In this document: one piece after another, positions 1 through 64,000 of the stretch | How positions within the stretch are numbered: the first letter of the stretch is position 1 | Layout of the letters: the number at the start of each line of letters is the position of its first letter | Assembly (NCBI GenBank): GCA_013334825.1 | Contig: JAAXWR010000001.1 | Span: 340,731-404,730 of the forward strand | DNA: 64,000 bases | Source of the DNA: Candidatus Yonathbacteria bacterium | GTDB taxonomy: Bacteria > Patescibacteriota > Minisyncoccia > Phycocordibacterales > JACNGX01 | Direction: 5' to 3' | Notes under the pieces: model-generated | Told to the model about the DNA's origin: nothing | Seen by the model: only the letters and a program-made list of their open reading frames with translations | Databases searched by the model: none | Made by a program: the position numbers and the translations under genes

Positions 1-901
1 GTAATATCATCACGTACTATTGTTTTTTCAGGGCCGTCCCACCATTTCATGGTGTATATGTGTATATCATCAGTCTTTGTAAGCCGTTTTGTTAATTCAT
101 AGAGTCGACGTTCTTTTCCACCATTATGAAATGGCATGACAGCATCAGAGACAAATGCAATTTTTTTTCGTTGGGACGATTGTTTTTGTGGTTGTGGTTT
201 CCAAAATATATTTTTCATCCACATGCCAAGGATACGAAAGCCGTCTTTTATCGGATGGAGACTCGACTCCCCTGCTCTTTTGTGATAACTGATGGGCACG
301 GAATAGATTTCTTCGCCGAGACGTGCCATTTTTGTTGCCATTTCCATTTCAATGGCAAATCCTTTTGATTGAAGATGTGGTGCAAGACGTTCAATTGCAT
401 CTCTATTCCATGCAAAATATCCAGTCAATGTATCGGTAATCTTCACACCAAATCCATATCGGACAAGACGCGAAAAAATATGATTTCCGAGCATATTGAA
501 ATGGGTTATTGATTCTGGGTTGAGACGTCCCATGACACGAGAGCCGACAATCACTGTTCCAAAGCCATCTATCAGCGGATCAATGAGGCGAAACATTTCT
601 CTCAAATCGTAGCTACCGTCTCCGTCAAGCATAACAATATGGTCATAAGGAGTTTCTGCTTCAAGGACATGGGTAAATGCAGTACGTATTGCGTATCCTT
701 TGCCTTGTCTACCCTCGTGTATGACAAAAGCGCCATGTTGTTTGGCAACTTGTTGTGTTCCGTCTGTTGAATTGTTGTCAATGACAATAATATTGACTTC
801 GCAATTACGGCGAATAACTTCTTCTGTAGGAAGTGCGGTAATAACGGTTCCGATACCATGTTCTTCATTGAATGAAGGTATAATGACCGCTATACGACGC
901 A
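1..901 (-). CDS. Family 2 glycosyltransferase (DPM1-like); the C-terminal end runs off the window
   Basis: I translated the minus strand from the ATG at 899-901. It gives MRRIAVIIPSFNEEHGIG...IVIDNNSTDGT...MLDGDGS, which are typical GT2 motifs. The frame stays open through position 1. Confidence 0.8.
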
Positions 902-940
902 TAGGAGAGAGATGGTCCATATGGGTTAAGTAAACATGAC

Positions 941-1486
941 TTATTGTTCGGAAAGATAAAAATGAATATGACGTTCTTCAGGTGTTCCTTCATGTGTTGT
1001 TATATTGATGCGCTCCGCTGAGTCTCTGTCAATGAGTGTATATTCTTGGACGAGAGTTTTTTTCTGACCTTGTTCTATAGTGAGTTCTCCTTGCGTCAAT
1101 ATACCGTAGAGTGTATCGCCTGATGTCGCAGTGATACTATAGGGATATGTTGTTGTCGTGTTCTCATGATTTTCAACAGTGAAAGAAAATGAAATGTTTT
1201 TTTGTGAAGGAGAGACTCTCTGTATTTGTGGCATTTCTTCAAAATAGAGCGCGGTAAACGTTTCTTCTTGAGGGATAAGAAGTAATGAATCCGCAAGAGT
1301 ATAGAGATTATGCCTAAAGAAAAATGATAGACACAAGATTACCATACCACATATAAATAAAAGGTATCGTCGAGGGTATGTTTGTATATGTTCAAAAACA
1401 GTTGTGCGATTGAATTTATATCTATTGAGATGAGGCATATGCATAGCACAGAGTATGGTTTCTGAGAAGGTGTCTCCAAGAACCAT
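941..1486 (-). CDS. Hypothetical membrane-anchored protein
   Basis: ORF track. A hydrophobic segment LLFICGMVILCLSFFF is present. It sits immediately upstream of the GT2 gene on the same strand. Confidence 0.45.
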   Translation of the reverse strand: MVLGDTFSETILCAMHMPHLNRYKFNRTTVFEHIQTYPRRYLLFICGMVILCLSFFFRHNLYTLADSLLLIPQEETFTALYFEEMPQIQRVSPSQKNISFSFTVENHENTTTTYPYSITATSGDTLYGILTQGELTIEQGQKKTLVQEYTLIDRDSAERINITTHEGTPEERHIHFYLSEQ

Positions 1487-1902
1487 GTGCGGAGGTGTTC
1501 CGCAGTAATCTTACAAGATATACTAATTCTTATGTATCTTTTTGTCAAGATGGCACATTGACAGACTATATGTTCTTGTGGGAAATAAAAAAACGCGAAA
1601 ACGAAGAGATAACGACCTTCCATCACAGATGATAACGGGTTTCGCCTATCAAAGGGATGAAATGGTATACAGCAAATCGTCAGTTTCGGTACGTGTGTAT
1701 CGATACGTCAGACCGTGCAGAATGGTTTCCGCAGCTGGTGTTGTCTCTTTCGTTTCGCGTTATTACTATTTGTATATTCGCACATGTTGTAGAGGATTTC
1801 AAGTAATGCGTACGATTTTCTTAAAGATATTGACAATCGGTTTTATAAAAGGTATGCTATTTCTTAGTAAAGTAACGTATCACACATATAAAAAAGAATA
1901 CG

Positions 1903-2424
1903 ATGAAAGAAAAAACATTAGTGTTTGTGCTCGGCAAACAGGCTTACCCCGATAGATCTCTCAGTGAAGAGTATGTCTCTTCAATCAACATGGGAGTTGG
2001 TATACTGGCTGCGGATCAAGGGGCAGTGATGCTTATCTCAGGCGGACATACACGCGCCAATATGCCGAGCGAAGCAGAACTTGCTCTGCACTATGTACCC
2101 AAAGAGTTCCATGGAAGAGTGTTTCTTGAAAAGGAATCACGTTCGACCATGGAAAACATGGTCTTTTCAAAAAAACTTATGGGCACGAGAGAATTTGAAA
2201 GGGTCATACTCGTGACTTCGATGGCGCATACGCCGCGTTCACGAATGTTGATGAAAAAGTTTTGGTCTGAAGCATACACTGTATGTGAATGGTCACTTGC
2301 AAGACGTTCATCTTGGAAAGGATGGGCACTTGAAATCTTTGTCCTCATCCCACTTCTGGGCATTCTTGACCCTCGTGAGCGCTGGGTCGTGAAGTGGATG
2401 AAAAAACTGGTGCGAAATGGTTGA
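1903..2424 (+). CDS. DUF218 (ElyC/SanA/YdcF-like) protein
   Basis: Fold pattern ISGG...EA..., length about 170 aa. A terminator follows at 2427-2454. Confidence 0.55.
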   Translation: MKEKTLVFVLGKQAYPDRSLSEEYVSSINMGVGILAADQGAVMLISGGHTRANMPSEAELALHYVPKEFHGRVFLEKESRSTMENMVFSKKLMGTREFERVILVTSMAHTPRSRMLMKKFWSEAYTVCEWSLARRSSWKGWALEIFVLIPLLGILDPRERWVVKWMKKLVRNG

Positions 2425-2426
2425 TA

Positions 2427-2454
2427 TCTGGGGCATTTTGCCCCAGATTTTTTT
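2427..2454 (+). terminator. Rho-independent terminator
   Basis: The sequence tctggggc-attt-tgccccaga is followed by T7. Confidence 0.75.
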
Positions 2455-2475
2455 ATGAAAACTTAATCCTTTTAT

Positions 2476-2503
2476 ACAAAAAATCCCGTCAAAAAACAGG
2501 ATT
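2476..2503 (-). terminator. Rho-independent terminator for the 2507..3025 gene
   Basis: On the minus strand aatcctg-ttttttga-cgggatt is followed by tttt. Confidence 0.55.
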
Positions 2504-2506
2504 GTA

Positions 2507-3025
2507 TTAGTTGAGTGGTATGATGCCAATTCTTTCTATGCCGTAAAACACTGCTGTCCATATATACGGATATAGCTGACCGCAATGTCCTATGGTATTG
2601 GGTACATACCAGTGTGATACACCCAAGAAAAGGGACGTATCTTTTTCGCAAGGAATGACACTGTGCCCGAATGTTTTTTCGTCGTATACAAACTTTTCGG
2701 TAGGTCGCATGTAGGGACAATCATGGTCTTCTTCGCGCATGAGAGAAAAATCAAAACCTGTCAGACGATCAATCAGTGAGTACAGATGGTCTGGCGCGGT
2801 ATGCGCGAAAGAAAATTGTACGGCTTGAAAATGCTCAATTGTACAATATTCATGAAATACCCCAAGCGTGAACTCAAAGGTGAGGTGCAGTCCGTCCCGC
2901 AATTCACCACATGAGAAACGTTCCATATCCTCACGGATACGTTCAAAGATCCGCGTCATTTCCGGAGTAACTATCATAATAGTGTATGTATTTAGTTGAA
3001 GAACATTGTCCCCTATCATACGCAT
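2507..3025 (-). CDS. Hypothetical protein
   Basis: ORF track. The listed start is a TTG. The first ATG codons are at 3025, 3019 and 2977, so the true start is uncertain. Confidence 0.45.
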   Translation of the reverse strand: MRMIGDNVLQLNTYTIMIVTPEMTRIFERIREDMERFSCGELRDGLHLTFEFTLGVFHEYCTIEHFQAVQFSFAHTAPDHLYSLIDRLTGFDFSLMREEDHDCPYMRPTEKFVYDEKTFGHSVIPCEKDTSLFLGVSHWYVPNTIGHCGQLYPYIWTAVFYGIERIGIIPLN

Positions 3026-3141
3026 ATCGTTTTTGGTGTCAAATGTATTTGAATTTATGCAATGTGTTTTTCTTTTTTCTATTTGCAAATACAGTGCATC
3101 GTATAAAAACAAAAAGACGGGAATAATTCCCGCCTTGACGA

Positions 3142-4044
3142 TTACTTTGCTTTTTTCGTCTTTTGCTCCTCAATGTCAGGAGCGCTTACCTTCTGCAGAG
3201 ATGTTTCCTGCGCAAGTTTCTCCCGCACAGCCTGGTTGAGATCGTTCTTGAGATTGATCTCACTGTCCAAGGGGTCAAGAGCGACAATCAGGTAAAAATC
3301 GCTCATTGATGCTGTCGTGATTGATCCACCTTTTGTCTGTGAGAGATTGGGGGCGAGACCGGCTGCCATTCCGATAGGGGGATTGATTCCCGTCAAAATG
3401 GTGTTCATTACTGTAGAAGCGGTAATGCCTTCAGCAATGCCCTTGTTTCCCATCGCGAATCCCGTCGCATCCTTTACGGAGCATGCGGAGAGTTTCAAAC
3501 CACGTAACTCAGTGCGGTCGCAAGCGATGTAGTTCAAGAGATCAACACGTATCGTTCCTGCGTCCACACGGCTACCCTTTGAGGGTTTGCCGTTAAAAAG
3601 AATGGAACTGACGATTTTTCCATGAACCGGATTTCCGGATTTATTCATGGATAAGGTCGTCTGTTTGCCACGCTTTTCTTTGGGGAACATGGCTTCAATC
3701 TGTTCCGCCGAATACGTGTTATACGTAATCTGCGTCAGCCCGCTTTTTCCTGTGGCGTTGTCGTGCTCTGACGGCATGAATTCGTCATGCGCCTCGACGA
3801 GCCGTGAACCGATTTTTGTGGCGAATGTACTTTTTTCACCGGTTGAAAAGAGACCAGGGACATCGGGAGATGATACGACAGGCATCATCGGGGTTATCTG
3901 CCCATTGGGGAAGACAAGACCGACAACAGCATTTGCCGAGGAAGCGGCCTCGGTACTTGCTGTCATGTCACCTGCGTGTACTGCGGAGGATCCAAAACAG
4001 AGGATAACTCCAGCGACAAAGGACGTAAAGATATTTTTTTTCAT
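3142..4044 (-). CDS. Secreted hypothetical protein
   Basis: Signal peptide MKKNIFTSFVAGVILCFGSSAVHA. GC content is elevated relative to the surroundings. Confidence 0.6.
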   Translation of the reverse strand: MKKNIFTSFVAGVILCFGSSAVHAGDMTASTEAASSANAVVGLVFPNGQITPMMPVVSSPDVPGLFSTGEKSTFATKIGSRLVEAHDEFMPSEHDNATGKSGLTQITYNTYSAEQIEAMFPKEKRGKQTTLSMNKSGNPVHGKIVSSILFNGKPSKGSRVDAGTIRVDLLNYIACDRTELRGLKLSACSVKDATGFAMGNKGIAEGITASTVMNTILTGINPPIGMAAGLAPNLSQTKGGSITTASMSDFYLIVALDPLDSEINLKNDLNQAVREKLAQETSLQKVSAPDIEEQKTKKAK

Positions 4045-4124
4045 CGTTTTTGATTTGATTTTTGTTCTATAAAAAACGAAGACCGGAGAAATCCGGTCTT
4101 CTTAAAACAACAATGGACCAGATG

Positions 4125-4538
4125 TCAGTTGCCGAGTTCGCCGATATCGTCGAGGATGTCGTCCAGGTTGGACGATAGTGCGGCAACAATGATACCACCG
4201 CCGAACGATGCTCCCGCAGCTTTGTAGTCGCTTACGAAGGCATTTCCGAGTGCCGAAGTGCAGATATCGACGGAAACAGGTGTTACATCCACCCGTCCGT
4301 GAACGCAATTGTTTGCCCCTGCGGAGACCATGTTGATGTTGGTCCCCATGGTACCGATGGCACCTTCAATACCCACACTTGACAGACCCATGATGCCGGT
4401 ATCAATCGAGACATGGGGTGTCGGCTGCGGGCATGACGGGCCGCTGTTACCACCTGCATATGCCGGTGCGTTAAAACTGACACCGAAGACGATTGCAAGG
4501 CCAACGATGGCCGATCTGAGAAAGGTTTTTTTCTGCAT
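4125..4538 (-). CDS. Small secreted Gly-rich hypothetical protein
   Basis: Signal peptide MQKKTFLRSAIVGLAIVFGVSFNAPAYA, then Gly/Ser-rich mature region with an acidic C-terminal tail. GC-rich. Confidence 0.55.
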   Translation of the reverse strand: MQKKTFLRSAIVGLAIVFGVSFNAPAYAGGNSGPSCPQPTPHVSIDTGIMGLSSVGIEGAIGTMGTNINMVSAGANNCVHGRVDVTPVSVDICTSALGNAFVSDYKAAGASFGGGIIVAALSSNLDDILDDIGELGN

Positions 4539-4698
4539 TGGTTTGGTTTTTTATATTTTAGTCAAAAAACAAGAGTATTTCACCATGAAACACCCTACTT
4601 GACTAGGAAACACTTTAGCAGATATAAATATGTTGTCAAGCATTTGAAAAGACTAAAAACATTCATCATATATATATCTTGTTTTGTCAAATTTTATA

Positions 4699-4727
4699 TA
4701 AAAAAGAAACCCCGCCGAAGCGGGGTT
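4699..4727 (-). terminator. Rho-independent terminator
   Basis: On the minus strand aaccccgc-ttcg-gcggggtt is followed by a T-tract. Confidence 0.7.
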
Positions 4728-4737
4728 GAGGACGGTG

Positions 4738-4901
4738 CTATGAATGATACCGTCCATGTTTCTTTTCCGCGCTTTCTTTTGCGCGGATGATCAAAAATGA
4801 TATAACCCCGACCATAATGGCCGAGATTATCATCGTGAGAGTGCCCTGCGATGATGCTGCCCATGCAGAGAGTGCCCCTGCAAGGCAGGAAACAAAAAAC
4901 T
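4738..4901 (-). CDS. Possible small membrane protein (54 aa)
   Basis: I translated it by hand as MKKQFFVSCLAGALSAWAASSQGTLTMIISAIMVGVISFLII..., which is hydrophobic. The terminator lies immediately downstream. It is shorter than the ORF-track cutoff. Confidence 0.3.
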
Positions 4902-5016
4902 GTTTTTTCATTTTCCCCTTTTTTCTTTTTGATGACTACACCGTATACACAGTAGCATATATTTATATTCATGTCAATCTCTTCTTTTACTATATTTACT
5001 ATACTAGTATAGAAAC

Positions 5017-5041
5017 AAATAAAAAACGCCTCTGAAAGGCG
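5017..5041 (-). terminator. Rho-independent terminator
   Basis: cgcct-ctgaa-aggcg with a T-tract on the minus strand. Confidence 0.6.
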
Positions 5042-5233
5042 TTAAATGATTTGACCAAGATGTTTATCCTCAGGAAGTGTTATTTCTGGAGAAGTCTGTA
5101 ACACGTATCCTTCGGAAAATTGATACCCACAATAAAATCCTAATAAAAAGATGCATATGAGTATAATGAATATAATCAGAAGCATCTTCCAGCCAGACCA
5201 TCTCAACGAATGGTTAAATTCGTATAACGACAT
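5042..5233 (-). CDS. Small membrane protein
   Basis: Hydrophobic core LLIIFIILICIFLLGFYCGY. The terminator abuts the stop codon. Confidence 0.4.
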   Translation of the reverse strand: MSLYEFNHSLRWSGWKMLLIIFIILICIFLLGFYCGYQFSEGYVLQTSPEITLPEDKHLGQII

Positions 5234-5395
5234 ATGGTACTCCCTTTTTTTTGATACAGAAAACTCTCTTTATGTATCGTATCTGTTCTCGGACGAATGT
5301 CAATCGCACAGTATATACAGTGAGTGTCCTTGCGAATAGTGCTCTATGCGCATAGTATTATATAAGATTCGTACACTCTAACAAACGGAGACGTT

Positions 5396-5950
5396 ATGAC
5401 ACAAAAAGAACAAAAAAATGTCGTCCTTTATACATATAGAAACGCGGTGGGAACGATGGGAGCGGTGTTTGCGTATATATGGAAATTAGAAACATCTTCT
5501 TTTCAAGAGGGTGACACATCACAAAAAGATGCTACAAAAAGTATAGATGATATGTTCCTCTCTCCTATTGCGCAAACAACAATCCGCGCGATATGGAATA
5601 CGGGAGCGTTTGTGTCACTTTATCCGCTGGGTGGGCGTGAGGCTTTTTGTGTTGATATACGCGCAGTGGAAGGATTGCTCTGTGCGGTACGCGAAGCAAC
5701 GGGCGCGGATGTTCGTAAGGCGGGACTTGAAGCACTTGCTTTTAATCCTGAACGAAAAACGATACAAGAAACGAATTCCCAAAAGACATCTCTGAACAAC
5801 ATGTTTCGGGAGTCTGTCGCTGTAGAGGGAACGCCATTTGTTATCACTGTGGAAGTGCGTCTTGCAAGTACTCATAGGAAGGGGTACATTGCGCGTGTGT
5901 TTGTAGAAAGAAAAAGACGATTACTCGCGGATGGTTTTCATTATGGGTGA
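5396..5950 (+). CDS. Hypothetical protein
   Basis: ORF of 184 aa with aacggaga upstream of the ATG. A terminator follows at 5962-5985. Confidence 0.5.
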   Translation: MTQKEQKNVVLYTYRNAVGTMGAVFAYIWKLETSSFQEGDTSQKDATKSIDDMFLSPIAQTTIRAIWNTGAFVSLYPLGGREAFCVDIRAVEGLLCAVREATGADVRKAGLEALAFNPERKTIQETNSQKTSLNNMFRESVAVEGTPFVITVEVRLASTHRKGYIARVFVERKRRLLADGFHYG

Positions 5951-5961
5951 TGAAGTATAAC

Positions 5962-5985
5962 AAGCGACCGCGTGGTCGCTTTTTT
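5962..5985 (+). terminator. Rho-independent terminator
   Basis: agcgacc-gcgt-ggtcgct followed by tttttg. Confidence 0.75.
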
Positions 5986-6057
5986 GACTGTATATAATGT
6001 ATATGGTATAAACCATTCTAGTGATCTTTCAACTATTACATAAAAAGTTATACGCTC

Positions 6058-6570
6058 ATGATAAAAAAGCTGATTTCTGGATGGACAGATTTCTGGATGG
6101 CAGTTTCGGATATTTCGGAGCTTGCGTCTGGAAAAGACTGTCAAGGAACACGGGGCGGACGCTGTCAGTGCGGATTTGCTCATGGGAGATATTTCCCCGC
6201 ATTTCCCACTTGTTTAAGTGTCCAACCTCTCTTTGAGGATTTGTCTCATGATGAAAGACGCATGCATATGTTTTTTGTTTTAGAGAAAACATTTAAAGGG
6301 CTTCACCCAGACTATATTCGCGCACGTCCATCGCCAACTATTGAACAGTTTGTCTATTATGGTGTGCGTAATCATGGTGATATCATTGCCGCGTCGTGGA
6401 TACCTGTTGTAAAAAATAGATATGAACACGTGGCACTGTACACCGATATACGAGAATCGCTTTCTCTCCCCTGCGCGTACAGTATCTCCATCGGTGTTGT
6501 CTGTCGGCCGTTTATCGAGCGATGTTTGCATCAGTCGCGGACGACCTTCGCGAAGAACGAGAGGTGCTGA
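6058..6570 (+). CDS. Hypothetical protein
   Basis: ORF track only. The start is uncertain. Confidence 0.35.
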   Translation: MIKKLISGWTDFWMAVSDISELASGKDCQGTRGGRCQCGFAHGRYFPAFPTCLSVQPLFEDLSHDERRMHMFFVLEKTFKGLHPDYIRARPSPTIEQFVYYGVRNHGDIIAASWIPVVKNRYEHVALYTDIRESLSLPCAYSISIGVVCRPFIERCLHQSRTTFAKNERC

Positions 6571-6575
6571 TTTGA

Positions 6576-7049
6576 ATGCCTATATCCTCAGATAGTGTGT
6601 CTGAGGATTTTTTTATGTGCACATATATTCCCCATAAAAAACTCTTGACTCATATGCGTCTATGCCGTATGCTTTGCATTCGGTGTACATTTTTCATAAT
6701 TACAAAAAATCGTAGTATGATCCAATTATTTCCCGTGAATCTTGGCGTCTTTTTTAAAGGCACAAAAACAAATATTAAGATTGGCACTGTCTCTGGGTGT
6801 AACCCAGGTGCCGTTGTAAACGATTTTGGAGAAAAAAAACATCTCGGGTTAGTGCCCGGGAAAGGAAAAATCATTGAGCATGGGCACGGGATTATATCTT
6901 TCCCACTAGCCCATAAAAAACACGGGCTCTTCCTTGTTATGCAAAGACAAGGAAGTGGAATGGGTCTGTTCTTATACAAAGAATCCGACCCGCTTTTTAC
7001 AGAGGCAAGGAAGAAGCTTCCCAAAATGTCTCTTGCGGGAGTAGGGTAA
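6576..7049 (+). CDS. Hypothetical protein
   Basis: ORF track. The first ATG is probably the MIQLFPVNLG Met near 6717. A terminator follows. Confidence 0.4.
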   Translation: MPISSDSVSEDFFMCTYIPHKKLLTHMRLCRMLCIRCTFFIITKNRSMIQLFPVNLGVFFKGTKTNIKIGTVSGCNPGAVVNDFGEKKHLGLVPGKGKIIEHGHGIISFPLAHKKHGLFLVMQRQGSGMGLFLYKESDPLFTEARKKLPKMSLAGVG

Positions 7050-7076
7050 CCCCTCTCCTCAAGTTATATAATATTT

Positions 7077-7100
7077 GCGCCCCCTACAGGGCGCTTTTTG
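7077..7100 (+). terminator. Rho-independent terminator
   Basis: gcgccc-cctaca-gggcgc followed by tttttg. Confidence 0.75.
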
Positions 7101-7146
7101 TTGGATAAAATTTTTTGAAATGTCGGTATGAAAATGTAGTGAGATA

Positions 7147-7174
7147 TTGACAAAAGATAATAAATGTGTAAAAT
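7147..7174 (+). promoter_or_regulatory. Sigma70-like promoter
   Basis: TTGACA, a 16-nt spacer, then TAAAAT. Confidence 0.5.
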
Positions 7175-7211
7175 TATATATGGATTTTTGAAAAAATTAA
7201 AAAAACACACC

Positions 7212-7463
7212 ATGCTGAAAAAACTTTTTCATTTGGTTCTCATTCTCGTTGCCCTGTGTGCAGGGCTTTACGGGATTGCTTTTTTCCTCCTCCCCTTTTT
7301 GGGGCAACCGGGGGGAATGATTGAAATCGGGGTATTTAACCCCGACGGCACCATTGACCTCACTCCTCAGGGATACTGGGGTCTGGGAAAGACCCTCGGT
7401 ATCCTCCTTGGGGGATATGTGGGGTTCAGATATTTTCTCAGGGAGGTAGCCACTTCTCTTTGA
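7212..7463 (+). CDS. Small membrane protein
   Basis: MLKKLFHLVLILVALCAGLYGIAFFLL..., hydrophobic. The ORF-track start at 7164 would overlap the promoter, so the start at 7212 is preferred. Confidence 0.45.
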   Translation: MLKKLFHLVLILVALCAGLYGIAFFLLPFLGQPGGMIEIGVFNPDGTIDLTPQGYWGLGKTLGILLGGYVGFRYFLREVATSL

Positions 7464-7496
7464 AATGTATCGGAGATGTTAGGAGATTGTGAAAAG

Positions 7497-7524
7497 GCGG
7501 GACGCAAGTCCCGCCTTCTTTTTA
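7497..7524 (+). terminator. Rho-independent terminator
   Basis: ggcgggac-gcaa-gtcccgcc followed by ttcttttt. Confidence 0.8.
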
Positions 7525-7563
7525 TAATGAGAAAAATATTATACCCTATTCTTTTAAGGAGAA

Positions 7564-7680
7564 GGCCTTTGACCTCCGCATTGTCCCGATGAATTGTGGT
7601 GGACCCTACCGGATTTGAATCCCGAGCTTCGTGGAAGCCCGAGGACAGGCCTTTGACCTCCGCATTGTCCCGATGAATTG
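7564..7680 (-). repeat. Tandem duplicated 3'-half fragments of tRNA-Ala(TGC)
   Basis: Reading the minus strand after the tRNA CCA end: CAATTCATCGGGAC + AATGCGGAGGTCA + a 34-nt insert + TTCAAATCCGGTAGGGTCCACCA. Then CAATTCATCGGGAC+AATGCGGAGGTCAAAGGCC occurs again. This is a direct read of the sequence. Confidence 0.85.
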
Positions 7681-7756
7681 TGGTGGACCCTACCGGATTT
7701 GAACCGGTGACCTCCGCATTGCAAATGCGGCGCTCTACCAACTAAGCTAAGGGCCC
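7681..7756 (-). tRNA. tRNA-Ala(TGC)
   Basis: GGGCCCTTAGCTTAGTTGGTAGAGCGCCGCATTTGCAATGCGGAGGTCACCGGTTCAAATCCGGTAGGGTCCACCA. G3:U70 pair, anticodon loop TTTGCAA, CCA encoded. Confidence 0.95.
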
Positions 7757-8026
7757 ACCACAATTCACCGAGGATTCTCGATTTCTTTTTGCTAAATACT
7801 CCTCAATCTTACTTCTACTCTTCCAAGATTTCAAGAGGCGCTCTTTTTTTATCGCCTCAGATCTCGTAGGTGATATTTCGTATGTTTCCAATATCCAGGG
7901 TTTGTATGCTTTGGTCGATGTTACCAAACCATCATTGTGTCGTTTCAATCGAATATCCATATTGAGACAACTTCCGATATAGTATCTATTATTTTTTAAC
8001 GAACGAAGAATGTATGTATAATACAT
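7742..8026 (-). CDS. GIY-YIG nuclease family protein (YhbQ/UPF0213-like)
   Basis: MYYTYILRSLKNNRYYIGSCLNMDIRLKRHN...KPWILETYE...EAIKKERLLKSW matches the YxYxL...YIG...R..H...E GIY-YIG pattern. The last about 5 codons overlap the 5' end of tRNA-Ala on the same strand. The ORF-track start at 8047 is a TTG extension. Confidence 0.75.
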   Translation of the reverse strand: MYYTYILRSLKNNRYYIGSCLNMDIRLKRHNDGLVTSTKAYKPWILETYEISPTRSEAIKKERLLKSWKSRSKIEEYLAKRNRESSVNCGGPLA

Positions 8027-8044
8027 AGCAAAAAGAAATCGGAA

Positions 8045-8110
8045 CAAATGCGGCGCTCTTTGCCTTGCCGAAGCTTAAGCGAAGGCAGGTACCAACTAAG
8101 CTAAGGACCC
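8045..8110 (-). pseudogene. Degenerate 5' fragment of a tRNA-Ala gene with a 31-nt hairpin insertion
   Basis: GGGTCCTTAGCTTAGTTGGTA-[CCTGCCTTCGCTTAAGCTTCGGCAAGGCAAA]-GAGCGCCGCATTTG matches tRNA-Ala positions 1-35 except for the insertion. It breaks in the anticodon loop. Confidence 0.7.
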
Positions 8111-8250
8111 TTGAGAACATCAAGATACTATCTCGATGCCTTCAAGCATAGCATTCTCTGGCGATAGAGACAATACTTATGACTTATCTCCCGTATGAAA
8201 ATTAAATGTATTCCCCACTTGCTTCAGCCAAACAGAGAATGAGTATATAT

Positions 8251-8279
8251 AAAAAAATCCGCCCCTTGGGGGGCGGGAT
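8251..8279 (-). terminator. Rho-independent terminator
   Basis: atccgcccc-ttgg-ggggcggat with a T-tract on the minus strand. Confidence 0.75.
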
Positions 8280-8284
8280 AGATA

Positions 8285-8809
8285 TCAACCAGCAATAACA
8301 GGATTTTTTCTTCCTTTTTTCTTTTCAGGAAGAAACACCTGATACCGCACATTAGCGGTACCCGCTTTTACAATCCCGAGGCGTTTTGCTGCCTCAAGTG
8401 AAAGATCGAACTTCCTGTCGCCCACATAGGGACCACGGTCGTTGATCCTTACCCAAACGGATTTTCCGTTTATGGGGTTATACACGTAGACCCGTGTATT
8501 GAAGGGTAATTTTTTGTTCGCCGCGGTGAGCGCGTTCATGTTGAAACGCTCGCCGTTGGCAGTTTTTCTGCCATGGAATTTATCTGCATAATAAGAGACC
8601 TTTGCTGTACCAGCAGCATCAGGTTTCTTTTCTTTTGCAATGAGTACCGACGTATCCGCCGGCGTTGGTTTTTCATCCGCCATGGCAGTTTCTGTGAGTG
8701 CCGATGGGGAGATTTGTTTATTCTTCACTACCGAAGCGCCCGAATTGTCGGGTGCAAACTTTAGGATAAGGGCAATGAAGACCAAACAAACAAGAACTGT
8801 ATGTTTCAT
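8285..8809 (-). CDS. rlpA: RlpA-like septal ring lytic transglycosylase (double-psi beta-barrel)
   Basis: VSYYADKFHGRKTANGERF...NTRVYVYNPINGKSVWVRINDRGPYVGDRKFDLSLEAAKRLG is the classic RlpA DPBB signature. It has an N-terminal signal/anchor. Confidence 0.85.
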   Translation of the reverse strand: MKHTVLVCLVFIALILKFAPDNSGASVVKNKQISPSALTETAMADEKPTPADTSVLIAKEKKPDAAGTAKVSYYADKFHGRKTANGERFNMNALTAANKKLPFNTRVYVYNPINGKSVWVRINDRGPYVGDRKFDLSLEAAKRLGIVKAGTANVRYQVFLPEKKKGRKNPVIAG

Positions 8810-8866
8810 GATACGAGTGTTTTATTCAAAAAATTAAATTGTTGTAGGAACTATTTTTCTTTTCCT

Positions 8867-8894
8867 ATTATATACTACGCACAACATATGTCAA
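8867..8894 (-). promoter_or_regulatory. Consensus sigma70 promoter for rlpA
   Basis: On the minus strand TTGACA, a 16-nt spacer, then TATAAT. Confidence 0.65.
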
Positions 8895-9005
8895 ATATTT
8901 CATCGATACCCATAGAGGGTATGCTCAGATGTTGTCATATAAGGGTTTTTTCGGATAATGAGGTGTTTTTTGAGATGTCTTTATGCTTTTATTATCCCCT
9001 TTTCA

Positions 9006-9032
9006 ACAAAAAAGCCCGTTAGGAACGGGCTT
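9006..9032 (-). terminator. Rho-independent terminator
   Basis: aagcccgtt-ccta-acgggctt followed by tttttt on the minus strand. The stop codon of the 9019 gene lies in the hairpin. Confidence 0.75.
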
Positions 9033-9561
9033 TGGCGTATTGTTCAATGATGTTGGCACATTCCTTGTCTGAACGGCCAACAATCTTTTTGAGAATTGTT
9101 TCTACGAGGAGAATGATCTTCTCTTTTTGCACATCTTTCTCTCGTAAAAGATAGTCTGTCCGCGGATATGAGAAATCTTTTGCGGACACTTGAGTGTCTA
9201 AACCAGAAAGAGTGTGGAGTTGTATATTCAATCCTCCGCGTGGCTGTACGAAGCGCAAGTGCTCTTTCGTATCAGCGAACGTGCACATGCATTCTGTAAT
9301 AATAGAAGAAAATGCGCGTGTTCTTGGATGGCACAAGCATCGCGATGCTTCTGCAAGAGCAGAAAGCATTACGTCAAAGGCCTCGGCATTTTTCTCCTTT
9401 GACGCGGAGCATGCGATGTCAATCCATGCGCGATACCGTTTTTCTTTCAGATGGAGTGAGGCAAAATACAGTACTTCTCCGAATATACCTAATATAAACA
9501 TGGCAGATTCTCCATTTTTCGTTGAGTTGATACATGCTGTAAAGAATAATAAGATTATCAA
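9019..9561 (-). CDS. Hypothetical protein
   Basis: ORF track, 180 aa. Confidence 0.45.
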   Translation of the reverse strand: MIILLFFTACINSTKNGESAMFILGIFGEVLYFASLHLKEKRYRAWIDIACSASKEKNAEAFDVMLSALAEASRCLCHPRTRAFSSIITECMCTFADTKEHLRFVQPRGGLNIQLHTLSGLDTQVSAKDFSYPRTDYLLREKDVQKEKIILLVETILKKIVGRSDKECANIIEQYAKARS

Positions 9562-9614
9562 TATATACTGTCAATATACGCGCATATTATAAAAGAGCGT
9601 ATTATACTGTACAT

Positions 9615-10100
9615 ATGAGCATTGAAACACAAGGTGCGCGTGATGATAAACATGAGAAATTTCATGCTTCTGATGAAGTATATCGTAAAGCAGTGTTAAA
9701 AATTGCGCAGATATTTGGTGAAAGAGATGTGCATGCTTTGGACGCACGTATTGATACTGCTCTTCTCCGTATGCCAGATGCGAAAGAACTAGATCGTTAT
9801 TCATTGGAACTTGATGCGTTTCGTCTTTTTGCTAAAGGAAATGGGAATGTACTTGATGAGATGTATCGCAAACGGTACATCAGTTTATTGTCCGAATACG
9901 TGTATGAAAAAGTAAAAGTAATACACCCGACAGATGATATGATTGGATATTATGGTGCTGTACGAGAAATGTTTCTTGATGATTCATTATTTACGTCATT
10001 TCCTGATGCGCCAACACTTTTAGGAGCATTGGAAGATAAAATATATTTTCGAGCAGATGCATATAGAAATGATAATGCTTCTGAGACTAATAAAGAATAA
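9615..10100 (+). CDS. Hypothetical protein
   Basis: ORF track, 161 aa. It is divergent from the 9019 gene. Confidence 0.45.
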   Translation: MSIETQGARDDKHEKFHASDEVYRKAVLKIAQIFGERDVHALDARIDTALLRMPDAKELDRYSLELDAFRLFAKGNGNVLDEMYRKRYISLLSEYVYEKVKVIHPTDDMIGYYGAVREMFLDDSLFTSFPDAPTLLGALEDKIYFRADAYRNDNASETNKE

Positions 10101-10211
10101 TAAAAAATAAAATACTATGTTTCTTGTTAATGTTTAAGATGAAGTATCAAAAATATACTTTCTGTTCAGCATAAAAATATCGTCTAGATAGCAGAGAAAC
10201 AAAAAGAAGGG

Positions 10212-10240
10212 ATTGACAAATGTTGTATTCTAGTGTAAGA
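10212..10240 (+). promoter_or_regulatory. Sigma70-like promoter with a long (about 230 nt) leader
   Basis: TTGACA, a 17-nt spacer, then TAAGAT. The next gene starts at 10471. Confidence 0.5.
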
Positions 10241-10470
10241 TACCCCCTAGTTTTCTGTGTCCTTTACAAATAGGATAGTCAGAAGCGAAGCGAGAGCGTG
10301 CATAAACGAATGTCCACAACGTTAGGATATTCCTTGCATCAAGTAGCTTCACGATGGCCGAGTATATATACATGTTGTGTATATTGCCGTAGCTGTCACA
10401 ACCCCAACCTAAACTAAAGAAAACATATATTATCTTATTTTTGAAAAAAATTTTTAAATTTTGATTTGAA

Positions 10471-11964
10471 ATGATGATGAAAAAAATTCTCTTCTTTTTG
10501 GCAATGCTCGCAGTCCTCTTTGCGGGGCCTGCCGAAGCCTTCAACAAAAAGGTATTCGTCAACGGGGAACCTGCTGTTGAGAACAGCATGCTCGGTACGA
10601 GTCAGGCTGTTTTCGAAAACCTGAAAAAGGGGGTTGCCGAGAATCCCGAAGGGGTCGTGAACGCCGTCGCCGATTTCCTCATCGCTGAGGAAGGATGCGC
10701 GGAAGGTGTCCGCGACATCATTCGCACCGAGCTCCCCAACATCCAGTGGGGTGAGCTTTCCGAAGCCAGTGGAGATCACATCAACATGGGCTTCAGAAAA
10801 AATGGCGGGTTTGCAAAAACCGGCGTCCTTGCAGTCAAAGGTGTGATTCCGGTCGGTATTCTTGAATTGAAAAACGTCCCCATGAAGGACGGTACGATGA
10901 TGAATGTCAAAGCGACCATGCCGGTCGCGTGCAGCAACCCTGATGCATCGAAGTCGCCCATACCGGTAGAGCTCCCCGTAGTTCCCCCGGTCATCGCGGT
11001 TGAAAAGACCCCTGCCATCGGTTTCGGTGTCGGACAGGCTTCAGCCGGTGTCTTCGAACACCAGGAGGCGTTCGTGCACGTGCCGATTGGCAACGACAGG
11101 AACTCCCTCCAGGGGTTCGATGCCGGCGTCCAGCGCTACACATCGCACGAACTGCTGCGTAGCTTCTCTACGCTGACCCATCAGGAACTCCGTCAGCGCG
11201 AAGCGACTCGCACCGTTTCCGTCCCCGTCGAAAAGACCGGATACAAGACCGTGACCAAGCATGTGGAAAAGAAGGTGGTCAAGCAGGTCCCGTACGAGGT
11301 CTGTGAGAAGGTCTGGGTGGCTTCCAAGGACAAGTGTGGCAAAGACACCGGTCACTGGGAGTACAAGAAGGTCACCAAGTATCGTGAGGAAATCGTGATC
11401 TGCACCTTTCCGGTACAGGTACAGGTTCCCTACACCTATACGGTGAACGAGCTCCAGACCGAAACATACATGGAGAACTATGTATACTCATGGGACGAAG
11501 AGGTCGAGAGTCGCTCGATTAAGTCGAGCGAGGTGTACGCACCATTTGTGCGCTACACCCACGCCTTCAACCTCGACAGGAAGAAGAACGTGCGCCTCGT
11601 GCCGTCTGCCTACGCCGCCTTCCCGGGACTCGTCGGTGACGATCTGTATGTCATCAACGGCCTCGAAAACCAGAAGGTGAACGTCGCCCTCGGACAGGAG
11701 TTGTCTTTCTACGTTAGCCTGACGGACAAGATGGCACTGGTACCAACCTGCGCGGTGCGTGAGTTCATGACCGCACAGGAAGGAACGCCCATGGCGCTCG
11801 AGCCCGGCCTGGCGGTCAGCGTTTTCCCCGCAAAAGGGTTGAACATCACCGGAAATGTCTCACACCAGACCATTTACGGTTTGTCGAAGACGAATGCTGT
11901 CGACGGCAGTAAGGACAACCGGGGCGGATGGCTCATCGGCGCAGGTCTCATGTACAACTTCTGA
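10471..11964 (+). CDS. Large secreted protein, possibly outer-membrane beta-barrel-like. It is compositionally foreign (GC-rich).
   Basis: Signal peptide MMMKKILFFLAMLAVLFAGPAEA. C-terminus ...GGWLIGAGLMYNF has alternating hydrophobic residues ending in Phe. GC is about 55-60% versus roughly 43% in the flanks. Confidence 0.7.
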   Translation: MMMKKILFFLAMLAVLFAGPAEAFNKKVFVNGEPAVENSMLGTSQAVFENLKKGVAENPEGVVNAVADFLIAEEGCAEGVRDIIRTELPNIQWGELSEASGDHINMGFRKNGGFAKTGVLAVKGVIPVGILELKNVPMKDGTMMNVKATMPVACSNPDASKSPIPVELPVVPPVIAVEKTPAIGFGVGQASAGVFEHQEAFVHVPIGNDRNSLQGFDAGVQRYTSHELLRSFSTLTHQELRQREATRTVSVPVEKTGYKTVTKHVEKKVVKQVPYEVCEKVWVASKDKCGKDTGHWEYKKVTKYREEIVICTFPVQVQVPYTYTVNELQTETYMENYVYSWDEEVESRSIKSSEVYAPFVRYTHAFNLDRKKNVRLVPSAYAAFPGLVGDDLYVINGLENQKVNVALGQELSFYVSLTDKMALVPTCAVREFMTAQEGTPMALEPGLAVSVFPAKGLNITGNVSHQTIYGLSKTNAVDGSKDNRGGWLIGAGLMYNF

Positions 11965-11996
11965 TCTTCCTTGTTTTTTTTTCAAACACTAACCGA

Positions 11997-12026
11997 CCCC
12001 GGCATTCGCCGGGGTTTTTATTTTTA
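11997..12026 (+). terminator. Rho-independent terminator
   Basis: ccccggc-attc-gccgggg followed by tttttattttt. Confidence 0.8.
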
Positions 12027-12034
12027 TAGTATAT

Positions 12035-12059
12035 AAAAAAAACCAGCGCTAGGCGCTGG
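12035..12059 (-). terminator. Rho-independent terminator
   Basis: ccagcgc-cta-gcgctgg with T7 on the minus strand. Confidence 0.65.
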
Positions 12060-12576
12060 CTGTTTGTTCCCCATAATTCTTGTGGGCAAAGAAGAATGTT
12101 GAATCTGTAGGAGACGTCTCATGCAGATTCAGTTGGGCGATGATTTCTGCAAGTCCATCACAGAAATCATTGATTTTCTTTTCCCCAAGCATCTCTTTGG
12201 GAAGAGATGCTTGAATTGTTTTTGGGAGATTGTGTATAAAAACAGGTTTGTTCCCCGCAAAAAGAGAACGTTCCCCTGTAAAGACCGCATGAATCATGCA
12301 GTCAATCAGCCCAAATTGATCGATTTCTGTTCCAGTAAAAGTAAAAGAAATTTTTTCATTAAGACAGTGAAAAAATTTCTTTCCAATAACAGAAATACCC
12401 CTCCGAATATAATTGTTCGGAAACTGCGCGTGATGGGTCGCGCAGTTTTCAAAAAAGCGTATCAACACCCTTCGTGAGAGGACAATCCTCTCAAAAGATG
12501 GATACGCAACTTCGTCGGATTTGATTTCCGTGAGTCGTGCCAAAAGGACATCAAGGCGAGTTTTTTTCTTTTTCAT
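12049..12576 (-). CDS. Hypothetical protein
   Basis: ORF track, 175 aa. Confidence 0.45.
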   Translation of the reverse strand: MKKKKTRLDVLLARLTEIKSDEVAYPSFERIVLSRRVLIRFFENCATHHAQFPNNYIRRGISVIGKKFFHCLNEKISFTFTGTEIDQFGLIDCMIHAVFTGERSLFAGNKPVFIHNLPKTIQASLPKEMLGEKKINDFCDGLAEIIAQLNLHETSPTDSTFFFAHKNYGEQTASA

Positions 12577-12688
12577 TTCTTAATTTATTTTGTATGAACA
12601 AAATAAAAAGGCCCGAGGGTCTTTTTTCTGTTTTGTATAATACCATAGTTATGCACATAACACAATACCCCGCCATTGGCGGGGTCTA

Positions 12689-13018
12689 TTAGTAGGCGTA
12701 TATTCCTATAGATGACTTCTCAATGGTGCCATTTTCAACGGCGTATGCATTTGAAATCACTATCTCATTGTTTTGCGATCCGATAGTGGATGCAATTTCA
12801 ATCAGATTTTTGAAATCCTCAACTCTTCCAAAGACATGCACCTCCTGAACATCAGGATGTGCCGAAAGAATCAATGACGATGTCTTTTCTGAAAAATCTC
12901 CTTGACGTTGACTGATGACGTGGGGAGATACTCCAGAAAAAATTTTTTCAAATAAAGAAATGAGCGCGGAATCTTGTTCAATCCCACACAAAACGATAAG
13001 AATATATTTTTCTTTCAT
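12689..13018 (-). CDS. Hypothetical protein, last gene of the eno-gpmI operon
   Basis: ORF track. Two hairpin terminators lie downstream at 12609-12627 and 12667-12683. Confidence 0.45.
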   Translation of the reverse strand: MKEKYILIVLCGIEQDSALISLFEKIFSGVSPHVISQRQGDFSEKTSSLILSAHPDVQEVHVFGRVEDFKNLIEIASTIGSQNNEIVISNAYAVENGTIEKSSIGIYAY

Positions 13019-13085
13019 CGAATCGATATGTTTATTTAGTGGTGGAAACGAAACTATTTTTAGAATACATCTTTTAATATATTTG

Positions 13086-14615
13086 TCAAGAAATCAACAC
13101 ATCCCCTGTCATTGTTTCAGGAATAGGAATGTTAAGAAGTGAAAGTACTGTTGGGGCAATATCTGCAAGTGTGCCACGCTCTTTGGTAATAGTGCCGTCT
13201 TTCGTACACATACATTGCACAGGATTGAGTGTATGAGATGTGTGCGGTTGTCCCGTTGTATCGTCGAAATTTGCTTCCGCATTACCATGGTCGGCTGTCA
13301 CAACCGCAATACCTCCCCTTTCGGCGAGTGCGTCAAGCACACGTCCAAGCGCGGCATCTACTGTTTCAAGAGCCGTGATAATTGCGGGAAGAACCGAGGT
13401 ATGCCCCACCATATCGGCATTTGCGAAGTTGATAAAAATAAAGTCTTTTCCTTCAAGGATTTTTTCTATTGCTTTATCCGCAATGGCGTTTGCACCCATT
13501 TCTGGTGCCATGTCGTATGTGGGCACATCTTTGCGCGAAGGGATAAGGATATCTTCTTCATTTGTATATGCTTCTTCACGTCCTCCATTCAAGAAGTATG
13601 TTGCATGTGCATACTTTTCTGTTTCGGCAACATGTACTTGTGAGAGTCCTGTGTGAGCAATTTCTGCACCTAGTGTTGTGGCAGGAGAAACTGGAGGGAA
13701 AATAACATGCGCATTTGTAAACGAGTCTTCGTACGCCGTCATCGTTGTCACATAGATATTGTTTGTGGAAACACGTTCAAGAAGTTTGGATGTCAGCATG
13801 CGCGCGCGGTCGGCGCGATAATTAAAGAAAAAGAAACCATCTCCTGCTTTGAGTGGAGAAAAGGCATGATGAGGACTTGAAATCTTTGTAGGAACGATAA
13901 ATTCATCAGTCTCCCCTTTTGCATATCGCTCAGTGAGAAGTGTCTCAGCGTCTCCTTCATACGAGAGTCCATTTCCCTCAAAAAGAATGTCTGTGTATAC
14001 GGCAAGGCGGTCCCAGTTTTTATCTCGGTCCATAGCGTAGTATCGTCCTGATAGAGACGCAATATGTCCAACGCCAATTTCAAGAAGGACATCTTGAAGG
14101 CGACGAACATACATGATACCTGAGTCGGGTGGTGTGTCACGTCCATCAGTAAACACATGAACGGCGATATCAGAAATACCTACACGTGCTGCCCCGCGGA
14201 GAAAAGCGAAGAGATGTTCATCCACTGTATGGACACCTGCATCAGAAAGAAGCCCCGCAACATGGAGTGTTCCACCTGTTTTTTTGACATGAGCACAAAG
14301 CTCTTGAAATACGTCTCTCGTTGTATACGTATCGTCGGTGATTGATTTATTGATACGCACCAAGTCGGTGTCAATCTGTGTTCCTGCTCCGATGGTCAAG
14401 TGTCCTACTTCACTATTACCCATGGTACCAGGAGGAAGTCCAACAGCAAGTCCTGATGTATCAAGAAGAAGATGCGGACAAGTGCTCCACAAACGGTCTA
14501 TTGTAGGAGTACGTACTACCTGCATGGACTTATTGCCCGTGTGTTCATTGTAGCCCCAACCATCGAGGATGATGAGCGCGACTTGTGTTTTTTTGTCCGT
14601 GAGAGACGCATCCAT
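13086..14615 (-). CDS. gpmI: 2,3-bisphosphoglycerate-independent phosphoglycerate mutase
   Basis: ...VALIILDGWGY... plus metal-binding core motifs. The start is placed at the MDASL Met (14615), which gives a 4-bp overlap with the eno stop. The ORF-track start at 14861 is an upstream extension. Confidence 0.9.
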   Translation of the reverse strand: MDASLTDKKTQVALIILDGWGYNEHTGNKSMQVVRTPTIDRLWSTCPHLLLDTSGLAVGLPPGTMGNSEVGHLTIGAGTQIDTDLVRINKSITDDTYTTRDVFQELCAHVKKTGGTLHVAGLLSDAGVHTVDEHLFAFLRGAARVGISDIAVHVFTDGRDTPPDSGIMYVRRLQDVLLEIGVGHIASLSGRYYAMDRDKNWDRLAVYTDILFEGNGLSYEGDAETLLTERYAKGETDEFIVPTKISSPHHAFSPLKAGDGFFFFNYRADRARMLTSKLLERVSTNNIYVTTMTAYEDSFTNAHVIFPPVSPATTLGAEIAHTGLSQVHVAETEKYAHATYFLNGGREEAYTNEEDILIPSRKDVPTYDMAPEMGANAIADKAIEKILEGKDFIFINFANADMVGHTSVLPAIITALETVDAALGRVLDALAERGGIAVVTADHGNAEANFDDTTGQPHTSHTLNPVQCMCTKDGTITKERGTLADIAPTVLSLLNIPIPETMTGDVLIS

Positions 14616-14619
14616 AGGA

Positions 14620-15975
<1,356 letters not shown>

Positions 15976-16006
15976 TCAGTATTGTATCATGCTTTACAGA
16001 GACAAA

Positions 16007-16031
16007 CAAAAAAAGGCCATAAGGCCTTTTT
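16007..16031. terminator. Bidirectional hairpin terminator
   Basis: A7 + aggcc-ataa-ggcct + T5. Confidence 0.65.
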
Positions 16032-16377
16032 ACAGTGGTGGTAATGTGCTACTTTCCGCAGTATCCCAACCATTTCTTGTATCATTGAGTATGCATAAAT
16101 GTACACGCTCAATTCTTTCAAAAAACACTATTTTCAATGCAGGAGAATCATGCAGATAATCTGCATGATTTCCATACAGGACCCGTACCTCTGAAAAATT
16201 TCCCCCTTTTATTTTTCTTGCGAGAGGAAATAGTGTCTCGTTAGAGACATCACAAATCGTCATCTGTGTAATATTGGATGGCGGTGATGTTTTTGCCGAG
16301 TGTATGAAATCCTCAACCCGAGAATCTTTTTTTCTCGGGAGATTGTACAAAATAACAAGGACACATCTCTTTTTCAT
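16030..16377 (-). CDS. Hypothetical protein
   Basis: ORF track, 115 aa. Confidence 0.4.
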   Translation of the reverse strand: MKKRCVLVILYNLPRKKDSRVEDFIHSAKTSPPSNITQMTICDVSNETLFPLARKIKGGNFSEVRVLYGNHADYLHDSPALKIVFFERIERVHLCILNDTRNGWDTAESSTLPPL

Positions 16378-16465
16378 CTCTGTGGTATCTTTTTGTTAAT
16401 TAAACATTATATCTAAACTGACGCGCAGTATGCTCTACATGTATGTGATTGTCAAGATGCTACTG

Positions 16466-18106
16466 TTATGCAATGTCAAAACCCAAGTGGCGGAGTGCAT
16501 CGGCGCTTTTTTCAAATACATGGCCGTGTTGTTTAAGTTCCCGATACATCTCACTTTCTTTAAGAAGAGCGCAAATATTTTTGTTGACACTCGTCATATA
16601 AACATGCTTACCTCGTGCTTTAAGTGTGCGGATAATTTCATCAATCGTTTCCACGCCATCAATATCGATATAATACACACCACGAAGACGCAAGATGACA
16701 TTTTCATAACCATTCAATGCCGTGTGAAAACGCTCAACATGCGCTTCCCCATTCACATAACACAAGAGTCCCGCGATACTATAAACAATTGTGTCGGACC
16801 CTTTGACAATGGTATCAAGTTTGTCGCCACTCATATGCCCCACCACTTGTTTGTGGCGGTCATTCACCACCAGATCAAATTGACCGCGTGAAAGTTTTTC
16901 AATGAGAAGGATTGATGCAATACCCACACCAAACAAAATCCCGACGATAGGGTCTTCATAAACCGTAATAAACGCGACTATCAGTGAGACGTAAAAATTT
17001 TTACGGTCATGGAGGAACATGCGTTTGAAATGCTCGGCTTCCACCATTTGTATTGCGACAAATACAAGAATAGCGCCAATCACAGCAAGTGGTATGAATT
17101 TGAAATAACCAAGAAAGAGAAGTGAAATAAGCGCAATGAAGATACTGCTTATTGTTGCAGACACCTTATCATTTGCACCAGTTTTTACATTGAGTGATGT
17201 ACGCGCAAGTGCTGCCGTGGCAGGCATACCCCCAAAGAGCCCTGATACGATATTGGCAACAGCAAGACCGCGCATTTCAGGACGTCTCCGATACTTTGTT
17301 CCTGTCATACCATCTGCTATCTTTGCCGAAAGCATTGTTTCAATAATGGCGACGAGCGCTATGGTGAGCGCGGGAACAATCATCGCGGGAAATATGGAAA
17401 GACTATAAGGCATGAAGAGCCCTATGTGCATATTGGGATAGAGTGTGTCGAGCGTCTGAAGAGAAAACGGTACTATTCCCATTGTTGTCATATATCCAAG
17501 TAGAATACCAATAGGCGCAAGGATGATTGCGCCAGGGACCTTTGTAGTGAATTTGCGCATGGCATAGAGAAAGCCAAGCGAGAGCGCGAACACAAGAACC
17601 GTCAATGGTGAAAACTGATACATATGGGTGAACGATTCCCATAGATTATCAATAAAGGTCTCATGTTTAGTAAGTCCTGAAAGTCCAAACACAAAATTCC
17701 ACTGATTGAGTGCGATAATAAATGCGACACCAAGTGTAAAGCCGTGAATAGCACTTCCGGGAATAAAGACAAGATACCGTTCCAATTTGAGAAGATATGC
17801 GACAAATATAAACATTCCCGAAAGCATAGCAAGTACGGGAAGTGTATTTGCGCCATGCATAATGACATACATGGCAATAATACCGGACAGGGCTCCTGTG
17901 GGACCGACAATATTGTAATGACTTCCTCCAATGAGGGACGCCATGAGACCTGCCCATATCGCGGTGATGATACCTACGATGGGAGATGCTTGAGACGCGA
18001 CTGCAAGAGAAACAGAAAGCGGGATAGAGACAAGAGAAACAGTAAGCCCAGAACGCCAGTTTGTTTTCATGCGTGTAAGGAGAGGAAGTGGATCGATGTG
18101 AGACAT
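16466..18106 (-). CDS. SulP-family anion/sulfate permease with C-terminal STAS domain
   Basis: Multiple transmembrane segments, SulP motifs (GPTGALSGI...) and a C-terminal STAS-like region. Confidence 0.9.
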   Translation of the reverse strand: MSHIDPLPLLTRMKTNWRSGLTVSLVSIPLSVSLAVASQASPIVGIITAIWAGLMASLIGGSHYNIVGPTGALSGIIAMYVIMHGANTLPVLAMLSGMFIFVAYLLKLERYLVFIPGSAIHGFTLGVAFIIALNQWNFVFGLSGLTKHETFIDNLWESFTHMYQFSPLTVLVFALSLGFLYAMRKFTTKVPGAIILAPIGILLGYMTTMGIVPFSLQTLDTLYPNMHIGLFMPYSLSIFPAMIVPALTIALVAIIETMLSAKIADGMTGTKYRRRPEMRGLAVANIVSGLFGGMPATAALARTSLNVKTGANDKVSATISSIFIALISLLFLGYFKFIPLAVIGAILVFVAIQMVEAEHFKRMFLHDRKNFYVSLIVAFITVYEDPIVGILFGVGIASILLIEKLSRGQFDLVVNDRHKQVVGHMSGDKLDTIVKGSDTIVYSIAGLLCYVNGEAHVERFHTALNGYENVILRLRGVYYIDIDGVETIDEIIRTLKARGKHVYMTSVNKNICALLKESEMYRELKQHGHVFEKSADALRHLGFDIA

Positions 18107-18127
18107 GTGATAGATGTGTTGTTACCA

Positions 18128-18186
18128 ATGAGAAACAAATAACGCCCCAAAGGGCATGAGAATACTATCATACTGCCTTTGGGGCG
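18128..18186 (-). terminator. Long stem-loop terminator after the ATP synthase operon
   Basis: cgccccaaaggg...(20-nt loop)...ccctttggggcg, a 12-bp stem, followed by a T-rich run on the minus strand. Confidence 0.6.
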
Positions 18187-18208
18187 GAAAAGCAAAAAAT
18201 TTTAGGTT

Positions 18209-18646
18209 TTATACTTTTCCTCGTCCGATGTCGCGCCATTTGTGAAGGGCTTTGGTACGCGCGAGTTCGCGAGCAAGACGTGCCGCGATATCAGCGAATT
18301 GTTCTCGGTCTTCTGATGTAACGCGCTTTTTTGCTTCTTCAGCATCCGCACGGGCTTGGGCGAGACGAGCCTCGTCAATTTCTTCGGCGCGTTCGGCGGT
18401 GTCAGCAAGAATAACAACATTTCCGGTACGTACATGAATAAATCCGCCCGAAACAGCCATGACGTCTTTCGTGCCATTCTTTTTGACAAGGGTAATGACG
18501 CCAGGGGCAATCGGAGAGACAAGGGGAATATGTCCTGGGAGTATCGTAATCTCCCCTTCTGTTGTGGGAACGGTAAGCGAAATCAGTGTGTCAGAAAACA
18601 CACGTCGTTCGGGAGTGGTAATGTCAAAATGAAATGAATCAGACAT
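18209..18646 (-). CDS. atpC: F0F1 ATP synthase epsilon subunit
   Basis: Similarity to epsilon subunits and its position after atpD. Confidence 0.9.
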   Translation of the reverse strand: MSDSFHFDITTPERRVFSDTLISLTVPTTEGEITILPGHIPLVSPIAPGVITLVKKNGTKDVMAVSGGFIHVRTGNVVILADTAERAEEIDEARLAQARADAEEAKKRVTSEDREQFADIAARLARELARTKALHKWRDIGRGKV

Positions 18647-18649
18647 GGA

Positions 18650-20976
<2,327 letters not shown>

Positions 20977-20989
20977 GATGTTGTCGAGT

Positions 20990-21340
20990 TGATGAGTTTC
21001 AAGTTGTCAGTTGCAAGAACGGTTACGAAGATTACGAATAACGAATGTATACAAATATACGAATATGACTTCTTTATTTTTATCATTTATAGTTTTCTCT
21101 TCCCATATTTCTCTTTTCTTATTTCATCGTCTATCGTTTATAGCTTTCGTCTTCATATTTCTTATTTCATCGTCTATAGTTTTCTTCTTCATTCGTATAT
21201 TCGTACGTATTCGTTATTCGTATGTTCATATTTCATCATTCGTCTTTCGTATTCTTGCTTCATACTTCGTGATTCGTGCTTCGAGCGTCTGTCCCTATCA
21301 CCTATAACCTCTCTCCTACATTCATCCCTCCCATCTTCTC
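20990..21340. repeat. Mosaic intergenic repeat cluster between atpA and atpG
   Basis: Modules GGTTACGAAG, TACGAATAACGAATGTATAC and CGTATATTCGTACGTATTCGTTATTCGTA (in inverted orientation), and GTCCCTATCACCTATAACC. Confidence 0.85.
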
Positions 21341-22881
21341 TAACCTCTTTCCTCTAACCTCTCTCCTGCATGCATCTTCAGAAGTTCACGAAGTCTTGTC
21401 TCAATATGTTCACTGAATGCACCTTCTTTCTTCATGGTCACAAGGATATCCGCATCTACCGTATGAATATATGAAAGAAGTGCATGTTCTGCTTTTCTTA
21501 CATCGTCTACGGCAATATCAGAAAAATATCCTTCAAGAAGAGCAAAAAAGATAAGTGCTTGTTCTTCATCGGCAAGTGGCGCGTATTGGTCTTGTTTCAA
21601 AATTTCCATGAGACGTTTGCCATGCTCAATACGTGTTCGTGTATCGTCATCGATATCCGAACCAAACTGTGCGAACGCAGCGAGTTCACGATATTGTGCC
21701 GCTTCAAGACGCATTTTACCCGCAACTTTTTTCATAAGTTTTGTTTGCGCGGAAGAACCGACACGTGACACTGAAAGTCCTGCATTGATGGCGGGACGCA
21801 TTCCTTGATGAAAGAGATCAGTCTCTAAATAAATCTGTCCATCAGTAATGGAAATAACGTTTGTCGGAATATATGCCGAAACATCACCTGCTTGTGTTTC
21901 AATAATAGGCAGTGCAGTGATAGAGCCACCGCCATGTGATGGGTCAAGACGACAGGCACGCTCAAGAAGTCGCGAGTGAAGATAAAACACATCACCTGGA
22001 TATGCCTCACGACCTGGTGGACGACGCAAAAGAAGTGACAATTCGCGATACGCCACAGCGTGCTTGGACAAATCATCGTATACCACAAGTACATCTCCCC
22101 CATTGTCGAGCATGTATTCAGCCATAGCGGTACCTGCATATGGCGCGATATAAGAAAGTGACGCAGGGTCAGATGCTCCCGCAAGAACAACTATTGTATA
22201 TGCCATGGCACCGTGTTCTTCGAGTTTGGCAACAATGCCCGCGATTTTTGATTCTTTTTGCCCGATTGCGACGTATACACAAGTAACGCCTTTTCCTTTT
22301 TGATTGATGATGGCATCAATCGCAACAGCAGTTTTTCCTGTTTGACGATCACCAATGATAAGTTCACGTTGTCCACGTCCAATCGGGACCATAGCGTCAA
22401 TCGCTTTGATACCCGTATGGAGTGGCACGGATACTGATTTGCGCGCAATGACACCTGGAGCGATATGTTCTACGGGATAAGAAACTTCATGACGTATAGG
22501 ACATTTCCCGTCAAGCGGTCGTCCCATAGGGTCAATCACGCGCCCCACCAGTGCATCTCCTACAGGAACACGCAAGACTTCTCCAGTCCCCTCTACTAGG
22601 TCCCCTTCTTTTACATGTATAGATTCACCTAATATAATTGCACCTATAGCATCTCTTTCCAGATTCAAAATCATTGCAGGTGTTTCGTGTGTACCATTGA
22701 CTGATGAAATAATAATCATTTCAGACATGCGCGCATCAGGAAGACCTGAAACAGAAACAATGCCGTCTTTAACCGACTCCACAATACCAATGGAACGGTC
22801 CGTCGCCTCAAGAGAAACGCCAGCGATACGACGTTTCAAATCTTCAATAATGGCATCAGTTGTATGGAGAGAGTGTGACAT
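21340..22881 (-). CDS. atpA: F0F1 ATP synthase alpha subunit
   Basis: GDRQTGKT Walker A and alpha-subunit core. Confidence 0.97.
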
Positions 22882-22896
22882 GATAATAAATGAATA

Positions 22897-23301
22897 TTAA
22901 GCGTACAACGCATGACTCAGTGCGTTGAGACGAGTGCGTATCGTGGCATCAAGTATTCGGTGTTCGTAGGTAAGACGCATACCCCCAAGTGTATCGTGGT
23001 CAATTGTCTCAATGAGACGCACCGCGGATGATGCGGTACGTTCTTTCACATACGCAATAATATCGGTGCGCATTTCAGATGAAAGGGGTGTGCGAGAAAC
23101 GACACGCGCGGAGACAGTATGTGTACGTGTATCACAAAAGGATTGGAAGACAGAAAGTATCTCTTCGATACGATTTGTCATACCATCTATCACTAACACA
23201 TTCACAAATGCTGTAAGAATAGATGTATGCTCATCCACGTCACGTTCTGCAAGGAGTGCGTCAAGAGCAATTGCATAGTGTTGTGGTGTCATACGGGTCA
23301 T
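22897..23301 (-). CDS. atpH: F0F1 ATP synthase delta (OSCP) subunit
   Basis: Size, position and OSCP-like sequence. Confidence 0.85.
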   Translation of the reverse strand: MTRMTPQHYAIALDALLAERDVDEHTSILTAFVNVLVIDGMTNRIEEILSVFQSFCDTRTHTVSARVVSRTPLSSEMRTDIIAYVKERTASSAVRLIETIDHDTLGGMRLTYEHRILDATIRTRLNALSHALYA

Positions 23302-23807
23302 AGAGTGGAGTTGCGAGTATCCTCAAGAGCTTTTTGTATGAGCGTATTGTCTATAACAGAAGGTTCGCGCGTCGCAAGAATGCGTTCGAGTGCTTCTGTT
23401 ACAATCCCCGCTGCTTCGATACGCATGTGTTGACGAAAAAGTTCACGTTCTGATGCTTCGCGTTTACGTGCCTCCGCTCGTTCACGAACAAGTTCTTCAG
23501 TAAGCTCTTCCAGTGCTACAAGACGTTTTTTTTCACTATCTTCCTCTACACGCTCAAGAAGTTTCCGTGCCTCACTCTGCGCTTTAGCAAGTTGAGTAGT
23601 ATATTCCTCTTCAGCAGCATGAAGTTTTTTTGTCGCTTCTTCTGCTTCTTTGATACCCTTTTCTACCGAAGCGGTGCGTGCGTCAAGTACACGCATCAAA
23701 GGCTTGATCACAAAGAAGTAGAGTACAGCAAACACAACGGCAAAGTTAATTGCCTGTGCGATGAGCATGACAGTATCAATGTGAAATGACGCAACAAGAG
23801 GATTCAT
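23298..23807 (-). CDS. atpF: F0F1 ATP synthase b subunit
   Basis: N-terminal transmembrane helix plus a long charged coiled coil. Confidence 0.85.
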   Translation of the reverse strand: MNPLVASFHIDTVMLIAQAINFAVVFAVLYFFVIKPLMRVLDARTASVEKGIKEAEEATKKLHAAEEEYTTQLAKAQSEARKLLERVEEDSEKKRLVALEELTEELVRERAEARKREASERELFRQHMRIEAAGIVTEALERILATREPSVIDNTLIQKALEDTRNSTL

Positions 23808-23809
23808 GA

Positions 23810-24256
23810 GTAATGTATGATAGTAAATGACGAGTTCGTAGTTCGTAGAAATTGCTGGAGAGATAGTGTTGTCTGTTAATATGATGTTTACGAATAACGA
23901 ATACGTACGAATCTACGAATGATACATAACATGTGTAGAAGAAACTTTTTATTCGTATATTTGCACACATTCGTTATTCGTATGTTCATATTTCTTAATT
24001 CACTTTTTATATTCGTGATTCCCCGCACTGTGCACCATGTGGGATGCACAGTGCGCCATGTAGGGTGCGGGGCAGGCGTACAAGTTCGTACTTCGTAATC
24101 TTTCATCTCGTCCGTCTCTATAACCTATCACCTCTAACCTATTTCCTACTTTCATCATTCATCTTTTGTATTCTTGATTCGTGCTTCATGATTCTTGATT
24201 CGAGTGTCCGTCCCTATAACCTCTTTCCTACATTCGTCCGTCCCTATCTCCTATAA
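23810..24256. repeat. Mosaic intergenic repeat cluster between atpF and atpE, with two GC-rich hairpins
   Basis: GTTCGTAGTTCGTAG, TACGAATAACGAATACGTACGAA, hairpins CGCACTGTGCACC..TGCACAGTGCG and GGGTGCGGGGCAGG, and an inverted GTCCGTCCCTATAACC twice. Confidence 0.85.
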
Positions 24257-24475
<219 letters not shown>

Positions 24476-24517
24476 TCAATATGATGAATAAAGTGAATAA
24501 ATACTACAACCTCTTTT

Positions 24518-25417
24518 CTAGTGTTCTTCCATGGATGTATGCATAGAAAGATACGACAGCACCAATATAGCAAAGATAGTAGCTTGTATCAAACCAACAA
24601 ATACTTCAAGGAATAAAAATGGAATCGGCAACCCCCATGCGAGTATTGCTGACATTGATGCAAGAAGCACTTCACCAGCAAATACATTTCCAAAAAGACG
24701 GAATGAAAGGCTTGCGATTTTTGCCAATTCGCCAACAATTTCAACAAGACCAACAAATACATTGATTGGGTTTACGATAAGTACTGTCGGGTCGTTTCGC
24801 ACACGTTGAGGGATTTCAATAAGTGCTCGAATATTAATAAACTTATTGATATGGCGCCATGCACCAACAGCAAGGATGCCAAAGATATGGCTTGCGACAA
24901 CTGCAATCGTTGCCAGTGCAAGTGTGGTATTAAGGTCGGCACTTCCACCCCGAAGAAATGAAATAAATGTTTCATGTCCGCCCTCTGATACAGTCATACC
25001 AACAGAACCAACACCAGGAATAATACCTATCCAGTTGTTCAATAATATAAAAAGAAAGAGTGCAAAAATAAGCGGAAAAAACATGCGCGATTTTTGACGA
25101 CTCCCCGTTACTCCATCAGCAAGCTCAAGCGCTTGTTCAAATACAAGTTCAAAAAATGCCTGGAGACGTCCAGGGATATGTTTGAGAGATATGCGAATGA
25201 TAAGCGAGAGAACAATAATGCCAAGTACAACAATCCATGAAGAAAGAAGTGTATTGGTAATGACAACATCTCCCCAAGAGAAAATTGGTTCAGCATATAA
25301 GGTATGCGTATGCCCATGAGATAAAGTTTCTTCTGTGTGTGCTGACACGGAAACGGCCGTCTCAGAAACGGTCGTTGATAGTTCTTGCTGAATAGTTCCG
25401 GTTCCCAAAGGTTCCAT
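24518..25417 (-). CDS. atpB: F0F1 ATP synthase a subunit
   Basis: Conserved a-subunit region ...RLFGN..AG... The N-terminal extension is probably upstream of the true start. Confidence 0.92.
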   Translation of the reverse strand: MEPLGTGTIQQELSTTVSETAVSVSAHTEETLSHGHTHTLYAEPIFSWGDVVITNTLLSSWIVVLGIIVLSLIIRISLKHIPGRLQAFFELVFEQALELADGVTGSRQKSRMFFPLIFALFLFILLNNWIGIIPGVGSVGMTVSEGGHETFISFLRGGSADLNTTLALATIAVVASHIFGILAVGAWRHINKFINIRALIEIPQRVRNDPTVLIVNPINVFVGLVEIVGELAKIASLSFRLFGNVFAGEVLLASMSAILAWGLPIPFLFLEVFVGLIQATIFAILVLSYLSMHTSMEEH

Positions 25418-25427
25418 GACCTTTAAA

Positions 25428-25661
25428 TTATATCATATCTGAGAGTTTTTTCATATCGTCTCTTGCTTTGTTTGCTTCGCGTATAATACCCGCGATTGAA
25501 ATGAAAAAACAGACAATAAGAGATATGAGAACTCCGTATGGTGTGGTAACAAAAAGCGTATCAATATAATGACCGAGAAAAAGCCCTCCTAAAACAGGCG
25601 CAACAATCCAACCGCTCATGCGTGCAAATGTGAGAAGTGCGACACGTGTTTCTGCTATCAT
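25428..25661 (-). CDS. atpZ: AtpZ/AtpI-like small membrane protein of the ATP synthase operon
   Basis: 77 aa with two transmembrane helices, immediately upstream of atpB. Confidence 0.65.
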   Translation of the reverse strand: MIAETRVALLTFARMSGWIVAPVLGGLFLGHYIDTLFVTTPYGVLISLIVCFFISIAGIIREANKARDDMKKLSDMI

Positions 25662-26206
25662 GCTGCAAGTTTCTTTTCAAATTCCTCAAGCTTCGAAACA
25701 ATTTCTGCGTATTCGATAAATGATCTACCGTATGAGGTAAATATACTACGGTATCGCTCTTCCATTTCTTCGGCAGATACAATTTCTCCGAGAGATTCAT
25801 ACATTGTAAGAGTGTCCTCTGCGTCATTTCGCGCCCCATCAATATTTGCGCCGATTGATGCAATGATTTTTGTCATTTCTTCAAAATTATCAAATATTTC
25901 TAATTGGCGGTCTTGCTCAGATTGGTTTATCCCTGTTTGTCCAAGAATATCTCCCTTCATCTGTGCAAGTACATACATACCCCTTTCAGAGAGTTCAGTT
26001 GCATGTTGTTTTGTTGATTCAAAACCATTTTCAAGTGTTTCCCTGACACGATTAAAGGTTTCTGGTTGTTTCAAGTCTTCATCGGGAAAACCACCTTCGG
26101 AAAAAGGGTCCATGGCGGTGAGTGTTTCTTCTTCACGAACGAACATGCCATGCGGGAAAAGTTTGTCGTCGTGTTCATTGTGTGGAAATGTATCGTGTGT
26201 GGACAT
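25658..26206 (-). CDS. Acidic hypothetical protein at the head of the ATP synthase operon
   Basis: 182 aa, Asp/Glu-rich. Its stop overlaps the atpZ start by 4 bp. Confidence 0.5.
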   Translation of the reverse strand: MSTHDTFPHNEHDDKLFPHGMFVREEETLTAMDPFSEGGFPDEDLKQPETFNRVRETLENGFESTKQHATELSERGMYVLAQMKGDILGQTGINQSEQDRQLEIFDNFEEMTKIIASIGANIDGARNDAEDTLTMYESLGEIVSAEEMEERYRSIFTSYGRSFIEYAEIVSKLEEFEKKLAA

Positions 26207-26212
26207 AAAATA

Positions 26213-26410
26213 TTAGATATGTGCGTCTGTTATTGTTTTCTCTAATCTATTGGCAAGCGTAGCGTCAACCATTTTCCCAGTCTCCAAAAGTAATACTTCT
26301 TTGTTTGCAAGAAGTGACTCAAGGACAATTGCACCCAATTCAAGACGAGCAAATATGGCATTTGTCGTCATGAGGAGATCGTCTGAATTTTTTGAATTAG
26401 TGTCAGGCAT
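26213..26410 (-). CDS. Small hypothetical protein
   Basis: ORF track, 65 aa. It is first in the operon. Confidence 0.35.
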   Translation of the reverse strand: MPDTNSKNSDDLLMTTNAIFARLELGAIVLESLLANKEVLLLETGKMVDATLANRLEKTITDAHI

Positions 26411-26490
26411 AGGTGATAGGGACGGATATTCGAATCAAGAATCATGAAGCACGAATCAAGAATACGAAAGGTGAATAGTGCAAGGCGAAG

Positions 26491-26566
26491 TGGTGGACCA
26501 TACCGGACTCGAACCGGTCACCTCATCCATGCCATGGATGCGCTCTACCAGATGAGCTAATGGCCC
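26491..26566 (-). tRNA. tRNA-Ala(GGC)
   Basis: GGGCCATTAGCTCATCTGGTAGAGCGCATCCATGGCATGGATGAGGTGACCGGTTCGAGTCCGGTATGGTCCACCA. G3:U70, anticodon GGC. Confidence 0.93.
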
Positions 26567-26629
26567 GTAGATGTGAGTATAACACATATATACTGCTGAT
26601 GCCAAATGGCATTTTCAAAATTTATTTTC

Positions 26630-26658
26630 TTGCTTCTCATAATATATCGGTGTATGAT
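26630..26658 (+). promoter_or_regulatory. Promoter of tRNA-Val, in a region of divergent tRNA promoters
   Basis: TTGCTT, a 17-nt spacer, then TATGAT, placed 8 nt before the tRNA 5' end. Confidence 0.5.
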
Positions 26659-26666
26659 TTCACCAC

Positions 26667-26742
26667 GGGCGGCTAGCTCAGATGGTTAGAGCGCACGCTT
26701 CACACGCGTGAGGTCACAGGTTCGATTCCTGTGCCGCCCACC
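26667..26742 (+). tRNA. tRNA-Val(CAC)
   Basis: GGGCGGCTAGCTCAGATGGTTAGAGCGCACGCTTCACACGCGTGAGGTCACAGGTTCGATTCCTGTGCCGCCCACC. Anticodon loop TTCACAC. Confidence 0.93.
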
Positions 26743-26975
26743 TGCCTTCGCTAGAGTCTCAATATTGCATGACAAAAATATTTAGAAGCTTCGGCAAGGT
26801 AAGACAGGCGGCAAGCAAAGCAACTGCTTGCTTTGCGACAGGAATCGAACCGAGCACCACTTTTGATATTGCAAAAGTGGTGCTCGACATCCAGCGATAC
26901 TTATAAAAATGCGAGTGCTCGGAGTATTTTTGTTAGTAATCGCGGGACGATTCCTGTGCCGCCCACCTGCCTTCG
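26743..26975 (+). mobile_element. Mini-element at the tRNA-Val 3' end, bounded by a 27-bp direct repeat of the tRNA 3' end
   Basis: DR gattcctgtgccgcccacctgccttcg occurs at 26724-26750 and 26949-26975. The interior holds an 11-bp-stem hairpin (gcaagcaaagc/gcttgctttgc), an inverted tRNA T-arm fragment (ggaatcgaacc), a 14-bp inverted repeat cgagcaccactttt/aaaagtggtgctcg, and CGGGAC immediately before DR2. Confidence 0.6.
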
Positions 26976-27106
26976 GTTCGCTGAAGCGAACCTACGGCGT
27001 GGCAAGCCCGCTTTTGTTTGTACATACAATTGCGAGTATAATGAAAATAATTATTGTACGCGAAAGCGACCTTCGGTTCGCTGAAGCGAACCTACAGTGT
27101 GACAAA

Positions 27107-27180
27107 CGGGATGTAGTACAGTGGTAGTATACACGCTTCGGGTGCGTGAGACCCGAGTTCGATTCTCGGCATCCCGACCA
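27107..27180 (+). tRNA. tRNA-Pro(CGG)
   Basis: CGGGATGTAGTACAGTGGTAGTATACACGCTTCGGGTGCGTGAGACCCGAGTTCGATTCTCGGCATCCCGACCA. Anticodon loop TTCGGGT with G37. Confidence 0.9.
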
Positions 27181-27182
27181 CA

Positions 27183-27226
27183 AAAAAGAAAACAGCACAC
27201 TAAAAAGTGTGCTGTTTTCTTTTTCT
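27183..27226. terminator. Bidirectional hairpin terminator
   Basis: aaaacagcacac-taaaaa-gtgtgctgtttt flanked by A and T runs. Confidence 0.8.
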
Positions 27227-27260
27227 CTACTGATATCAACTTATTTGAAACACTGAAAGA

Positions 27261-27635
27261 TCATATCCTTCCGTAATCATCTTCAAATCGTTCAATATCG
27301 TTCTCGTCAACATTACCTACGGATATTTCTCCAATAGTCGCATCAGTTATCGCGTAAATGCGATGTCGGGTTTCTCGCGGGACAAATATATGCTCACCTT
27401 TTTTCAGATGATATGCTTCCTCATCAAGCATAACGTCAACTTCTCCTTCGAGAACAACCCAGTGTTCGTCTCGTAAAAAATGTCGTTGCAAGGAAATACG
27501 CTCCCCACTCTTGATACAAAGTATTTTGACATGCCACACTCCATCAGCATCTGCCAAATCAGTGAACGAACCCCACGGGCGTTCATCGACAGAAGAAAGT
27601 GTTTTGAATATATGTGTAGACATAGGGTGTATCAT
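27261..27635 (-). CDS. Cupin-type mannose-6-phosphate isomerase (type II PMI cupin domain)
   Basis: ERPWGSFTDL...VKILCIKSGERISLQRHFLRDEHWVVLEGE...GEHIFVPRETRHRI matches the PMI/ManC C-terminal cupin signature. Confidence 0.75.
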   Translation of the reverse strand: MIHPMSTHIFKTLSSVDERPWGSFTDLADADGVWHVKILCIKSGERISLQRHFLRDEHWVVLEGEVDVMLDEEAYHLKKGEHIFVPRETRHRIYAITDATIGEISVGNVDENDIERFEDDYGRI

Positions 27636-27639
27636 ACTC

Positions 27640-28458
27640 TTACTTTTCTCTCTTGTCAGTATTGTTGAGAATACTGCGCAAGAGATCTTTTGTATCAGAC
27701 AAATCTTTTACAGGAAATGTTCGTACGCCCGACTTGATAACAGCCTCATCATTTCCCCCAGGATACAGAGCGTCTCCAATATACAGCATATCCTCAATTG
27801 CAATACCAGAAAAACGCGACAGATTTTTTATGGCGAATGCTTTATCAATGCCTTTGCGGGTAATATCAATAGACGTCATCCCTCCAGTACGTACTTCATA
27901 CAATGGAAGTTTTTTTCTTAAAGAATTAGTAATGGCAGGACGAATGTCAGACACTTTATTCCATTTCATCTTTTCAGAAATCGGTGCCTGTTGTCCAAGT
28001 GCGGAAAACGTTATTTGTGCATCTCTGTCTTCAAAGATATCACCATAGTGTTGCGCGGGCTGCACATACCCAATATCAATAAAAACCTCTTCAAATGCAT
28101 CCATAATTTCTTTTTTTTCTTCATCTGAAAAATTGTGACTATCAAGACATGACCATGTTCCTTCTATAAAACGATACAAGAGTGACCCTGAAACAGGAAC
28201 GAGCCACAGTCGACTGAATTGTTCTCTACAAGAAAGACGCGATACGATTTGTGTACTCATTTGCCCATAAGACGCGCCGGAAACGAGAGCAACATCGTAT
28301 TTGTGTAATGCTCCGCAGAGCAAAGAGTCCATTTCATCATCAAGGAGCATCTTACTTTTTGCTATTGTTCCATCGATATCAAACGCAAAGAGTTTGTACG
28401 CAGAAAAATCTATCGCGTCTTCTTTCTTTTTATTTTTTCGCATAAACATATTCATCAT
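27640..28458 (-). CDS. Eukaryote-type phosphomannomutase (HAD-IIB, PMM/Sec53 family)
   Basis: LFAFDIDGTIA ... GGMTSIDITRKGIDK ... YIGDALYPGGNDEAV match the PMM motifs DVDGT, SFDVFPEGWDK and GDKTxxGGNDxE. Confidence 0.7.
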   Translation of the reverse strand: MMNMFMRKNKKKEDAIDFSAYKLFAFDIDGTIAKSKMLLDDEMDSLLCGALHKYDVALVSGASYGQMSTQIVSRLSCREQFSRLWLVPVSGSLLYRFIEGTWSCLDSHNFSDEEKKEIMDAFEEVFIDIGYVQPAQHYGDIFEDRDAQITFSALGQQAPISEKMKWNKVSDIRPAITNSLRKKLPLYEVRTGGMTSIDITRKGIDKAFAIKNLSRFSGIAIEDMLYIGDALYPGGNDEAVIKSGVRTFPVKDLSDTKDLLRSILNNTDKREK

Positions 28459-28461
28459 ATC

Positions 28462-30396
28462 TTATATTTCACGACAAAGCGGTGATGAAAGTGCCGTAAG
28501 CAAATCATCAATGGCAATTGATGCGACATTGACCACTTTATCCGCTCCGCCATAATAAATAAACATCTTCCCATCATGAACAGTAGACCCACAAGGAAAG
28601 ACGACATTAGAAACAATACCTTCTAATTCATAGGATTCTTCCGGCTCAAAAATGGGATACCATGTGCGTGCGCGTATAATGGTTGGATCTTTTTTATCAA
28701 GAAGCACGGCACCAAGGCGATATACACCATCATGAGAAATACCATGATAGAGAAAAATCCATCCTTTTTCGGTCTTGTGGGGAGGAGCGACACCCCCAAC
28801 CTTCCGGCAGTCCCACCATCCCTTTCGCGGCTGTATCCATCGATATTCTTCAAGCCAGTCATCGTGCCCAAAAGAAAGACTTTCCCTCCACGCCAAATCA
28901 ATATCTAACCCACTTCGATGTACAACTAAATACTTACCTCCAATTTTTTCTGGAAAAACAAAAGCGTCTTTGTCATCAATACCAGGAGGAGAAATGAGGA
29001 TGGGTTCACTCCATGCTTGCCAATTGCGTGCGAGGAAATCTTTTTTCGATATTGATGTGAGTGCGATACGTGGTACAGACACACCGTCATACGCCGTGTA
29101 GTTCATATATATGGTGTTTCCAATCATTGAAAGACGTGGGTCTTCACATCCGGAGTTCCCCCCAGGGTTCCTCTTTTGTTCAAATGAAGCGCGCGGGGTA
29201 TAGATTGGTTCTGGAAGACGTTCCATGATATGAATACCATCTGTTGTTGTTGCATATCCCATAACCGATGTATTGTCTTCAGACATCGCTCGATATACCA
29301 AATGTGTCGTATCATCGATACGCAGCGCGGCGGGATTAAATGTTGCTTTTGACTCCCATGAGTGACTTAAAACAGGCTCAATGACTGGACGCGTACTTCG
29401 TCGTTTGAATACAATACGTTTTTCTTTTTTTGTAAGAATACTTTCAATAATATCATCAATGGATGCAGATGCGACAGCACAGACAGTATCAGCAGCGCCA
29501 TAATAGATGTCTACACGTTTTCCCTGTACCAATGCACCTGAAGGAAAGACAATATTGGGTACCATGCCGTATCGTTCATACGATTCTGAAGGAGACATGA
29601 GGGGAAACTCTGTCCGACCGATAATCTTGCGTGGGTCATTTATATCAAGAAGAATTGCTTCAACAGTAAAGAATGCATCCCCAATAAAATAATTACGGAT
29701 ATGCGAATAAAACACGAGCCATCCCTTATCTGTCTTCACTGGCGGAGCACCGACTTCTACATGGTCTTCATGGATATGGTTGGGGCGTTTAAACGCAAGG
29801 GTGTGTTTTTCTTTTTCTGCATACCATGTATGCCAATATGCTTCCGACAACATTTCATCTTCATTGTTAAACGAAGCAATACCAATAAACGAAGGACGAC
29901 GGTCAGTATCAACAGTAAGAAGCGCCCACAGTTTACCATTGATGCGTTCAGGAAAAAGGGTCATGCCTTTTGCATTAAAGGGTGTGACCAGATGTTTTTC
30001 ACGCACATGTTCAAGATTGTCAGAAATAGCAACGGCGGCTTTGATACCATCTGCACGAAATGGATATTCAGAAAGCGCCGTGTAAAAAATGTAATATTTC
30101 CCGTCGATATAGGTAACGCGCGGATCCTCACATCCAAAACGCTCCCATGGTTCTTCTGGAGTGATGAAGCGTTTTCTGTCAGAAAAATGATACCCGTCTG
30201 CACTTCGTGCAATACCAATTGTAGAAACATTGATATCGCTGTTCACGGGAAGTTGATAGTGTGGAAGCGACAGGGCGCGATACAACAAGAATGTCTCCTT
30301 ACCACACTTTATGGGGCAACCGTTGAATACAGCTTGTGCTTCCCACGAATGCTTTGCATCAGGAGAAAGAATGGGATTGTGTTCGGAACGTATCAT
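28462..30396 (-). CDS. Tandem double GH130 glycoside phosphorylase (beta-mannoside phosphorylase-like)
   Basis: Two repeats of the GH130 pattern NPIL..W..FN...YRA...IG.A.S.DG..F...P...E..GCEDPR....Y..Y.A, one per protein half (644 aa). Confidence 0.85.
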   Translation of the reverse strand: MIRSEHNPILSPDAKHSWEAQAVFNGCPIKCGKETFLLYRALSLPHYQLPVNSDINVSTIGIARSADGYHFSDRKRFITPEEPWERFGCEDPRVTYIDGKYYIFYTALSEYPFRADGIKAAVAISDNLEHVREKHLVTPFNAKGMTLFPERINGKLWALLTVDTDRRPSFIGIASFNNEDEMLSEAYWHTWYAEKEKHTLAFKRPNHIHEDHVEVGAPPVKTDKGWLVFYSHIRNYFIGDAFFTVEAILLDINDPRKIIGRTEFPLMSPSESYERYGMVPNIVFPSGALVQGKRVDIYYGAADTVCAVASASIDDIIESILTKKEKRIVFKRRSTRPVIEPVLSHSWESKATFNPAALRIDDTTHLVYRAMSEDNTSVMGYATTTDGIHIMERLPEPIYTPRASFEQKRNPGGNSGCEDPRLSMIGNTIYMNYTAYDGVSVPRIALTSISKKDFLARNWQAWSEPILISPPGIDDKDAFVFPEKIGGKYLVVHRSGLDIDLAWRESLSFGHDDWLEEYRWIQPRKGWWDCRKVGGVAPPHKTEKGWIFLYHGISHDGVYRLGAVLLDKKDPTIIRARTWYPIFEPEESYELEGIVSNVVFPCGSTVHDGKMFIYYGGADKVVNVASIAIDDLLTALSSPLCREI

Positions 30397-30444
30397 GAAT
30401 GAAATATAAAAAACGATAAACTAAAAAACGAAATGTCATACATA

Positions 30445-31917
30445 TTACATGGTTTTGCGTGCACGAATTTTTTTCTTTATCACAGTTTTCTTTTCAATCT
30501 TTGGGGTGGCATCCTTTCGTAAGTCATTCATAAATGATGCAAAATCAGCAGAGGCAACGCATACATAATTATCGGATGCTCCGTAATATACAAACAACGT
30601 ATCATCTTTCACAACCACCCCTGAGACATATACAATACCACCTTTCGCGCCGTTGTATTCATATTCTTCAGTTGGCTCAAGTACTGGACCAGAAGAACGA
30701 TGCAGGACTTTCGTCGGATCAAGTAAATCAAGAAGCATCACGCCCACTTTGTATTTCCATGGTTCATCGTGCGTAACCGCGTGATAAAAAACGAGCCATC
30801 CTTCATCTGTACGAATAGGTGGAGCCGCAGGTCCACGCACCCATGTGTCCCAAACACCTAAACGTTTTTCCATACGATATTTACTGGGAATATATATTTC
30901 ATCAGGAAACACAAGTGAATCGACATATTCAATGAGAATACCCGTATTGATACTGTGGAGAATTGCATACTTCCCTTTTATTTTCTCAGGAAAAATCATC
31001 CAATTTTTATGATATTCATACGGATGCGACATAATGGATGGTGTACTCCAATTCCATCTACGTTTTCGCACATCATCGATATGTATTGATGATATTGCCA
31101 TTTTAAGTCCCCCATCACACGCAGTGTACGTAAGGTAGAGATGATTGTCTTCGGGGATATACACAACACGAGGATCTTCTGCACCCGCCCATCCTCCGCC
31201 AGAAGCAAAAGCGACTGGATTCATGCGAAACGGTTGTAATGTCGCATGTTCAAATACAGGAACGTCAGAACGTTCATCAATTGTATATCCATCAAGAGAA
31301 ACCGCATGCCCCACACGTGATTGTCCATCAGCACCCATGGCGCGATAAAACAGATGTACTTTTCCATCAATAAGAACAGAACCAGGATTGAATGTCTGCC
31401 ATGATTCCCATACGTGTTCTTCACGAGGAAGAATAATAGGATTTGACTCATGTCGTTCAAGTCGATTGAGTAGAGGGTTTTTCTCTGGTTGCGTGGGTTT
31501 TTTTCTTGTAAGAACCTTTCGAGCAAGAGGCACATTCTTTGTATCTGTCTTTTTTTGTTTTGATAATTGCAGTACTGATTTTTTCGGAGAAATTGTTTTG
31601 GTATAAGGAACGGATGTTCGTAAGGTAAGGACGTCACGCGCAGGCGTCTTTTTTTCAGAAAGCTTCTTTTTAAGAGAAACCTGTGGAGGTGTTTTCTTTT
31701 TGCGCGGAACAATCGGAACAAGAATGCGTCGTTGGCGTAAAGATTTCATCTCTTTCGATTGCACATAAGGTGTCATATTCTTTTTTACGTTATCGCGTTC
31801 ATTTTCTTTCAATCCACGTTGTGTATTTGTAGAAAGAAACTGGGTTGTCTTTTTCCTACTCCCCCGTGAAGCGGGAGAAGAAGATGAAGAACCAGTTGCG
31901 CGGGGCGCAGATGCCAT
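30445..31917 (-). CDS. GH130 glycoside phosphorylase with an approximately 170-aa K/R/S/T/P-rich N-terminal low-complexity extension
   Basis: C-terminal 320 aa match GH130 (NPIILPREEHVWESWQTFNPG...GAEDPRVVYI...). The N-terminus is basic and disordered. Confidence 0.8.
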   Translation of the reverse strand: MASAPRATGSSSSSPASRGSRKKTTQFLSTNTQRGLKENERDNVKKNMTPYVQSKEMKSLRQRRILVPIVPRKKKTPPQVSLKKKLSEKKTPARDVLTLRTSVPYTKTISPKKSVLQLSKQKKTDTKNVPLARKVLTRKKPTQPEKNPLLNRLERHESNPIILPREEHVWESWQTFNPGSVLIDGKVHLFYRAMGADGQSRVGHAVSLDGYTIDERSDVPVFEHATLQPFRMNPVAFASGGGWAGAEDPRVVYIPEDNHLYLTYTACDGGLKMAISSIHIDDVRKRRWNWSTPSIMSHPYEYHKNWMIFPEKIKGKYAILHSINTGILIEYVDSLVFPDEIYIPSKYRMEKRLGVWDTWVRGPAAPPIRTDEGWLVFYHAVTHDEPWKYKVGVMLLDLLDPTKVLHRSSGPVLEPTEEYEYNGAKGGIVYVSGVVVKDDTLFVYYGASDNYVCVASADFASFMNDLRKDATPKIEKKTVIKKKIRARKTM

Positions 31918-32046
31918 AGATGTTTACAGTATACAACAAAAACATTTTTTCTTTTTCTTATTTCATATGTGGAAAACTTTTTCTTTTAACGCAAGATGGA
32001 CAGAGAGTCATTTTCCTGATTAAATAGAGTGTATTCACAAGAATAA

Positions 32047-32120
32047 CGGGCTATCGTACAGTGGTAGTATGCATCCATGGGGTGGATGTGGCAGCGGTTC
32101 GATTCCGCTTAGCCCGACCA
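32047..32120 (+). tRNA. tRNA-Pro(GGG)
   Basis: CGGGCTATCGTACAGTGGTAGTATGCATCCATGGGGTGGATGTGGCAGCGGTTCGATTCCGCTTAGCCCGACCA. Anticodon loop ATGGGGT with G37. Confidence 0.85.
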
Positions 32121-32187
32121 TTCGACTTCGTTCGGCTTCAAGAAATGAAGCCTCACTCCGCTCATGGTCTTCGACCTTTTTTACCAG

Positions 32188-32502
32188 ATGAATAGGGTTT
32201 CTCTTGAAAAGCCGAATGGAGTCGAATGCCCTGAGCCTGTCGAAGGGCTTTACTATGTTTACTTACTTCTTTGCTGTGACGAAAGCTTATACTGTGGGTC
32301 AACAAAAAATCTCAAGAACCGCACAAAAGAACATAATTCTGGCGAAGGAGCGGCGTGGACTAAAAGACGCCGCCCGGTAAAATTAATATATTACGAAACG
32401 TATGATTCACTTATTTCAGCTCGTCGTCGTGAAAGACAAATAAAAGGATGGACAATTCAAAAAAAATTTAATCTAATAAACGGTATTTGGCAGAAATTAT
32501 AA
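32188..32502 (+). CDS. GIY-YIG nuclease family protein (YhbQ/UPF0213-like), second copy
   Basis: GLYYVYLLLCCDESLYCGSTKNLKNRTKEHNSGEGAAWTKRRRPVKLIYYETYDSLISARRRERQIKGW. The start may be 32164 or 32188. It lies 45-70 nt downstream of tRNA-Pro(GGG). Confidence 0.75.
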   Translation: MNRVSLEKPNGVECPEPVEGLYYVYLLLCCDESLYCGSTKNLKNRTKEHNSGEGAAWTKRRRPVKLIYYETYDSLISARRRERQIKGWTIQKKFNLINGIWQKL

Positions 32503-32514
32503 TCCCCCACCCCT

Positions 32515-33177
32515 ATGAACAAACACCTTCTCATCTCATATATGCTTATCGGCGTTGGAGTAATCACCAGTGCTGTACTATTTCCCTATCTTCCCGACAC
32601 CATGGTGTCTCATTGGGGTATCTCTGGCGAACCGAATGGCTACATGCCAAAAGCATTTGCGCTTTCTTTTGCACCACTCCTTATGCTCATCATAGTCGGG
32701 CTCTTTTCCCTATTCTCTCATATTGATCCACTCAAGAAAAATATTGATACATTCCGCAAAGAATTCGACACGTTCGCCACACTTCTTATACTTTTTTTCT
32801 TGTATATTCATATTCTCACACTTGTCTGGAACATGGGAATACCTTTCAATCTTGGACAATGGATGTTTCCTGCTTTGGGGGGACTCTTTTGGAGTATTGG
32901 GTCTCTCCTTGGAAAAACAAAACGAAATTATTTTGTCGGTATTCGTACGCCATGGACACTTGCGAGTGATATTGTCTGGGAAAAAACACATGTCTTGGGC
33001 GGAACATTGTTCAAAATCTCAGGTATTGTGACGGCGTTTGCCACTCTCGCGCCTGCATATGGGTTTTTCATTCTCCTCGGGACGATTATCAGTTCAGCAG
33101 TTATCTCAATTGTTTATTCATACATGATTTTTAAACAAGAAAATAAAACAGATATCAAACGTCACGATACGCAGTAA
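32515..33177 (+). CDS. DUF1648/SdpI-family membrane protein
   Basis: N-terminal ...VSHWGISGEPNGYMPK and C-terminal VGIRTPWTL motif typical of SdpI/YhfL. Multiple transmembrane helices. Confidence 0.7.
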   Translation: MNKHLLISYMLIGVGVITSAVLFPYLPDTMVSHWGISGEPNGYMPKAFALSFAPLLMLIIVGLFSLFSHIDPLKKNIDTFRKEFDTFATLLILFFLYIHILTLVWNMGIPFNLGQWMFPALGGLFWSIGSLLGKTKRNYFVGIRTPWTLASDIVWEKTHVLGGTLFKISGIVTAFATLAPAYGFFILLGTIISSAVISIVYSYMIFKQENKTDIKRHDTQ

Positions 33178-33223
33178 TACTATATTTCTTCCCCAACATC
33201 AATTAATTTCAAGTCATGCCGAC

Positions 33224-33252
33224 AAAAAAGACCGCGACAATGCGGTCTTTTT
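33224..33252. terminator. Bidirectional hairpin terminator
   Basis: A6 + agaccgc-gacaat-gcggtct + T5. Confidence 0.8.
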
Positions 33253-33253
33253 A

Positions 33254-33571
33254 CTACATCACTATATGCTCATTGGGCACGCCATTCTTTAAACTTTCTT
33301 TCGCTTCACGAAGAAGACGTAGGGCTTCTTTAGACATCCAACTACCATCTCCGGAAGCCTGCAGACAGCGTATCCGCGAAAGAAGTTGCCTCTCACTCAT
33401 AAGGAAACCTCCTCGCATGACAAACTCTTCTCTTGGGAAAGATCCTTGCTGAAGAGGAGCTAACCAAATACAAAGATCATTACCCGCAAACGAAAAAAGC
33501 GGGAAATAGAGAGCGTCTAACGCGATGTTAATTTCTTCTCCTCCCATACTAACTGCTCCAATATGTTCCAT
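33254..33571 (-). CDS. Hypothetical protein
   Basis: ORF track. The listed start is TTG. The first ATG gives a 105-aa protein. Confidence 0.35.
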   Translation of the reverse strand: MEHIGAVSMGGEEINIALDALYFPLFSFAGNDLCIWLAPLQQGSFPREEFVMRGGFLMSERQLLSRIRCLQASGDGSWMSKEALRLLREAKESLKNGVPNEHIVM

Positions 33572-33654
33572 ATGCACCTCGAGTTTAGTTAAGAAAAACA
33601 ACAAATTTTATTTAATCACAAAATATTCTGAAGCGCAACTCTCGCGGTCATCGG

Positions 33655-33682
33655 TTGCCCGAAACAAAAAACGCGGTATAAT
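33655..33682 (+). promoter_or_regulatory. Promoter of tRNA-Ala(CGC)
   Basis: TTGCCC, a 16-nt spacer, then TATAAT, about 11 nt before the tRNA 5' end. Confidence 0.6.
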
Positions 33683-33693
33683 GCTTGCACTCG

Positions 33694-33768
33694 GGCCTGT
33701 AGCTCATTTGGTAGAGCGCACGATTCGCATTCGTGAGGTGAGGGGTTCGAATCCCCTCAGGTCCACCA
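33694..33768 (+). tRNA. tRNA-Ala(CGC)
   Basis: GGGCCTGTAGCTCATTTGGTAGAGCGCACGATTCGCATTCGTGAGGTGAGGGGTTCGAATCCCCTCAGGTCCACCA. G3:U70, anticodon CGC. Confidence 0.92.
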
Positions 33769-33894
33769 CTTCGCCTTGCACTTTTTCGAAAAGCGCTTGG
33801 CTTCGCGGTACAGGTACACATATCATTGATTGTATATGAACATGGCGAAGTACTGTCCCGCAGAATTTGAGCAACGTGGGACTCGATAAAAAGT

Positions 33895-34035
33895 TTTTAT
33901 AGTTTACCGTTTATAGTTTTCGTCTCCATATTTCATATTTCTATTTTCGTATTTCATCGTCTATAGTTTTCGTCTTCATATTCCTTATTTCTATTTTCTT
34001 ATTTCATCGTTTATCATTTTTCTTTTTGTTGTTTA
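33895..34035. repeat. Mosaic repeat module (ATAGTTTTCGTCTTCATATT / TTATTTCATCGTCTATAG units)
   Basis: Inverted-orientation copy of the AAACGATAAACTATAAAAAGAAAA...ATGAAATAAGAA module seen at other loci. Confidence 0.75.
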
Positions 34036-34039
34036 TTAT

Positions 34040-34843
34040 TCATGTTCTTTTTTCAATCAATACCTTAATTTCAGACATCGCATCCTCCGTCGCTTTCTCC
34101 CCTATCGCAATCTTTTCTGCTCCATCAACAAAATTGAAAAAATCAAATACATCACTTGTATGCGTATCGATATCAATAACAATATCAGCATCTTCAACAT
34201 TTTGAAGCGCGAGGTGATACCGTAAAATATTCAACGAGTCATATGCGACGGTATACCATGCCGGCTTTTTCTTTTCATTGTAATAATGTTTGTCCAAATT
34301 CACCGCAATGACAATATCAGCGCCCATTTGACGGACGGTCTCGACAGGAACAGGTGCGGACAATCCACCATCAGCATAGACATGTCCATCAATTTCTTCT
34401 GACTTAAATGCAACAGGCACAGAAATACTCGCTCGTATAGCAGTCGCCATATCACCAGAATTGAATGCATGAAATACCCCTGTCTGCATATCAGTCGCAA
34501 TAGCAGAAAATGGGATAGGACAGTCTTCAAATGTATTTGCTTTCAACTCATGACGGATAAACTCTTTGACTTTATTACCTCCGATAAGTCCTCGTTTTAA
34601 TTTTGGATCCACCATGGCAAACATCATACGCCAGTCTGCATCCCATGAAATCTTTTCAATATCCTCTATAGAACGTCCCGACGCATACAGCCCCCCAATC
34701 ATGGCACCGATGCTTGAACCGGCAATCATATCAATCGGAATATTATGCGCGTGAAGTGCTTTGATAACACCAATATGCGCAAGGCCTTTTGACCCTCCGC
34801 TTCCTAATGCGAGTCCTACTTTCTGCCGTGTACGTGTATGCAT
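34040..34843 (-). CDS. Patatin-like phospholipase
   Basis: GLALGSGGSKGLAHIGV (GxGxxG), GSSIG (GxSxG) and DGG motifs. Confidence 0.88.
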   Translation of the reverse strand: MHTRTRQKVGLALGSGGSKGLAHIGVIKALHAHNIPIDMIAGSSIGAMIGGLYASGRSIEDIEKISWDADWRMMFAMVDPKLKRGLIGGNKVKEFIRHELKANTFEDCPIPFSAIATDMQTGVFHAFNSGDMATAIRASISVPVAFKSEEIDGHVYADGGLSAPVPVETVRQMGADIVIAVNLDKHYYNEKKKPAWYTVAYDSLNILRYHLALQNVEDADIVIDIDTHTSDVFDFFNFVDGAEKIAIGEKATEDAMSEIKVLIEKRT

Positions 34844-34859
34844 ATACGTATCATGTATA

Positions 34860-35864
34860 TCACGCGTATGTATGCATGTCGAGCGCGCGATTGACCATAT
34901 GAATCATGAGTTTCTTCCCATCTGCGCCGACATGCTCAAGTGCGCGATGAATTGGCGACGATGCTGAAATGTCGGGGACGCTATACACACCAAGAACATA
35001 TGCACCAGACGGTCCCACAACCATGTCAAAACGCGCAAAGCCGTTGATATCAAGTGCGTCGTATGCCATGCGCGCTGTTTCTTGAGCATATCTACTTTCA
35101 GCAAGAGACAATGATGCCTGTGTCTGCTCATCAACGTCAAACGTATATACAGGAGGAACAACATACGATGCTTCACCACGAAATCCATCAATTACATATA
35201 CCGTAACACGTTTTCCTCGAACATATTCTTCGGCAACGATACCTTCAAACTGTGGATTTGCTCCATAGGTATGGAGGACGCGAAAGATGCCATCAAAATC
35301 TTTAATCGGCTGATTGGGTGCTTCGTCAGGAAATTCATCAAGAGTAGGACGCATCACCACAGGAAGTGGCATACTGCGAAAAATATCTTCTGCCATACCG
35401 CTCCATCCGTCGGGACCATCCGCATGATACACCTTCATACGAGGAGTTTTCACACCACCTATTCGGAGTGTCTCATACAAATGTGGCACGCGAGCAAGAA
35501 GTGCTCCTTCAGCATGTCCTGTCCCAATAGAGGGAACCATATCAAATATACCTGAATGAAATACATCATCTCGATATGCACGTGCGACAGGAATCGCGGA
35601 AATGACCAAGTCGGCACGATTAACAATATCTCCTTGTTTTTTGGGAACACCCGCGATATGCCAAACACCATCGGTGTCCACAAAAATATCAAGAATCGTT
35701 GCGACGTCTTCAAGAGCGCGTGCGATAGCAGAACCAGCGGACAAAGAACGAGAGGAATACTCCCCCGCTCCACCGCGTATCACCGCGATAATAAGATTGT
35801 CATGCAAAAAACCGTCCATGACGTTATCTATAGTATACCGCGAAGAGCGCTCTGCTGTATACAA
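34860..35864 (-). CDS. D-alanine--D-alanine ligase family ATP-grasp protein
   Basis: N-terminal IIAVIRGGAGEYSSRSLSAGSAIARAL resembles the Ddl N-domain. The C-terminal region is ATP-grasp-like. Confidence 0.55.
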   Translation of the reverse strand: MYTAERSSRYTIDNVMDGFLHDNLIIAVIRGGAGEYSSRSLSAGSAIARALEDVATILDIFVDTDGVWHIAGVPKKQGDIVNRADLVISAIPVARAYRDDVFHSGIFDMVPSIGTGHAEGALLARVPHLYETLRIGGVKTPRMKVYHADGPDGWSGMAEDIFRSMPLPVVMRPTLDEFPDEAPNQPIKDFDGIFRVLHTYGANPQFEGIVAEEYVRGKRVTVYVIDGFRGEASYVVPPVYTFDVDEQTQASLSLAESRYAQETARMAYDALDINGFARFDMVVGPSGAYVLGVYSVPDISASSPIHRALEHVGADGKKLMIHMVNRALDMHTYA

Positions 35865-35891
35865 AAACCCCCGTGGATACGGGGGTAGCGT

Positions 35892-36344
35892 TCAAGACAA
35901 GGGAACGACTTTTTCGGTCTTTGTGTTGTATGCCGCATGCGACACAAAACCTTGGGAAGAAGATTCCGGAAATCGCGAAGATATTTTTTCCCAAACGGGA
36001 AGAATATCGAGCGATTCAAACTGTGGTGACGGATGTGTCACGAAGTGTGAATCTTTCTCCGGCCAGTCCGCCAGCACTTTCTCTAGCATCGGAAAAAGAT
36101 TCGCATCCGCTCGAACTTCAGAAACGCCCAAGGATATCTTTAGGGCGTTTCCTGATGCAATAAGACAGAGAATATCTTTCGAAAAAGCGACAAAGGCATT
36201 GTCGCCCTTGTCACAACAGGCGGCGGGAAACTCAAAAATTGCCCGCACATCGTTAGGAGAAAGTACGACATAACCGCAAAATGTCGCCTTTTGAGCGACA
36301 ACGGAATTTACTTCCGAACCGACAACTTCACTACCAACTTCCAT
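35892..36344 (-). CDS. Hypothetical protein
   Basis: ORF track, 150 aa. Confidence 0.4.
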   Translation of the reverse strand: MEVGSEVVGSEVNSVVAQKATFCGYVVLSPNDVRAIFEFPAACCDKGDNAFVAFSKDILCLIASGNALKISLGVSEVRADANLFPMLEKVLADWPEKDSHFVTHPSPQFESLDILPVWEKISSRFPESSSQGFVSHAAYNTKTEKVVPLS

Positions 36345-36404
36345 GGGGATAAGATTAAAAAATTTTTAAAACAAAACACTATGTTTAAAAAGAACAAAGA
36401 AGTA

Positions 36405-36780
36405 TCATTATAGACATAGTTGAGTGATAGTGTCAATGTTATAGGAGGAAAGAGGTAAAAGGAAATAGGTTATAGGGACGGACGAATATAGGAAAGAGGT
36501 TATAGGTGATAGGGACAGATATTCGAATCAAGAATCACGAATCAAGCGTGCCCTGCACCCTACGTGGTGCAGGGAATTAAGGGTTACGAAGTACGAACTT
36601 GTACGGTTGTCCTGCATCCTACATGGCGTGCTGTGCATCCTACGTGGTGCACAGTGCAGGGAATCACGAAGCAAGAAGAAAAACGATAAACGATGAAATA
36701 AGAAAATAGAAATATGGAGAAGAAAACTATACACGATAAACTTTTAACTACCTTGGGTTCTCAGATAAACACACCTATAT
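36405..36780. repeat. Mosaic intergenic repeat cluster downstream of uvrC
   Basis: GGTTATAGGGACGGAC, TCGAATCAAGAATCACGAATCAAG, hairpin CCCTGCACCCTACGTGGTGCAGGG (36551-36574) plus a second nested hairpin (36609-36665), GGGTTACGAAGTACGAAC, and AAACGATAAACGATGAAATAAGAAAATAGAAATA...ACGATAAACTTTTAACTA. Confidence 0.9.
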
Positions 36781-36783
36781 ATA

Positions 36784-38010
36784 CTAGCGAAGCGCACCCT
36801 TGCGCTGTTTGCGTCTAAACGCGCCAATAGCAAAACGATGGGCTTCGGCATTCACTGCAATAATATCTTTCTCATATGTTCGCACAATCTTTTCGTCTCC
36901 CAATAGTTCTCGCGCTTTGTGTCGGTCATCTTTCACCACTGATACCACGGGTATCATGACCCCCGCTTGAGCAAGCACATGCTCCGCGCGACGCAGTTGA
37001 TTGTTCCCTCCATCAATCACAATCAGCTCTGGATATGTCCATTCTGCATGTGCAAGCCGACGCGAAAGCGTTTCTTCAAGACCCGCAAGGTCATCTCCCC
37101 CTTTAGTATTACGAAGCGTGAACATCCGATATGCTTCTTTTTTTTCTTCTCCCCCACTACGGACGACCATTACCCCCGTCGCATGAGACCCTCCTAAATG
37201 CGCAACATCGTATCCTTCGATGCGAAACGCATCATGCTCAGTACCATCGTCTCGTTTCATGAGTGCGATATCTTGAATATGTTTGAGATTGTGCAAGGTA
37301 CGCTTGATACGCGACGCCTCTTCAAACAATTCTTTACGCGCATACGTTGCCATTTCTTTTTCTAAATGTGTGATCAATGTGTTTTTCTTTCCCCCGAGAA
37401 AAAGCTCAAGCCGTTTAATATGCGCGCGATACGCTCGTGCAGATAATTCACCTGAACATACTCCAGGGCATAAACCAATTTGTCTATTGAAACAAGGTTT
37501 ACTCGATGTATCTGTCGATGGATTGCACGTGTCACGAAATGGAAATATCTTGCGTATGATTTTAAGTGCGTCTCGAAGTACTCCTCCACGGGGAAAGGGA
37601 CCAAACATGGAACGCACATCATCAGAACCCCCAGGGGCAACAAGATCGCGTTCACGTCGCAAAAGCACGCGCGGATACTTCTCGTCAGTAATAACAATAT
37701 AATAAAAACTTTTGTCACTCTTTTCTTTTGTATTGTATATCGGTTGATACTTTTTAATAAGCACTGCTTCACGGATGAGCGCCTCGAGTACGGAATCCGT
37801 TTCTTCATAGGTAATAGACCTTGCTTCTTCGACCATCTTTACAATGAGTGGTCCACGTGAAGTAATCACATCCCCATTGAAATAACTTCGCACCCGATCA
37901 CGAAGCGACGTCGCTTTTCCCACATAGATAATCTTCCCTTTCTTATCACGAAAGAGATAGACACCGGGGGTTGCCGGTAATGTGATTTTGTGTACGTCGT
38001 CTTTTGTCAT
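36784..38010 (-). CDS. uvrC: Excinuclease ABC subunit C, compact form lacking the C-terminal (HhH)2 domain
   Basis: N-terminal GIY-YIG (GVYLFRDKKGKIIYVGKATSLRDR), a UVR domain, and the RNase H-like endonuclease region (IEGYDVAH...IDGG...EAHRFAI). It is 408 aa versus about 600 aa typical. Confidence 0.88.
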   Translation of the reverse strand: MTKDDVHKITLPATPGVYLFRDKKGKIIYVGKATSLRDRVRSYFNGDVITSRGPLIVKMVEEARSITYEETDSVLEALIREAVLIKKYQPIYNTKEKSDKSFYYIVITDEKYPRVLLRRERDLVAPGGSDDVRSMFGPFPRGGVLRDALKIIRKIFPFRDTCNPSTDTSSKPCFNRQIGLCPGVCSGELSARAYRAHIKRLELFLGGKKNTLITHLEKEMATYARKELFEEASRIKRTLHNLKHIQDIALMKRDDGTEHDAFRIEGYDVAHLGGSHATGVMVVRSGGEEKKEAYRMFTLRNTKGGDDLAGLEETLSRRLAHAEWTYPELIVIDGGNNQLRRAEHVLAQAGVMIPVVSVVKDDRHKARELLGDEKIVRTYEKDIIAVNAEAHRFAIGAFRRKQRKGALR

Positions 38011-38211
38011 GCTGACATGATTATTTCCAAAAATTTTTGTCTAGAAATCCTAAACAAATCCAAATATATTCAGAAGATTCAAATTTGAACATATATATGT
38101 ATTCACTATGGAATACAGGATGACACAACCGCGCATAATTTACAATACCATTATCATATGGTAAGGTACTGACAGTTTTGACAGTTCTCCAACAGATAAA
38201 CACTTTGCCAC

Positions 38212-38694
38212 ATGAACGACATCATGGAATCCATTCTCGGCGTCATCCTCGCACCCATCAATGCTGCGTGTATCATGATATCTACCGCAGCAAAACTTCC
38301 CGTCACACTCTTCATTGCACGAGATTATAATCATGAGGAGACGGTTCAGCGAAGAGGTCACGAACACACCAAAAGTTATCCTTATGATACTGTTTGGGAT
38401 TATGTCTTCTATATGATAGACCAAGCAAATGCAACAGGCAGGCGCATACGATATGTCTTTTTAGATATCACTATATATGCCAGTCCTTCAACTGACAAAA
38501 AAGAGGTCCATCGCATAGTACAGAAATTCTATGCTGACTCAAAAAGACGGGATGAAAAAATTCGGATACAAAACAGTATTGTCAATTTTTTCTTCCCTCG
38601 CCCGAAACGGCGCTCCAATGATATTTTTATTACGGTAAGAGAATTTGAACGTCTTATGTGGCCCACGCCTATTTCTGGTTGGGGGTATCCATAA
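38212..38694 (+). CDS. Hypothetical protein
   Basis: ORF track. Confidence 0.4.
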   Translation: MNDIMESILGVILAPINAACIMISTAAKLPVTLFIARDYNHEETVQRRGHEHTKSYPYDTVWDYVFYMIDQANATGRRIRYVFLDITIYASPSTDKKEVHRIVQKFYADSKRRDEKIRIQNSIVNFFFPRPKRRSNDIFITVREFERLMWPTPISGWGYP

Positions 38695-38809
38695 TGCACA
38701 CGAGCCACACACGTGGCTCTTTTGTTTGTATAAATTTACAATATGCATAAGATATGCTACCGTGACAAAAGTTTCAAGCACTTTTTCCAATTCATAAACT
38801 CATAAAAAT

Positions 38810-39283
38810 ATGAACCCGTTTAGTGAACTTTTCTTTCTGGGTATCACCACGCCGATTCGCCTTGTGTGCGATGTCGTGTCTGGTATCACAGAAGGTATTT
38901 CCTGGCATCTTGCCACAGAAATCGCACATATTCCGCATTGTGAGATTCCGAGCGACGTTATACCGACCATCTCATGTGCGTATCGCATTGGTCGTCCTGT
39001 GAAAGTTATCGCGGAAAGTGTCACTGGTCCAGTGCACCTTGTTGTCCGTCCAAACGACTGGATAGAAACCGTCTTTCGACGGTTTAAAAAGAAAGAAGTT
39101 CTTCGTATTGCTACATGGAAAAATCTGTTCCGTGGTCAAGAGACCTCGATAAAAAATCATCTTATTTGCGTGAGTCAAACTCACTTAAAGCTTTTTAGGG
39201 AAACAATTACACGACCACGTGGTATATATGACACACCTCGTGTTACCGATGAAGAACGTGTTCTTTTTCTTGAGAACACATAA
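38810..39283 (+). CDS. Hypothetical protein
   Basis: ORF track. A terminator follows at 39292-39316. Confidence 0.4.
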   Translation: MNPFSELFFLGITTPIRLVCDVVSGITEGISWHLATEIAHIPHCEIPSDVIPTISCAYRIGRPVKVIAESVTGPVHLVVRPNDWIETVFRRFKKKEVLRIATWKNLFRGQETSIKNHLICVSQTHLKLFRETITRPRGIYDTPRVTDEERVLFLENT

Positions 39284-39291
39284 GCACTTTA

Positions 39292-39316
39292 AGCGCCGTC
39301 CATCGGCGTTTTTTGT
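39292..39316 (+). terminator. Rho-independent terminator
   Basis: gcgccg-tccat-cggcgt followed by T6. Confidence 0.65.
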
Positions 39317-39329
39317 TTGGCAATATTTT

Positions 39330-39450
39330 ATTGGCTACGAAGTACGAACGAGTACGAACATACGAACATAAACTCACCAATATAATTATTTGTGTCCAGT
39401 TGTCTTCGTATGTTCGTATAAGTTCGTACTTCGTAGCCCCATATTGTTAA
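39330..39450. repeat. Approximately 120-bp inverted-repeat module of the TACGAA repeat family
   Basis: ggctacgaagtacgaacgagtacgaacatacgaac ... gttcgtatgttcgtataagttcgtacttcgtagcc. Confidence 0.8.
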
Positions 39451-39468
39451 TTTCTAAATTCTAATTTC

Positions 39469-42099
39469 TCACTTATTTTCCTTTTTTATTTTTTTCTTCA
39501 ACTCCTTCCTCAAATACCGTCCCGTATGCGATGCATCACTATCTGCTACCTCCTCCGGCGTACCTTTGGCAACCACATTACCTCCGCCGTCTCCACCTTC
39601 TGGACCCATGTCAATGAGATAATCAGCATTCTTGATGATGTCCATATTGTGCTCAATGGTAATTACTGTATTTCCACGTTTTACCAATTCATCGAGAATA
39701 CCAATCAACTTGCGCACGTCTTCATAATGAAGTCCCACTGTCGGCTCATCCAACAAATACACCGTTTTCTCCAAATGCGGACGATACAGTTCTGAAGATA
39801 TTTTTACACGCTGCGCTTCTCCTCCCGACAACGTCGTTGCTGATTGTCCCAACTCCAAATACCCAAGACCGACCTCAACAAGTGTTTTCAAACGGTCATG
39901 AATGGCAGGAATGTCTTTGAAAAATGTATCGGCTTCTTCAATCGTCATGGAAAGTACGTCATGAATACTCTTCTTTTTATATTTCACCTCCAATGTTTCT
40001 TTGTCAAAACGCTTACTCCCACACACATCACACGTCACATAGACCGTTGGTAAAAAATGCATCTCTACCGCGATAAGACCGTTCCCTTCACATGTCTCAC
40101 ATCGTCCACCACCCCGCGCCGCAGGCACATTAAATGAAAAACGTCCTGACTTCCACCCACGCACACGTGCTTCAGCAGTCGCGGCAAACAAATCCCGAAT
40201 ATGGGTAAATGCTCCCGTATATGTTGCAGGGTTAGAACGTGGTGTACGACCAATCGGCGATTGGTCAATGAGAATCGTGCGTCCTACATATTCTGTCCCC
40301 GAAAATGACGCGCAATTATACACATCATTACTACGGTATTTTTTTTCCAGACGCGCGCGCAAATTCTGATACAATATTTCGTGCATCAATGATGACTTTC
40401 CAGAACCAGATACTCCCGTAATCGCCACAAATTTCCCAAGCGGAACATCAATATTGAGATTCTTGATATTAAATACATTTCCGCCACGTATCTTGAGTGA
40501 CCCTTTATCTTGCATACGTCGTTTTTCAGGGACAGAAATAAGTTTTTCTCCGCGCAAATACCCGAGCGTCTCAGAACCCGATTCATTTGTTTTGGCAGAT
40601 AAAAGTTTTTTCAATTCACCCGACACAACAACAGTACCACCGTGCGTCCCAGCACCCGGACCAATATCTACTAAATAATCTGAAGAAAAAATTGTATCTT
40701 CATCATGTTCCACGACAATAATCGTATTACCCAAGTCACGGAGATGCGTCAGCGTTTTAATAAGACGTTCATTATCACGTTGATGAAGTCCAATCGTTGG
40801 CTCATCGAGTACATAGAGTGCGCCGACAAGACGACTCCCCAGCTGTGATGCCAAACGAATACGCTGTGATTCACCACCTGAAAGCGTATTCGCGCGACGG
40901 TCAAGTGTCAGATAATCGAGCCCGACATCCAAAAGAAATTGCAAACGATTTTCTATCTCCTTGAGGACTACTTTGGCAACTTCTTGTTCTCGTTTGGATA
41001 ATTTGAGTTCAATGAAAAAGTCTGCCACGTCCCGTATAGACATGGCAACAAGCTCGACAATGTTTGGACCACGTTTCTCTCCTTTGCTTGTTGTCGTATC
41101 ACCCAAGGTAACGTGGAGTGCCTCTTGTCGCAGACGCGCACCTTTACAATCGGGACATGGTTCTGTGCCGAACATATATTTTGTTCCCAAACCATTACAT
41201 GTCGGGCATGCGCCATAGGGTGAATTGAACGAAAAGAGACGAGGTTCAATCTCTGGGTATGAAAATCCATCATGCGGACATGCAAATGTCGCGGATAATA
41301 ATGTTACCTCTTCACCAATACGAATACGTACCGAGCCGTCCGATTCATTGAGCGCTCGTTCTACTGATTCTGCCAAACGTTCGCGCGCCATCTTTGGATC
41401 TGCTTCAAAATCAAGAAGATCAATGGCATCTACAATGACATCGATATCATGTTTGGCAGTTTTTTTGAGAACAATTTGTTCACGAAGACTTTTCTTTTCT
41501 CCATTGACACGAACAGCAGCATATCCTTTGTTGAGCAGGTCATACAAAAGTTGGTAATATTCTCCTTTGCGTCCACGCACGACAGGAGACGCAATCTCTA
41601 CATCATGCGACACATATGGCACACCAAGAACGCTTTTTGCGTTTTTCTTTGCTTCTGTTCCTGCTTCCTTTACACGCTTCATAACAAAGGCGACAATTTC
41701 TTCATTTGAAAGACGTTCAATCACTCGTCCACACACCAAACAATGTGGCTTTCCTACACGTGCGTATAACACACGAAGATAGTCATAAATCTCGGTGATA
41801 GTCGCGACAGTCGAGCGAGGATTATTGGAACGGCTTTTTTGATCAATGGAAATCGCGGGAGAAAGTCCGACAATTTCATCCACATCCGGCTTTTGCATTT
41901 GACGCAAAAACTGTCGAGCATACGCAGAAAGTGACTCCACATAGCGACGTTGTCCTTCAGCAAAAATAGTATCGAATGCGAGCGATGATTTGCCCGAACC
42001 AGAAAGTCCCGTAAAGACGACCATCTTGTTGCGTGGCATCTCTACGGTAATATTTTTGAGATTGTGGGTGCGAGCACCTTTTACAATAATTGAGTCCAT
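39469..42099 (-). CDS. uvrA: Excinuclease ABC subunit A
   Basis: Two ABC ATPase modules ([25 protein letters not shown] signatures) and zinc-finger cysteines. 876 aa. Confidence 0.97.
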
Positions 42100-42260
42100 A
42101 AGTGAGGAATTAGGTTATAGGTGTGAGGAATATAGGGTTACGAAGTACGAACTTATATGCTTGCCCTGCACCCCACGTGGTGCAGGGAACATACGAAACG
42201 TGACGGGAATTATGAATATAAAGAAAAATATACATGATAGACTTTTAACTATCAAAAGAC
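42100..42260. repeat. Mosaic intergenic repeat upstream of uvrA
   Basis: GGTTATAGG, GGGTTACGAAGTACGAAC, hairpin CCCTGCACCCCACGTGGTGCAGGG (42164-42187), ATAGACTTTTAACTA. Confidence 0.88.
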
Positions 42261-42526
42261 CTGCGGGGTAAAAATTTGAAACAAAAATCAAGAGCCGGAA
42301 GAAAGGATTAAAATAAACTGCAACATAGTCCACGTATTCTTGATTCGTGATTTGTTATTCTTGCTTCCTGTTTGCACGCCGACTGCCCGCGCGAACGTCG
42401 CACGGGTTTGTGTATCTCCAGTATAGCGGAAAGGAGAGAAAAAAGAAGTGTTGACTTTATTTATAAAACATGATATACAAAAACCTGTTCATTTTGTTCT
42501 TCTTCAAAATCAAAACGTAAAAAGCC

Positions 42527-42850
42527 ATGAATATGACGATGTTTTTCCCTCATACCATTCGTACAGTGGGTGCAGTTTTTTCCGCAATATGCGGATTGCT
42601 ACTCTGTTTTTTTACAGGGCAGATATTATTACTGCCCTCACACATTGATCCGTCACTTACGGATTCAATGGCAGATAAGATTTTTTTTGTATTCATGGTT
42701 GGAGGAGGAGGAGTTTTATATATCCTTATCTCCATAAAACTTTTTGTCAAAACGCTTTCATCGTCACTGTGGTCCTTTGGTTTTTTATTTTTCGGTTATG
42801 TATTTGCCGTAGGGCTTTATTACCACATCATTTTTGGAAGCCCGTGGTAA
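42527..42850 (+). CDS. Small membrane protein
   Basis: 107 aa with three hydrophobic segments. A terminator follows at 42863-42889. Confidence 0.45.
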   Translation: MNMTMFFPHTIRTVGAVFSAICGLLLCFFTGQILLLPSHIDPSLTDSMADKIFFVFMVGGGGVLYILISIKLFVKTLSSSLWSFGFLFFGYVFAVGLYYHIIFGSPW

Positions 42851-42862
42851 CACTACTATCCA

Positions 42863-42889
42863 GATGCTCTTCATGAGCATCTTTTTTTT
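42863..42889 (+). terminator. Rho-independent terminator
   Basis: agatgctc-ttcat-gagcatct followed by T8. Confidence 0.8.
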
Positions 42890-44924
42890 ATACTGTTTCT
42901 TTCTTCATCTTTTCTTTCAACTCCTTTATCTCATCCCTCAAAATCGCTGCTGTCTCAAAATCAAGCTCTTTCACCGCGTCAGACATTTGCATCTCTTTAA
43001 ACTTTATCAACTTTTTTGGATTTTTTGCAAACACAAGCGCATCTGTTTCAATATTTGCACGTACCGCTTTTTGACGGTCACTTTCCATATCATCGGTAAT
43101 ATCGTGAATGCGTTTCTTGATTGTTTGCGGAGTAATGCCGTGCTCTGTGTTGTATGCAATTTGAATAGCGCGACGACGATTTGTTTCTGAAAGTGCCCGC
43201 TCCATAGAACCAGTCATTGTGTCGGCATACAAGACGACCCGACCATCCACATTACGCGCAGCACGACCAATCGTCTGGATAAGTGCTGTTTCGCTTCGCA
43301 AAAAGCCTTCCTTATCTGCATCCAGAATTGCAATAAATGTTACTTCAGGAAGGTCCAAGCCCTCGCGCAAAAGATTGACTCCGACAAGACAATCAAAACC
43401 ACCGTTATCCGCGCCTTTGCGAAATTCGGTCAATATTTTGATACGCTCAATCGTCTTTACATCACTGTGCAAATACTCGGCAATAATCCCCTCTTCTTTA
43501 AGGAAACTAGACAAATCTTCTGCCATACGTTTGGTCAAGGTATTGGCAATGACACGATTCCCTTTTGCAATCTCTTTTTTTGCTTCCGCAATAAAATCAC
43601 GAATCTGACCCTTATACGCTCCTTTTGCCGTTACTGGACGAACGGTTGTGTCTGGGTCAATAAGTCCTGTCGGACGAATAATTTGCTCGACGATCTGACT
43701 ACTCACCTCACGTTCATGATTGCCGGGAGTCGCGGTCGTATAGATAGTTATTCCTGTCCGCTCTGTAAACTCCTCAAAACGAAGTGGTCTATTGTCCATT
43801 GCTGAAGGCAATCGAAATCCATATTCCACAAGCGTTTTTTTGCGAGAACGGTCGCCCGCGTACATTCCCCCAATTTGTGGCACTGTCATGTGCGACTCAT
43901 CAATGATTGTCAAAAAATCTGGGCTCCCATCCGGATTGTGTGGGAAATACGAAAGAAGTGTGTCGGGTGCTTCTCCTGGTTTTTTTCCTGATAAATGCCG
44001 TGAATAATTTTCAATACCATTGCAATACCCCACTTCACGAATAAGCGCGAGATCATGATTGGTACGTCGACGTAGACGTTCTGCATCAAGTGCTTTTCCT
44101 TCCGCTTCCAATTCCTTCAGACGTTCGGCGAGTTCTGCTTCAATACGTTTAAGCGCGTGTTTCCGTACTTCTTCATCAGCAAGAAAATGCTTTGCGGGAT
44201 ACAAGTAAAACTCTTCTGGCGTATCAAGTACCGTACCTGAAACCGGGTCAATAACAATAATCGCTTCCACAGTATTCCCCAAAAGTTCTAAACGGTACAT
44301 AACACGCTCGGACACTGGCATGATTTCAATCACATTGCCGATGGAACGAAACTCCCCCGGAGATAAATCCGCATTGGTGCGCTCATAAAAGATACTGATG
44401 AGCTCCTCCATAAGGGTACGCCGTGGCGTCTGCATACCAACAAAAAATCGCTTATGTTCTTTGGCATAATCTTTTGGACTTCCCAATCCATAAATACACG
44501 AAACCGACGCGACAATAATCACATCATTGCGTGAAAGAAGCGCCTGAGTGGAAGCGTGGCGCAATCGGTCAATTTCCTCGTTAATTTGTGCATCCTTTTC
44601 AATATAGGTGTCGGACGCAGGCATGTACGCTTCCGGTTGATAGAAGTCGTAATAAGAAACGAAATAATGCACTGCATTGTCAGGAAAGAATTCTTTGTAC
44701 TCTTGGGCAAGTTGCGCGGCGAGCGTTTTATTGTGCGCGATAACCAATGTCGGTTTTTGTACTGCAGCGATGATGTTTGCCGCGGTAAATGTCTTGCCAG
44801 AACCCGTCACACCAAGAAGTGTTTGATACCGTAATCCTTTTTTTACACCATCAACAAGCGCGGCGATCGCCTCTGGCTGATCACCCGCAGGAATGTGGCT
44901 GTTTTTGATGATGAATTCACTCAT
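42888..44924 (-). CDS. uvrB: Excinuclease ABC subunit B
   Basis: Helicase motifs (GVTGSGKT, DESH) and a C-terminal UVR domain. 678 aa. Confidence 0.97.
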   Translation of the reverse strand: MSEFIIKNSHIPAGDQPEAIAALVDGVKKGLRYQTLLGVTGSGKTFTAANIIAAVQKPTLVIAHNKTLAAQLAQEYKEFFPDNAVHYFVSYYDFYQPEAYMPASDTYIEKDAQINEEIDRLRHASTQALLSRNDVIIVASVSCIYGLGSPKDYAKEHKRFFVGMQTPRRTLMEELISIFYERTNADLSPGEFRSIGNVIEIMPVSERVMYRLELLGNTVEAIIVIDPVSGTVLDTPEEFYLYPAKHFLADEEVRKHALKRIEAELAERLKELEAEGKALDAERLRRRTNHDLALIREVGYCNGIENYSRHLSGKKPGEAPDTLLSYFPHNPDGSPDFLTIIDESHMTVPQIGGMYAGDRSRKKTLVEYGFRLPSAMDNRPLRFEEFTERTGITIYTTATPGNHEREVSSQIVEQIIRPTGLIDPDTTVRPVTAKGAYKGQIRDFIAEAKKEIAKGNRVIANTLTKRMAEDLSSFLKEEGIIAEYLHSDVKTIERIKILTEFRKGADNGGFDCLVGVNLLREGLDLPEVTFIAILDADKEGFLRSETALIQTIGRAARNVDGRVVLYADTMTGSMERALSETNRRRAIQIAYNTEHGITPQTIKKRIHDITDDMESDRQKAVRANIETDALVFAKNPKKLIKFKEMQMSDAVKELDFETAAILRDEIKELKEKMKKETV

Positions 44925-45075
44925 AGTGTGTACTGTAACACAAATGGGAACGATAAACTATGAAGTGAGGAGATTAAAAGTTAGAAGATTAAAAATTGTT
45001 TGTCATTTCGGGCTTGACCCGGAATCTAGAGGATAGACACTACTACGTGGATTCTGGGTCACCCCGCCCGTCCCA

Positions 45076-45099
45076 AAACAAAAAGGCGCTCGCGCGCCT
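45076..45099 (-). terminator. Rho-independent terminator
   Basis: aggcgc-tcgc-gcgcct with a T run on the minus strand. Confidence 0.55.
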
Positions 45100-45394
45100 A
45101 AAAAATTTTTACTGTTCTTTCGTTCAATATCCCATCCACGATCTGGCAAACTCGTTTAAATCTTTTTGGGTCAAAGATGTTATCAAATGCACCGTCTTTT
45201 CCCATCGTATTGAGTCTGTTAAAAAAGGGGGTGATACCTCCCTCCGCCCTCTTCACAAAACGTTTCATCTCCGCTGAATCTGCTCGAGAATCAAACGCTT
45301 TTGAGATTCTCAAAGAGACCATGGAAGAATCTTCTCTTTTTCTTCTTCTCGATGATTTTTCACCGGTGATACGCCGTTTTTTATCTGTAAACAT
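45098..45394 (-). CDS. Small basic hypothetical protein
   Basis: ORF track, 98 aa, K/R-rich. Confidence 0.4.
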   Translation of the reverse strand: MFTDKKRRITGEKSSRRRKREDSSMVSLRISKAFDSRADSAEMKRFVKRAEGGITPFFNRLNTMGKDGAFDNIFDPKRFKRVCQIVDGILNERTVKIF

Positions 45395-45490
45395 ATTTCT
45401 TTAATATTATATTGATAGACAAAATACCACTTCCCTCATCTTTCCATACATATACATGCATGTCAAACAAAAAAGTGGGGCTATCCCCAC

Positions 45491-45811
45491 TTAATATTTC
45501 TTTTCAGGAGAAGGTGCGACCCTGAAAACCATGCCATGAAACAGCCCCCCAGATATAATAATCTCATGAAGTGTCATTTCTTTTAAAAAATCTCCGAAAA
45601 ATGAGCGAAGATCATCAAGACTTGGCTCCTTTTCATCTCCTATAGGAGTAAGTGTAATGATACACAGGTCGAAATCATAGCTCATCACACAAGAATATCT
45701 AATGAACTGTTTCCGGAGAGTCTGTATTGAAATAGTTGTTTCTTTATTAAGAAACACTTTTGTACACCCCTCCACACATACGGGAGGGAAAATATGTTCG
45801 TCTCTTTTCAT
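45491..45811 (-). CDS. Hypothetical protein
   Basis: ORF track. Confidence 0.4.
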   Translation of the reverse strand: MKRDEHIFPPVCVEGCTKVFLNKETTISIQTLRKQFIRYSCVMSYDFDLCIITLTPIGDEKEPSLDDLRSFFGDFLKEMTLHEIIISGGLFHGMVFRVAPSPEKKY

Positions 45812-45915
45812 TTCTCGTTACTTTAATTGTTTCCCGAAGACTTCTCTACAGATACTCGCACATTCATTTCAAAAAGTCAAAACAAAAGCGGGGCATATAC
45901 CCCGCCCAACACACA

Positions 45916-46419
45916 CTACTCCCCCACACCGTCAAACGGGTCATTGTATGTTTCCATCCCTTGTAATACGTTTCTGAGACGTTTAGCAACATTCCGCGCA
46001 TGATTGTCAGGATCAATGACTTCATCACGAGGAACAGAAGCTCTTTTCAAGACAAGATTCTCTTGCGCGAGAATACCTGTCACATGCGCACTTGGTGCTG
46101 AAAGCGCCCTGAGTTCTGTTACCGCGGCGTCATCGTATGTCTCAACAACATAACTACCAGGCGCTATCGACATGTGCGCAACACACGCACGTGAAGCAAA
46201 CTGTTCCGAATACAAAAACACAACATCATGCAAATTCAAAAGATGTTTAAAAAGAAATGGGACAGCAACTGAAAAGCAATCTTCAACCTGCAACAAAAAA
46301 TGCTGATCAGGAACGACTGAGACATCCTTACCGTATTTTCCGTACTCCGTAGCAAGTTTTTTTACGATATCTGGTGTCCACCCCTCTCGCCGATATGCGA
46401 GAAAAAATGATTGATTCAT
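45916..46419 (-). CDS. Hypothetical protein, possibly the C-terminal part of a gene interrupted by an in-frame TGA
   Basis: It is in the same frame as the 46423..46683 ORF, separated only by TGA plus one codon. Confidence 0.45.
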   Translation of the reverse strand: MNQSFFLAYRREGWTPDIVKKLATEYGKYGKDVSVVPDQHFLLQVEDCFSVAVPFLFKHLLNLHDVVFLYSEQFASRACVAHMSIAPGSYVVETYDDAAVTELRALSAPSAHVTGILAQENLVLKRASVPRDEVIDPDNHARNVAKRLRNVLQGMETYNDPFDGVGE

Positions 46420-46422
46420 GGG

Positions 46423-46683
46423 TCAAAAGATTTTTGTTTTGAAGAATTTAAAATACTTGCACACCCTTTGAAAAAAATTTTTACGAAGTGCTTGCGTTAT
46501 CGCTTTCTGTGGGTTAACGCTTCGCACAGGGAATATTCCTCCTTGCGCATCAGTTACGTCTGTATTGACAAGACAAACATGCGGTTTTTGTCCAGTTGCA
46601 CGCATAACATGACGATCTATATCCTCAATCGTCCCCAAAGGAGGAAACCTTGTCATGGTCTTGTAAAAGTCTCCAGTCGCCAT
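46423..46683 (-). CDS. Hypothetical protein, possible N-terminal part of the interrupted gene
   Basis: See above. It contains a PRPP-binding-like stretch VCLVNTDVTDAQGG, which is a weak match. Confidence 0.4.
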   Translation of the reverse strand: MATGDFYKTMTRFPPLGTIEDIDRHVMRATGQKPHVCLVNTDVTDAQGGIFPVRSVNPQKAITQALRKNFFQRVCKYFKFFKTKIF

Positions 46684-46842
46684 TTGTATAATATGTTTTA
46701 TATGTTAAAAAGACTTTCTATCCTGAGTGTCGCATACATACGTAACATAGTCAAACAAAAAAGGGTAGTATGCCCCCCGTATCCGTCAGATGTTTTTTCT
46801 TATCATTGTATATTCGTTTTTTAGAGATGAACTATGTTCGAT

Positions 46843-48078
46843 CTATTTTTTATATCGAGCAAAAAAATCTTCTTTCATATGTGCAAATGTTCCCTCAAGT
46901 ATTGAGACACGAATACGCTTCATGAGATTGACCAAAAAATATACATTGTGAATCGAAGCAAGTGTTGCAGCAAGCATCTCATGACTGCGAAAAAGATGCG
47001 CAACATACGCGCGGGTATACCGCGTGCATGTATAACATCCACAACCTTCTTCTAGTGGTCCCAAGTCATTGACAAAACGAGCATTCCAAAGATTGATGCG
47101 ACCATCATGCGTATATACCATACCCGTACGTGCGATACGTGTCGGGCCCACGCAATCAAACAAATCCGCCCCCTGTTCCGCGCCAATAAATAAATCCAAC
47201 GGCTCACCAATACCGAGAAGATGACGTGGTTTTCCTTCAGGCAACAATGCGTTTACCCAACCAACTGCCGTGTCCATGTCTTCTTTCACGAATGAACCTC
47301 CGATACCATATCCATCAACATCCATCGTGCCAATAACACGAGCCGACTCTTTGCGTAAATCTTCAAATCGTCCTCCTTGCACCACGCCAAAAAGTGCTTG
47401 AGGTGGTCGTTCCCCTCTTCCCATCTGAAGCTCCTTAAATCGCGCCAGACTCCGCTCTGCCCACCTATGTGTCCGTTCCATCGCTTCTTTTTGATAGGCA
47501 TATCCCGCAGTCGGTGATGTACATTCATCAAATGCAAATGTCATATCCGCACCAATATCATGTTGTATTTCCATCGAACGCTCAGGTGTAAAACGATGTT
47601 CCGAACCGTCTTTATATGATTTAAACGTTACACCTTCTTCATCAATAGAGGCGAGTTTTCCTTGTCGTTCTCGTTCATGTTCAGGAAGCGCGCCTTCTTC
47701 GGTTGTGTCACTTGCCTTCGCCACCTTAGAAACACTTGTCCCATAGGCAAAGCCAAGAGAAAACACCTGGAAACCACCGGAGTCAGTCATGGTCGGTCCA
47801 TGCCATCCCATCATCGTCCCAAGACCTCCCATATCACGCACACGTTTTTCTCCTGGTTCAAGATACAAATGATAGGTATTTGCCAAGACAACTTGCGCAC
47901 CAGTATCTGCGACCTGTTCCGGTGTCATCGCTTTGACAGTCCCTTTCGTTCCCACTGTCACAAATGCCGGTGTTTCAATAGTGCCATGCGGTGTATGGAG
48001 AATACCCGCGCGTCCCAATGCTCCCGGCAACTTTTTCTCAATCTGAAATGAAAATCTATCGTGCATGTTGACAATCAT
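46843..48078 (-). CDS. tgt: Queuine tRNA-ribosyltransferase
   Basis: TIM-barrel TGT signature and the C-terminal zinc site CGCYTCTRYTRAYVAHLF. Confidence 0.95.
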   Translation of the reverse strand: MIVNMHDRFSFQIEKKLPGALGRAGILHTPHGTIETPAFVTVGTKGTVKAMTPEQVADTGAQVVLANTYHLYLEPGEKRVRDMGGLGTMMGWHGPTMTDSGGFQVFSLGFAYGTSVSKVAKASDTTEEGALPEHERERQGKLASIDEEGVTFKSYKDGSEHRFTPERSMEIQHDIGADMTFAFDECTSPTAGYAYQKEAMERTHRWAERSLARFKELQMGRGERPPQALFGVVQGGRFEDLRKESARVIGTMDVDGYGIGGSFVKEDMDTAVGWVNALLPEGKPRHLLGIGEPLDLFIGAEQGADLFDCVGPTRIARTGMVYTHDGRINLWNARFVNDLGPLEEGCGCYTCTRYTRAYVAHLFRSHEMLAATLASIHNVYFLVNLMKRIRVSILEGTFAHMKEDFFARYKK

Positions 48079-48583
48079 AGCACATCGTGTACATTTTGGG
48101 GAGCAGAGTCCTCATACACAACATAACATACTTCTTATGGAACATTTTATCATTGTAATAGTTCTTCAGCATGAAAATGATTCTCGTGATTTCAGAGGGG
48201 AAACACAAAGCGCATTAACAACTATTTCATCCAAAAAAGTTTTTGTTATAGCCACACCACTCTCCTCTCAAGCGATAGAATTCGCAAAAAATCCCGAGAA
48301 ACATGTCGAACTCGTTGTTTGGCATTATCAATTTCAGTCAGACTATGATGATCCAGTTTTTGAAAACGCTAAAGAATTACTCAGATATGGCACACCTGTC
48401 CTTCTCATTCGTTCAAATAGCGAGCCCTATCAATTTAAACAACGAATGAATAACTGGATAAAAAGACTGGGTGTGGATGAAAAAGAGCTATTACACATCT
48501 GTTCTATGCCTGAATATCCTGAAACTGTCTGGAAGATTACAGAGCGTCAAATTTCACGGAAAGATTTTCTCTCAAAAACATAA
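48065..48583 (+). CDS. Hypothetical protein (flavodoxin/receiver-like fold?)
   Basis: ORF track. The start is uncertain. Confidence 0.35.
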   Translation: MLTIIAHRVHFGEQSPHTQHNILLMEHFIIVIVLQHENDSRDFRGETQSALTTISSKKVFVIATPLSSQAIEFAKNPEKHVELVVWHYQFQSDYDDPVFENAKELLRYGTPVLLIRSNSEPYQFKQRMNNWIKRLGVDEKELLHICSMPEYPETVWKITERQISRKDFLSKT

Positions 48584-48692
48584 TATCCTACACGACAACC
48601 TTTGTCGTGTATTTTTTATACCATTGACATCTTTGCACTTTTCCTTATTCTGTATACAGATATGTATTCGTAATATAAAAACAATACAGTAT

Positions 48693-49082
48693 ATGAAAAC
48701 TATTATTGTCTTTGATGAAAATCCTAATCCTGTTGACCGTCTTTGTTATCTCGTGCGGAACAAAGGATTGCCATTCTGCGTCATTCGTGAATCAGCATGG
48801 GATGACATACCGCATGAGGATGCGCTCAATATGTGTGTCCTCATACTCATGGGAACTGGTTCATTCCACAAGAACCATCCCGTTATTTCACTATTCGACA
48901 TATTACGTCGAGAGAAGAACTATACGGGACAAGCTATTTTGTATACTCCTCCGTGTTCAAAATCGAAATTCACTAAGGTGTTCAAAGGAAAAAATATCCC
49001 TCCCAATATCATTCTCGCGGAAGTTATGGAGGAATATGTCCTTTCGATACTTCATGATTCCCTGTATATCGACACCACATAA
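48693..49082 (+). CDS. Hypothetical pseudo-receiver-like protein
   Basis: MKTIIVFDENP... has a CheY-like N-terminus but no phospho-acceptor Asp (VLILMGTG). Confidence 0.4.
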   Translation: MKTIIVFDENPNPVDRLCYLVRNKGLPFCVIRESAWDDIPHEDALNMCVLILMGTGSFHKNHPVISLFDILRREKNYTGQAILYTPPCSKSKFTKVFKGKNIPPNIILAEVMEEYVLSILHDSLYIDTT

Positions 49083-49107
49083 TCCCCGCACATGGCGGGG
49101 ATTTTTT
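49082..49107 (+). terminator. Rho-independent terminator
   Basis: atccccgc-acat-ggcgggga followed by T6. Confidence 0.8.
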
Positions 49108-49111
49108 GTCT

Positions 49112-49522
49112 CTATTCTTTTAACCAAGATTTTGCTTCTTCTACATCTGAGAACCATTTTATTTTTGAAGGATGTCCGGTCAATTCACCAATCGTGCCAA
49201 TAAGCGACGCAACAAAATCATTTGAACCAAGAAATGCTACTTTTTGAATTCGCTCATCAGCAATAAACTTCGCATACAATGTACGTGATTCTGGGAAAAC
49301 AACACGTACTCCTTCTGGGACAGCAACCGTATCGACAAGAGCAACACATGTTTCTCCACCACATGCTTCTAATGCTTTTTGCGCACCTTGAATCACAAGT
49401 TCTGTGGCGCGTACGTTATCATCTGATGCTTCTTCATTTGAAAAGAACGTGAGATATATGATACGTTCTTCTGGAGAGGCAAACACCTTAAACCCCTCCT
49501 GTAATGTATGATCAGTTTTCAT
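49112..49522 (-). CDS. Hypothetical protein
   Basis: ORF track, 136 aa. Confidence 0.45.
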   Translation of the reverse strand: MKTDHTLQEGFKVFASPEERIIYLTFFSNEEASDDNVRATELVIQGAQKALEACGGETCVALVDTVAVPEGVRVVFPESRTLYAKFIADERIQKVAFLGSNDFVASLIGTIGELTGHPSKIKWFSDVEEAKSWLKE

Positions 49523-49534
49523 ATATCAAAATAA

Positions 49535-50458
49535 TTATGATAATACTACCTCATCTTCCTGTGGCATCTCTTTGGCAGACGGACCACACAGGAGAGCAAT
49601 TTCATTTTTTACTTGTGCCCATTTTTTTGGCATCACACCGAGTTCACGCGCAAGTGCTTCATTTCGTACCAATTGCGTACACGTCGCAACACCTCGATTC
49701 ATTAGTGCTTGTTTTTGAGAAAGAGAGAGTCCAGGAAGAATAGTGATGGGAAACACACGTACTTCGTTCATCAAATCACGAAGTCCTGCTCCTTTTGGAT
49801 AACTCCAGGACAATAATTTCATACCCACACATTCCGCGTATACAATGGCATTTTCCGTAAATTTTGTGTTCGATGCAAGCCATGCTTCATGAAAACGGTC
49901 ATGTTCTGAATCATCTTGTAATTGTCTCTTCTCTATATCTTCAAAACGTGCCTGTACATACAGCACCGTTTTTAAATCACTTCTAATACCATGATTATTA
50001 TGGAATTTGCATTCAATCAAACGATGTGTTCCATCCTGTCGTGCTGAAACATCTACTTCATGCTCTACACACCATCCCTTCACCATAATAGCAACTCGCA
50101 CATCATATCCTTTGTAACGAAGAAGTTCTCCTACCAATTCTTCAAACGGATGACCATTTGGCCCCATTTCTGCTACTGCTCGACGAAGACTGTATTTGAG
50201 TGCTATAGGTTTATAGGTTTTGTTTTTACGAAGAAGTGAAAACGCTCTTCGATAGATATCACGCGTTTCCATATTTTCTACCACTTCAGCAGAGACCGTA
50301 TTAACAATTGATACTATCATATCCTCTGGCGTACCTGCATGACGAAGTGATGTTTCAAGTTTTGTTGGATCAAACGGCTCACGAATTCCTGATGCCTTAA
50401 TAACGAATGGATACTGCATACATGTATGACTGAAAAAATTATTTAAAGCGAACAACAA
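49535..50458 (-). CDS. ATP-cone domain fused to an Mrr-like (PD-(D/E)xK) restriction endonuclease domain
   Basis: N-terminal VIKASGIREPFDPTKLETSLRHAG is an ATP-cone. The middle FEELVGELLRYKGYDVRV...HEVDVSARQDGTHRLIECKF is an Mrr_cat-like nuclease core. Confidence 0.6.
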   Translation of the reverse strand: MLFALNNFFSHTCMQYPFVIKASGIREPFDPTKLETSLRHAGTPEDMIVSIVNTVSAEVVENMETRDIYRRAFSLLRKNKTYKPIALKYSLRRAVAEMGPNGHPFEELVGELLRYKGYDVRVAIMVKGWCVEHEVDVSARQDGTHRLIECKFHNNHGIRSDLKTVLYVQARFEDIEKRQLQDDSEHDRFHEAWLASNTKFTENAIVYAECVGMKLLSWSYPKGAGLRDLMNEVRVFPITILPGLSLSQKQALMNRGVATCTQLVRNEALARELGVMPKKWAQVKNEIALLCGPSAKEMPQEDEVVLS

Positions 50459-51866
50459 TCTCTAGTGCATCATCATTCTCTGGAAGTCCTGAGGGATTAT
50501 CTTTTTGAAGAATGAGCGACCCCGTGTCAGGAATCCCCACACCACCCATAGGTGTTTCAAATGTAAGGGTTGCAAGAAAAGGAACAAATTCTTCGGTCAT
50601 CCAGTCTCCTTGTGCCTCTGCAATCCCCTGTGCAATGATACGTCCATCCCAATCTGTCAGACTCACAGGAAATGACCCTTCAAAAAACCACATCCCTCGC
50701 GCACGTCCTGACACACGAAGAGGTGAGGAAATACGTTGTCCTTCTCCCGGAGTATCGAGTACAATCATATCGCTTGTACATGACGCAAATGAGGACAATC
50801 TTATCAAAGAGTTGATATAGATAACCTCTTCATTCATAACCATGCCGGAAACAGTAGCATATACAGAGCCTGCCTCACCTCCAAACATCATCGAAATATC
50901 TGACAAAAACGGCGAATCATCAGCAATGCGATACGTCGGCTCACCTAGGTCACATGAACGAAACGTTGGTTCTTCACCCAAAGAAATTGTTCCAAAGAAA
51001 AGTGCTGCCCCGCGTGGCAAATCGGGCACTGCAACGAACGCTCCATCACGAATCTGCGCATACAAGGTCTTTGCATACGATGGTTGTATAGAAAAATTTT
51101 CATCCGCGCCACGGTCAGCATAATTGACAAGAATCATGCCTGTGCGTACTGATATATGTTCGGGAGCAATACGATCTCCTAGAAACAGTCCTTGTGTGCC
51201 AATAAATCCATCAGATGTATGAAGCGCTACAGCAACATAATAAAATGTACCGCTCCCCGTTCCGGTTTTGCGCAAGAAAAGTGTTGCATCGTCATCACCA
51301 TCATCATCAAGGTCACCATATACAGGGACACCAAACACAGAAACAATATCACGTCCCGATGATCCAGGCGCCGATTCTTGTTCTGCAATGCCGTTTACCA
51401 ACGAAAACGCGACATCATCAATATAATATGTTGCATTGAGAGGATCGGATCCTGGAGTTGAAACGGGAGGAATTGTATCTGAAATGTTCCCATCACAAAC
51501 AGGAACCCAATCTACCACATCAAGCATCGCCTTACAGTTATCAGACATGACTTCTGACGAAGCAGTAGGACAAGAAAACGCATCTCCTTTCTCTGGGTAA
51601 TATGTTGCTCCAGCTCCTATGAGCGATGATAGTACTTTTGTTGTTCTTGCAGAAGCAGAATATGCGACACCTGCGACATCTGGTCCCTCACAATATACTT
51701 TTGCTTTTTCATAGGGGGCTTTCATCATAAAAGGAATGCGCCATGCAAGTACACTCACAACCACAATTGCAAGAGTAATAAATATAAATTTATCGTATCG
51801 TTTGAAAAGGGATTTCATCATATAAAGTGAATATGCTACATCTTTAGTATACCAAAAAGACACCAA
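50439..51866 (-). CDS. Membrane-anchored protein with a C-terminal GerMN/Gmad2-like domain
   Basis: N-terminal transmembrane segment FIFITLAIVVVSVLAW. C-terminal ISSPLRVSGRARGMWFFEGSFPVSLTDWDGRIIAQGIAEAQGDWMTEEFVPF...LILQKDNPSG resembles Gmad2. Confidence 0.6.
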   Translation of the reverse strand: MVSFWYTKDVAYSLYMMKSLFKRYDKFIFITLAIVVVSVLAWRIPFMMKAPYEKAKVYCEGPDVAGVAYSASARTTKVLSSLIGAGATYYPEKGDAFSCPTASSEVMSDNCKAMLDVVDWVPVCDGNISDTIPPVSTPGSDPLNATYYIDDVAFSLVNGIAEQESAPGSSGRDIVSVFGVPVYGDLDDDGDDDATLFLRKTGTGSGTFYYVAVALHTSDGFIGTQGLFLGDRIAPEHISVRTGMILVNYADRGADENFSIQPSYAKTLYAQIRDGAFVAVPDLPRGAALFFGTISLGEEPTFRSCDLGEPTYRIADDSPFLSDISMMFGGEAGSVYATVSGMVMNEEVIYINSLIRLSSFASCTSDMIVLDTPGEGQRISSPLRVSGRARGMWFFEGSFPVSLTDWDGRIIAQGIAEAQGDWMTEEFVPFLATLTFETPMGGVGIPDTGSLILQKDNPSGLPENDDALEIVVRFK

Positions 51867-51889
51867 ATAACGAAATATTTTTAGAAGAT

Positions 51890-52270
51890 AGCTTGTAGGG
51901 ATAGACGAATGTAGGAAAGAGGTTATAGGATAGAGGTGATAGGGACGGACACTCGAATCAAGAATTAAGGGTTACGAAGTACGAACGAGTACGAACATAC
52001 GAAACGAGGCTGGAATTAAGAAATATGAACATGCGAATAACGAATGTGTACGAATATACGAATGATGAAGAAACGATAAACTATAAAAAGAAAAAACGAT
52101 AGACGATGAAATAAGAACATACGAATAACGAATGTATACGCGTGCCCCGCACCCCACGTGGTGCTGGGGAATATACGAATAAAAAACTTCTCTTTGTATA
52201 CTCTTTAAATGTCATTCGTAGATTCGTACGTATTCGTTATTCGTAAACATTCGTTATTCGTAAACATTCA
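51890..52270. repeat. Mosaic intergenic repeat cluster (full-length copy plus inverted partial copy)
   Basis: GGTTATAGGATAGAGGTGATAGGGACGGACACTCGAATCAAGAAT, GGGTTACGAAGTACGAACGAGTACGAACATACGAAACG, ACGAATAACGAATGT, AAACGATAAACTATAAAAAGAAAAAACGATAGACGATGAAATAAGAA, hairpin CCCCGCACCCCACGTGGTGCTGGGG (52145-52169), then an inverted CGTACGTATTCGTTATTCGTAAACATTCGTTATTCGTA. Confidence 0.9.
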
Positions 52271-52348
52271 AGAAACTCGTCTTCTTATTTCTCAACACAC
52301 ATAATATAAACAATTGACTCATACCCCGCCCCCGTATATGATGGTGCT

Positions 52349-52606
52349 ATGGAACATGCAAAAGAACTTATCCATCGTCTCAATAAAATACAAGGTCAAA
52401 TTGAGGCACTCAAACGTGTCATTACCCAAGACGACAAAACCTGCGCGGATGTGGTGTATCAAATAAAAGCAGTCAAAGGCGCACTCAAGAAAGTCGGTGA
52501 TATTTATGCTGATGCATATATATCTTCATGTATTACAGATGGACGTGATCCAAAAAAGAGCGCTTCTGAAGCATCTGAGGCACTGAAAGCAATTCTCAAT
52601 GCATAA
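52349..52606 (+). CDS. CsoR/RcnR/FrmR-family metal-sensing transcriptional repressor
   Basis: 85 aa. HRLNKIQGQIEALKRVI...CADVVYQIKAVKGAL matches the DUF156 helical pattern with conserved Cys. Confidence 0.7.
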   Translation: MEHAKELIHRLNKIQGQIEALKRVITQDDKTCADVVYQIKAVKGALKKVGDIYADAYISSCITDGRDPKKSASEASEALKAILNA

Positions 52607-52639
52607 TAAAAAGAGCGGAATAACCGCCCTTTGTTTTTG

Positions 52640-53344
52640 TTATGTCAACATTCTCCATGGCACATTTTCAGGATCTTCCCCGGGAAGACACTGAAGCACC
52701 GCATCTAAAATAGCCCCTGCAGACGCATTCCACAGTTCTTTGGCAGATATTCTGATATTTGCCATATCGGCATATTTCTCAGCACGAAATGCCAAAAGAT
52801 CCGGATAACATCGCCGAAGAGCCTCGTTTCTGCTTTCACCTTTCTGGATAAAAAAGAATTCCCCCCAGATAAGTGGCTTCATGACACGGAAAAATAAATC
52901 TATGATTTTTTCCATATCAGACCCTTCAAGTGTCAGGTATACCACCAGACAATTTTCAGAGAGCCAATCCCGCGTTTCCTGCGGAAGGTGAGCGACACTT
53001 CCCGTTGTGTCAAAGACGAGATTTTTCCCCTCAGGGATAATCGCCTCAAGTGAGGCAAGACATGTGTACTTGTTTTCAAGACGCAGGTATTCCTTCTCTC
53101 GCTCTGCATACCCCTCAGAATCCGGATGCCCGAGCCATTCACCGACTTCTCCTACGTTCTTCAGTCCAAGCTCATTTGCAATGAGCTCATCAACTGAATA
53201 CATAAAAAAGCCGAGAGTACGCATGAGCTCTTTTGCTCGTCTGCTTTTGCCCGTATTGGACATACCAACAAGAACAAAACGTAAGTTGCCAGCGAGCAAA
53301 TGCTCGACGAACTCAATTTTAGTAAGCGGTTCAAGAGTTGTCAT
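52640..53344 (-). CDS. P-loop NTPase (kinase-like)
   Basis: Walker A VGMSNTGKS near the N-terminus. 234 aa. Confidence 0.55.
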   Translation of the reverse strand: MTTLEPLTKIEFVEHLLAGNLRFVLVGMSNTGKSRRAKELMRTLGFFMYSVDELIANELGLKNVGEVGEWLGHPDSEGYAEREKEYLRLENKYTCLASLEAIIPEGKNLVFDTTGSVAHLPQETRDWLSENCLVVYLTLEGSDMEKIIDLFFRVMKPLIWGEFFFIQKGESRNEALRRCYPDLLAFRAEKYADMANIRISAKELWNASAGAILDAVLQCLPGEDPENVPWRMLT

Positions 53345-53413
53345 AACAGTACTATTGTATGGTTAAAAAACTATCTGTGCGGATGATACCACAAAAATAA
53401 AAAAGCACAAGAT

Positions 53414-53439
53414 ATATAAAAACGGGGCAACATGCCCCG
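53414..53439 (-). terminator. Rho-independent terminator
   Basis: acggggc-atgtt-gccccgt with a T run on the minus strand. Confidence 0.6.
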
Positions 53440-53445
53440 TAACAA

Positions 53446-53691
53446 TCACTTTAAAGATCCCTTGAACATCTTTTTTAAGGCATATACAATGATACCTATC
53501 ACAAGAAGTTGTCCAAAGAGAGGTGTCAATCCTTGGAGAATGCCATTGATCTCTCCAACAAGGTTATTGACCAATGTCGTGAGTATGCCTGGATTACAGG
53601 CGATATATATCACTCCTACAATGATCAACCACCCTGACACCTTCTGTGGAGTACCAATAAAGTACGCCACCCATCTCTGCCAATTATTCAT
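53446..53691 (-). CDS. Small membrane protein
   Basis: 81 aa with two hydrophobic helices. Confidence 0.4.
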   Translation of the reverse strand: MNNWQRWVAYFIGTPQKVSGWLIIVGVIYIACNPGILTTLVNNLVGEINGILQGLTPLFGQLLVIGIIVYALKKMFKGSLK

Positions 53692-53813
53692 ACTTTCATG
53701 TTGTTTTATGAAAAAAATTCTGTTTGTATTATAACAATATATATAACTTTGTCAATTATTCAGTTTTTATGAAAAATTCCGCATGTGCGGAGTTTTTCAT
53801 ATATCGTTTATTT

Positions 53814-54566
53814 TTATTGACGATTTATCGGCGCATCTTGAATCATTTGTACCACACGATCAATATCATCGGTGATCGTATACAAATTTTGGTCACCCTC
53901 AGTAATTGTTCCTTGTTCCTCAAGAAGCATTGAGCGAATAAAGCCATCGAGAGGTTTCCAGAAGTCGCTTCCCATGAGAATAATAGGCAATCGTTCTGTT
54001 TTTTTTGTTTGGACAAGCGTCAATATTTCAAAAAACTCATCCATTGTCCCAAAACCGCCAGGGAAATAAACATATGCCTCAGAGGAATAACTAAGCACTA
54101 CTTTACGCGAAAAGAAATAATAAAATGCCGCTTCATGGTCTACATATGGATTGGTGTGTTGTTCAAACGGTAAATCAATAGTGATACCGATTGATACGCC
54201 ACCACCATCTTTCGCCCCACGATTCCCTGCTTCCATAATACCTGGACCCCCACCTGTAAGAATAGCGTATCCTGTTTCTTCAACAATACGACGTGCTGTT
54301 TCGCGTGCAAGTTTGTAATATTTGTGATGTTCATCAAAACGCGCTGAACCAAACATCGTAACTGATGTTGGATATTTGCGAATTAAATCAAATCCTTGAC
54401 GAAATTCTCTATTGACTGCGCACATTCGCACATCAATACGATCATTGTATTTCTCATTACATTCCTTGCGCATCTCATCCACACTCTCTCGTCCTCCCAT
54501 GCGTTTTTCCTCACGTATTTCATCCTGTGTCATAATAGCAAAAGTATAACACAAAAAATATTTCAA
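53814..54566 (-). CDS. LOG-family protein (cytokinin riboside 5'-monophosphate phosphoribohydrolase / TIGR00730)
   Basis: VTMFGSARF...ILTGGGPGIMEAGNRGA...PGGFGTMDEFFE motifs. It has an approximately 70-aa N-terminal extension. Confidence 0.8.
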   Translation of the reverse strand: MKYFLCYTFAIMTQDEIREEKRMGGRESVDEMRKECNEKYNDRIDVRMCAVNREFRQGFDLIRKYPTSVTMFGSARFDEHHKYYKLARETARRIVEETGYAILTGGGPGIMEAGNRGAKDGGGVSIGITIDLPFEQHTNPYVDHEAAFYYFFSRKVVLSYSSEAYVYFPGGFGTMDEFFEILTLVQTKKTERLPIILMGSDFWKPLDGFIRSMLLEEQGTITEGDQNLYTITDDIDRVVQMIQDAPINRQ

Positions 54567-54651
54567 ACAAAAAACTTCTGGCGCGATAGAAAAAATATGT
54601 TATGATATGCGAACATGAACACATGGTATAGAGTCTGTTCATGTGTCGTAA

Positions 54652-54722
54652 TGCCAGATCGTCTAATGGTAGGACAGCGGGTTTTGGTCCCGTCAATCTA
54701 GGTTCGAGTCCTAGTCTGGCAA
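54652..54722 (+). tRNA. tRNA-Gln(TTG)
   Basis: TGCCAGATCGTCTAATGGTAGGACAGCGGGTTTTGGTCCCGTCAATCTAGGTTCGAGTCCTAGTCTGGCAA. U1:A72, anticodon loop TTTTGGT, CCA not encoded. Confidence 0.88.
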
Positions 54723-55010
54723 CAAATGTAAAACGGCCTTATGGGCCGTTTTACATTTGTTGCCAGAAGCAGGGCGACTGCTCGCCCTGCGACTAGGACT
54801 CGAACGGCTCGGCGATGTCGGACCGAGCACCACTTACAAAAAATTCCTAAAAAGTGTTAGAGATATTTTCCAAATAATAAAGCCTCTCTATGATGTTATC
54901 TGAAAGTGGTGCTCGAGACGACCGCGAGCCGCGTCCAGGAGTACTTTGCGTATTGCGAATACTTGGAGCAATACGCTTAGTAACTCCGGGACGAGTCCTA
55001 GTCTGGCAAC
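54723..55010 (+). mobile_element. Mini-element at the tRNA-Gln 3' end bounded by an 18-bp direct repeat of the tRNA 3' end. It is homologous to the tRNA-Val element.
   Basis: DR gagtcctagtctggcaac occurs at 54705-54722 and 54993-55010. The interior holds a perfect 16-bp-stem hairpin (caaatgtaaaacggcc/ggccgttttacatttg), the hairpin cagggcgactgctcgccctg, an inverted tRNA-Gln T-arm fragment (gactaggactcgaac), an inverted repeat ggaccgagcaccactt...aagtggtgctcgag, and CGGGAC immediately before DR2. Confidence 0.6.
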
Positions 55011-55085
55011 TCCATAAAAAAATTAAAATATCAATACAAGCCTCCTCTCGCAACTTCCACCCACACAGAGTATACTAGACGACAT

Positions 55086-55712
55086 ATGGAATATGCGGAC
55101 GACACAGAAAGCATCTATGACTTTCTCAAGTATATACGTCAATTTGAAACTACCTATCGTTTTACCACAAAGCCAGGTAGCGGATTTGAAAGTGATGCCG
55201 AACATTCTTGGTCGGTCGCATTTGCGTGTATGCTCCTTGCGGGACGACTTGAACACGAATTCGGCGTCCACCTTGACCAAGCTCGCATGCTCAACATGGC
55301 ACTCGTCCACGACCTTGCCGAAATGATAGCAGGAGACACAAAGCCATGGGACGAAAAAGCTCGCATCGGAAAAAACGAAAGAGAACAAGACGCCATCGTG
55401 TCCATTGTAAAGAATCTTCCCAAAGATATGCGAGAAAACGTCCTCGCTTTATGGGAAGAATCAGAACAATGCGAAACACTTGAAGCAAAAATAGTAAAAT
55501 CTCTTGATAAGCTTGACCCGGAAATACATAGGGTCACACACCACATTGCATGGCAAGAAATTATGGATGAAATACACGCAACCCGTGAAGCGTGTGATGC
55601 GCGCCATATCCCCCATCACAGCTTTTCAACAACACTCACATCACTCTACGAAACCACCCGCAAAGAAGCGCTGGAAAAAGGAATGCTGAAGGCGGAGAAA
55701 ACGTCCATCTAA
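55086..55712 (+). CDS. HD-domain phosphohydrolase (YfbR-like 5'-deoxynucleotidase family)
   Basis: SDAEHSWSVAFACMLLA...LVHDLAEMIAGDT carries the HD motif. Confidence 0.8.
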   Translation: MEYADDTESIYDFLKYIRQFETTYRFTTKPGSGFESDAEHSWSVAFACMLLAGRLEHEFGVHLDQARMLNMALVHDLAEMIAGDTKPWDEKARIGKNEREQDAIVSIVKNLPKDMRENVLALWEESEQCETLEAKIVKSLDKLDPEIHRVTHHIAWQEIMDEIHATREACDARHIPHHSFSTTLTSLYETTRKEALEKGMLKAEKTSI

Positions 55713-55751
55713 AAAACTGGCAAAATTTGGTCCGAGGGGTACAATGTAAGT

Positions 55752-56438
55752 ATGCAAAATCTTCCTACAGCCGAAACATATACCGCCGAAGCCACATACA
55801 TGCCCTGGGGCATTCTTCTTGCGGAAATAGAGGATATCGTTATCAGCAAAACACCGGAACACGGACGTGTACTTGACCTTCTCTGCGGCACAGGTAATCT
55901 GATAGGTGCCCTGAAAAAGAAACGCCCTGACATGGAGTGTACAGGCGTTGATTTGGAGCCAGAATATATTGCATATGCCCGCGAGCACCATCCCGATATT
56001 GATTTTATCGTCGCTGATGCGTTTACTTGGGAAGCCAGTGAGAAGTTTGATGTCATTGTCTGTACCGGCGGGCTTCATCACCTGCCTCACGAACTGCAAG
56101 AACCGTTTCTTGGCAAAGTCGCTTCCCTGCTAAAAGAAGGCGGCATGGCCATCGTTGGCGACCCATATATTCCCGATTATGCGAATGAACAAGAGCGCAA
56201 ACTCGCCGCCGCAGAGCTCGGTCATGAATATCTTGCAGTAACGATACAAAACGGCGCGACAGATGACGTTATCCAAGCCGCGATTGACCTCATTCCCAAT
56301 GATGTATTTCTTGTTGAATTCAAAACGTCTATTGAAAAAGTGACCCCTCATTTCAATAAACACTTCGCACACGTAGACATGCACAAAACATGGGGTCCCG
56401 ACAGCTTTGGGGATTATTATTTTGTGTGTGGGAATTAA
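55752..56438 (+). CDS. Class I SAM-dependent methyltransferase
   Basis: VLDLLCGTGNLIGAL (motif I) and DVIVCTGGLHHL. No DNA-methyltransferase DPPY/NPPY motif. Confidence 0.8.
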   Translation: MQNLPTAETYTAEATYMPWGILLAEIEDIVISKTPEHGRVLDLLCGTGNLIGALKKKRPDMECTGVDLEPEYIAYAREHHPDIDFIVADAFTWEASEKFDVIVCTGGLHHLPHELQEPFLGKVASLLKEGGMAIVGDPYIPDYANEQERKLAAAELGHEYLAVTIQNGATDDVIQAAIDLIPNDVFLVEFKTSIEKVTPHFNKHFAHVDMHKTWGPDSFGDYYFVCGN

Positions 56439-56442
56439 TGAT

Positions 56443-57375
56443 ATGTCTCGAGACAAAGAACAAATTACAAAAAACCAACACATTGTCCCTGAACGACATC
56501 TAAAAAACTTTTGTATACTAAACAAAAATCGTTTAGTTGCTTTTAATATTGACGAATTACGAATTGAGAAAGACCAATCTCCAAACTCGATATGTCGGGA
56601 CTATTTTCATTATGCAATGTACCCAGGTAATTATGATGAATATAGCCAAATTGTAGAGAAGAAATTTGGTAATTTGGAGAATTGGTATTCTAATAATTTT
56701 CAAAGAATCGAATCAAATTTACTCCAAAAAGTTATCCCGTCTGATGAAGATAGATACGGTATATCCTTGCTTGTTGCAAATTTTCACTTCAGAGGTCGAA
56801 TCTTCAGAGCAGAAATAAAAAATTCACTGGAACAAGTAATAGATTTTCTACAACCTTCTTTGGCAGAAGATTTCCATACAGAGATGGAAAAAAGATATCC
56901 ACACCTTTTTACTAAGAATGATAAAAATTTTACCTCAAATATTATCCGGGAGGGATTATATGAATATATACAAAATACATCTTACGCCACAAACAGATCT
57001 TTTGACGAGGGATTCCCAAATACATTGACGCACAAAAATTGGAAGATATTAATCAACAACTCTAATGAAAATCCATTTATTACAAGTGACGAGGCAGTAA
57101 TAGAGTTAATACCTGAATGGGCCTCTAAAAATACTGTATTGAAAAGTTATTTGATAAAAACGCAGATCTTCCACCTCTCCCCCCGTATCGCAATTATTTG
57201 TCTCTATCCTTTTAATGAGGATGAACATGGAAAAACACAATTTCTTGATATTACCGAGAATGAGAAAGCTGTGAATGGAAATAACTTACAATATATAAAC
57301 TATGCACATAAATACGCCTATTCCCCTAATAAATACTTTTTTGAAAAAATTATCAAAGAAAACAGTGTTTTATAA
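56443..57375 (+). CDS. DUF4238 family protein, AT-rich and apparently foreign
   Basis: N-terminal ...NQHIVPERHLKNF is the hallmark DUF4238 motif. GC is about 30% versus about 45% in neighbours. It overlaps the methyltransferase stop. Confidence 0.7.
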   Translation: MSRDKEQITKNQHIVPERHLKNFCILNKNRLVAFNIDELRIEKDQSPNSICRDYFHYAMYPGNYDEYSQIVEKKFGNLENWYSNNFQRIESNLLQKVIPSDEDRYGISLLVANFHFRGRIFRAEIKNSLEQVIDFLQPSLAEDFHTEMEKRYPHLFTKNDKNFTSNIIREGLYEYIQNTSYATNRSFDEGFPNTLTHKNWKILINNSNENPFITSDEAVIELIPEWASKNTVLKSYLIKTQIFHLSPRIAIICLYPFNEDEHGKTQFLDITENEKAVNGNNLQYINYAHKYAYSPNKYFFEKIIKENSVL

Positions 57376-57405
57376 AAAAATATATTATAGATTTAAATCA
57401 AAAAA

Positions 57406-58440
57406 TTAAAGACGATCCCCCACAGAGTCCATCAACGCCAGCTCTAGCGGCAACTCCGGAATAAATGCACGGGGGATTTCGTTGTGTGCTGTGATGAATG
57501 CGCGGAGTACATCTGAATTGATGCGTGCTTTCGCGTCTTTGGCGAGTGTTTCGGCAAATGCCATGTCATCTTCTGAAAAATCTTCTGCAAGAACGGGACG
57601 CATAGATTGGTCAAAACGCAGAAGCAGTACCGCCCGCATCATACGGAGCACGAGTGCAGCATAGACATCCATGGCGACATTCGCCTCCTTTGCCGCACCG
57701 AGCGCGGCGAGACCTTTGGGACCGTCCTTGTATGCGACGGCAGCAACCAAATCGTTCACTGCCTGCGACGATGGCGCGCCGGTAATCTTCTCTACTTCTT
57801 CACGCGAAAGTGTTTTGTCTTTTGACGCGCCAATCACCTTTTGCAACATGCCAAGTGTATCACGGAACGACCCATCACCAAGAAGCGCAATGAGGCCCGC
57901 CGATGATGCATCGAGTGTATACCCTTCTTTTGTTGCCACATCACGGACAATATCCTTGAGCGTTTCCATGCCAGGCTTTTTGAATGAAAACACCTGACAA
58001 CGCGAGACAACAGTATCAAGCAATTTGTGTGGCTCCGTTGTCGCAAGGATAAAGATGACATGTTTGGGCGGCTCTTCCAGCGTTTTCAAAAGTGCATTAA
58101 ATGAATCCTTGGTGAGCATATGCACCTCGTCGATGATATACACCTTGTACGGTGACATGAAGGGCAGTGTGCGCACCGCTTCGCGGAGTTCGCGAATATC
58201 ATCAATACCACGATTGGACGCGGCGTCTATTTCATAAATATCTTCGGGGGCGCATCCAAGCGCCCGTGCAAAAATACGTGCGACACTTGTTTTGCCTGTC
58301 CCCCGTCCGCCAGCAAAGAGATACGCATGCGCAGGATTACCTGCGTCGATAGACGCACGAAGAGCGTTCACGATGGGTTCTTGACCTTTGACTTCGTCCC
58401 AGTTTTCTGGGCGGTAGGTGCGGTAGAGTGCTTGGGACAT
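57406..58440 (-). CDS. dnaX: DNA polymerase III gamma/tau subunit (short, 344 aa)
   Basis: YRPENWDEVKGQE...GGRGTGKTSVARIFA...IIDEVHMLT. Intact Walker A and arginine finger region. Confidence 0.88.
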   Translation of the reverse strand: MSQALYRTYRPENWDEVKGQEPIVNALRASIDAGNPAHAYLFAGGRGTGKTSVARIFARALGCAPEDIYEIDAASNRGIDDIRELREAVRTLPFMSPYKVYIIDEVHMLTKDSFNALLKTLEEPPKHVIFILATTEPHKLLDTVVSRCQVFSFKKPGMETLKDIVRDVATKEGYTLDASSAGLIALLGDGSFRDTLGMLQKVIGASKDKTLSREEVEKITGAPSSQAVNDLVAAVAYKDGPKGLAALGAAKEANVAMDVYAALVLRMMRAVLLLRFDQSMRPVLAEDFSEDDMAFAETLAKDAKARINSDVLRAFITAHNEIPRAFIPELPLELALMDSVGDRL

Positions 58441-58560
58441 AGGGTTGTGTGTTATGTAGATATATTATAGCGTATTGAGACAGGTTATCAAAATCAAAGA
58501 AATAAAGAAGATAAGTTCTTAGTTCGTAGTTCGTAGAACGACCGTGCATTCGGACAACAA

Positions 58561-58591
58561 ACAAAAAACGGCGTGCTAGAGCGCCGTTTTG
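58561..58591 (-). terminator. Hairpin terminator
   Basis: acggcg-tgctagag-cgccgt flanked by A and T runs. Confidence 0.65.
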
Positions 58592-59104
58592 ATATCGGGA
58601 AGGAATTTTTTTACAAGAGCAAAATCCTCGTTAAAGGAAGAGCTCAGTGATAGAGGGCAACTGAGTGAACAATATACCCCATCACCATCGTAGCCATTGA
58701 TACTCCACGAAAAAAAACTTCCATAAAAAGTCGCAAGGAAAATTCTTTTCTTGGAAAGACTGTCCTCAATCCCTTTTTCAAGAAAACAAACACGAAACTT
58801 CCCTTCTTCAACATAAGTCGGATCAACAATTTCCAGTGCGACAGGCAACTGTATCTCAGCAGCGAGCATACAGAGCGCAGTCATTTGATTGCCCCAGAAA
58901 TGAAGTGTTGTAGGAGCCCAAGAATCAAGCTCTTCACCGATAGGATTCCCCGAAGCGACAGATGTGGGATCAACCCCAGACGAGCGAAGAAACGTTTCCC
59001 ATGCGGCACGCGGTTCGATCTTCGCATAATTGATGTAAAACGCACTGAGAAGCTCAGAATAATCCGTACGGATACCGAGCGAAATAATCGATGTTCTTTT
59101 TTTC
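58576..59104 (-). CDS. Hypothetical protein
   Basis: The ORF-track start is a TTG. The first ATG is at 59104 (MKKRTSII...). Confidence 0.4.
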
Positions 59105-59191
59105 ATACTGTATTTATGTAATTGCAGAGTCAACACCTCCCTTTTATTATCACACTTATTCAACTTTGTAAACCAAACAAAAAGAGGCCGT

Positions 59192-59689
59192 TTAGGCCCC
59201 TATACCCTTCTGCACAAGATAGTTCATCCACGTACGGAGATTTACCTTGAACTGGTCAGGGGTATCGCGAATGTTATAACACATACCCGGGGTACCCCAA
59301 TATCTATCCCCCAGCCTGAAATCCAGACCGTTTTGTGTGAATATGACAGTAAGGATTCTCCCTGCACTGTCATCTTCCCGTTCGGAAATATCGAAATCTT
59401 TCTCCAGGAAATACACATGTACTTCGGAACAAAGAGTCTCATCTTCAGGGATGACAACATACAGTCCAAGAGGAATGTCCATAAACATGCCAATTTCACA
59501 CATTTTGACGATGAACTCCCCGTGTTTTTCATACACAGAAGAAATTGGGCCGAACTCGAGGCCGAAGCTTGCAATAAACTTTGCTTTTTTCATTCTTGCA
59601 GCTTCCTCATCAGTTCGCTGGCAGTACCCGACAAAATCACTCGCTTTCTTGCGGTGAAATTCGGGAGTTCCACTTAATATTCTCTTCAT
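59192..59689 (-). CDS. Hypothetical protein
   Basis: ORF of 165 aa. GAGGA lies 5 nt before the ATG. Confidence 0.5.
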   Translation of the reverse strand: MKRILSGTPEFHRKKASDFVGYCQRTDEEAARMKKAKFIASFGLEFGPISSVYEKHGEFIVKMCEIGMFMDIPLGLYVVIPEDETLCSEVHVYFLEKDFDISEREDDSAGRILTVIFTQNGLDFRLGDRYWGTPGMCYNIRDTPDQFKVNLRTWMNYLVQKGIGA

Positions 59690-59779
59690 TTTTCCTCTTT
59701 TTTAATTGTATACCCAACTCAACACCTCAATCTTATTACCACATTCTAATAGTTTTGTAAACCAAACAAAAAAGGTCAC

Positions 59780-60220
59780 TTATGCGACCTTTTGGGAACT
59801 GTGTTTGCGAATAACATCAATCATTTCTTCTGCCGAACATGCACGGCAATGTTCATCTTCTTTCCCGGACAGTTCAATATATACACTTGTGCCGGATAAT
59901 GAAACTTTGATGTACGCATTTTTTCCGATACGTGCACGCAAGTACACTGGGGCACTTGATCCGATTTCGATACGAAGACCTTCAATATAAAAGTGAATCT
60001 CCGACACCTCTTTCACCATGCCGAATGCAGAAATGCCCACAACGACACGTTCAAGAGCATCTTCACTCCTCAGCGTATCAAAGACACATGTCCGCAATAC
60101 TCCATCGGGACCATTTCCTCGGATAGGGATCTTTCCAAGAATTTTTCTTGCCTCATGCAAGGCCGTCATATTCTCGATAGAAATATCGCCAATTCTGGGA
60201 AGAGTGTCTGTCAGTCTCAT
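59780..60220 (-). CDS. Hypothetical protein
   Basis: ORF track, 146 aa. Confidence 0.45.
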   Translation of the reverse strand: MRLTDTLPRIGDISIENMTALHEARKILGKIPIRGNGPDGVLRTCVFDTLRSEDALERVVVGISAFGMVKEVSEIHFYIEGLRIEIGSSAPVYLRARIGKNAYIKVSLSGTSVYIELSGKEDEHCRACSAEEMIDVIRKHSSQKVA

Positions 60221-60307
60221 AATTCATATGATTTAACTTGTTTGAAAAACAAAAACTTCTGTTACTTTTATACCACAACTTATAAATTAAGTAAATCCAA
60301 TGCCAAT

Positions 60308-60334
60308 CAAAAACTCCGCTTACGCGGAGTTTTT
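60308..60334 (-). terminator. Rho-independent terminator of rnpB
   Basis: aactccgc-gtaa-gcggagtt flanked by A5 and T5. It lies about 10 nt beyond the RNase P RNA 3' end. Confidence 0.8.
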
Positions 60335-60343
60335 GATATATGA

Positions 60344-60860
60344 AGGACCGTATCTATAAGCCGGATTCTGTCTCGACATGACGTCGCAAAGGATATCAGG
60401 TCAAGGACAACGATTTATCTGGGACGTACGTCACCGCACGCCTCAAGCGGCACTCAAAGCATCATAGTGATGCCCAGCACGGCCTTGCACACAGGTAAGG
60501 ATTTAGCCGTTTCACCTCTTGCGTTACCGCAAGAACTAGTCCAGCCCCACTTTTGGTCATATGTACATATACACACGTCTCTCAATGAACATCATGACTT
60601 GTGCATACTATTCGACCAAAAGTGGAGCTGGAATCCGATTTCTTTCGAAATACGGCGTCTCTGCTCGCACCTCTTCGAACCCTTCGATCCGATGACAGGC
60701 GTTACCTGCTACCTATGACATACACCACGAAGATTACATGCCAAGCCATTTGTACACCACAAAGCGTGTACAGACCTGCCATGCACCCTACGTGGTGCAT
60801 GGTGTGTCCGGACTTTCCTCTGTCACAAAAAGCAACAGCCGTTGTCCAATACGGTATGTC
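60344..60860 (-). ncRNA. rnpB: RNase P RNA (bacterial type A) carrying an approximately 88-nt insertion between P4 and P5/P7 and an extended P12
   Basis: Minus-strand motifs: GAGGAAAGTCCGGAC (P4 5' strand), CATAGGTAGCAGGTAACGCCTG, GCGAGCAGAGA, GAGGTGAAACGG, TGCAAGGCC, GCTTGAGG and ACAGAATCCGGCTTAT (P4 3' strand). P1 is ACCGTAT/ATACGGT and P2 is GGACAACG/CGTTGTCC. Confidence 0.9.
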
Positions 60861-60863
60861 ATT

Positions 60864-60892
60864 ATTATATCAAAAATCAGCTAAAAAGTCAA
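60864..60892 (-). promoter_or_regulatory. Consensus sigma70 promoter of rnpB
   Basis: On the minus strand TTGACT, a 17-nt spacer, then TATAAT, about 7 nt upstream of the predicted RNA 5' end. Confidence 0.7.
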
Positions 60893-60974
60893 AAAACATA
60901 ATGTGGGTCCCGAATCACCTCCCTTCGCCAAGACTTTGGTAAGGTAAAACTTTGAATGACAACCTAGATTAGTG

Positions 60975-61110
60975 ACCTGAAAAACTCGTACAGTTTCCGC
61001 GTCTATTCGGCACATCTTCCGCGTAGGTTCCGCATCGTGTTCGCGTCTGTTCCGCATTACTTCCGCGTAGGTTCCGGATCGTGTCCGCGTACGATCCGCA
61101 TAACATCCGC
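60975..61110 (-). repeat. Three tandem units of about 44 bp duplicating the 3' end of dus
   Basis: tacgcggatgttatgcggatcgtacgcggacacgatccggaacc / tacgcggaagtaatgcggaacagacgcgaacacgatgcggaacc / tacgcggaagatgtgccgaatagacgcggaaactgtacgag. The first unit encodes the last 15 codons of Dus. Confidence 0.85.
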
Positions 61111-62103
61111 GTAATTCTCTGCTTCCATGAGTTTGACGCGCAATTCTTTTGCACCACTCCATCCACGCACATATGCGGAATAATGTTTTTTCATAATAGC
61201 GAAATTTTTTCTCTCACCAAACATTTCTTCATAGAGACAAGTATGTTCAAGAAGAGCATCAATTTTTTCTTTTGGAGAGATGTCCGCTATTTCGCGGCCG
61301 CCAAAGAGCCACGGATTGCCGAACACCGCGCGACCAATCATGACTCCATCCGCGCCCGTTTCTTTTGCTTTTTGCTTTCCGTCCACAAGACTTATCACGT
61401 CGCCATTACCAATGATAAGCGTTTTTGGCGCGTACATATCACGAAGCGCCACCGCGCGCGAAATACGATTCCACTCCGCGGGAACAAGAGACATTTCTTT
61501 GCGCGTACGCGCGTGTACCGTGAGCGCGGGTAATTGTAATGAAAGGAGTTCAGGAATCCACTCATCAAGCGTATCAGTATGAAACCCAATACGTGTTTTC
61601 ACTGATACCGGTGTTGTCTTGCCCGAAGCAAGGACACCTTCACGTACCGCACGCACGACATCCTTTGCGCGTGCGGGGTCACATATCAAATCAGCGCCCG
61701 CACCCTGCTTCACAATCTTGTCTTCGGGACATCCCATATTGATATCAATACCATCAAATCCAAGCTCTGCGACTATGCGCCCCGCTTCAAAACATGTATC
61801 TGGTTTACCCCCAAATATCTGCGCCACTATCGGCCGTTGTCTCTCTGTATAGGCAAGATCATGAAGAAGTATCTCACGTCCAGCACTTGCAAGTCCGTCA
61901 CACGAGACAAACTCAGTCCACATCACATCAGGTCCACCGCCACGCTCACCCATACGACTTTTTCGAGCAATCATTTCACGAAATGCATTGTCGGTTGCAT
62001 CTGCCATCGGCGCAAGAGCAAAAAACGGACGTCTATGACGAAGTGATTCCCAAAGATTTCCCTCTTTCTGAGTGTATATCTTGTTACGAAATAATGAAAA
62101 CAT
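61057..62103 (-). CDS. dus: tRNA-dihydrouridine synthase
   Basis: FMN-binding TIM-barrel pattern. ALAPMADATDNAFR...INMGCP...K..IGF... is typical of DusB/DusA. Confidence 0.92.
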   Translation of the reverse strand: MFSLFRNKIYTQKEGNLWESLRHRRPFFALAPMADATDNAFREMIARKSRMGERGGGPDVMWTEFVSCDGLASAGREILLHDLAYTERQRPIVAQIFGGKPDTCFEAGRIVAELGFDGIDINMGCPEDKIVKQGAGADLICDPARAKDVVRAVREGVLASGKTTPVSVKTRIGFHTDTLDEWIPELLSLQLPALTVHARTRKEMSLVPAEWNRISRAVALRDMYAPKTLIIGNGDVISLVDGKQKAKETGADGVMIGRAVFGNPWLFGGREIADISPKEKIDALLEHTCLYEEMFGERKNFAIMKKHYSAYVRGWSGAKELRVKLMEAENYADVMRIVRGHDPEPTRK

Positions 62104-62156
62104 ACATAATAAAAAAAGTATATGATGGCTGTGTTACTATCCACGGTATGAGAGCA

Positions 62157-63140
62157 TTATTCTGAAACAGACATCACACGATCTTCTTCTTTTTCTTTAT
62201 AAAATACTTTTGTACCAAAGCGCATATCCATATATTCAAATGAAGCATCCTCAGGAAGAGCATCTTTCGCCGCGAGAAAGTTGGCAACTGTTTCTTCGGC
62301 TTCTGCGTCACGCGCATACATAAGACGCTCACCACCCGCAAGTGTCAGTTCAATGGTATCTGTTCCAACCACTCCATATCGCGGTTTCATATGTGCGCGT
62401 TTTATTCCTTCGATAATCTTTACCGAACGATCAAATTCTTCGACGGAAAGAAAACGATTTCCATCAATAGGCAGTGTCGTGTCAACAAGTGCTCCATACC
62501 ATGTGAAAAATACTGGACCAGAAAATGAAGGCGCGGACGCGTATATCATGCCATCTCGATCGGCAAAATGGCATCCCTGTTGTGTCGCCACTCCAGAAGA
62601 TGAAGTTGGCGTAGGAAGTTCTGCCTCAACACCTTTTTCGCTCTTTGCTTTTGTCTCCAAAGCCAGTGCATCTTCATTCTCGAGTTCTTCTTGTATATCT
62701 GGAACAACAGGGACTGGCGCAACATCTCGCGCGGGACACCATACAAATGAAGGACGACGTTCATGAATAGTAACAACAAGCACATTATCTCCATGATAAT
62801 GGAGTTCGGCGTATTCAATGCGCGGAAAAACCGTAGGAAGTTCCACAGCAATAGCCGTACGTGGATACAACAATACATTTTTTTTACTAAACAAATATCC
62901 ATATCTTCCCTCCATGCGCGAGAGTACATATGTAGCAACTTCATCTGTATCAATAAGATCAGCACCTTCAATTTGAACCGAGGTTACTGTAAACGGCTGA
63001 TATCCAGACGCCCATGCCACACCCCCGATACAACAGAGAATACTCACGCATACCCATACAATACGACGCACGAGTGTCCGCTTTTGCTCCTTGCGCTTTT
63101 CCGCGCGTGTATTCTTGATGATTTTTTTGCGAGAATGCAT
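62157..63140 (-). CDS. ftsQ: Cell division protein FtsQ/DivIB-like (POTRA domain)
   Basis: Basic N-terminus, a single transmembrane segment (IVWVCVSILCCIGGVAW), then a POTRA-like FTVTSVQIEGADLIDTDEV... region. Confidence 0.65.
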   Translation of the reverse strand: MHSRKKIIKNTRAEKRKEQKRTLVRRIVWVCVSILCCIGGVAWASGYQPFTVTSVQIEGADLIDTDEVATYVLSRMEGRYGYLFSKKNVLLYPRTAIAVELPTVFPRIEYAELHYHGDNVLVVTIHERRPSFVWCPARDVAPVPVVPDIQEELENEDALALETKAKSEKGVEAELPTPTSSSGVATQQGCHFADRDGMIYASAPSFSGPVFFTWYGALVDTTLPIDGNRFLSVEEFDRSVKIIEGIKRAHMKPRYGVVGTDTIELTLAGGERLMYARDAEAEETVANFLAAKDALPEDASFEYMDMRFGTKVFYKEKEEDRVMSVSE

Positions 63141-63144
63141 GGTA

Positions 63145-63440
63145 GGAAAGAGATTAGAGGAGATAGGTTATAGGGACGGATACTCGAAGCACGAATCACG
63201 AAGTATGAATCAAGAATACGAACAGACTCGAAATTAGAAATATGAAATTAGGAATATGAACATACGAATAACAAATGTGTACGCCTGCCCCGCACCCTAC
63301 GTGGTGCTGGGGAATGTACGAATAACGAAGAAACGATAAACTATAAAAAGAAAAAACTATAGACAATGAAATAAGAAAATAGAAATAAGGAATATGGGAA
63401 GAGAAAACTAGAGACGATAAACTTTTAACTATAAAAATAT
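63145..63440. repeat. Mosaic intergenic repeat cluster between ftsQ and serS
   Basis: GGTTATAGGGACGGATACTCGAAGCACGAATCACGAAG, ACGAATAACAAATGTGTAC, hairpin CCCCGCACCCTACGTGGTGCTGGGG, AAACGATAAACTATAAAAAGAAAAAACTATAGACAATGAAATAAGAAAATAGAAATA, and GACGATAAACTTTTAACTA. Confidence 0.9.
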
Positions 63441-63465
63441 ACGAGTAAAAAACTTCTCCGAGAAC

Positions 63466-64000
63466 TTATCCGATCCTTTCCTTTCCCATATACGGTCGCA
63501 ATGCTTCGGGAACCATAATAGAACCGTCTTCTTGTTGATAATTCTCAATAATCGAAACAAGAAGACGCGGTGTGGCGACTGCGGTATTGTTGAGTGAATG
63601 CGCGAAACGAAGTGTACCGTCCGCATCACGATATCTTATATTGAGACGTCGCGTTTGGAAATCATGAAAATAAGAAGAAGAATGTGTTTCGCGGTACACT
63701 CCTTCGGTCGGTACCCATACCTCAATATCATATTTTTTTACTTGCCCCAGACCCAAATCCCCACCACAGTTGGCGACGACATGATACGGAAGACCGAGTT
63801 TCTGAACAAATTCTTCGGCATTTGTCGTCAATTCTTCGTGGAAACGTACAGATGTTTCGTGACTCGCTTCACAGAGAATGACTTGCTCCCATTTAAAAAA
63901 TTCATGGACACGAATAAGCCCTCGCGTATCTTTGCCATGACTCCCCGCCTCGCGACGAAAACTCGGCGAAAAAGACAAAAACTTTTTTGGTAATTCATCT
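63466..64000 (-). CDS. serS: Seryl-tRNA synthetase, C-terminal catalytic part; the N-terminus lies beyond the window
   Basis: Class II aaRS motifs 2/3 (FRREAGSHGKDTRGLIRVHEF, ...GLGQVKKYD..., ...RFAHSLNNTAVATPRLL...). The frame is open to position 64000. Confidence 0.9.
   Translation of the reverse strand, partial: DELPKKFLSFSPSFRREAGSHGKDTRGLIRVHEFFKWEQVILCEASHETSVRFHEELTTNAEEFVQKLGLPYHVVANCGGDLGLGQVKKYDIEVWVPTEGVYRETHSSSYFHDFQTRRLNIRYRDADGTLRFAHSLNNTAVATPRLLVSIIENYQQEDGSIMVPEALRPYMGKERIG

Follow-up and report, generated by a model that had tools for sequence, protein, structure and literature searches.

A cluster of four genes in a stretch of 64,000 nucleotides from a Candidatus Yonathbacteria contig (the window, that is, the whole stretch of DNA analysed) is the Yonathbacteria version of a gene set conserved across Patescibacteria (CPR). 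We give an even chance to the reading that this cluster connects cytoplasmic beta-1,2-mannosides to fructose-6-phosphate (Fru-6-P) via alpha-mannose-1-phosphate (Man-1-P). All four genes are encoded on the minus strand and were assigned from their open reading frames and Pfam matches. G1 (30445-31917) encodes a 490-aa GH130 protein, G2 (28462-30396) a 644-aa double GH130 protein, G3 (27640-28458) a 272-aa HAD-IIB mutase of the phosphomannomutase (PMM) family, and G4 (27261-27635) a 124-aa type-II mannose-6-phosphate isomerase (PMI) cupin. An earlier note, made from the sequence alone, had described four co-directional genes separated by 2-49 bp; the open reading frames confirm this, with gaps of 48, 3 and 4 bp between successive genes. 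However, the 'adjacent glycolytic genes' of that note are not adjacent: enolase and iPGM start 11.3 kb downstream, beyond three tRNA genes, a hypothetical ORF, an F-ATPase operon and a SulP transporter. The NCBI Candidatus Yonathbacteria protein HGB03_01730 matches G1 with 100% identity, and in a Yonathbacteria relative both gene order and flanks are identical to those found here.

The intergenic region between a divergent tRNA-Pro(GGG) gene and the G1 start (31918..32046, minus strand) presumably holds the G1 promoter. A TATACT hexamer is located 12 nt 5' of the G1 ATG. By reading the sequence we saw no clear Shine-Dalgarno motif for G1 in 31918..32046, and a consensus promoter scan of the G1 5' region gave nothing above chance. 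At the other end, RNA folding revealed an intrinsic terminator in which a U-run comes after a perfect 20-bp hairpin (27182..27225, minus strand; -32.1 kcal/mol, z = -5.7), and none of 200 shuffled sequences folded as well. This hairpin ends the operon and, since the convergent tRNA-Pro(CGG) gene abuts it, is probably bidirectional. No hydrophobic segment was detected in G1-G4 (maximum Kyte-Doolittle 19-residue mean at most 1.25) and the N-termini are polar. Judged by hydropathy, the GH130 proteins are thus predicted to be cytoplasmic and to lack a signal peptide.

The double GH130 protein is encoded in at least 549 species genomes, mostly of Patescibacteria; some related records bear a DPANN archaeal label. 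Such a fusion had been called unusual, but hundreds of Patescibacteria species have it as their standard form. In 74 of 79 species loci, the gene directly upstream of the double one encodes a single GH130. The most frequent partner of the GH130 pair is the cupin, contiguous in about 36 of the 79 loci; the HAD mutase is contiguous in about 21. Both are always encoded on the same strand, and the gene order around the pair varies among species. Relatives also encode fusion proteins, namely HAD-GH130 (P0238), HAD-cupin (P0258) and triple GH130 (P0006, P0022). In four loci (L032-L034 and L044), a classical PGM/PMM takes the place of the HAD mutase beside the cupin. The conserved synteny and the fusion proteins strongly back the view that GH130, mutase and cupin are functionally linked.

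G3 matched the PMM profile PF03332 with 43 bits (cutoff 22.4), and 17 of 17 PDB matches were PMMs or the PMM-like alpha-phosphoglucomutase (alpha-PGM). The protein therefore belongs to the PMM/alpha-PGM clade, as the assignment to PMM and not to Cof or sucrose-phosphatase had implied. Cof and SPP were considered as candidates in their own right and rejected (Cof 35 bits versus a cutoff of 137; PDB matches exclusively PMM/alpha-PGM). Regarding the motifs, DIDGT at aa 27 agrees with the DxDGT described earlier, but the second one (GDALYPGGNDEA at aa 228) reads GGNDEA and not GGNDxE. L. lactis PgmH (4BND) and eukaryotic PMM1/PMM2 share with G3 the HAD-IIB C2B-cap family PF03332, the DxDxT and GDxxxxGGND motifs and a similar length. 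However, G3 is closer to PgmH, an alpha-PGM (3e-33), than to any PMM (1e-14 to 1e-5). PgmH is reportedly glucose-specific. It speaks against a mannose route that, among solved structures, the mutase has an alpha-PGM as its nearest relative. G3 is predicted to be a phosphomannomutase that converts Man-1-P to mannose-6-phosphate (Man-6-P), and the choice of mannose rests on gene context and fusions.

The fourth gene product matched MannoseP_isomer (PF01050) with 81.5 bits, far above the cutoff of 23.6 (6.8e-23), and positions 361-467 of TIGR01479 at 5.5e-21. It carries ERPWG at aa 18, the signature named in the earlier note, whose PMI assignment is thereby supported, and SLQRHFLRDEHW at aa 48. 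Invariant in the family are RPWG, SLQxHxxRxExW, His91 and DxYxR; among 32 orthologues Pro20, Trp21, Gly22, Gln50, Glu57 and His91 are invariant and His52 nearly so (at least 90%). Bifunctional type-II GMP/PMI enzymes (TIGR01479, for example of AlgA/ManC type) have the same RPWG, SLQxHxxRxEHW and DDIxRxxDxYGR motifs in their PMI domain, whereas G4 is a stand-alone protein of 124 aa and has no guanylyltransferase half. A PDB profile search returned generic cupins as best matches (about 1e-7) and no close solved or characterised stand-alone relative. Based on profile and motifs, G4 is predicted to be a mannose-6-phosphate isomerase. We know of no demonstration of PMI activity for the stand-alone type-II cupin form.

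Could G3 be a general alpha-PGM and G4 a non-PMI cupin, merely co-located with the GH130 genes and without a common pathway? The best solved match of G3 would fit, and so would the generic PDB matches of G4, for which no solved type-II PMI domain is available as confirmation. However, same-strand adjacency in dozens of species with varying gene order, the HAD-GH130 and HAD-cupin fusions, the PF01050 score and the RPWG, SLQxH and DxYGR motifs held in common with bifunctional GMP/PMI enzymes make such a chance arrangement very improbable.

To assign linkage specificity, we applied published diagnostic-residue rules for GH130 (PMC7660257) and tallied residues in two independent orthologue sets (n=121, 118 and 118 for G1, G2 module 1 and G2 module 2 in the first set; 64, 79 and 79 in the second). 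Arg59, Glu103, Asp104, Lys150 and Asp304 are at least 99% conserved in all three modules and in both sets. The catalytic proton-donor Asp (UhgbMP Asp104), part of an EDPR motif, is invariant throughout. So is Glu103, the neighbour of this Asp, which together with Lys150 forms the beta-1,2 signature at subsite +1; Lys150 deviates in one of 121 G1 orthologues only. The Tyr/Arg pair found at subsite +1 of beta-1,4 GH130 enzymes is absent from all three modules, which have Glu/Lys instead. The nearest solved enzymes (Teth514_1788/1789, Lin0857 and Uhgb_MS) each have beta-1,2 specificity, and beta-1,4 enzymes appeared only as distant PDB matches (1e-22 to 1e-10). These residues and relatives point to beta-1,2-linked mannosides as the substrate we infer for the cluster, and not to the mannans or N-glycans suggested before. 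Established beta-1,4 pathways (BfMGP, RaMP1/2, UhgbMP, BT1033) resemble the present one in enzyme family, phosphorolytic logic and Man-1-P product. However, their enzymes have Tyr/Arg at +1 and are accompanied by epimerases, transporters and secreted mannanases, whereas Glu/Lys and no such partners are found here. As a separate observation, which counts against a mannoside route, NCBIfam equivalog scores were all below cutoff (G2 420 versus 450; G1 185 versus 450).

G2 matched Glyco_hydro_130 in two stretches (1.5e-96, 323 bits versus a cutoff of 26). Its AF2 model (pLDDT 91.6) is a five-bladed beta-propeller according to Foldseek, with TM 0.88-0.91 to 9FJ8, 9GPH and 7FIP. The C-terminal half, module 2 (aa 326-644; 28462..29421, minus strand), was recognised by PDB match, residue tallies and Foldseek. 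It aligned to Teth514_1788 (9FJ8) with 183 bits and to 9FJ8/9GPH with TM 0.90. Its key residues are Arg369, Glu418, Asp419, Lys476, His493-Arg494, His551, Tyr559-Arg560 and Asp619. All diagnostic residues except the second Arg (Arg242ms; 116/118 and 68/79) are at least 99% conserved in both orthologue sets. Only in this module is the Arg168/His231 pair complete, each residue being present in 118/118 and 79/79 orthologues. Gly occupies the BT3780 Glu268 position, in profile coordinates and not from structure. Module 2 is predicted to be a canonical beta-1,2-mannoside phosphorylase.

Teth514_1788/1789 of Thermoanaerobacter X-514 are the best matches of the cluster in sequence (37-40% identity) and structure (TM 0.90). 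They have the Glu/Lys beta-1,2 signature and the phosphate-site residues of module 2, and they too are cytoplasmic, with at least two adjacent GH130 genes in their locus. However, both are single-module canonical phosphorylases, and their locus comprises genes for an ABC transporter and a GH5 as well as for a Man-1-P guanylyltransferase and a GT4, but no PMM or PMI (PMC4264767). In the Yonathbacteria cluster, the phosphate site is missing from two of three modules, one protein joins two modules, and a HAD mutase and a cupin PMI are the partners.

Module 1 (aa 1-325; 29422..30396, minus strand), a GH130 propeller recognised by residue tallies and profile alignment, has intact sugar subsites and the catalytic Asp91, but its phosphate site is degenerate. 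Ser231 replaces His and Thr replaces Arg; at the Arg168 position, Thr164 is found in one alignment register, while another register puts a non-conserved Lys/Arg there. Three acidic residues are invariant: Asp165, close to the Arg168 position, Glu214 and Glu246. In profile coordinates, which are not structural ones, Glu214 falls on position 258 of the BT3780-family profile and is at most one position away from Glu268. Because phosphate-binding residues were lost and invariant acidic residues gained, module 1 most likely hydrolyses its substrate. The Bacteroides beta-1,2-mannosidases BT3780 and BACOVA_03624 (GH130_3) resemble module 1 in having retained the catalytic Asp, the Glu/Lys pair and the +1 Arg, in having no basic phosphate ligands and in the carboxylates of their phosphate pocket; an equivalent of their Glu227 could not be mapped in module 1. 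In contrast to module 1, they are secreted, monomeric single-module enzymes from yeast-mannan utilisation loci. Module 1 is predicted to be cytoplasmic, is fused to a phosphorylase module and is nearer to GH130_6 (1e-40) than to GH130_3 (1e-15), so that any hydrolase character would be of independent origin.

The GH130 domain of G1 (PF04041: 1.1e-37, 130 bits versus a cutoff of 26, aa 144-465) has the beta-1,2-mannobiose phosphorylase 7FIP as its best PDB match (1.2e-38). The E-values of the Pfam matches in this cluster lie well outside what chance would yield. AF2 and a HMMER alignment to 7FIP place the beta-propeller at about aa 151-470 (30508..31467, minus strand); the model is all-beta, with pLDDT mostly above 85 for aa 150-470. 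In the phosphate site, Arg is replaced by Ser in 114 of 121 orthologues, His is kept and the second Arg is Lys. A catalytic-base Glu is missing, and Gly is found at the BT3780 Glu268 position (again in profile, not structural, coordinates). By these residues the G1 module is non-canonical and not a canonical phosphorylase. Of the three phosphorylase domains claimed earlier, GH130 membership and the catalytic Asp hold for all three, but the phosphate-binding Arg/His pair is confined to module 2. Absence of these residues had been named as grounds for refutation; the pair is incomplete in two modules and the Asp is missing from none. Of the three grounds for refutation named in the note, none holds outright.

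In the pathway that we favour, the C-terminal propeller of G2 would act as an inverting phosphorylase and convert beta-1,2-mannoside and phosphate to alpha-Man-1-P. The HAD-type mutase G3 would turn Man-1-P into Man-6-P, and the stand-alone type-II PMI cupin G4 would isomerise Man-6-P to Fru-6-P. No ATP would be spent along this route. Although not canonical phosphorylases, G1 and G2 module 1 retain the catalytic Asp and would accommodate the same -1/+1 mannose pair. A separate observation counts against this reading: two of three GH130 modules are without a phosphate site, and a purely phosphorolytic route would have no need of them.

Neither a transporter for mannosides nor a secreted endo-mannanase or hexokinase was found in the window, and none recurs in the 79 related loci. 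The cluster thus comes with no evident source of cytoplasmic beta-1,2-mannosides, which counts against the favoured pathway. So does the rarity of environmental beta-1,2-mannans (PMC4264767). A nucleotidyltransferase-like gene (RfaE-domain-II-like; sugar-1-phosphate) is contiguous in 17-19 of the 79 loci, and among the best 120 HAD homologues, 14 have the corresponding domain fused to the mutase. Such genes and fusions point to an anabolic outlet for Man-1-P, against a catabolic reading. Because a transporter is absent and the nucleotidyltransferase-like gene is present in a quarter of loci, the purely catabolic direction of the phosphorolytic beta-mannoside catabolism proposed earlier is not established, although its link to central sugar metabolism stands.

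These observations also bear on a tentative alternative, namely an internal reserve cycle like Leishmania mannogen, in which the cluster both makes and recovers a cytoplasmic beta-1,2-mannan or oligomannoside. Cupin and HAD mutase would convert Fru-6-P to Man-1-P, from which, in many relatives, a cytidylyltransferase-like enzyme would form NDP-mannose. The Arg-less G1 would build the chain from NDP-Man or Man-1-P, module 2 would recover Man-1-P, and module 1 would trim or prime. A cluster kept in at least 549 reduced genomes without a transporter or secreted enzyme beside it would fit such a cycle, as would the adjacent and fused nucleotidyltransferases and a split of synthesis, degradation and trimming among three differentiated modules. 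Moreover, beta-1,2 GH130 phosphorylases have weak GDP-Man transferase activity and an active site in common with GT108 (PMC12814180), and the G2 model matched Leishmania MTP4/MTP2 by Foldseek (TM about 0.62). The Leishmania GT108 enzymes MTP1-7 share the five-bladed propeller, active-site layout, beta-1,2-mannan chemistry and Man-1-P hub, and the Arg position of the phosphate site varies among several paralogues. However, they are remote relatives only (about 15% identity), and GT-only MTPs have His at the switch position where G1 has Ser. The window contains no nucleotidyltransferase homologue and, compared with the mannogen cycle, no GDP-mannose-forming gene. Exchange of the equivalent Arg for Ala in Uhgb_MS abolishes transferase activity and lowers phosphorylase activity 16-fold; Arg loss therefore does not predict a transferase. 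According to the authors of that work, GH130 transferase activity possibly has no physiological role (PMC12814180), and no beta-1,2-mannan is known from these organisms. The wider proposition that Patescibacteria, and possibly DPANN archaea, maintain a self-contained beta-1,2-mannan or oligomannoside reserve, with G1 as synthase or primer, module 1 as trimmer and module 2 as phosphorylase, all tied to Fru-6-P by the HAD mutase and the cupin PMI and, in many lineages, by a Man-1-P nucleotidyltransferase, is doubtful. If true, it would be the first storage-carbohydrate cycle proposed for ultra-small symbionts, and G1 the first GH130 module with synthesis as its main role.

Alternatively, imported beta-1,2-mannosides might be salvaged as activated mannose, as in Thermoanaerobacter: Man-1-P would mainly become NDP-mannose for cell-envelope glycans, and mutase and cupin would only balance Man-1-P against Fru-6-P. 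The locus of the closest characterised enzymes includes a Man-1-P guanylyltransferase and a mannosyltransferase, and this role has been put forward for them (PMC4264767); moreover, the nucleotidyltransferase-HAD fusions and adjacency in relatives are compatible with it. Yet the Thermoanaerobacter partners (ABC transporter, GH5, Man-1-P guanylyltransferase, GT4) are absent from the window and from the recurrent flanks of the 79 loci. The cupin as the commonest partner argues for flux to or from Fru-6-P, and we consider salvage unlikely.

The genomes of Patescibacteria are tiny and contain few sugar pathways that can be recognised, yet this cluster is kept in hundreds of species. Many of these organisms are not known to possess sugar kinases. 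Access to hexose phosphates by phosphorolysis, or a small internal mannoside store, would be central to carbon and energy gain or buffering. Three related active sites appear to hold the same beta-1,2-mannobiose unit and differ in the phosphate pocket, which has a full phosphate site in one, carboxylates in another and, in the third, neither the key Arg nor a base in its stead. In GH130 and GT108, this series offers a natural test bed for what sets phosphorylase, hydrolase and transferase chemistry apart, each of the proteins being small and soluble.

G1 also has a basic N-terminal extension (aa 1-150; 31468..31917, minus strand), recognised by composition, alignment and AF2. It is basic and of low complexity, as the earlier note had it (pI 11.5; rich in K/S/T/P/R), but about 150 aa long instead of 170. 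It is predicted to be disordered (AF2 pLDDT below 50 for residues 1-143). A 150-codon open frame upstream of the G1 domain has a probability of about 7e-5 by composition. Most G1 orthologues measure 360-390 aa and lack the extension, which is lineage-specific; alignment with P0122-P0126 revealed a conserved RQRR-ILVPIVPRKKK motif within it. The last 20 aa of G1 form a second short basic tail.

The earlier note had described an operon for the phosphorolysis of beta-mannosides, and its four open reading frames were all recovered on the minus strand, at the coordinates assigned to them and with their families matched by Pfam. The first, G1 (30445-31917, minus strand, 490 aa), is a single GH130 gene with a basic N-extension (Pfam Glyco_hydro_130, 1.1e-37, aa 144-465). 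It is followed on the same strand by G2 (28462-30396, 644 aa), which encodes a double GH130 protein (Glyco_hydro_130, 1.5e-96, two stretches), by G3 (27640-28458, 272 aa), a PMM-family HAD-IIB mutase (PMM, PF03332, 43 bits, cutoff 22.4), and by G4 (27261-27635, 124 aa), a stand-alone type-II PMI cupin (MannoseP_isomer, PF01050, 81.5 bits, cutoff 23.6). The intergenic gaps G1/G2, G2/G3 and G3/G4 measure 48, 3 and 4 bp. The motifs quoted for the two smaller proteins were found in G3 (DIDGT and GDALYPGGNDEA) and in G4 (ERPWG and SLQRHFLRDEHW), with one small correction needed.

G1 matches a protein from a Candidatus Yonathbacteria metagenome-assembled genome at 100% identity. Its first ~150 residues form a basic stretch (pI 11.5) that is enriched in K/S/T/P/R and predicted to be disordered, and the chance odds of an open frame over this extension are ~7e-5. 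Relatives at 68-90% identity retain the extension in a less conserved form, with RQRR-(I/V)LVP(I/M)VPRK as common motif, and most G1 orthologues measure 360-390 aa and do not carry it. Judged from these comparisons, the N-extension is real and lineage-specific. At the C-terminus (aa 471-490, 30448-30507) a short basic tail, KIEKKTVIKKKIRARKTM, mirrors the N-extension and has low model confidence.

Profile searches placed G3 within the PMM clade of HAD-IIB and outside the Cof and SPP groups, which upholds its assignment as a PMM-family HAD. The best solved relative was the PMM-like alpha-phosphoglucomutase of Lactococcus lactis (3e-33), and true PMMs matched G3 at 1e-14 to 1e-5. While sequence alone cannot separate mannose from glucose, gene context supports a mannose preference, since a HAD-GH130 fusion (P0238) and a HAD-cupin fusion (P0258) exist among homologous proteins, the HAD mutase lies within the GH130 cluster in ~21 of the 79 best loci with an intact G2-type ORF, on which all our synteny counts are based, and in four loci the position immediately behind the cupin is occupied by a classical PGM/PMM instead. 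The same fusions argue against the idea that the genes are merely co-located, which we regard as highly improbable. G4 aligned with positions 361-467 of TIGR01479, the PMI half of this bifunctional GMP/PMI family, and RPWG, SLQxHxxRxExW, a C-terminal His and DxYxR are common to 32 orthologues. PDB searches with the cupin, both as single sequence and as 32-sequence profile, returned generic cupins only and no close solved relative, so that PMI activity of the stand-alone protein is predicted from the Pfam score, the TIGR01479 alignment and the family motifs; the type-II PMI proposed earlier stands in this form.

All three GH130 modules were nearest to characterised beta-1,2 enzymes (Teth514_1788, 9FJ8; Teth514_1789, 7FIP; Lin0857; Uhgb_MS), and beta-1,4 enzymes were much weaker matches. 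The top NCBIfam models were likewise beta-1,2-mannobiose phosphorylases, at scores under the equivalog cutoffs. An AF2 model of G2 was confident (pLDDT 91.6, pTM 0.82) and comprised two propellers; Foldseek ranked Teth514_1788 first (TM 0.90, 37% identity), with Leishmania GT108 enzymes among the remote matches. Identity is 36-40% among the three modules and with Teth514_1788. In UhgbMP, Asp104 is the proton donor, Arg168 and His231 bind phosphate, and Arg59, residue 103, residue 150 and Asp304 form the +1 subsite code, where Tyr103 denotes beta-1,4, Glu103 beta-1,2/1,3 and Lys150 beta-1,2 linkages (Li et al., PMC7660257). GH130 hydrolases have a carboxylate base and no Arg/His pair (PMC7660257). 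To read this code, the Teth514_1788 reference sequence was rebuilt from HMMER alignment output and aligned with two orthologue sets, the best database matches (set 1; 121 G1-type and 118 G2-type proteins) and independent, species-representative genomes (set 2; 64 and 79 proteins, respectively). Arg59, Glu103, Asp104, Lys150 and Asp304 were at least 99% conserved in all three modules, each of which should thus be capable of catalysis and of binding two beta-1,2-linked mannose residues.

The phosphate site gave a different picture for each module. The C-terminal module 2 of G2 keeps the His-Arg, His and Tyr-Arg residues almost without exception. In G1, the residue at Arg168 is Ser in 114 of 121 proteins (set 1) and Ser/Asn/Ala/Thr in 58 of 64 (set 2), the second Arg is replaced by Lys, and the His is retained. 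In the N-terminal module 1 of G2, His231 is replaced by Ser, the second Arg by Gly/Thr/Ser and the Tyr by Phe, and Thr-Asp stands at the Arg168 position. HMMER can slide the register of this module so that the window's own TDRR comes to lie opposite HRR, and we therefore dropped the plain statement that module 1 has lost Arg168 as register-dependent. A basic residue follows Thr-Asp in only ~73% of pattern-matching orthologues and is thus not a conserved ligand. The earlier note had counted three phosphorylase domains; with the Arg168/His231 pair intact in G2 module 2 only, these tallies leave one canonical phosphorylase among the three modules.

In G2 module 1, Asp165, Glu214 and Glu246 (G2 numbering) are invariant across the family. 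Of the two candidate bases of the hydrolase BT3780, Glu268 is the more important, and in BT3780 the site of phosphate is obstructed by a carboxylate. When a fragment beginning with Val213 is aligned, Glu214 falls on position 258 of the BT3780-family profile of NCBIfam, in which derived offsets place Glu268 at position 258 or 259, a mapping good to within one position. By profile coordinates rather than structure, module 1 may thus have a carboxylate at or next to the Glu268 position, where phosphorylases and G1 have Gly. Short fragments around Asp165 gave no match to the same profile for a counterpart of BT3780 Glu227. Because no counterpart of the second base could be placed, we give only roughly even odds to module 1 being an independently evolved hydrolase. 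G1 has no carboxylate of the module 1 type. In Uhgb_MS, replacing the equivalent Arg by Ala (R202A) abolished transferase activity and cut phosphorylase activity 16-fold (1/16 kept), and in GT108 phosphorolysis requires the Arg but is not ensured by it. Given the R202A result, we no longer claim firmly that G1 is a transferase because its Arg is missing; weak phosphorolysis, transfer from another donor or some other chemistry are all conceivable for this protein.

Taken together, G2 module 2 would cleave a beta-1,2-mannoside with phosphate to Man-1-P, G3 would convert Man-1-P to Man-6-P and G4 would convert Man-6-P to Fru-6-P, all in the cytoplasm, and the whole route to Fru-6-P would proceed without ATP. 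This sequence of steps is the best supported core, and in our estimation it stands about an even chance of being the right one. An internal reserve cycle, mannogen-like in kind, is a less probable reading with several points in its favour. Beta-1,2-mannans are rare, two of the GH130 modules appear non-phosphorolytic, and none of the 44 larger ORFs scanned in the 64-kb window was identified as a sugar transporter, a kinase or a glycosyltransferase. In addition, related loci have a nucleotidyltransferase partner. A cytidylyltransferase-like protein of 155-180 aa, such as the one at L067 6962-7459, is contiguous or fused in 17-19 of the 79 loci, with RfaE domain II (manno-heptose-1-phosphate adenylyltransferase) as best model at a score under cutoff. 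In 14 of the best 120 HAD homologues (P0247-P0291) and at two related loci (L011 12233-13510, L025 12220-13530), such a domain and the HAD mutase make up one protein, and at 15-17 other loci the domain forms a separate gene at the cluster head; no homologue was found in the 64-kb window. Contiguity and HAD fusions suggest a further use of Man-1-P in many lineages, as precursor of a nucleotide sugar. Salvage of activated mannose is, to our judgement, a still more doubtful explanation than the reserve cycle.

Contrary to the earlier view that a double GH130 protein is unusual, this architecture is normal for the Patescibacteria group: a scan with one genome per species found a relative in at least 549 genomes. 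The best 120 G2 matches come from many Patescibacteria lineages and are nearly all 634-690 aa long and 56-62% identical, the exceptions being three fusion proteins of 971-1110 aa. A G1-type gene lies directly upstream of G2 on the same strand in 74 of the 79 loci, and the cupin is contiguous in ~36. Gene orders vary, with G3-G4-G1-G2, G1-G2-G4, G4-G1-G2-G3 and G1-G2-G3 among those seen. Some genomes encode G1 and G2 as a single three-propeller protein (P0006, P0022; 996-1110 aa), and Moranbacteria-type loci (L035 7903-9759, L070 9104-11002 and nine similar) encode a double G1 of 610-680 aa with two GH130 stretches, giving four GH130 modules in a row. As of 2018, the multi-modular GH130 sequences listed in CAZy numbered just six (PMC7660257). 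Records labelled as archaeal (Woesearchaeota, 'archaeon', Bathyarchaeota; L012, L032-L034, L042, L044) carry the same GH130 pair, and in L032-L034 and L044 the cupin is overlapped by 13 nt by a classical PGM/PMM. The neighbour domains were not diagnostic of an archaeal origin. In L012, a RuBisCO large subunit is encoded 9 kb from the pair.

Our literature search found no account of this cluster for CPR; two GH130 genes lacking signal peptides are noted in one paper on a Microgenomates genome. Each enzyme family is already known, and GH130, PMM and PMI are an obvious combination. Three features appear undescribed in the literature searched, namely that three differentiated GH130 modules form a fixed set, that a putative hydrolase-like module is naturally fused to a phosphorylase, and that hundreds of reduced genomes retain the cluster.

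The genomic setting was covered over 64 kb, and the readings rest on sequence and models. Two tRNA genes on the opposite strand flank the cluster, tRNA-Pro(CGG) (27107-27180) convergently and tRNA-Pro(GGG) (32047-32120) divergently. A genomic island between them was considered and rejected, as GC is 0.418 versus 0.430 for the window and the two tRNAs are distinct isoacceptors. In a Yonathbacteria relative, with a double GH130 protein of 80% identity, all four genes recur in unchanged order and between unchanged neighbours; together with the window-like GC, this marks the cluster as stable chromosomal content. RNA folding of the 3' intergenic region, by which alone the terminator was located, revealed a perfect hairpin of 20 bp, flanked by T/A runs and with a U-run, between the cupin stop and the tRNA-Pro(CGG) end (27182-27225; -32 kcal/mol, z = -5.7). 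It closes the cluster and is probably a bidirectional terminator. Scanning 26900-32300 for promoter and terminator consensus sequences gave counts no higher than the shuffled expectation and did not reveal the hairpin. Downstream on the cluster strand follow more tRNA genes, a 182-aa ORF, the F-type ATP synthase operon (18650-25417, minus strand), a SulP transporter, and then enolase and iPGM. The latter two begin 11.3 kb from the cluster, and calling the glycolytic genes adjacent was thus an overstatement.

The acidic 182-aa ORF (25658-26206) has no Pfam family, and the Yonathbacteria relative has an equally long one at the equivalent site (L085 12293-12841). The iPGM ORF (13086-14861, TTG start, 591 aa) and the enolase ORF (14620-15948) have ~240 nt in common; since the Pfam match of iPGM starts only at residue 93, its translation probably begins further downstream than listed. 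Positions 1-12600 hold ORFs of 150-500 aa mostly without a Pfam family, e.g. 10471-11964 (497 aa), and many such family-less ORFs are typical of Patescibacteria. GC skew is positive to ~16 kb and clearly negative from ~24 kb, and genes beyond 13 kb lie mostly on the minus strand; the sign change near 16-24 kb could mark a replication terminus or origin region, or be a mere strand-bias effect. On the other side of the cluster, a small GIY-YIG protein (32164-32502) adjoins tRNA-Pro(GGG), and a complete uvrC, uvrA and uvrB set is encoded at 36784-44924 on the minus strand.

Follow-up and report, generated by a model that had tools for sequence, protein, structure and literature searches.

A tRNA-Pro(GGG) locus with a CCA-starting hairpin trailer and a probably selfish Slx1/UPF0213-type GIY-YIG nuclease gene

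Results

Genes and features at the two tRNA loci

The window (the whole 64-kb stretch of DNA that was analysed) contains exactly two GIY-YIG genes, based on a phmmer search of all six-frame ORFs, and each is found at a tRNA gene on the same strand (Table 1). The first locus is a three-part composite of tRNA-Pro(GGG), a trailer that starts at the CCA of the tRNA, and a minimal GIY-YIG gene; the gene begins inside the trailer and reads through the trailer's last hairpin. tRNA-Pro and the ATG at 32188 are separated by 67 nt. At the second locus, the ORF overlaps the 5' end of a complete tRNA-Ala by 15 nt, and its stop codon is inside that tRNA. Both distances agree with the initial annotation, which had placed the two small genes 0-70 nt from a same-strand tRNA. 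It had also allowed that two out of two could occur by chance; however, if two 300-nt genes are placed at random relative to the window's seven tRNAs, the probability is ~0.009 per gene and ~9e-5 for both, and the proximity is more than chance because the pattern is replicated outside the window.

Table 1. Features of the Pro and Ala loci, with positions in the window
Feature	Position	Strand	Evidence or remark
tRNA-Pro(GGG)	32047-32120	+	CCA encoded at 32118-32120; ARAGORN; Rfam tRNA, 56.4 bits
Palindromic trailer, starting at the tRNA CCA	32118-32248	+	DNA-profile match; fold z-score
P1 5' arm, TTCGACTTCGTTCGGCTT	32121-32138	+	Complementary to 32209-32226
Invariant GCTCATGG and small hairpin GGTC-TTC-GACC	32160-32176	+	Unique match in window
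Alternative in-frame ATG of Pro-locus GIY-YIG gene	32164	+	
Pro-locus GIY-YIG gene, Slx1/UPF0213 (YhbQ) type, intact, stand-alone, 104 aa	32188-32502	+	Pfam PF01541
P1 3' arm, AAGCCGAATGGAGTCGAA	32209-32226	+	
D hairpin, GCCCT-GAGCCTGTCGA-AGGGC	32228-32248	+	Unique pattern match in window
Further partial repeat beside outer tRNA-Ala 3' half	7564-7596	-	
Outer tRNA-Ala 3' half, AATGCGGAGGTCA..TTCAAATCCGGTAGGGTCCACCA	7597-7666	-	Insert in T arm
Cassette right end, ATCGGGA	7667-7673	-	
Inner tRNA-Ala(TGC), complete	7681-7756	-	ARAGORN and Rfam
Second GIY-YIG gene, 94 aa	7742-8026	-	Pfam PF01541; TTG alternative start at 8047
Cassette left end, TTCCGAT	8038-8044	-	Inverted repeat with ATCGGGA at 7667-7673
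Outer disrupted tRNA-Ala 5' half, positions 1-35	8045-8110	-	Read from sequence
30-nt palindromic insert in outer 5' half	8060-8089	-	

PF01541 was the only domain detected in either protein, with no auxiliary domain; the Pro-locus ORF matched with E = 4.6e-17 and the Ala-locus ORF with E = 5.4e-15 (62.5 and 55.9 bits against a curated cut-off of 22.6). The two proteins share only 33% identity, and the window's 94-aa protein is 100% identical to an Ala-type protein from a Candidatus Yonathbacteria MAG (P0042). For the Pro-locus protein, the closest PDB matches are the UPF0213 structures 1ywl (E = 6.8e-11) and 1zg2 (E = 1.3e-10), with weak similarity to SLX1 (6seh, E = 0.002); together with the PF01541 match, these bear out its earlier description as YhbQ-type. 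The 1ywl and 1zg2 proteins have been assigned to the Slx1 family, and SLX1 is a structure-specific nuclease (PMC1564403). A match of the GIY-YIG protein to TIGR01453 (E = 0.0016) fell far under the family cut-off. Across 26 aligned sequences, Y33, Y43, and G45 are invariant, and R53, H57, and E78 are conserved at ≥90%, a pattern that fits an active GIY-YIG site in the Pro-type protein.

No 3' inverted repeat was found behind the Pro-locus gene, and the next gene begins 12 nt past its stop codon. A promoter scan gave no more matches than shuffled sequence and is uninformative either way. Read-through from the tRNA promoter would probably transcribe the nuclease gene, because no convincing promoter of its own was detected and the gene is always co-oriented with the tRNA.

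The trailer element

The trailer is about 100-130 nt long, with the layout CCA-TTCGAC..GCTCATGG-hairpin..GTCGAA-TG-CCCTGAGC..GTCGAAGGGC. Twenty-six trailers (25 from metagenome contigs and one from GTDB locus L007, with the window and its closest loci left out) were combined into a DNA profile, which had a single, full-length match in the window (E = 1.8e-8). The fold z-score is -4.95 on the + strand versus -3.24 on the - strand. At the Pro locus, the start codon of the nuclease gene (32188) is within the loop of the P1 helix, and the D hairpin is also translated, as ..CPEPVEG.. within the conserved N-terminal motif EVECPEPVEG.

Alignment indicates that the predicted helices of the trailer covary. 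P1 is kept with differing sequences in 57 distinct elements; in an alignment of 26 elements, pairing reaches 94.7% of cells, against 85.9% after shuffling (0/500), double changes occur at nine pairs, and slid controls are 30-52% paired. The stems of the small hairpin vary across loci yet stay complementary when compared by eye (GGTG/CACC, GGC/GCC, AGTG/CACT). The closing pair of the D hairpin covaries across 232 distinct hairpins (CG 121, UA 38, GC 35, UG 23, CA 6), with an excess of U-G over C-A (23 vs 6), whereas P1 has no such excess (G-U vs A-C, 22 vs 21). Between Patescibacteria and Acidobacteriota, single-stranded trailer motifs of 8-16 nt do not vary. In Rfam searches of the window and 16 loci, only tRNA was found at the gathering threshold, and nothing else was credible at E ≤ 10; hammerhead-, HDV-like, and kink-turn-like cores, which had been considered for the trailer, were dropped because Rfam gave only tRNA.

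The cassette at the Ala locus

The initial annotation had called the Ala locus rearranged, and the outer tRNA-Ala is indeed split around the nuclease gene and a whole tRNA. As read from the sequence, the locus is a cassette of nuclease and complete tRNA-Ala within a resident tRNA-Ala, between anticodon positions 35 and 36, with ~30 non-coding nt beyond the ORF and the inner tRNA. The layout of half-tRNA, GIY-YIG gene, whole tRNA, and half-tRNA recurs in three further loci (L205, L206, L211), and in two of these (L205 and L211) the joined outer halves are identified as tRNA-Ala by ARAGORN. TCCCGAT..ATCGGGA ends, or solo hairpins of this kind, are present in L205-L211 and L254-L259. The inner tRNA-Ala may substitute for the tRNA gene that the insertion destroys; if so, a host that lost the cassette would lose the tRNA, which would amount to an addiction strategy. 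A group I intron was rejected at this locus, as the window has no Rfam intron match and the cassette has no room for a core.

Enrichment beside tRNA and tmRNA genes

Following the check proposed in the initial annotation, we measured the distance of GIY-YIG/UPF0213 genes to tRNAs in relatives and found enrichment. For the Pro-type gene, we surveyed 80 species-level GTDB loci for tRNA or tmRNA genes within 400 nt, where the background is 0.011 for each 400 nt of one strand. Of the 80 relatives, 30 have such a gene ending within this distance upstream on the same strand (expected ~0.8; P ~5e-39), and two have one on the opposite strand; within 400 nt downstream, there are nine same-strand and no opposite-strand tRNAs. 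About half of these relatives have no tRNA nearby at all. The Ala-type gene is tRNA-adjacent in all seven of its protein clusters, and none of 38 distant viral GIY-YIG relatives, which served as a negative control, is near a tRNA.

Altogether, 80 + 120 + 15 independent loci repeat the pattern and share a junction sequence, and the partners of GIY-YIG genes comprise >14 tRNA types plus tmRNA. Of 56 cases of neighbouring GIY lineages, 36 have a tRNA type in common, as would be expected under vertical co-inheritance and equally under target specificity. A phage origin of the Pro locus was rejected: the viral relatives are distant, none is near a tRNA, and the trailer pattern is absent from viral contigs.

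Trailers and hairpin repeats with and without the gene

A motif-first metagenome sample provided 120 loci, 94 of them with full flanks. CCA directly precedes TTCGAC in 104 of the 120. Among the 94, the trailer follows a tRNA or tmRNA 3' end in 62, is followed by a GIY-YIG gene in 38, and has both neighbours in 28; the partners include at least 23 tRNA types plus tmRNA, and one host belongs to the Vicinamibacterales (Acidobacteriota). The other 32 trailers have no upstream tRNA call or T-loop; several resemble missed tRNA or tmRNA 3' ends, and the remainder are apparently at ordinary intergenic sites.

The hairpin belongs to a repeat family, CCTGAGC..GTCGAAGG, whose inverted copies bracket GIY-YIG relatives that lack a tRNA. 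In 18 tRNA-less relatives, the D hairpin is present upstream (+) and, inverted (-), just past the stop codon; it is present upstream only in 11 further relatives and downstream only in six (background, 0.0026 per 85 nt). It also occurs in tandem arrays, and gene-less doublets of the repeat are found elsewhere. At the Pro locus of the window, the repeat doublet is upstream of the gene only. The repeat has one copy in the 64-kb window, where it would thus not seem to be a REP-like family of high copy number, and ~15 stray copies were counted in ~500 kb of relatives' flanks. The initial annotation had described the nucleases as tRNA-gene-associated; at the Pro locus, the link is indirect, because the hairpin repeats, which are also found without a nuclease, dock preferentially on tRNA and tmRNA 3' ends.

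Absence, decay, and copy number of the gene

The Pro-type gene is dispensable. In another Yonathbacteria genome (L212), syntenic with the window and reached via the SdpI neighbour (neighbour protein 78% identical), the tRNA is kept together with the trailer's 5' modules, which form ~2.5 tandem repeats, but the D hairpin and the gene are absent. Decayed copies have frameshifts (L214), a C-terminal frameshift (L201-204), or an in-frame stop codon (L066), and one MAG contains several copies with 93-97% identity at contig ends (L029 and L038). A tblastn search with the window's flanking proteins found no match in L001-L200. Synteny of the gene is kept in three sets of related genomes (L004/L006/L012, L040/L057, and L034/L054) at 75-87% nucleotide identity, which suggests either slow turnover or partial domestication. 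Overlap between the gene's stop codon and the start codon of the following gene, found in three genomes, resembles a settled operon.

Discussion

We consider it probable that these are selfish Slx1/UPF0213-type nucleases associated with hairpin repeats. The Pro-type nuclease would be a selfish gene living in CCTGAGC..GTCGAAGG hairpin repeats, and the gene at 7742-8026 would be a parallel to it, with TCCCGAT..ATCGGGA as its own, different cognate inverted repeat. Persistence and spread may depend on recombination or gene conversion initiated by the nuclease at hairpin- or cruciform-forming DNA, a logic that would resemble homing or REP/RAYT but with a structure-specific GIY-YIG enzyme. Of the initial suggestion that the nucleases are tRNA-associated selfish or mobile genes, the selfish part agrees with the absence, decay, and multiple copies of the gene and with its bracketing, either by inverted hairpins or by fragments of split and duplicated tRNAs; for the mobile part, actual movement is an inference, and the gene is kept in synteny in several related genome pairs.

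Three other explanations were weighed. Coincidental proximity, in a genome that is small, dense in genes, and rich in tRNAs, might be argued from the two cases in the window, observed post hoc, but the joint value of ~9e-5 and the replication in 80 + 120 + 15 loci with a shared junction refute it, and we regard its probability as negligible. Alternatively, the trailer could be a functional RNA (a 3'-processing signal, an element self-cleaving at the CCA, or a translational leader), with the nuclease a passenger on the tRNA transcript and the repeats under selection at the RNA level rather than mobile as DNA. Its sharp and constant 5' boundary at the CCA, the motifs invariant between two phyla, the covarying helices, the better fold of the + strand, the U-G excess at the D closing pair, and the start codon in the P1 loop are all in favour of such an RNA. 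However, P1 lacks a G-U excess, searches up to E ≤ 10 gave no match to any known ribozyme or RNA family, and the hairpin flanks tRNA-less GIY-YIG genes in either orientation and also forms tandem arrays; moreover, the 5' modules of L212 are in tandem like DNA repeats, and 32 of 94 elements have no upstream tRNA call or T-loop, although several of these are perhaps missed 3' ends. We therefore consider this explanation rather unlikely.

A housekeeping role for the nuclease, in the metabolism of tRNA or of RNA generally or in repairing tRNA genes under heavy transcription, with co-transcription serving co-regulation, appears more doubtful still. The consistent same-strand orientation, the intact catalytic motif and conserved sequence, and the synteny kept in some lineages are consistent with it, as is previous work that described prokaryotic Slx1-like proteins as mostly vertically inherited and recorded one fused to a TrmH-like tRNA methyltransferase (Dunin-Horkawicz et al. 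2006; PMC1564403). A housekeeping enzyme is at odds, however, with the congeneric genome in which the orthologous site has no copy, the pseudogenes, the several near-identical copies in one genome, and the variable partner (>14 tRNA types plus tmRNA), as well as with the roughly half of relatives that are away from tRNAs and the viral relatives that are never near them.

Beyond the preferred reading of selfish, hairpin-associated nucleases, it is conceivable, and we propose it tentatively, that the two loci represent an undescribed class of mobile element: Slx1-type nucleases of ~100 aa, each with a cognate repeat (CCTGAGC..GTCGAAGG or TCCCGAT..ATCGGGA), that target structured-RNA genes. A CCA-end type would extend across phyla with MITE-like gene-less derivatives, and an anticodon-loop type would include a replacement tRNA; the conserved trailer could moreover be a new processing RNA. 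In the literature searched, we found no description of the tRNA/hairpin arrangement of GIY-YIG/UPF0213 genes. Few unexplained small nucleases of bacteria are as common as the UPF0213/YhbQ proteins, and selfish, hairpin-associated clades would suggest a testable function for them, namely specific cleavage of hairpin or cruciform DNA. The trailer, absent from Rfam, is new either as a mobile repeat that targets CCA ends or as an RNA element linked to tRNAs, and the spare-tRNA cassette would give selfish genes a novel means of resisting loss where tRNAs are single-copy. These loci also affect annotation, as split tRNA genes are missed by tRNA callers and tRNA ends are fused to the nuclease ORF by gene callers (P0001).

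Comparison with known systems

Whereas the Slx1/UPF0213 family has been described as mostly vertically inherited (PMC1564403), the genes described here are patchy, decaying, multi-copy, and located in hairpin repeats or split tRNA genes. In domain, ~100-aa size, and lack of an auxiliary domain, the window's proteins are like known family members (YhbQ, EF2693, BH0048).

Free-standing GIY-YIG homing endonucleases are presumed to spread through gene conversion after a double-strand break, and Seg and I-TevI enzymes are >200 aa long with a separate DNA-binding domain. In contrast, the proteins here have ~100 aa and the catalytic domain only, are cellular rather than phage-borne, have cognate inverted hairpins, and fall outside TIGR01453. 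As in the T4 Seg family, a free-standing GIY-YIG gene is beside tRNA genes; SegB of phage T4 is in a tRNA gene cluster (PMC13096335). Presence and absence at orthologous sites (empty in L212; decayed in L214, L201, and L066) is a further trait in common with homing endonucleases.

REP/REPIN-RAYT systems combine repeats with RAYTs, which are HUH/Y1 (IS200/IS605-type) transposases. The apparent likeness, which concerns the possible mode of action, is in the single nuclease gene bracketed by inverted short hairpins, as in the 18 tRNA-less relatives, and in the gene-less doublets; the enzyme here, however, is GIY-YIG rather than HUH/Y1, and the repeat appears to be low-copy, with one copy in the 64-kb window. 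To our knowledge, docking at the CCA or tRNA end has no REP counterpart.

Group I introns with homing endonuclease genes occur in the anticodon loops of bacterial tRNAs, and the Ala cassette, the ends of which pair mutually, shares this site, between 35 and 36. Unlike these introns, the cassette has no group I core and contains a complete second tRNA, which a self-splicing intron would not need. In CPR rRNA genes, insertions with GIY-YIG ORFs that are not group I or II introns have been described at the tops or bases of stem-loops (PMC11270868). The bacterial group, the nuclease superfamily, and the use of structured-RNA host genes are the same as here; that paper does not mention tRNA (PMC11270868), whereas the loci described here have tRNA and tmRNA hosts, a CCA-docking trailer, and a spare-tRNA cassette.

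Two GIY-YIG genes beside tRNA genes

ARAGORN identified seven tRNA genes in the window, and a phmmer search of all six-frame ORFs across the 64 kb identified two GIY-YIG genes only. As the initial annotation had noted, both adjoin a tRNA gene on the same strand: at the Pro locus, 67 nt separate the CCA of tRNA-Pro(GGG) from the ORF start, and at the Ala locus, the ORF overlaps tRNA-Ala(TGC) by 15 nt. Under random placement, the probability of adjacency is ~0.009 per gene and ~9e-5 for both.

Coordinates of tRNA genes, GIY-YIG genes, and repeat elements in the window
Feature	Position	Strand	Evidence or remark
Outer tRNA-Ala, 3' half, with insert	7666-7597	-	then further partial repeat
tRNA-Ala(TGC)	7681-7756	-	ARAGORN, Rfam
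GIY-YIG ORF, Ala locus	7742-8026/8047	-	Pfam GIY-YIG, far over cut-off
Outer tRNA-Ala, positions 1-35, with 30-nt palindromic insert	8110-8045	-	sequence reading
Small palindrome in outer tRNA-Ala	8060-8089	-	
Unit after tRNA-Val(CAC)	26724-26975	+	~225-nt unit, bounded by direct repeats
Direct repeats GATTCCTGTGCCGCCCACCTGCCTTCG of tRNA-Val unit	26724-26750, 26949-26975	+	27 nt
Longer palindrome after tRNA-Val	26743-26797	+	
Short repeat CCTTCGGTTCGCTGAAGCGAACCTAC	26970-26995, 27070-27095		
tRNA-Pro(GGG)	32047-32120	+	ARAGORN, Rfam
Trailer element	32118-32248	+	DNA profile, full length
GIY-YIG ORF, Pro locus	32164/32188-32502	+	Pfam GIY-YIG, far over cut-off
Unit after tRNA-Gln(TTG)	54706-55010	+	about 287 nt
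Direct repeats GAGTCCTAGTCTGGCAAC of tRNA-Gln unit	54706-54723, 54993-55010	+	

Both proteins are bare GIY-YIG domains with only 33% mutual identity, and their nearest homologs are in Patescibacteria; a 100% identical copy of the Ala-locus protein is annotated in a Candidatus Yonathbacteria MAG. For the Pro-locus protein, the best structural matches are 1ywl and 1zg2, both UPF0213, with weak similarity to SLX1, and the Tyr, Tyr-x-Gly, Arg, His, and Glu positions are conserved. Bacterial proteins of the 1ywl/1zg2 type have been placed in the Slx1 family and called a minimal form of the fold (Dunin-Horkawicz et al. 2006, PMC1564403); eukaryotic Slx1 is a structure-specific nuclease (as cited in PMC1564403). 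Based on sequence similarity, the window proteins belong to this Slx1/UPF0213 group.

tRNA adjacency among relatives

We surveyed relatives of the Pro-locus gene using the best 80 of 263 matches, mostly Patescibacteria, from a protein-pattern scan in which each GTDB species was represented by a single genome. Among these 80, a same-strand tRNA or tmRNA ended ≤400 nt upstream of the nuclease core at 30 loci, versus 2 on the opposite strand; given a background in far flanks of 0.011 per 400 nt per strand, this corresponds to P~5e-39, a value to be read with the phylogenetic relatedness of some of these loci to one another. The enrichment near tRNAs that the initial annotation anticipated is therefore present among relatives. 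Within 400 nt downstream, tRNAs were found at 9 of the best 80 loci on the same strand and at 0 on the opposite strand. The association peaks in the closest relatives (roughly 47% identity or more), and the partners vary, comprising Pro (three anticodons), Ile, Ser, Lys, Val, Ala, Gln, Gly, Arg, Phe, and tmRNA. In 38 remoter relatives on viral contigs, which served as a negative control, neither a tRNA within 700 nt nor the repeat motif was found; the association therefore belongs to certain cellular lineages and stems neither from the protein family nor from the method.

Nearest-neighbor nucleases shared the same tRNA type in 36/56 cases (6.6 expected), which weighs against high mobility and fits target specificity and co-inheritance alike; switches between related nucleases occur as well, Lys/Val at 73% identity and Ile/Pro at 63-69%. 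In two homologous proteins, P0001 (L201 10001-10393) and P0030, public gene calls extend the nuclease ORF back through the trailer into the tRNA 3' end, with resulting N-termini like ..GSIPAASTIRLAP; these fused N-termini are an annotation artifact that betrays the upstream tRNA.

A palindromic trailer at the tRNA 3' end

With a few short or divergent exceptions, tRNA-linked loci carry the same modules in the same order right after CCA: TTCGAC and a 5' arm; an optional hairpin; an invariant (C)GCTCATGG leading into a small hairpin; a linker; a 3' arm ending in GTCGAA; TG; and a final hairpin, YCCTGAGC-(insert)-GTCGAAGGR (D). The tRNA-proximal half (CCA-TTCGAC..GCTCA-TGG) is an inverted, slightly changed copy of D, so that the trailer amounts to one hairpin doublet, its first CC(A) falling on the end of the tRNA. 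A DNA profile of 26 other elements (25 metagenome contigs and a relative's locus, L007), leaving out the window and its closest relatives, gave a single full-length match in the window (E 1.8e-8). The fold of the + strand has z = -4.95, and no Rfam family matched the trailer, even at E≤10.

The helix formed by the 5' and 3' arms (P1) is kept at 6-23 bp with differing sequences in 57 distinct elements. Across three helices in 26 aligned compact elements, 94.7% of positions were paired versus 85.9% in shuffles, with 0/500 shuffles reaching 94.7%; nine pairs carried changes in both partners, and pairing fell to 30-52% in a control with shifted partner columns. The closing pair of D covaries among 232 distinct copies (C-G 121, U-A 38, G-C 35, U-G 23, C-A 6). 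D thus has an excess of G-U-type pairs (U-G over C-A, 23 vs 6), whereas P1 has none (22 vs 21); the trailer may also work as RNA, either in processing at CCA or in translational control. The ORFs of the window's clade start inside the P1 loop and are translated across the P1 3' arm and D, which accounts for a strongly conserved N-terminal EVECPEPVEG; in other clades, the start codon lies 3' of D.

The element without the gene and the gene without the tRNA

A motif-first metagenome scan using TCGAATGYCCTGAGC..TCGAAGG alone as the query returned at least 120 loci. Among the matches listed, CCA lay directly 5' of TTCGAC in 104/120, and 94 loci had full flanks: 62 followed a tRNA/tmRNA 3' end, 38 had a GIY-YIG gene downstream, 28 had both, and 22 had neither, with several loci scored as tRNA-less showing tRNA/tmRNA 3' ends overlooked by ARAGORN. 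At least 23 tRNA types and tmRNA take part. Many of the host genomes among the matches listed are GC-rich, and hosts extend outside Patescibacteria to a tRNA-Val, element, thrS locus in Vicinamibacterales, Acidobacteriota (L084). The nuclease is thus tied to the repeat, which in turn is tied to tRNA ends, and the link between the Pro-locus gene and its tRNA is indirect.

Gene-less trailers in GC-rich bacteria were also seen with a tRNA on one side and an essential translation gene starting on the other, as tRNA-Val, trailer, thrS (L084, L082, L106) and as tRNA-Thr, trailer, tuf (L098), where the trailer may sit in that gene's leader. On an 860-kb contig (L146, about 7400-7700, motif orientation), two consecutive tRNA genes each have their own trailer copy and no nuclease gene.

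In 18 tRNA-less relatives, a D hairpin lies 10-60 nt before the start codon and an inverted copy lies 1-30 nt after the stop codon, and these bracketing copies frequently belong to doublets or arrays of alternating inverted copies. Further tRNA-less relatives have the upstream copy only (n=11) or the downstream copy only (n=6); the background for D is 0.0026 per 85 nt. In the ~200 nt upstream of GIY-YIG genes from Clostridia and Alistipes (L062, L069, L075, L080), the CCTGAGC..GTCGAAGG hairpin is absent, and repeated GTCATTCTGAGCG..CGAAGAATC / GCTCAGAATGACA motifs of similar design are found instead; other phyla may have their own cognate repeats.

A nested tRNA cassette at the Ala locus

On the minus strand, the 5' half of an outer tRNA-Ala is followed by TTCCGAT, the nuclease ORF, the complete tRNA-Ala(TGC), ATCGGGA-C, the 3' half of the outer tRNA-Ala, and a further partial repeat. 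A group I intron was considered and rejected because the locus has no group I core. From its sequence, we read the Ala locus as a cassette with 7-nt inverted-repeat ends, inserted between anticodon positions 35/36 and bringing a replacement tRNA.

Two Moranbacteria genomes, whose proteins are 68% identical, share this layout of half tRNA, nuclease, whole tRNA, and half tRNA, as does a further locus, L211, with tRNA-Ala(CGC). The outer halves of L211 are mutually complementary, including G3:U70, and distinct from the inner tRNA, whose flanks pair with covariation; when joined, the outer halves of L205 and those of L211 were identified by ARAGORN as tRNA-Ala. The flanking protein genes of the window are unlike those of L205/L206. 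Further Ala-type clusters, three beside tRNA-Glu, tRNA-Asn, and tRNA-Pro and one beside tRNA-Met, are all same-strand and accompanied by duplicated tRNA fragments and by tRNA-like pseudogenes in which the anticodon arm is swapped for a solo TCCCGA..TCGGGA hairpin. In all, 7/7 Ala-type clusters adjoin a tRNA.

In one contig (L208 2500-3400), a tandem duplication places a truncated GIY-YIG copy, a tRNA-like hybrid, and then a full copy downstream of tRNA-Met; the gene is single-copy in its sister contigs L207, L209, and L210. A small palindrome, (CC)TGCCTTCGCT..AAGCTTCGGCAAGG, splits the D loop of the 5' tRNA-Ala fragment in the window, and a longer version lies directly after tRNA-Val.

Other small elements at tRNA 3' ends

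The unit after tRNA-Val(CAC) lies between direct repeats of the tRNA 3' end and flank. Its insert contains the T arm of this same tRNA in inverted orientation (GACAGGAATCGAAC), along with a long hairpin GAGCACCACTT..AAGTGGTGCTC and a conserved stretch TCCAGCGATACTT..TAGTAATCGCGGGAC. The unit seems to represent a second small-element family targeting tRNA 3' ends. A unit of the same kind after tRNA-Gln(TTG) likewise contains the T arm inverted (GACTAGGACTCGAAC), together with GAGCACCACTT hairpin arms and GCGTCCAGGAGTACTT..TAGTAACTCCGGGAC. A separate short repeat occurs twice near the tRNA-Val unit (see table). At L201 9864-10041, L212 4653-4826, and L214 2279-2453, a ~150-nt member of this second family separates the tRNA-Pro(GGG) body from a duplicated tRNA 3' fragment plus CCA, with the same layout in L005, L189, and L199. 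The window lacks it at 32120, so that genomes about 92% identical differ cleanly in its presence.

Decay, copy number, and mobility

The nuclease gene is dispensable and decaying, and it occurs in multiple copies in one genome. In L201-L204, which are syntenic with and about 92% identical to the window, the gene is kept and a 1-nt deletion truncates its C-terminus; in L214, a 10-nt deletion shifts the start codon out of frame, and a similar 3' frameshift is present. The gene in L066 has an in-frame stop. In a Yonathbacteria genome with the same neighbors as the window (L212; GH130, GH130, then SdpI, patatin, Ddl, UvrC), tRNA-Pro(GGG) is followed by a tandem array of the 5' trailer modules, about 2.5 units long, and SdpI starts directly after; both the D hairpin and the nuclease gene are missing from this syntenic site. 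Two contigs of one MAG (L029 and L038) carry 93-97% identical gene copies at their ends.

Arguing against high mobility, the gene is syntenic in several genome pairs, and its stop codon overlaps the next gene's start in three genomes. When the window is compared with L201, identity is 96-97% for the trailer and gene (5 synonymous and 6 nonsynonymous changes in the comparison) and 89-94% for the flanking genes.

Proposed mechanism and comparison with known systems

These loci combine a composite anatomy, tRNA/tmRNA enrichment, covarying hairpins, and a nested tRNA cassette. The Pro-locus gene would be transcribed from the tRNA promoter, given the constant same orientation, the 67-nt spacer, and the lack of a convincing promoter or terminator; a promoter scan, with no more matches than in shuffled sequence, speaks neither for nor against this. 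Each nuclease subfamily would recognize its own hairpin or inverted repeat as a DNA structure and would further its own retention or spread via break-induced recombination; such recognition and recombination would explain why the genes are located in hairpin repeats and in tRNA genes, the latter being rich in inverted repeats.

Within our incomplete coverage of the literature, we found no published description of the tRNA/tmRNA association, the trailer, or the spare-tRNA cassette, and there is a real chance that tRNA-docked GIY-YIG units are a new class of element. Free-standing homing endonuclease genes such as T4 Seg, of which SegB lies in a tRNA cluster, behave similarly; however, their defining DNA-binding domain is missing in the window proteins. 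REP/RAYT systems also behave similarly, but the HUH transposase that defines RAYT is missing here. The nearest published observation that we found, in a paper that does not mention tRNA, concerns CPR rRNA genes, in which non-intron insertion sequences, mostly at stem-loop tops or bases, encode GIY-YIG proteins (PMC11270868).

Follow-up and report, generated by a model that had tools for sequence, protein, structure and literature searches.

The tRNA-Gln and tRNA-Val genes of the window (here, the whole 64,000-nt stretch of DNA that was analyzed) are each followed by a small gene-less element, and both elements are members of a widespread family not matched to anything described. On the tRNA strand, a family unit consists of B1, the 3′ end of the host tRNA gene; usually a trailer hairpin; an anti-acceptor segment; the hairpin H2; an anti-T segment, ending in TCGAA(C); a conserved three-way junction made up of H3 and H4, with a short closing motif (CGGGAC in the commonest type); and B2, a second copy of the tRNA 3′ end (Table 1). 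If the interpretation given below holds, the element unites three traits that, to our knowledge, have not been seen together: it regenerates a tRNA 3′ end, as large integrative elements do; its folded core is conserved; and it carries segments made to fit each target tRNA. The host organisms are Paceibacteria, of the candidate phyla radiation (CPR). Numbers preceded by L denote related loci or contigs compared with the window.

The observation is real at both loci: repeats, hairpins, and junctions lie where the initial annotation of this DNA had placed them. It had raised the possibility of an assembly artefact; independent Logan assemblies from another run match both loci at 100% identity, so the Gln and Val repeats do not arise from assembly. 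Each direct repeat is one base longer than first given, at 19 nt for Gln (not 18 bp) and 28 nt for Val (not 27 bp). The inverted copy of the host T-arm described inside each element measures 15 nt at Gln (54702-54716 vs. 54791-54805) and 14 nt at Val (26719-26732 vs. 26838-26851), both 100% complementary; the long perfect hairpin is the 24-bp H1 at Gln, which takes in the tRNA 3′ end; and the CGGGAC junction is indeed shared, directly preceding the second tRNA copy at both loci.

Table 1. Features of the tRNA-Gln and tRNA-Val elements, by position in the window.
Feature	Position	Strand	Basis
tRNA-Gln(ttg), host gene	54652..54723	+	ARAGORN and Rfam, 61.7 bits
B1 (Gln), last 19 nt of tRNA-Gln, T-loop to 3′ end	54705-54723	+	Direct repeat with B2
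H1 (Gln), perfect 24-bp hairpin, arms 54715-54738 / 54744-54767	54715..54767	+	Inverted repeat, 100% complementary
H2 (Gln), scaffold hairpin, GCAGGGCGA-CTGC-TCGCCCTGC	54769..54790	+	Inverted repeat
Anti-T segment (Gln), GACTAGGACTCGAAC	54791..54805	+	Complement of tRNA positions 53-67
H3 (Gln), basal stem GGCTCGGCG...CGCGAGCCGCG	54805..54933	+	Basal part homologous to L045 H3
H3 apex (Gln), CGAGCACCACTT / AAGTGGTGCTCG	54824-54835 / 54904-54915	+	Apex common only to L068
H4 (Gln), GTCCAG-GAGTACTT-(variable stem, loop GCGAATACTTGGAGC)-TTAGTAACTC-CGGGAC	54933..54992	+	Covariation
B2 (Gln), second T-loop-to-3′ end copy, 19 nt, 100% identical	54992..55010	+	Direct repeat
tRNA-Val(cac), host gene	26667..26742	+	ARAGORN and Rfam
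B1 (Val) and 8 nt of trailer	26723-26750	+	Direct repeat
Left spacer (Val), then anti-acceptor GGCGGC (26807-26812)	26751..26812	+	Sequence comparison
H2 (Val), GCAAAGCAA-CTGC-TTGCTTTGC	26815..26836	+	Inverted repeat
Anti-T segment (Val), ACAGGAATCGAACC	26838..26851	+	Complement of tRNA-Val T-arm
H3 (Val), reduced to lineage-specific hairpin CGAGCACCACTTTTG / CAAAAGTGGTGCTCG	26851..26886	+	Inverted repeat
H4 (Val), CGGGAC end at 26943-26948	26890..26948	+	Sequence reading, H4 comparison
B2 (Val), T-loop-to-3′ end and 8 nt of trailer, 28 nt	26948..26975	+	Direct repeat

At Gln, the left arm of H1 holds the tRNA acceptor 3′ strand plus trailer, while the anti-acceptor GTTGCCAGA (54759-54767) forms the end of the right arm; the orthologous element in L068 also has this hairpin, with a compensatory change in the anti-acceptor. 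H2 follows the anti-acceptor and precedes the anti-T segment, so that it falls at the 65/66 boundary within the tRNA complement; its CTGC loop is conserved in other units while its stems covary, and the Val copy is identical in the ortholog L011. The Gln anti-T segment is complementary to the T-loop, the 3′ strand of the T-stem, and two bases of the acceptor, and B2 pairs with this segment, closing the three-way junction. The arms of the H3 apex enclose a 68-nt AT-rich loop. H4, which ends at the junction, is the most conserved module: a bulged A and an A-G mismatch are retained, and its variable stem covaries. The L011 and L023 orthologs of the Val element lack about 63 nt of its left spacer. 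Folding z-scores against dinucleotide shuffles are -15.0 for the Gln element and -10.3 for the Val element.

The interiors of the two elements had been described as conserved. Both do belong to the family, with covariance-model matches of 88.8 bits at Gln (54791-55005) and 81 bits at Val (26836-26961), but they are only ~56% identical over core columns and are not near-copies. Similarly, the shared inverted repeat is present at both loci, where GAGCACCACTT occurs four times in the window as two inverted pairs (0.70 expected; four reached in 0 of 100 shuffles), but it is not a family hallmark, this H3 apex being found in the window and L068 only. The close relatives L011 and L023 have a different H3 at tRNA-Val, without an apex of the GAGCACCACTT type: at the corresponding place is the usual form, GGCGGAGC...CGAGCCGCG.

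Further copies, for which the annotation had proposed a search, are numerous. A pattern scan of metagenomes gave 59 loci, and a covariance model gave 112 matches, representing 85 distinct units, in ~440 kb of related DNA. Units measure ~145-290 bp, and none contains an ORF, including the 200-290 bp interiors at Gln and Val, in agreement with the earlier description of tiny elements encoding no integrase. A same-strand tRNA lies no more than 900 nt upstream of 64 of the 85; 16 have too little upstream DNA to judge, and 5 have no upstream tRNA, so that nearly all units with enough upstream sequence are tRNA-linked. The hosts comprise 28 tRNA species for 15 amino acids. Of the 104 tRNAs in the loci, 69 have downstream of them 10 nt or more that are antisense to the 3′ half of the same tRNA, compared with a maximum of 10 nt, and mostly 4-9, in the upstream control. 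Tandem arrangement is common (arrays in L003, L006, L028, L039, and L056, some of mixed type). A strict H4 pattern retrieved a single locus, L003, from GTDB species representatives, and pattern scans of viral contigs gave no match. Searches of both loci against Rfam 15, at gathering thresholds and also with E up to 10, returned tRNA models and nothing else credible; this covers self-cleaving ribozymes, introns, tmRNA, T-box, and Y-RNA-like RNAs. A literature search for an earlier description of such tRNA-linked units yielded nothing relevant.

The scaffold shows compensatory change. In an alignment fitted to the model, 94.6% of cells pair and 27 of 29 pairs have double changes, values that 0 of 500 shuffles matched; slid controls pair at 27-44% of cells, and covariation is also detected by RNAalifold. 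Of 33 cores, 31 fold more stably on the tRNA strand; G-U pairs number 41 on that strand vs. 11 on the other. The apical loops (C(GAA)G in 14 cases, G(CUUG)C in 13, GCGAAGC in 22) do not discriminate between folding as RNA and as single-stranded DNA. Differences among aligned units are confined to the anti-acceptor, the anti-T segment, the trailer, and B2: identity reaches 97% between the Gly(tcc) and Arg(gcg) cores of one contig and 100% between Thr(ggt) and Arg(gcg) cores, against a background of 63%.

These variable parts always match the adjacent tRNA, bearing out their initial description as host-specific. Over 23 distinct elements at many tRNA types, 280 of 299 anti-T positions pair with the adjacent tRNA, and the antisense forms one continuous 12-20 nt complement, pairing better with B1 in 28 cases and with B2 in 9. 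The L068 element sits on a pseudo-tRNA fragment, and its anti-acceptor has co-varied with B′/B″ (GTTGTCAGA / TCTGACAAC) independently of the intact tRNA-Gln nearby, which may be listed in support of selection within the element.

To judge from the order of parts, the layout supports integration that would regenerate the tRNA 3′ end. Of 31 distinct cases, 21, spread over several core types, have a direct repeat beginning at tRNA position 56/57, in keeping with the attL/attR-like arrangement first noticed; the repeated tRNA stretch varies from 17 to 28 nt, and so is not a fixed target-site duplication. An empty tRNA-Gln site had been proposed as a check; relatives located through homologues of the neighboring HD-domain hydrolase (L063 and L068) carry elements as well, and no empty site. 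In both, the native trailer, TCTG(C/T)ACACAA, adjoins the distal copy, which identifies the proximal tRNA 3′ copy as element-borne. B2 decays, with a median identity to B1 of 83%.

Units are also gained and lost. In a syntenic Cys-Leu-Lys tRNA cluster, compared between fairly distant genomes, two empty gaps of 16 and 29 nt correspond to a filled gap of 241 nt, the latter with a perfect 18-nt B2; neither an excised form nor a closely related pair of empty and filled alleles was seen. The choice initially offered, between a mobile element and an ancient fixed spacer, is thus not a clean one: this cluster occurs both empty and filled, but other units descend vertically from old insertions, as at tRNA-Val (window, L011, L023) and at tRNA-Tyr, where five contigs have one derived B2 in common, and the family therefore does not consist simply of recent hops. 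Identical scaffolds at different tRNAs, together with mosaic copies, could reflect gene conversion among resident copies and not movement.

The explanation put forward here, whose chances we would call about even, is that the units are non-autonomous tRNA-homing mini-elements with a core structured as RNA or as single-stranded DNA. Entry into a tRNA gene would occur inside the T-loop, with strand exchange between C56 and R57. The element would supply its own tRNA 3′ end (B1), completing a working tRNA, so that the host gene would stay functional; the displaced original 3′ end (B2) would keep its native trailer and decay over time. On the tRNA strand, the anti-tRNA segments may pair with the tRNA copy that the element carries, again as RNA or single-stranded DNA, and the resulting duplex, a mimic of the target beside the conserved junction, would confer homing specificity. 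Re-entry at the regenerated tRNA would produce tandem arrays, and the acting enzyme, encoded outside the element, would mobilize it in trans. If this is true, a class of element that has so far escaped notice sits at the majority of tRNA genes in a large group of uncultured bacteria with small genomes. The units could account for much non-coding DNA and many assembly breaks near CPR tRNA genes, and they offer a testable case of a tiny gene-less element gaining and changing target specificity.

Several known systems share parts of this behavior. As in tRNA islands and prophages driven by integrases of the T-loop class (e.g., P4-like), and in their integrase-less cis-mobilizable derivatives, the element supplies a new tRNA 3′ end, the repeat runs from T-loop to 3′ end (17-28 nt in the units), copies accrete in tandem at the regenerated site, and the displaced copy decays. 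However, the units are smaller by a factor of 100 and have no integrase close by; a single scaffold family is used at 28 or more tRNA species; and the interior of a unit holds sequence complementary to the 3′ half of the tRNA, along with a three-way junction that covaries. The att sites of integrases acting on double strands need neither. Internal anti-tRNA segments placed between conserved scaffold parts fall outside classical att-site logic, which does not explain them, and the integration reading leaves unaccounted for how these segments would be rewritten for a new tRNA, a point that counts against it.

Integron attC sites and the attP(+) site of CTX phage, recombined by XerCD, resemble the units in having structure conserved over sequence, a strand-specific fold, conserved bulged or mismatched bases, a regenerated target, and arrays; in those systems the recombinase acts in trans, as it presumably would here. 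In CTX, moreover, inverted and direct target copies flank a spacer and the fold mimics the chromosomal site, much as inverted and direct tRNA copies surround a structured spacer, with a strand bias in folding, in the units; this invites comparison with the Xer-exploiting IMEX, whose folded single strand is used by host XerCD at dif. The target differs, being the tRNA T-arm and 3′ end and not dif or attI, and GTTRRRY/RYYYAAC core sites are lacking. Only a single XerD-like box turned up in 492 kb, 7 kb from the nearest unit, and no IntI-like gene was seen. The annotated window genes (Pfam, over ~55 kb) are housekeeping genes, with no integrase among the gene calls, and no recombinase, HUH nuclease, or reverse transcriptase was found linked to any unit.

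A bolder version of the homing explanation, which we consider unlikely, is that the units are guided mobile elements, in which a constant scaffold carries rewritable target-tRNA segments and, as RNA or as folded single-stranded DNA, would direct a host or helper enzyme to strand exchange in the T-loop of the matching tRNA gene. Group II intron EBS sequences, IS110 bridge RNAs, and TnpB omega RNAs likewise combine a conserved scaffold with short, replaceable target-complementary segments; unlike these, the units have no intron, transposase, or nuclease gene, and their three-way junction, closed by a mimic of the tRNA T-stem, matches none of them. If true, this would be programmable homing that could be redirected to nearly every tRNA and that included a means of writing new guides; tailored segments acting as guides would hint at an unknown guided recombination or processing activity.

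The small-RNA gene offered as an alternative in the initial annotation also finds support in these data. The units might be structured RNAs serving the host, co-transcribed with the tRNA, long resident and not mobile: a 3′ trailer or spacer RNA pairing with its own tRNA's T-arm and acceptor 3′ strand and so controlling tRNA folding, processing, or release, or else a tRNA-like small RNA, with concerted evolution by gene conversion and copy number set by unequal crossing-over. Somewhat improbable on balance, this nevertheless fits the strong covariation and the tRNA-strand bias. The Val element sits within a tRNA-Val/tRNA-Pro unit, with no terminator ahead of tRNA-Pro, and the L051 units also lie between tRNAs; given these positions, they should be transcribed. 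Complementarity of the anti-T segment to the working tRNA persists where B2 has decayed, even in the old orthologous tRNA-Tyr copies. H2 occupies the very point at which, in a tRNA, the D and anticodon arms branch off, and anti-B and B2 would therefore form a tRNA-like top half, and copies with the same H4 and different H3 fit gene conversion.

Units with an intact B2 can indeed form an acceptor/T-stem stack (anti-acceptor, H2, anti-T, B2) with one side arm, as do tRNA-like RNAs such as the tmRNA domain, bacterial Y-RNA-like mimics, and viral tRNA-like structures. In contrast to those, the units have a large junction in place of the T-loop, often lack the acceptor part of B2, take their identity from the adjacent tRNA, and match no Rfam family. 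Other observations sit poorly with a resident host RNA. Relatives can have unrelated-looking core types at one tRNA (tRNA-Gln has type A in the window and L068, another in L063); tandem arrays are of mixed type, distal copies decay, and relatives have empty sites; many tRNAs carry no unit; and L068 retains an element on a pseudo-tRNA fragment. At many loci an intrinsic-terminator-like hairpin stands between tRNA and core, which argues against abundant expression of the RNA form, and a unit paired to the 3′ half of its own tRNA would be in competition with the folding of that tRNA.

As a further possibility, the units might be non-autonomous relatives of IS110/IS1111, the core acting as a bridge-RNA-like guide for a DEDD recombinase encoded elsewhere in the genome. 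The L009 unit does contain an IS1111-type insertion sequence (IS) with an IS110-family transposase (PF01548 plus PF02371), and the units' core segments match both target strands, reminiscent of guide loops (PMC11208160). This IS has ends of its own, however (11-12 bp subterminal inverted repeats, with CGA repeated at both junctions), which the units lack, and unit ends are not common to any parent IS. Lying between GGATTCGA and CGAACGG, it is a separate element that simply inserted into the unit as a target, as this IS family does with repetitive elements (PMC11208160). No further IS110 homologue was found in 459 kb. The core of the units is a three-way junction, their antisense is continuous over 12-20 nt and not split into two short loop guides, their junction repeats are 17-28 nt vs. 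a core of only 2-3 nt at IS110 insertions, and Rfam gives no match. We consider this origin very unlikely.

It is harder still to credit that the units are inert scars, left with attL and attR adjacent when integrase-driven prophages or islands were deleted. A repeat of 17-19 nt, from T-loop to tRNA 3′ end, is typical of islands from P4-like integrases, and decay of the distal copy fits as well; but the same structured core of 110-150 nt recurs with compensatory changes at 28 tRNA species, its internal segments are tailored to each tRNA, its boundaries are precise and recurrent, and neither integrase remnants nor viral-contig matches accompany it.

Other candidates can be dismissed briefly. 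A minus-strand gene, for a tRNA-like RNA that would run toward the tRNA and use the same terminator, conflicts with the better folding of the tRNA strand. An intron in the T-loop is excluded by the intact tRNA ahead of the units and the often degenerate B2, and group I and group II introns by that upstream tRNA, the small interior, and the junction bases (C before, C at the end). The anti-acceptor is the complement of the tRNA 3′ strand, and not a copy of the 5′ strand, in 3 of 4 informative cases. A TnpB/omega-RNA-like arrangement with B2 as 3′ guide is ruled out by reasoning, as the regenerated tRNA would be self-targeted; IS200/IS605-type ends do not fit a left hairpin that changes with each tRNA. 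Hammerhead and other three-way-junction ribozyme cores have joining strands unlike those here (GAA, C, none). MITEs are excluded because the flanking inverted segments are local tRNA copies, the duplication has no fixed length, and no parent IS shares the unit ends, and an integron cassette because the palindrome ends, GTTCGA...TCGAAC, are arranged opposite to RYYYAAC...GTTRRRY.

Finally, REP/REPIN sequences and miniature palindromic repeats differ from the units, which are anchored at tRNAs and have tRNA-specific segments inside a constant scaffold. They are otherwise alike in being small, non-coding, extragenic, hairpin-forming, present in many copies per genome, and vertically persistent over long periods, and in serving as landing sites for IS110-family elements, as the unit in L009 has done.

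Both miniature elements in the window stand behind intact tRNA genes. The direct repeats of the tRNA T-loop-to-3' end reported in the initial annotation are present, but each is one base longer than the 18 bp (Gln) and 27 bp (Val) given there (19 and 28 nt, repeat finder). The same tool recovered an inverted T-arm copy at both loci (15 nt at Gln and 14 nt at Val, both perfect), a long perfect hairpin (24 bp at Gln, taking in the tRNA 3' end), and the inverted repeat CGAGCACCACTT/AAGTGGTGCTCG downstream of both tRNAs; CGGGAC immediately precedes the second tRNA copy in each case. GAGCACCACTT occurs four times in the window, against 0.7 expected, and the two element regions have folding z-scores of -15.0 and -10.3 relative to shuffles. 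An assembly artefact is contradicted by independent assemblies of another sequencing run, 100% identical across both loci, and the original observation stands. The source organism is a Candidatus Yonathbacteria MAG (Paceibacteria, CPR).

Coordinates of the features discussed (L numbers are related loci outside the window)
Feature	Sequence	Position	Strand	Remarks
tRNA-Gln(ttg)	window	54652-54723		ARAGORN and Rfam
tRNA-Val(cac)	window	26667-26742		ARAGORN and Rfam
tRNA-Ala(tgc) and partial duplication	window	7560-7756	-	
Direct repeat CCTTCGGTTCGCTGAAGCGAACCTAC..GTG.CAA	window	26970-27005, 27070-27105		36 nt, 92% identical
GIY-YIG domain gene	window	about 32164-32502	+	112 aa
GAGCACCACTT/AAGTGGTGCTC hairpin	window; L068	54824-54915, 26851-26886; 257-350		
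tRNA-Gln element	L063	3776-3945		
Gln-element ortholog	L068 (Logan SRR11449212_168370)	1-460		intact tRNA-Gln beside pseudo-tRNA-Gln fragment carrying the ortholog
Insertion sequence	L009 (Ga0268280_1025190)	1-1857		complete, IS1111-type, within mini-element
Palindrome CCTGCCTGCCGG(N)AGGCAGG	L003; L030; L057	1679-1698; 673-692; 1917-1936		20 nt

The feature is real and widespread: the search for further copies proposed with the first description uncovered a large family. A pattern made of the right-hand hairpin and junction matched one GTDB species representative (L003, with three tandem units behind tRNA-Arg) and 59 metagenome loci, in nearly all of which the motif lies 145-320 nt downstream of a same-strand tRNA. 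A covariance model trained on 26 cores and run over 443 kb gave 112 matches, equal to 85 distinct units, with just the two reported ones in the window. A same-strand tRNA lies within 900 nt upstream of 64 of the 85, while 16 have too little upstream DNA and five have none; the hosts comprise 28 tRNA species for 15 amino acids. By a core-independent measure, antisense to the tRNA's own 3' half reaches 10 nt or more in the first 350 nt downstream of 69 of the 104 tRNAs in these loci, including some with units of other core types; in the upstream control it never exceeded 10 nt. Junction motifs include CGGGAC, GTGACC, GAC(A/C)CC, GGAGA, and others. The units match nothing in Rfam (which found only the tRNAs at the two window loci), in viral contigs (pattern scans), or in the literature searched, and no unit contains an ORF; the window's gene calls (about 55 kb) are housekeeping.

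On the tRNA strand, the parts of a unit are, in order, B1 (the T-loop-to-3' end copy completing the working tRNA), often a trailer hairpin whose stem runs on into B1, a tRNA-complementary anti-acceptor segment, hairpin H2 (loop usually CTGC), a second such segment, anti-T, terminating in TCGAA(C), helices H3 and H4, and B2, the distal copy. The base of H3 is GGCGGAGC...CGAGCCGCG, with tandem G-A pairs; H4 is made up of GTCCAG-NN-GTACTT, a stem of variable sequence, and TTAGTAAC-NN-CGGGAC, and it conserves a bulged A and an A-G mismatch. RNAalifold predicts a tight three-way junction in which P1 is anti-T paired with B2, joined to H3 by GAA and directly to H4, with one C between H3 and H4. In an alignment of 89 distinct rows, itself fitted to the model, 94.6% of cells are pairing and 27 of 29 pairs have double changes (397 cells); still with model-fitted rows, no shuffle of 500 reached this core covariation, and slid controls pair at only 27-44%. 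The tRNA strand gives the more stable fold in 31 of 33 cores, and G-U pairs number 41 on it against 11 on the opposite strand; the folded molecule is thus the tRNA-sense strand, as RNA or single-stranded DNA, two states that the apical-loop counts (C(GAA)G 14, G(CUUG)C 13, GCGAAGC 22) do not separate.

The tRNA-specific segments sit between conserved scaffold parts. In 23 distinct elements, 280 of 299 anti-T positions complement the neighbouring tRNA (its positions 53-65), and anti-acceptor is the complement of the tRNA 3' strand in three of four informative cases, the fourth (a tRNA-Ala) retaining G opposite U70. On one 121-kb contig, the H2, H3, and H4 parts of the Gly(tcc) and Arg(gcg) units share 97% identity, and the units differ solely in anti-acceptor, anti-T, trailer, and B2; Thr(ggt) and Arg(gcg) cores from different contigs are 100% identical, against a background of 63% for different contigs and tRNAs. 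The best-supported reading of the units is a non-autonomous tRNA-homing mini-element. Its main rival, a resident, host-serving tRNA-linked RNA evolving in concert, accounts for the maintained antisense and for the mosaic identity among units, but fits poorly with the distal copies, since B2 is a decaying copy (median identity to B1 83%; at least 90% in 15 of 41, below 60% in seven). The antisense pairs better with B1 in 28 cases and with B2 in nine.

Of 31 distinct cases, 21 have a direct repeat that starts at position 56/57 of the tRNA, and these span several core types. Behind the distal copy in relatives L063 and L068 lies the native trailer TCTG(C/T)ACACAA; B1 and its hairpin therefore arrived with the element, as classical tRNA-integrating elements also bring in the proximal tRNA 3' end. 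Empty sites, a poor fit for a resident RNA, were seen in relatives in a syntenic Cys-Leu(taa)-Lys(ctt) tRNA cluster: two genomes have just 16 or 29 nt between Cys and Leu, and another has 241 nt there, made up of a complete unit and an 18-nt B2 without mismatches. The Leu-Lys gap is 86 nt when empty, 197 nt where one unit is present, and 395 nt where there are two. Tandem arrays are common, and those of mixed core types fit the resident RNA no better. Units shared at tRNA-Val (window, L011, and L023; H2 and H4 the same, H3 replaced) and at tRNA-Tyr (five contigs sharing one derived B2) are old insertions.

Two tRNA-Gln cases are also awkward for a resident RNA. The L063 element has the layout of the window's (hairpin, anti-acceptor, anti-T, core of ~115 nt, diverged B2), but its core, compared by eye, does not align with the window Gln core; this is core-type turnover at one site. 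The HD-domain hydrolase protein of this relative is 59% identical. The pseudo-tRNA of L068 (~positions 38-53, then a hairpin insert of 22 nt, then a 3' end that has diverged) is followed by the trailer hairpin and GAGCACCACTT apex of the window Gln unit, and a compensatory change common to anti-acceptor and both diverged 3'-end copies (B', B'') hints that selection, or conversion, favours pairing inside the element.

The mini-integrative element first proposed is best supported as a tRNA-homing element; its mobilisation in trans by a helper enzyme is what we infer, along with the integration chemistry and the guide or att-mimic role. The element would integrate in the tRNA T-loop, supplying a replacement 3' end and carrying along a structured core with antisense segments. 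These would pair with the tRNA copy that the element brings and could offer a target mimic. A tyrosine-recombinase box turned up once in 492 kb; it resembles XerD and lies 7 kb away from any unit. For the outer layout, the closest parallels are T-loop-class integrative elements; for the inner logic, they are folded single-strand attachment sites (CTX attP, integron attC). Scars of classical integration and IS110 derivatives are both unlikely origins. No membership test placed the units in a described family.

In L009 a transposase (346 aa, DEDD, IS110 family, PF01548 and PF02371) lies within a unit. The insertion sequence encoding it, placed between GGATTCGA and CGAACGGCGG, nevertheless has separate subterminal inverted repeats (ATAGAACCCTG / CAGGGTTCTAT) and CGA repeated at both junctions; it is of IS1111 type and has inserted into the unit. 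This family targets repetitive elements (PMC11208160), which the insertion fits. The long 3' non-coding end of the L009 insertion sequence includes GGATTCGA, possibly a target guide.

The GAGCACCACTT/AAGTGGTGCTC hairpin, the H3 apex in both window elements, is restricted to the lineage of the window and L068, with an AT-rich loop of 68-75 nt at Gln and in L068; this confinement suggests exchange between the genome's two elements, or a secondary insertion. The palindrome CCTGCCTGCCGG(N)AGGCAGG has differing insertion points within three mini-elements, splitting anti-T in L030, and could represent a tiny palindromic repeat in its own right. The two 36-nt repeats, each containing a hairpin GGTTCGCT/AGCGAACC, lie in the interval from the Val element to tRNA-Pro. 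Elsewhere in the window, the GIY-YIG gene starts ~45 nt past tRNA-Pro(ggg), which has no element here, while the same species has one in L023, a relative. The tRNA-Ala(tgc) is followed by a partial duplication of another kind, at the exact break point of one independent assembly: first the trailer CAATTCATCGGGAC, next a duplicate of the 3' strand of the anticodon stem with the variable loop (AATGCGGAGGTCA), then an insert of 34 nt, containing a small hairpin, that replaces the T-stem 5' strand, and a 23-nt T-loop-to-CCA-end copy, after which trailer and fragment are repeated.

Follow-up and report, generated by a model that had tools for sequence, protein, structure and literature searches.

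Repeats inside rnpB, the gene for RNase P RNA, are already known from Rickettsia and from cyanobacteria. In cyanobacteria, STRR repeats sit in P12 of rnpB. These STRRs are tandem heptamers that form a genome-wide short repeat family with members within rnpB (Vioque 1997, as cited in PMC2858038). The Candidatus Yonathbacteria locus described here shares this last property, whereas its unit is palindromic and located at the P5/P7 junction. Rickettsia palindromic elements (RPEs) have been reported inside stable-RNA genes, namely those of tmRNA and of M1 RNA, the RNA of RNase P (Ogata et al. 2002, as reviewed in PMC2229807). In Rickettsia as in the present genome, a dispersed palindromic repeat of the host occurs as a stem-loop inside an essential stable-RNA gene, rnpB included, where it is presumed to be tolerated. 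However, RPEs measure 105-146 bp and many lie in frame within protein-coding genes (as summarised in PMC2229807), whereas the unit in this study comprises 28-37 nt within an 84-nt rod and belongs to another phylum. Unlike the RPE case, the event reported here was caught as a difference between near-identical genomes. New to the present case are the phylum, the very small unit, the site, and the clear before/after comparison.

REP and REPIN elements are mobilised by RAYT transposases, RAYT being a Y1 transposase. The Yonathbacteria unit is similar to these elements, which are imperfect palindromes of 20-40 nt confined to spacers, vary in copy number between strains and lack a target-site duplication. 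In contrast to REP elements, the GTAG motif of the unit is found in the loop and not 5' of the stem, and only a handful of copies are present in 64 kb.

In type A RNase P RNA of E. coli, the 5' strand of P6 sits in the P5/P7 junction. Type A RNAs are defined by the presence of P6, P16 and P17 and by the absence of P5.1, P10.1, P15.1 and P15.2 (PMC7191817), and P5.1 is a hallmark and key structural strut of type B (PMC5066622). The RNase P RNAs of CPR bacteria have diverged; they fall below Rfam thresholds, and some of their helices are greatly extended and others missing (Lui et al. 2021, PMC8172020). The RNA under study resembles them in its sub-threshold score and its extended and missing helices. 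Nevertheless, the accessible portion of that report does not tie the extensions to dispersed repeats and describes no lineage-wide helix between P5 and P7 (PMC8172020).

Identification of the RNase P RNA gene

The window, namely the whole stretch of 64,000 nt analysed here (assembly GCA_013334825.1), comes from a member of the Paceibacteria (CPR); the relatives of DusB, which is encoded next to rnpB, were without exception Patescibacteria/CPR. The window was scanned with Rfam models. At the gathering cut-off, tRNAs alone were reported and rnpB was missed, because its score against RF00010 (RNaseP_bact_a) was 90.9 bits and the cut-off of this family is 100 bits. In a permissive scan, RF00010 was matched end to end on the minus strand (model positions 1-367, E=3.8e-28). 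As regards membership in class A, the gene thus falls short of the 100-bit threshold and is matched over its full length, including the universally conserved core and the two strands of P4; GAGGAAAGUCCGG and ACAGAAUCCGGCUUA are both found. The scores of two relatives were 105 bits (L001) and 59.6 bits (L005). A preliminary description of the locus had listed type A landmarks, every quoted string of which is present in the sequence, and had proposed an RNA of ~515 nt at 60344-60860; the full-length gene was borne out, with an exact RF00010 span of 60341-60857 (517 nt). The RF00010 alignment left a block of 126 nt unaligned directly 3' of P5 and outside P3, indicating that the extra nucleotides were not absorbed by P3. 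Because this block was left unaligned, P7-P9 were garbled in the alignment.

The promoter-like site upstream of the gene agreed with the consensus at 11/12 positions, was the sole site in the 800-nt region scanned, and ended 7 nt ahead of the first RF00010-aligned base. A terminator-like hairpin was read from the sequence just past the 3' end; it was not called by the pattern scanner. The coordinates of all features are compiled in Table 1.

Table 1 Features of the rnpB locus and copies of the palindromic unit in the window.
Feature	Position	Strand	Evidence or remark
rnpB, RNase P RNA gene, type A-like, 517 nt	60341-60857	minus	RF00010 match; identical copy in L123
P4 5' strand, GAGGAAAGUCCGG	60808-60820	minus	sequence and RF00010 alignment
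P4 3' strand, ACAGAAUCCGGCUUAU	60356-60371	minus	sequence and RF00010 alignment
Promoter-like site: TTGACT, 17-nt spacer, TATAAT, TG before the -10 hexamer	60864-60892	minus	pattern scan
Terminator-like hairpin ACUCCGC-GUAA-GCGGAGU followed by a U run	60309-60334	minus	read from sequence; just past rnpB 3' end
84-nt rod between P5 and P7 (P5.1 position), genome-specific	60719-60802	minus	fold prediction and relatives
91-nt S-domain rod, P13 position, arms CCAGCUCCACUUUUGG / CCAAAAGUGGGGCUGG	60541-60631	minus	single helix, -45.8 kcal/mol
Unit copy in rnpB; 28-nt core (60775-60802) = base of the rod 5' arm	60768-60804	minus	R1 39 bits
Unit in uvrB-uvrA spacer	42153-42189	minus	R1 51.9 bits
Unit	52134-52170	minus	R1 51.3 bits; degenerate, oppositely oriented copy elsewhere in the sister spacer
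Unit in serS-orf327 spacer	63277-63313	minus	R1 50.9 bits; orthologous L109 spacer without a copy
Unit	36540-36576	minus	R1 47.7 bits
Unit, part of nested double-hairpin variant	36621-36656	minus	R1 46.9 bits
Unit, part of nested double-hairpin variant, opposite orientation	24047-24083	plus	R1 47.1 bits

A long helix between P5 and P7

The extra sequence between P5 (CACA) and P7 comprises 84 nt as a helix, or 89 nt when counted from P5 to the P7 strand. An insertion of ~88 nt between P4 and P5/P7 had been described previously; the extra nucleotides are real, but they are located between P5 and P7, amount to 84-89 nt, and take the place of a native hairpin of ~20 nt. The 84-nt segment was predicted to form a single hairpin of 33 bp (28 Watson-Crick and 5 G-U pairs) with a folding energy of -47 kcal/mol (z=-6.55), and the same rod appeared in the minimum-energy fold of the entire rnpB RNA. 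Alternative folds in which the small repeat hairpin was enforced had an energy of -33.4 kcal/mol at best. The two separate hairpins envisaged in the preliminary description reached -24.4 kcal/mol, and this model was rejected on energy in favour of the rod.

The 3' arm of the rod resembles a degenerate inverted copy of the 5' arm. Several differences between the arms yield G-U pairs, which is what one would expect if pairing had been kept at the RNA level. When the whole gene was compared with the 64-kb window by BLAST, similarity was confined to rnpB nt 56-83, extending at most to nt 91, and 55-56 of the 84 nt of the rod had no other match in the window. This remaining sequence appears to be largely an imperfect complement of the repeat part, an origin suggested by its self-complementarity alone. 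Because the rest of the rod complements its first part, the transcript should fold into one long peripheral helix. Besides RNase P, the permissive Rfam scan returned only weak microRNA-like hairpin matches for the rods.

Comparison with related genomes

A search for the rnpB genes of relatives through dusB-rnpB synteny in 80 genomes yielded two loci only (L001 and L005). Exact-sequence look-ups of the DusB and DnaX proteins of the window gave no hit. Further genes were obtained by a metagenome scan with an invariant 23-mer (28 loci), and further loci by a look-up of DusB and UvrB homologues (L109, L110, L112 and L115-L123). The closest relative available was L109/L110, together with L091/L104 from other samples (DusB 92% and UvrB ~100% identical), hereafter referred to as the sister. 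The rnpB of L109/L110 was 92% identical to that of the window over aligned columns, including the 91-nt S-domain rod. At the P5/P7 site, the sister (L109/L110) contains the 20-nt hairpin UGUCGCGC-UCGC-GCGCGGCA, and the outgroup (L112, GCA_013335575.1; DusB 80% identical) contains the 20-nt hairpin CGUCGCGC-GCGA-GCGCGGCA. The presence of a short GC hairpin in both demonstrates that the 84-nt rod, found in neither L109/L110 nor L112, is derived and specific to the window genome, with a net gain of ~64 nt over the native ~20-nt hairpin.

Between the window and L109, 5 substitutions were counted among 143 unpaired positions of rnpB, and 12 changed pairs in its helices still pair, 2 of them through changes on both sides; these are rough figures, as the energy-only fold mispredicts parts of the RNA. 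Such a pattern would fit a functional rnpB. Furthermore, the window contains extra small ORFs between rnpB and dnaX (58576-59689, compared with 6624-6710 in L109), which are missing from the sister; they encode 165 and 195 aa in the ORF list of the window, and 146, 165 and 176 aa as called in L123. The absence of these ORFs from the sister indicates that the rnpB-dnaX neighbourhood is more variable than the uvrB region, in line with the DusB and UvrB identities (92% vs ~100%).

The lineage has a native helix at the P5.1 position. All the distinct lineage rnpB sequences (23/23) have a closed hairpin that starts no more than 2 nt from P5 (CACA) and whose end is 4-5 nt away from P7. Pairing is preserved in every case, although there is hardly any sequence similarity among these hairpins. 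Their length is mostly 13-30 nt and their loop often of the GNRA type; L095 (84 nt), L086 (85 nt) and L005 (289 nt) have long forms. Since the hairpin is native in every one of these sequences, the rod replaced or expanded a helix and did not create one. The earlier suggestion that a repeat had entered the ribozyme as a P5.1-like helix is accordingly supported, with the change that a helix was already there.

Judged by inspection and not by a pseudoknot-aware model, P15-P17 form one unbranched hairpin, the loop of which has ~3 nt in the window and frequently 4 nt elsewhere in the lineage. With an unbranched P15-P17 and so small a loop, the type A P6 pseudoknot looks impossible. Measured against the definition of type A, a P6 between the P5/P7 junction and the P17 loop was thus not seen on inspection, and the interval between P5 and P7, which is free of a helix in type A, contains a hairpin throughout. 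The lineage, which apparently lacks the P6 pseudoknot, shares with type B a helix between P5 and P7 (PMC5066622, PMC7191817). In type B, however, P5.1 makes a conserved L5.1-L15.1 contact and is accompanied by P10.1, P15.1 and P15.2 (PMC5066622, PMC7191817), whereas in the Yonathbacteria RNA the loop and the length of the helix are unconstrained, no P15.1 partner was identified, P10.1, P15.1 and P15.2 were not recognised, the S-domain is type A-like, and the GGUAAC hairpin was aligned to P14. On the published A/B definitions and with the junction hairpin, the lineage has a type A-like S-domain plus a helix at the P5.1 position. This helix, the apparent lack of P6 and inserts such as the rod help to explain why the gene escapes the Rfam type A model at its threshold, a point of importance for annotation and genome-completeness checks.

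The base of the rod belongs to a dispersed palindromic family

The rod contains the 24-nt hairpin CCATGCACCCTACGTGGTGCATGG (plus strand, 60779-60802), which had been regarded as the dispersed repeat of the genome. The core motif TGCACCNNACGTGGTGCA occurred 7 times in the window with no more than 2 mismatches, compared with 0.01 occurrences expected by chance. A covariance model of 37 positions (R1) was trained on 8 dispersed copies, which did not include the one in rnpB, and it matched the latter over positions 1-37 of 37 with 39 bits (E=3.3e-8); the training copies scored 47-52 bits. The likeness is therefore significant when scored by a model that had not been given the rnpB copy, and the previous identification was upheld. 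The first 28 nt of the rnpB insert agree with the unit at 42159-42186 at 24/28 positions, including a compensatory change from C-G to A-U in the stem.

In the uvrB-uvrA spacer, the window and L121 (SRR11449211) have exactly 28 extra nt, CCCTGCACCACGTGGGGTGCAGGGCAAG, that are missing from the sister genome L115, and the flanks are 97% identical. The unit was thus gained or lost as such between near-identical genomes. The filled and empty uvrB-uvrA sites differ by exactly 28 nt and show no visible target-site duplication, nor was a transposase seen. With no duplicated flank at this site, the unit does not conform to a MITE, which is characterised by terminal inverted repeats and a target-site duplication.

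Matches to R1 numbered 7 in the 64 kb of the window, 1 in the sampled sequence of the sister (~25-30 kb, an estimate) and 0 in the 43 kb of the outgroup. The degenerate copy in a spacer of the sister indicates that the unit family predates the split between window and sister. Taken together, the comparison of the rnpB site, the 28-nt indel and the falling density of units (window > sister > outgroup) indicate that the repeat entered rnpB and not the reverse; for the sequences compared, this polarity can be regarded as settled.

The dispersed copies share flanks with one another that are missing from rnpB. The rnpB copy lacks the TTCGTA-type, heptamer-rich surroundings of the dispersed units, and only GUACAC..UUUGU follows it. 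Heptamer-like mosaics (TTCGTAx, TTATTTC, CCTATAAC) recur between many spacers, with the 28-nt units sitting inside them, and were seen at 21000-21400, 23880-24230, 33877-34062, 36480-36750, 39328-39435, 42120-42370, 51911-52262 and 63142-63431. These motifs are common to the sister strain and, in part, to the outgroup. A nested or double-hairpin variant of the unit, CCCYGCAC-UGUGCACCAYGURGGAUGCACAG-YRCGCCAUGUAGGRUGCRGGR, was present at 24026-24083 and 36605-36660 and looks like a hairpin inserted or duplicated within another.

The long S-domain helix

Across the lineage, the invariant GAGGUGCGAGCAGAGAC of the S-domain precedes three hairpins whose order is constant, the first with a GAAA loop, the second differing greatly in length, and the third with a GGUAAC loop (P14 according to Rfam). 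The 91-nt rod is the middle of these three hairpins. A helix of ~130 nt extending P12 had been assumed here; the P12 label was rejected on position, and the helix measures 91 nt, occupies the P13 position and is also present in the closest relative. The name P13 is itself uncertain, because the Rfam alignments of the window and L001 disagree on P9/P12/P13; the P10/P11 strands are nearly invariant in the sampled relatives. Being nearly identical in L109 and L091, the S-domain rod is older than the P5/P7 rod. It had no other match in the window when the whole gene was used as the BLAST query.

In some relatives, the S-domain is expanded by a recurring module that is missing from the window. One or two copies of GUGCUAA-(hairpin)-CGCACGAACAUU..AAUGUUUUAGUG are located between the GGUAAC hairpin and GUGAAACGG in the rnpB of L112 (13868-14413), L086 and L005.

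Proposed explanation and alternatives

The native ~20-nt hairpin between P5 and P7 was replaced in recent time by an 84-nt rod that begins with a repeat and is probably tolerated as a neutral extension of the mature RNA. A small palindromic unit has been multiplying in the spacers of the genome, and a copy of it makes up the first 28-37 nt of the rod. Entry might have occurred by insertion or gene conversion, to be followed by fold-back duplication and compensatory drift. The rod leaves the catalytic core untouched and, as far as can be judged from the gene, would most likely be retained in the mature RNA and be functionally neutral; the site accommodates long helices in other species too. An 84-nt helix that distinguishes two near-identical genomes at a single, defined position in an essential ribozyme represents a natural experiment, which makes the tolerance of this site directly testable. 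Moreover, a 28-nt palindromic unit has been gained or lost in a CPR genome, of a kind usually called streamlined.

Intervening sequences are excised from some bacterial 23S rRNAs. The rRNA genes of CPR bacteria carry insertions, and RNase P RNA can be reconstituted from fragments. By analogy, the rod could be an intervening sequence that RNase III cuts out, in which case the RNase P RNA would consist of two pieces joined through its other helices. With its length and near-perfect pairing, the stem is a plausible RNase III substrate, and L095, L086 and L005 have helices of comparable length at this site. However, the short hairpins of most relatives point to a continuous chain as the norm, G-U pairs and bulges interrupt the helix, and the sequence bears no marks of a cleavage site, so that excision is considered improbable.

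A similarly low probability is assigned to a functional hairpin, which might act as a protein-binding site, a docking element or a replacement strut at P5.1, with a factor shared by the RNase P, tRNA-linked and spacer copies. The stems of the unit vary by compensatory changes, the arms of the related rod module were restricted, in 1.09 Mb, to rnpB and the neighbourhood of tRNA genes (none in shuffled controls), and P5.1 is a key strut in type B RNAs (PMC5066622). Nevertheless, the sister lacks the unit in rnpB and at two spacer sites, loop sequence and helix length are unconstrained at this site across the lineage, and the unit's own hairpin is not formed in the favoured fold. The association with rnpB and tRNA genes is, in addition, biased by loci that were sampled around rnpB and dusB.

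An origin of the repeat family from rnpB, with a segment of the ribozyme copied into spacers, had been offered as an alternative in the preliminary description and is highly improbable. The native hairpin of L001, CCAAGCACC-AUGAU-GGUGCUCGG, does resemble the stem of the unit. However, an unrelated short GC hairpin occupies the site in the closest relative and the outgroup, the sister has a family member in a spacer and none in its rnpB, spacers gain or lose the unit as a discrete segment of 28 nt, and the flanks shared by the dispersed copies are missing from rnpB; on these grounds the idea was rejected. An assembly artefact, in the form of a mis-join through the dispersed repeat of a metagenome-assembled genome, is scarcely conceivable and was rejected too, as the sequence is back in rnpB register after 84 nt and an independent assembly of another sequencing run (L123, SRR11449212) shows 100% identity throughout rnpB, insert included.

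Rod modules in other helices and beside tRNA genes

The arms of the S-domain rod belong to a module of the form CC-N-AGCACCACUUUUG / CAAAAGUGGUGCU-N-GG. In Paceibacteria, this module occupies differing rnpB helices according to species, namely P3, a P16-like helix, a 3' helix and the middle hairpin of the S-domain. It was matched 17 times in 1.09 Mb and 0 times in shuffled controls, and outside rnpB it was found only just downstream of tRNA genes; the loci had been sampled around rnpB and dusB, which biases the apparent association with rnpB and tRNA genes. Sites in the window were 60541-60631, 26853-26884 and 54826-54913. Elsewhere, the module was located at L106 11436-11892, L001 5772-5815, L005 7224-7267 and 9213-9243, L112 14250-14291, and L094 4901-5005. 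L106 has three copies within one rnpB and a fourth just upstream of or overlapping its 5' end.

Similarity between the 28-nt unit and the rod arms was 16/22 for the window against a background of 7-15, which is only suggestive of a relationship. The unit and the rod might form one family of RNA modules that has colonised peripheral helices of RNase P RNA and tRNA-linked blocks and is recognised by a common factor, although this appears unlikely. The helices concerned would be P3, P5.1, P13, a P16-like helix and a 3' helix in different species, and the blocks would be tRNA-like and located at tRNA 3' ends. If such a family existed, the factor could be a mobilising enzyme, or an RNA-binding protein that, in Yonathbacteria and related Paceibacteria, connects RNase P with its substrates.

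The tRNA-linked blocks are 230-290 nt long and were found at 26743-26975 (after tRNA-Val) and 54724-55012 (after tRNA-Gln) in the window, and at ~8950-9346 in L109 and 9102-9270 in L005. Within each block, the 3' acceptor strand and the T-arm of the tRNA are repeated in antisense, there are three hairpins with the rod in the middle, and the tRNA 3' end is present in a second, direct copy; the fold of the blocks is closed and branched (-100 and -147 kcal/mol). They differ between the window and the sister, in which the same tRNA-Gln is followed by a tandem pair of blocks, one being truncated. This arrangement looks like the outcome of serial small integrations that would regenerate the tRNA end. 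Another rearrangement of a tRNA 3' end, without a rod, is an exact direct duplication of 57 nt (7563-7619 and 7647-7703, 84 nt apart) covering the 3' part of tRNA-Ala(UGC), which is encoded at 7681-7756 on the minus strand, and its flank.

Close to rnpB, the segment 60993-61124 is composed of ~12 repeats with an 11-nt period (TTCCGCGTAGG-like, with CCGC phased at one helical turn). This array covers the 3'-terminal part of dusB together with the region preceding the rnpB promoter, and a similar CCGC-periodic stretch was observed in the L109 spacer at ~11560-11600.
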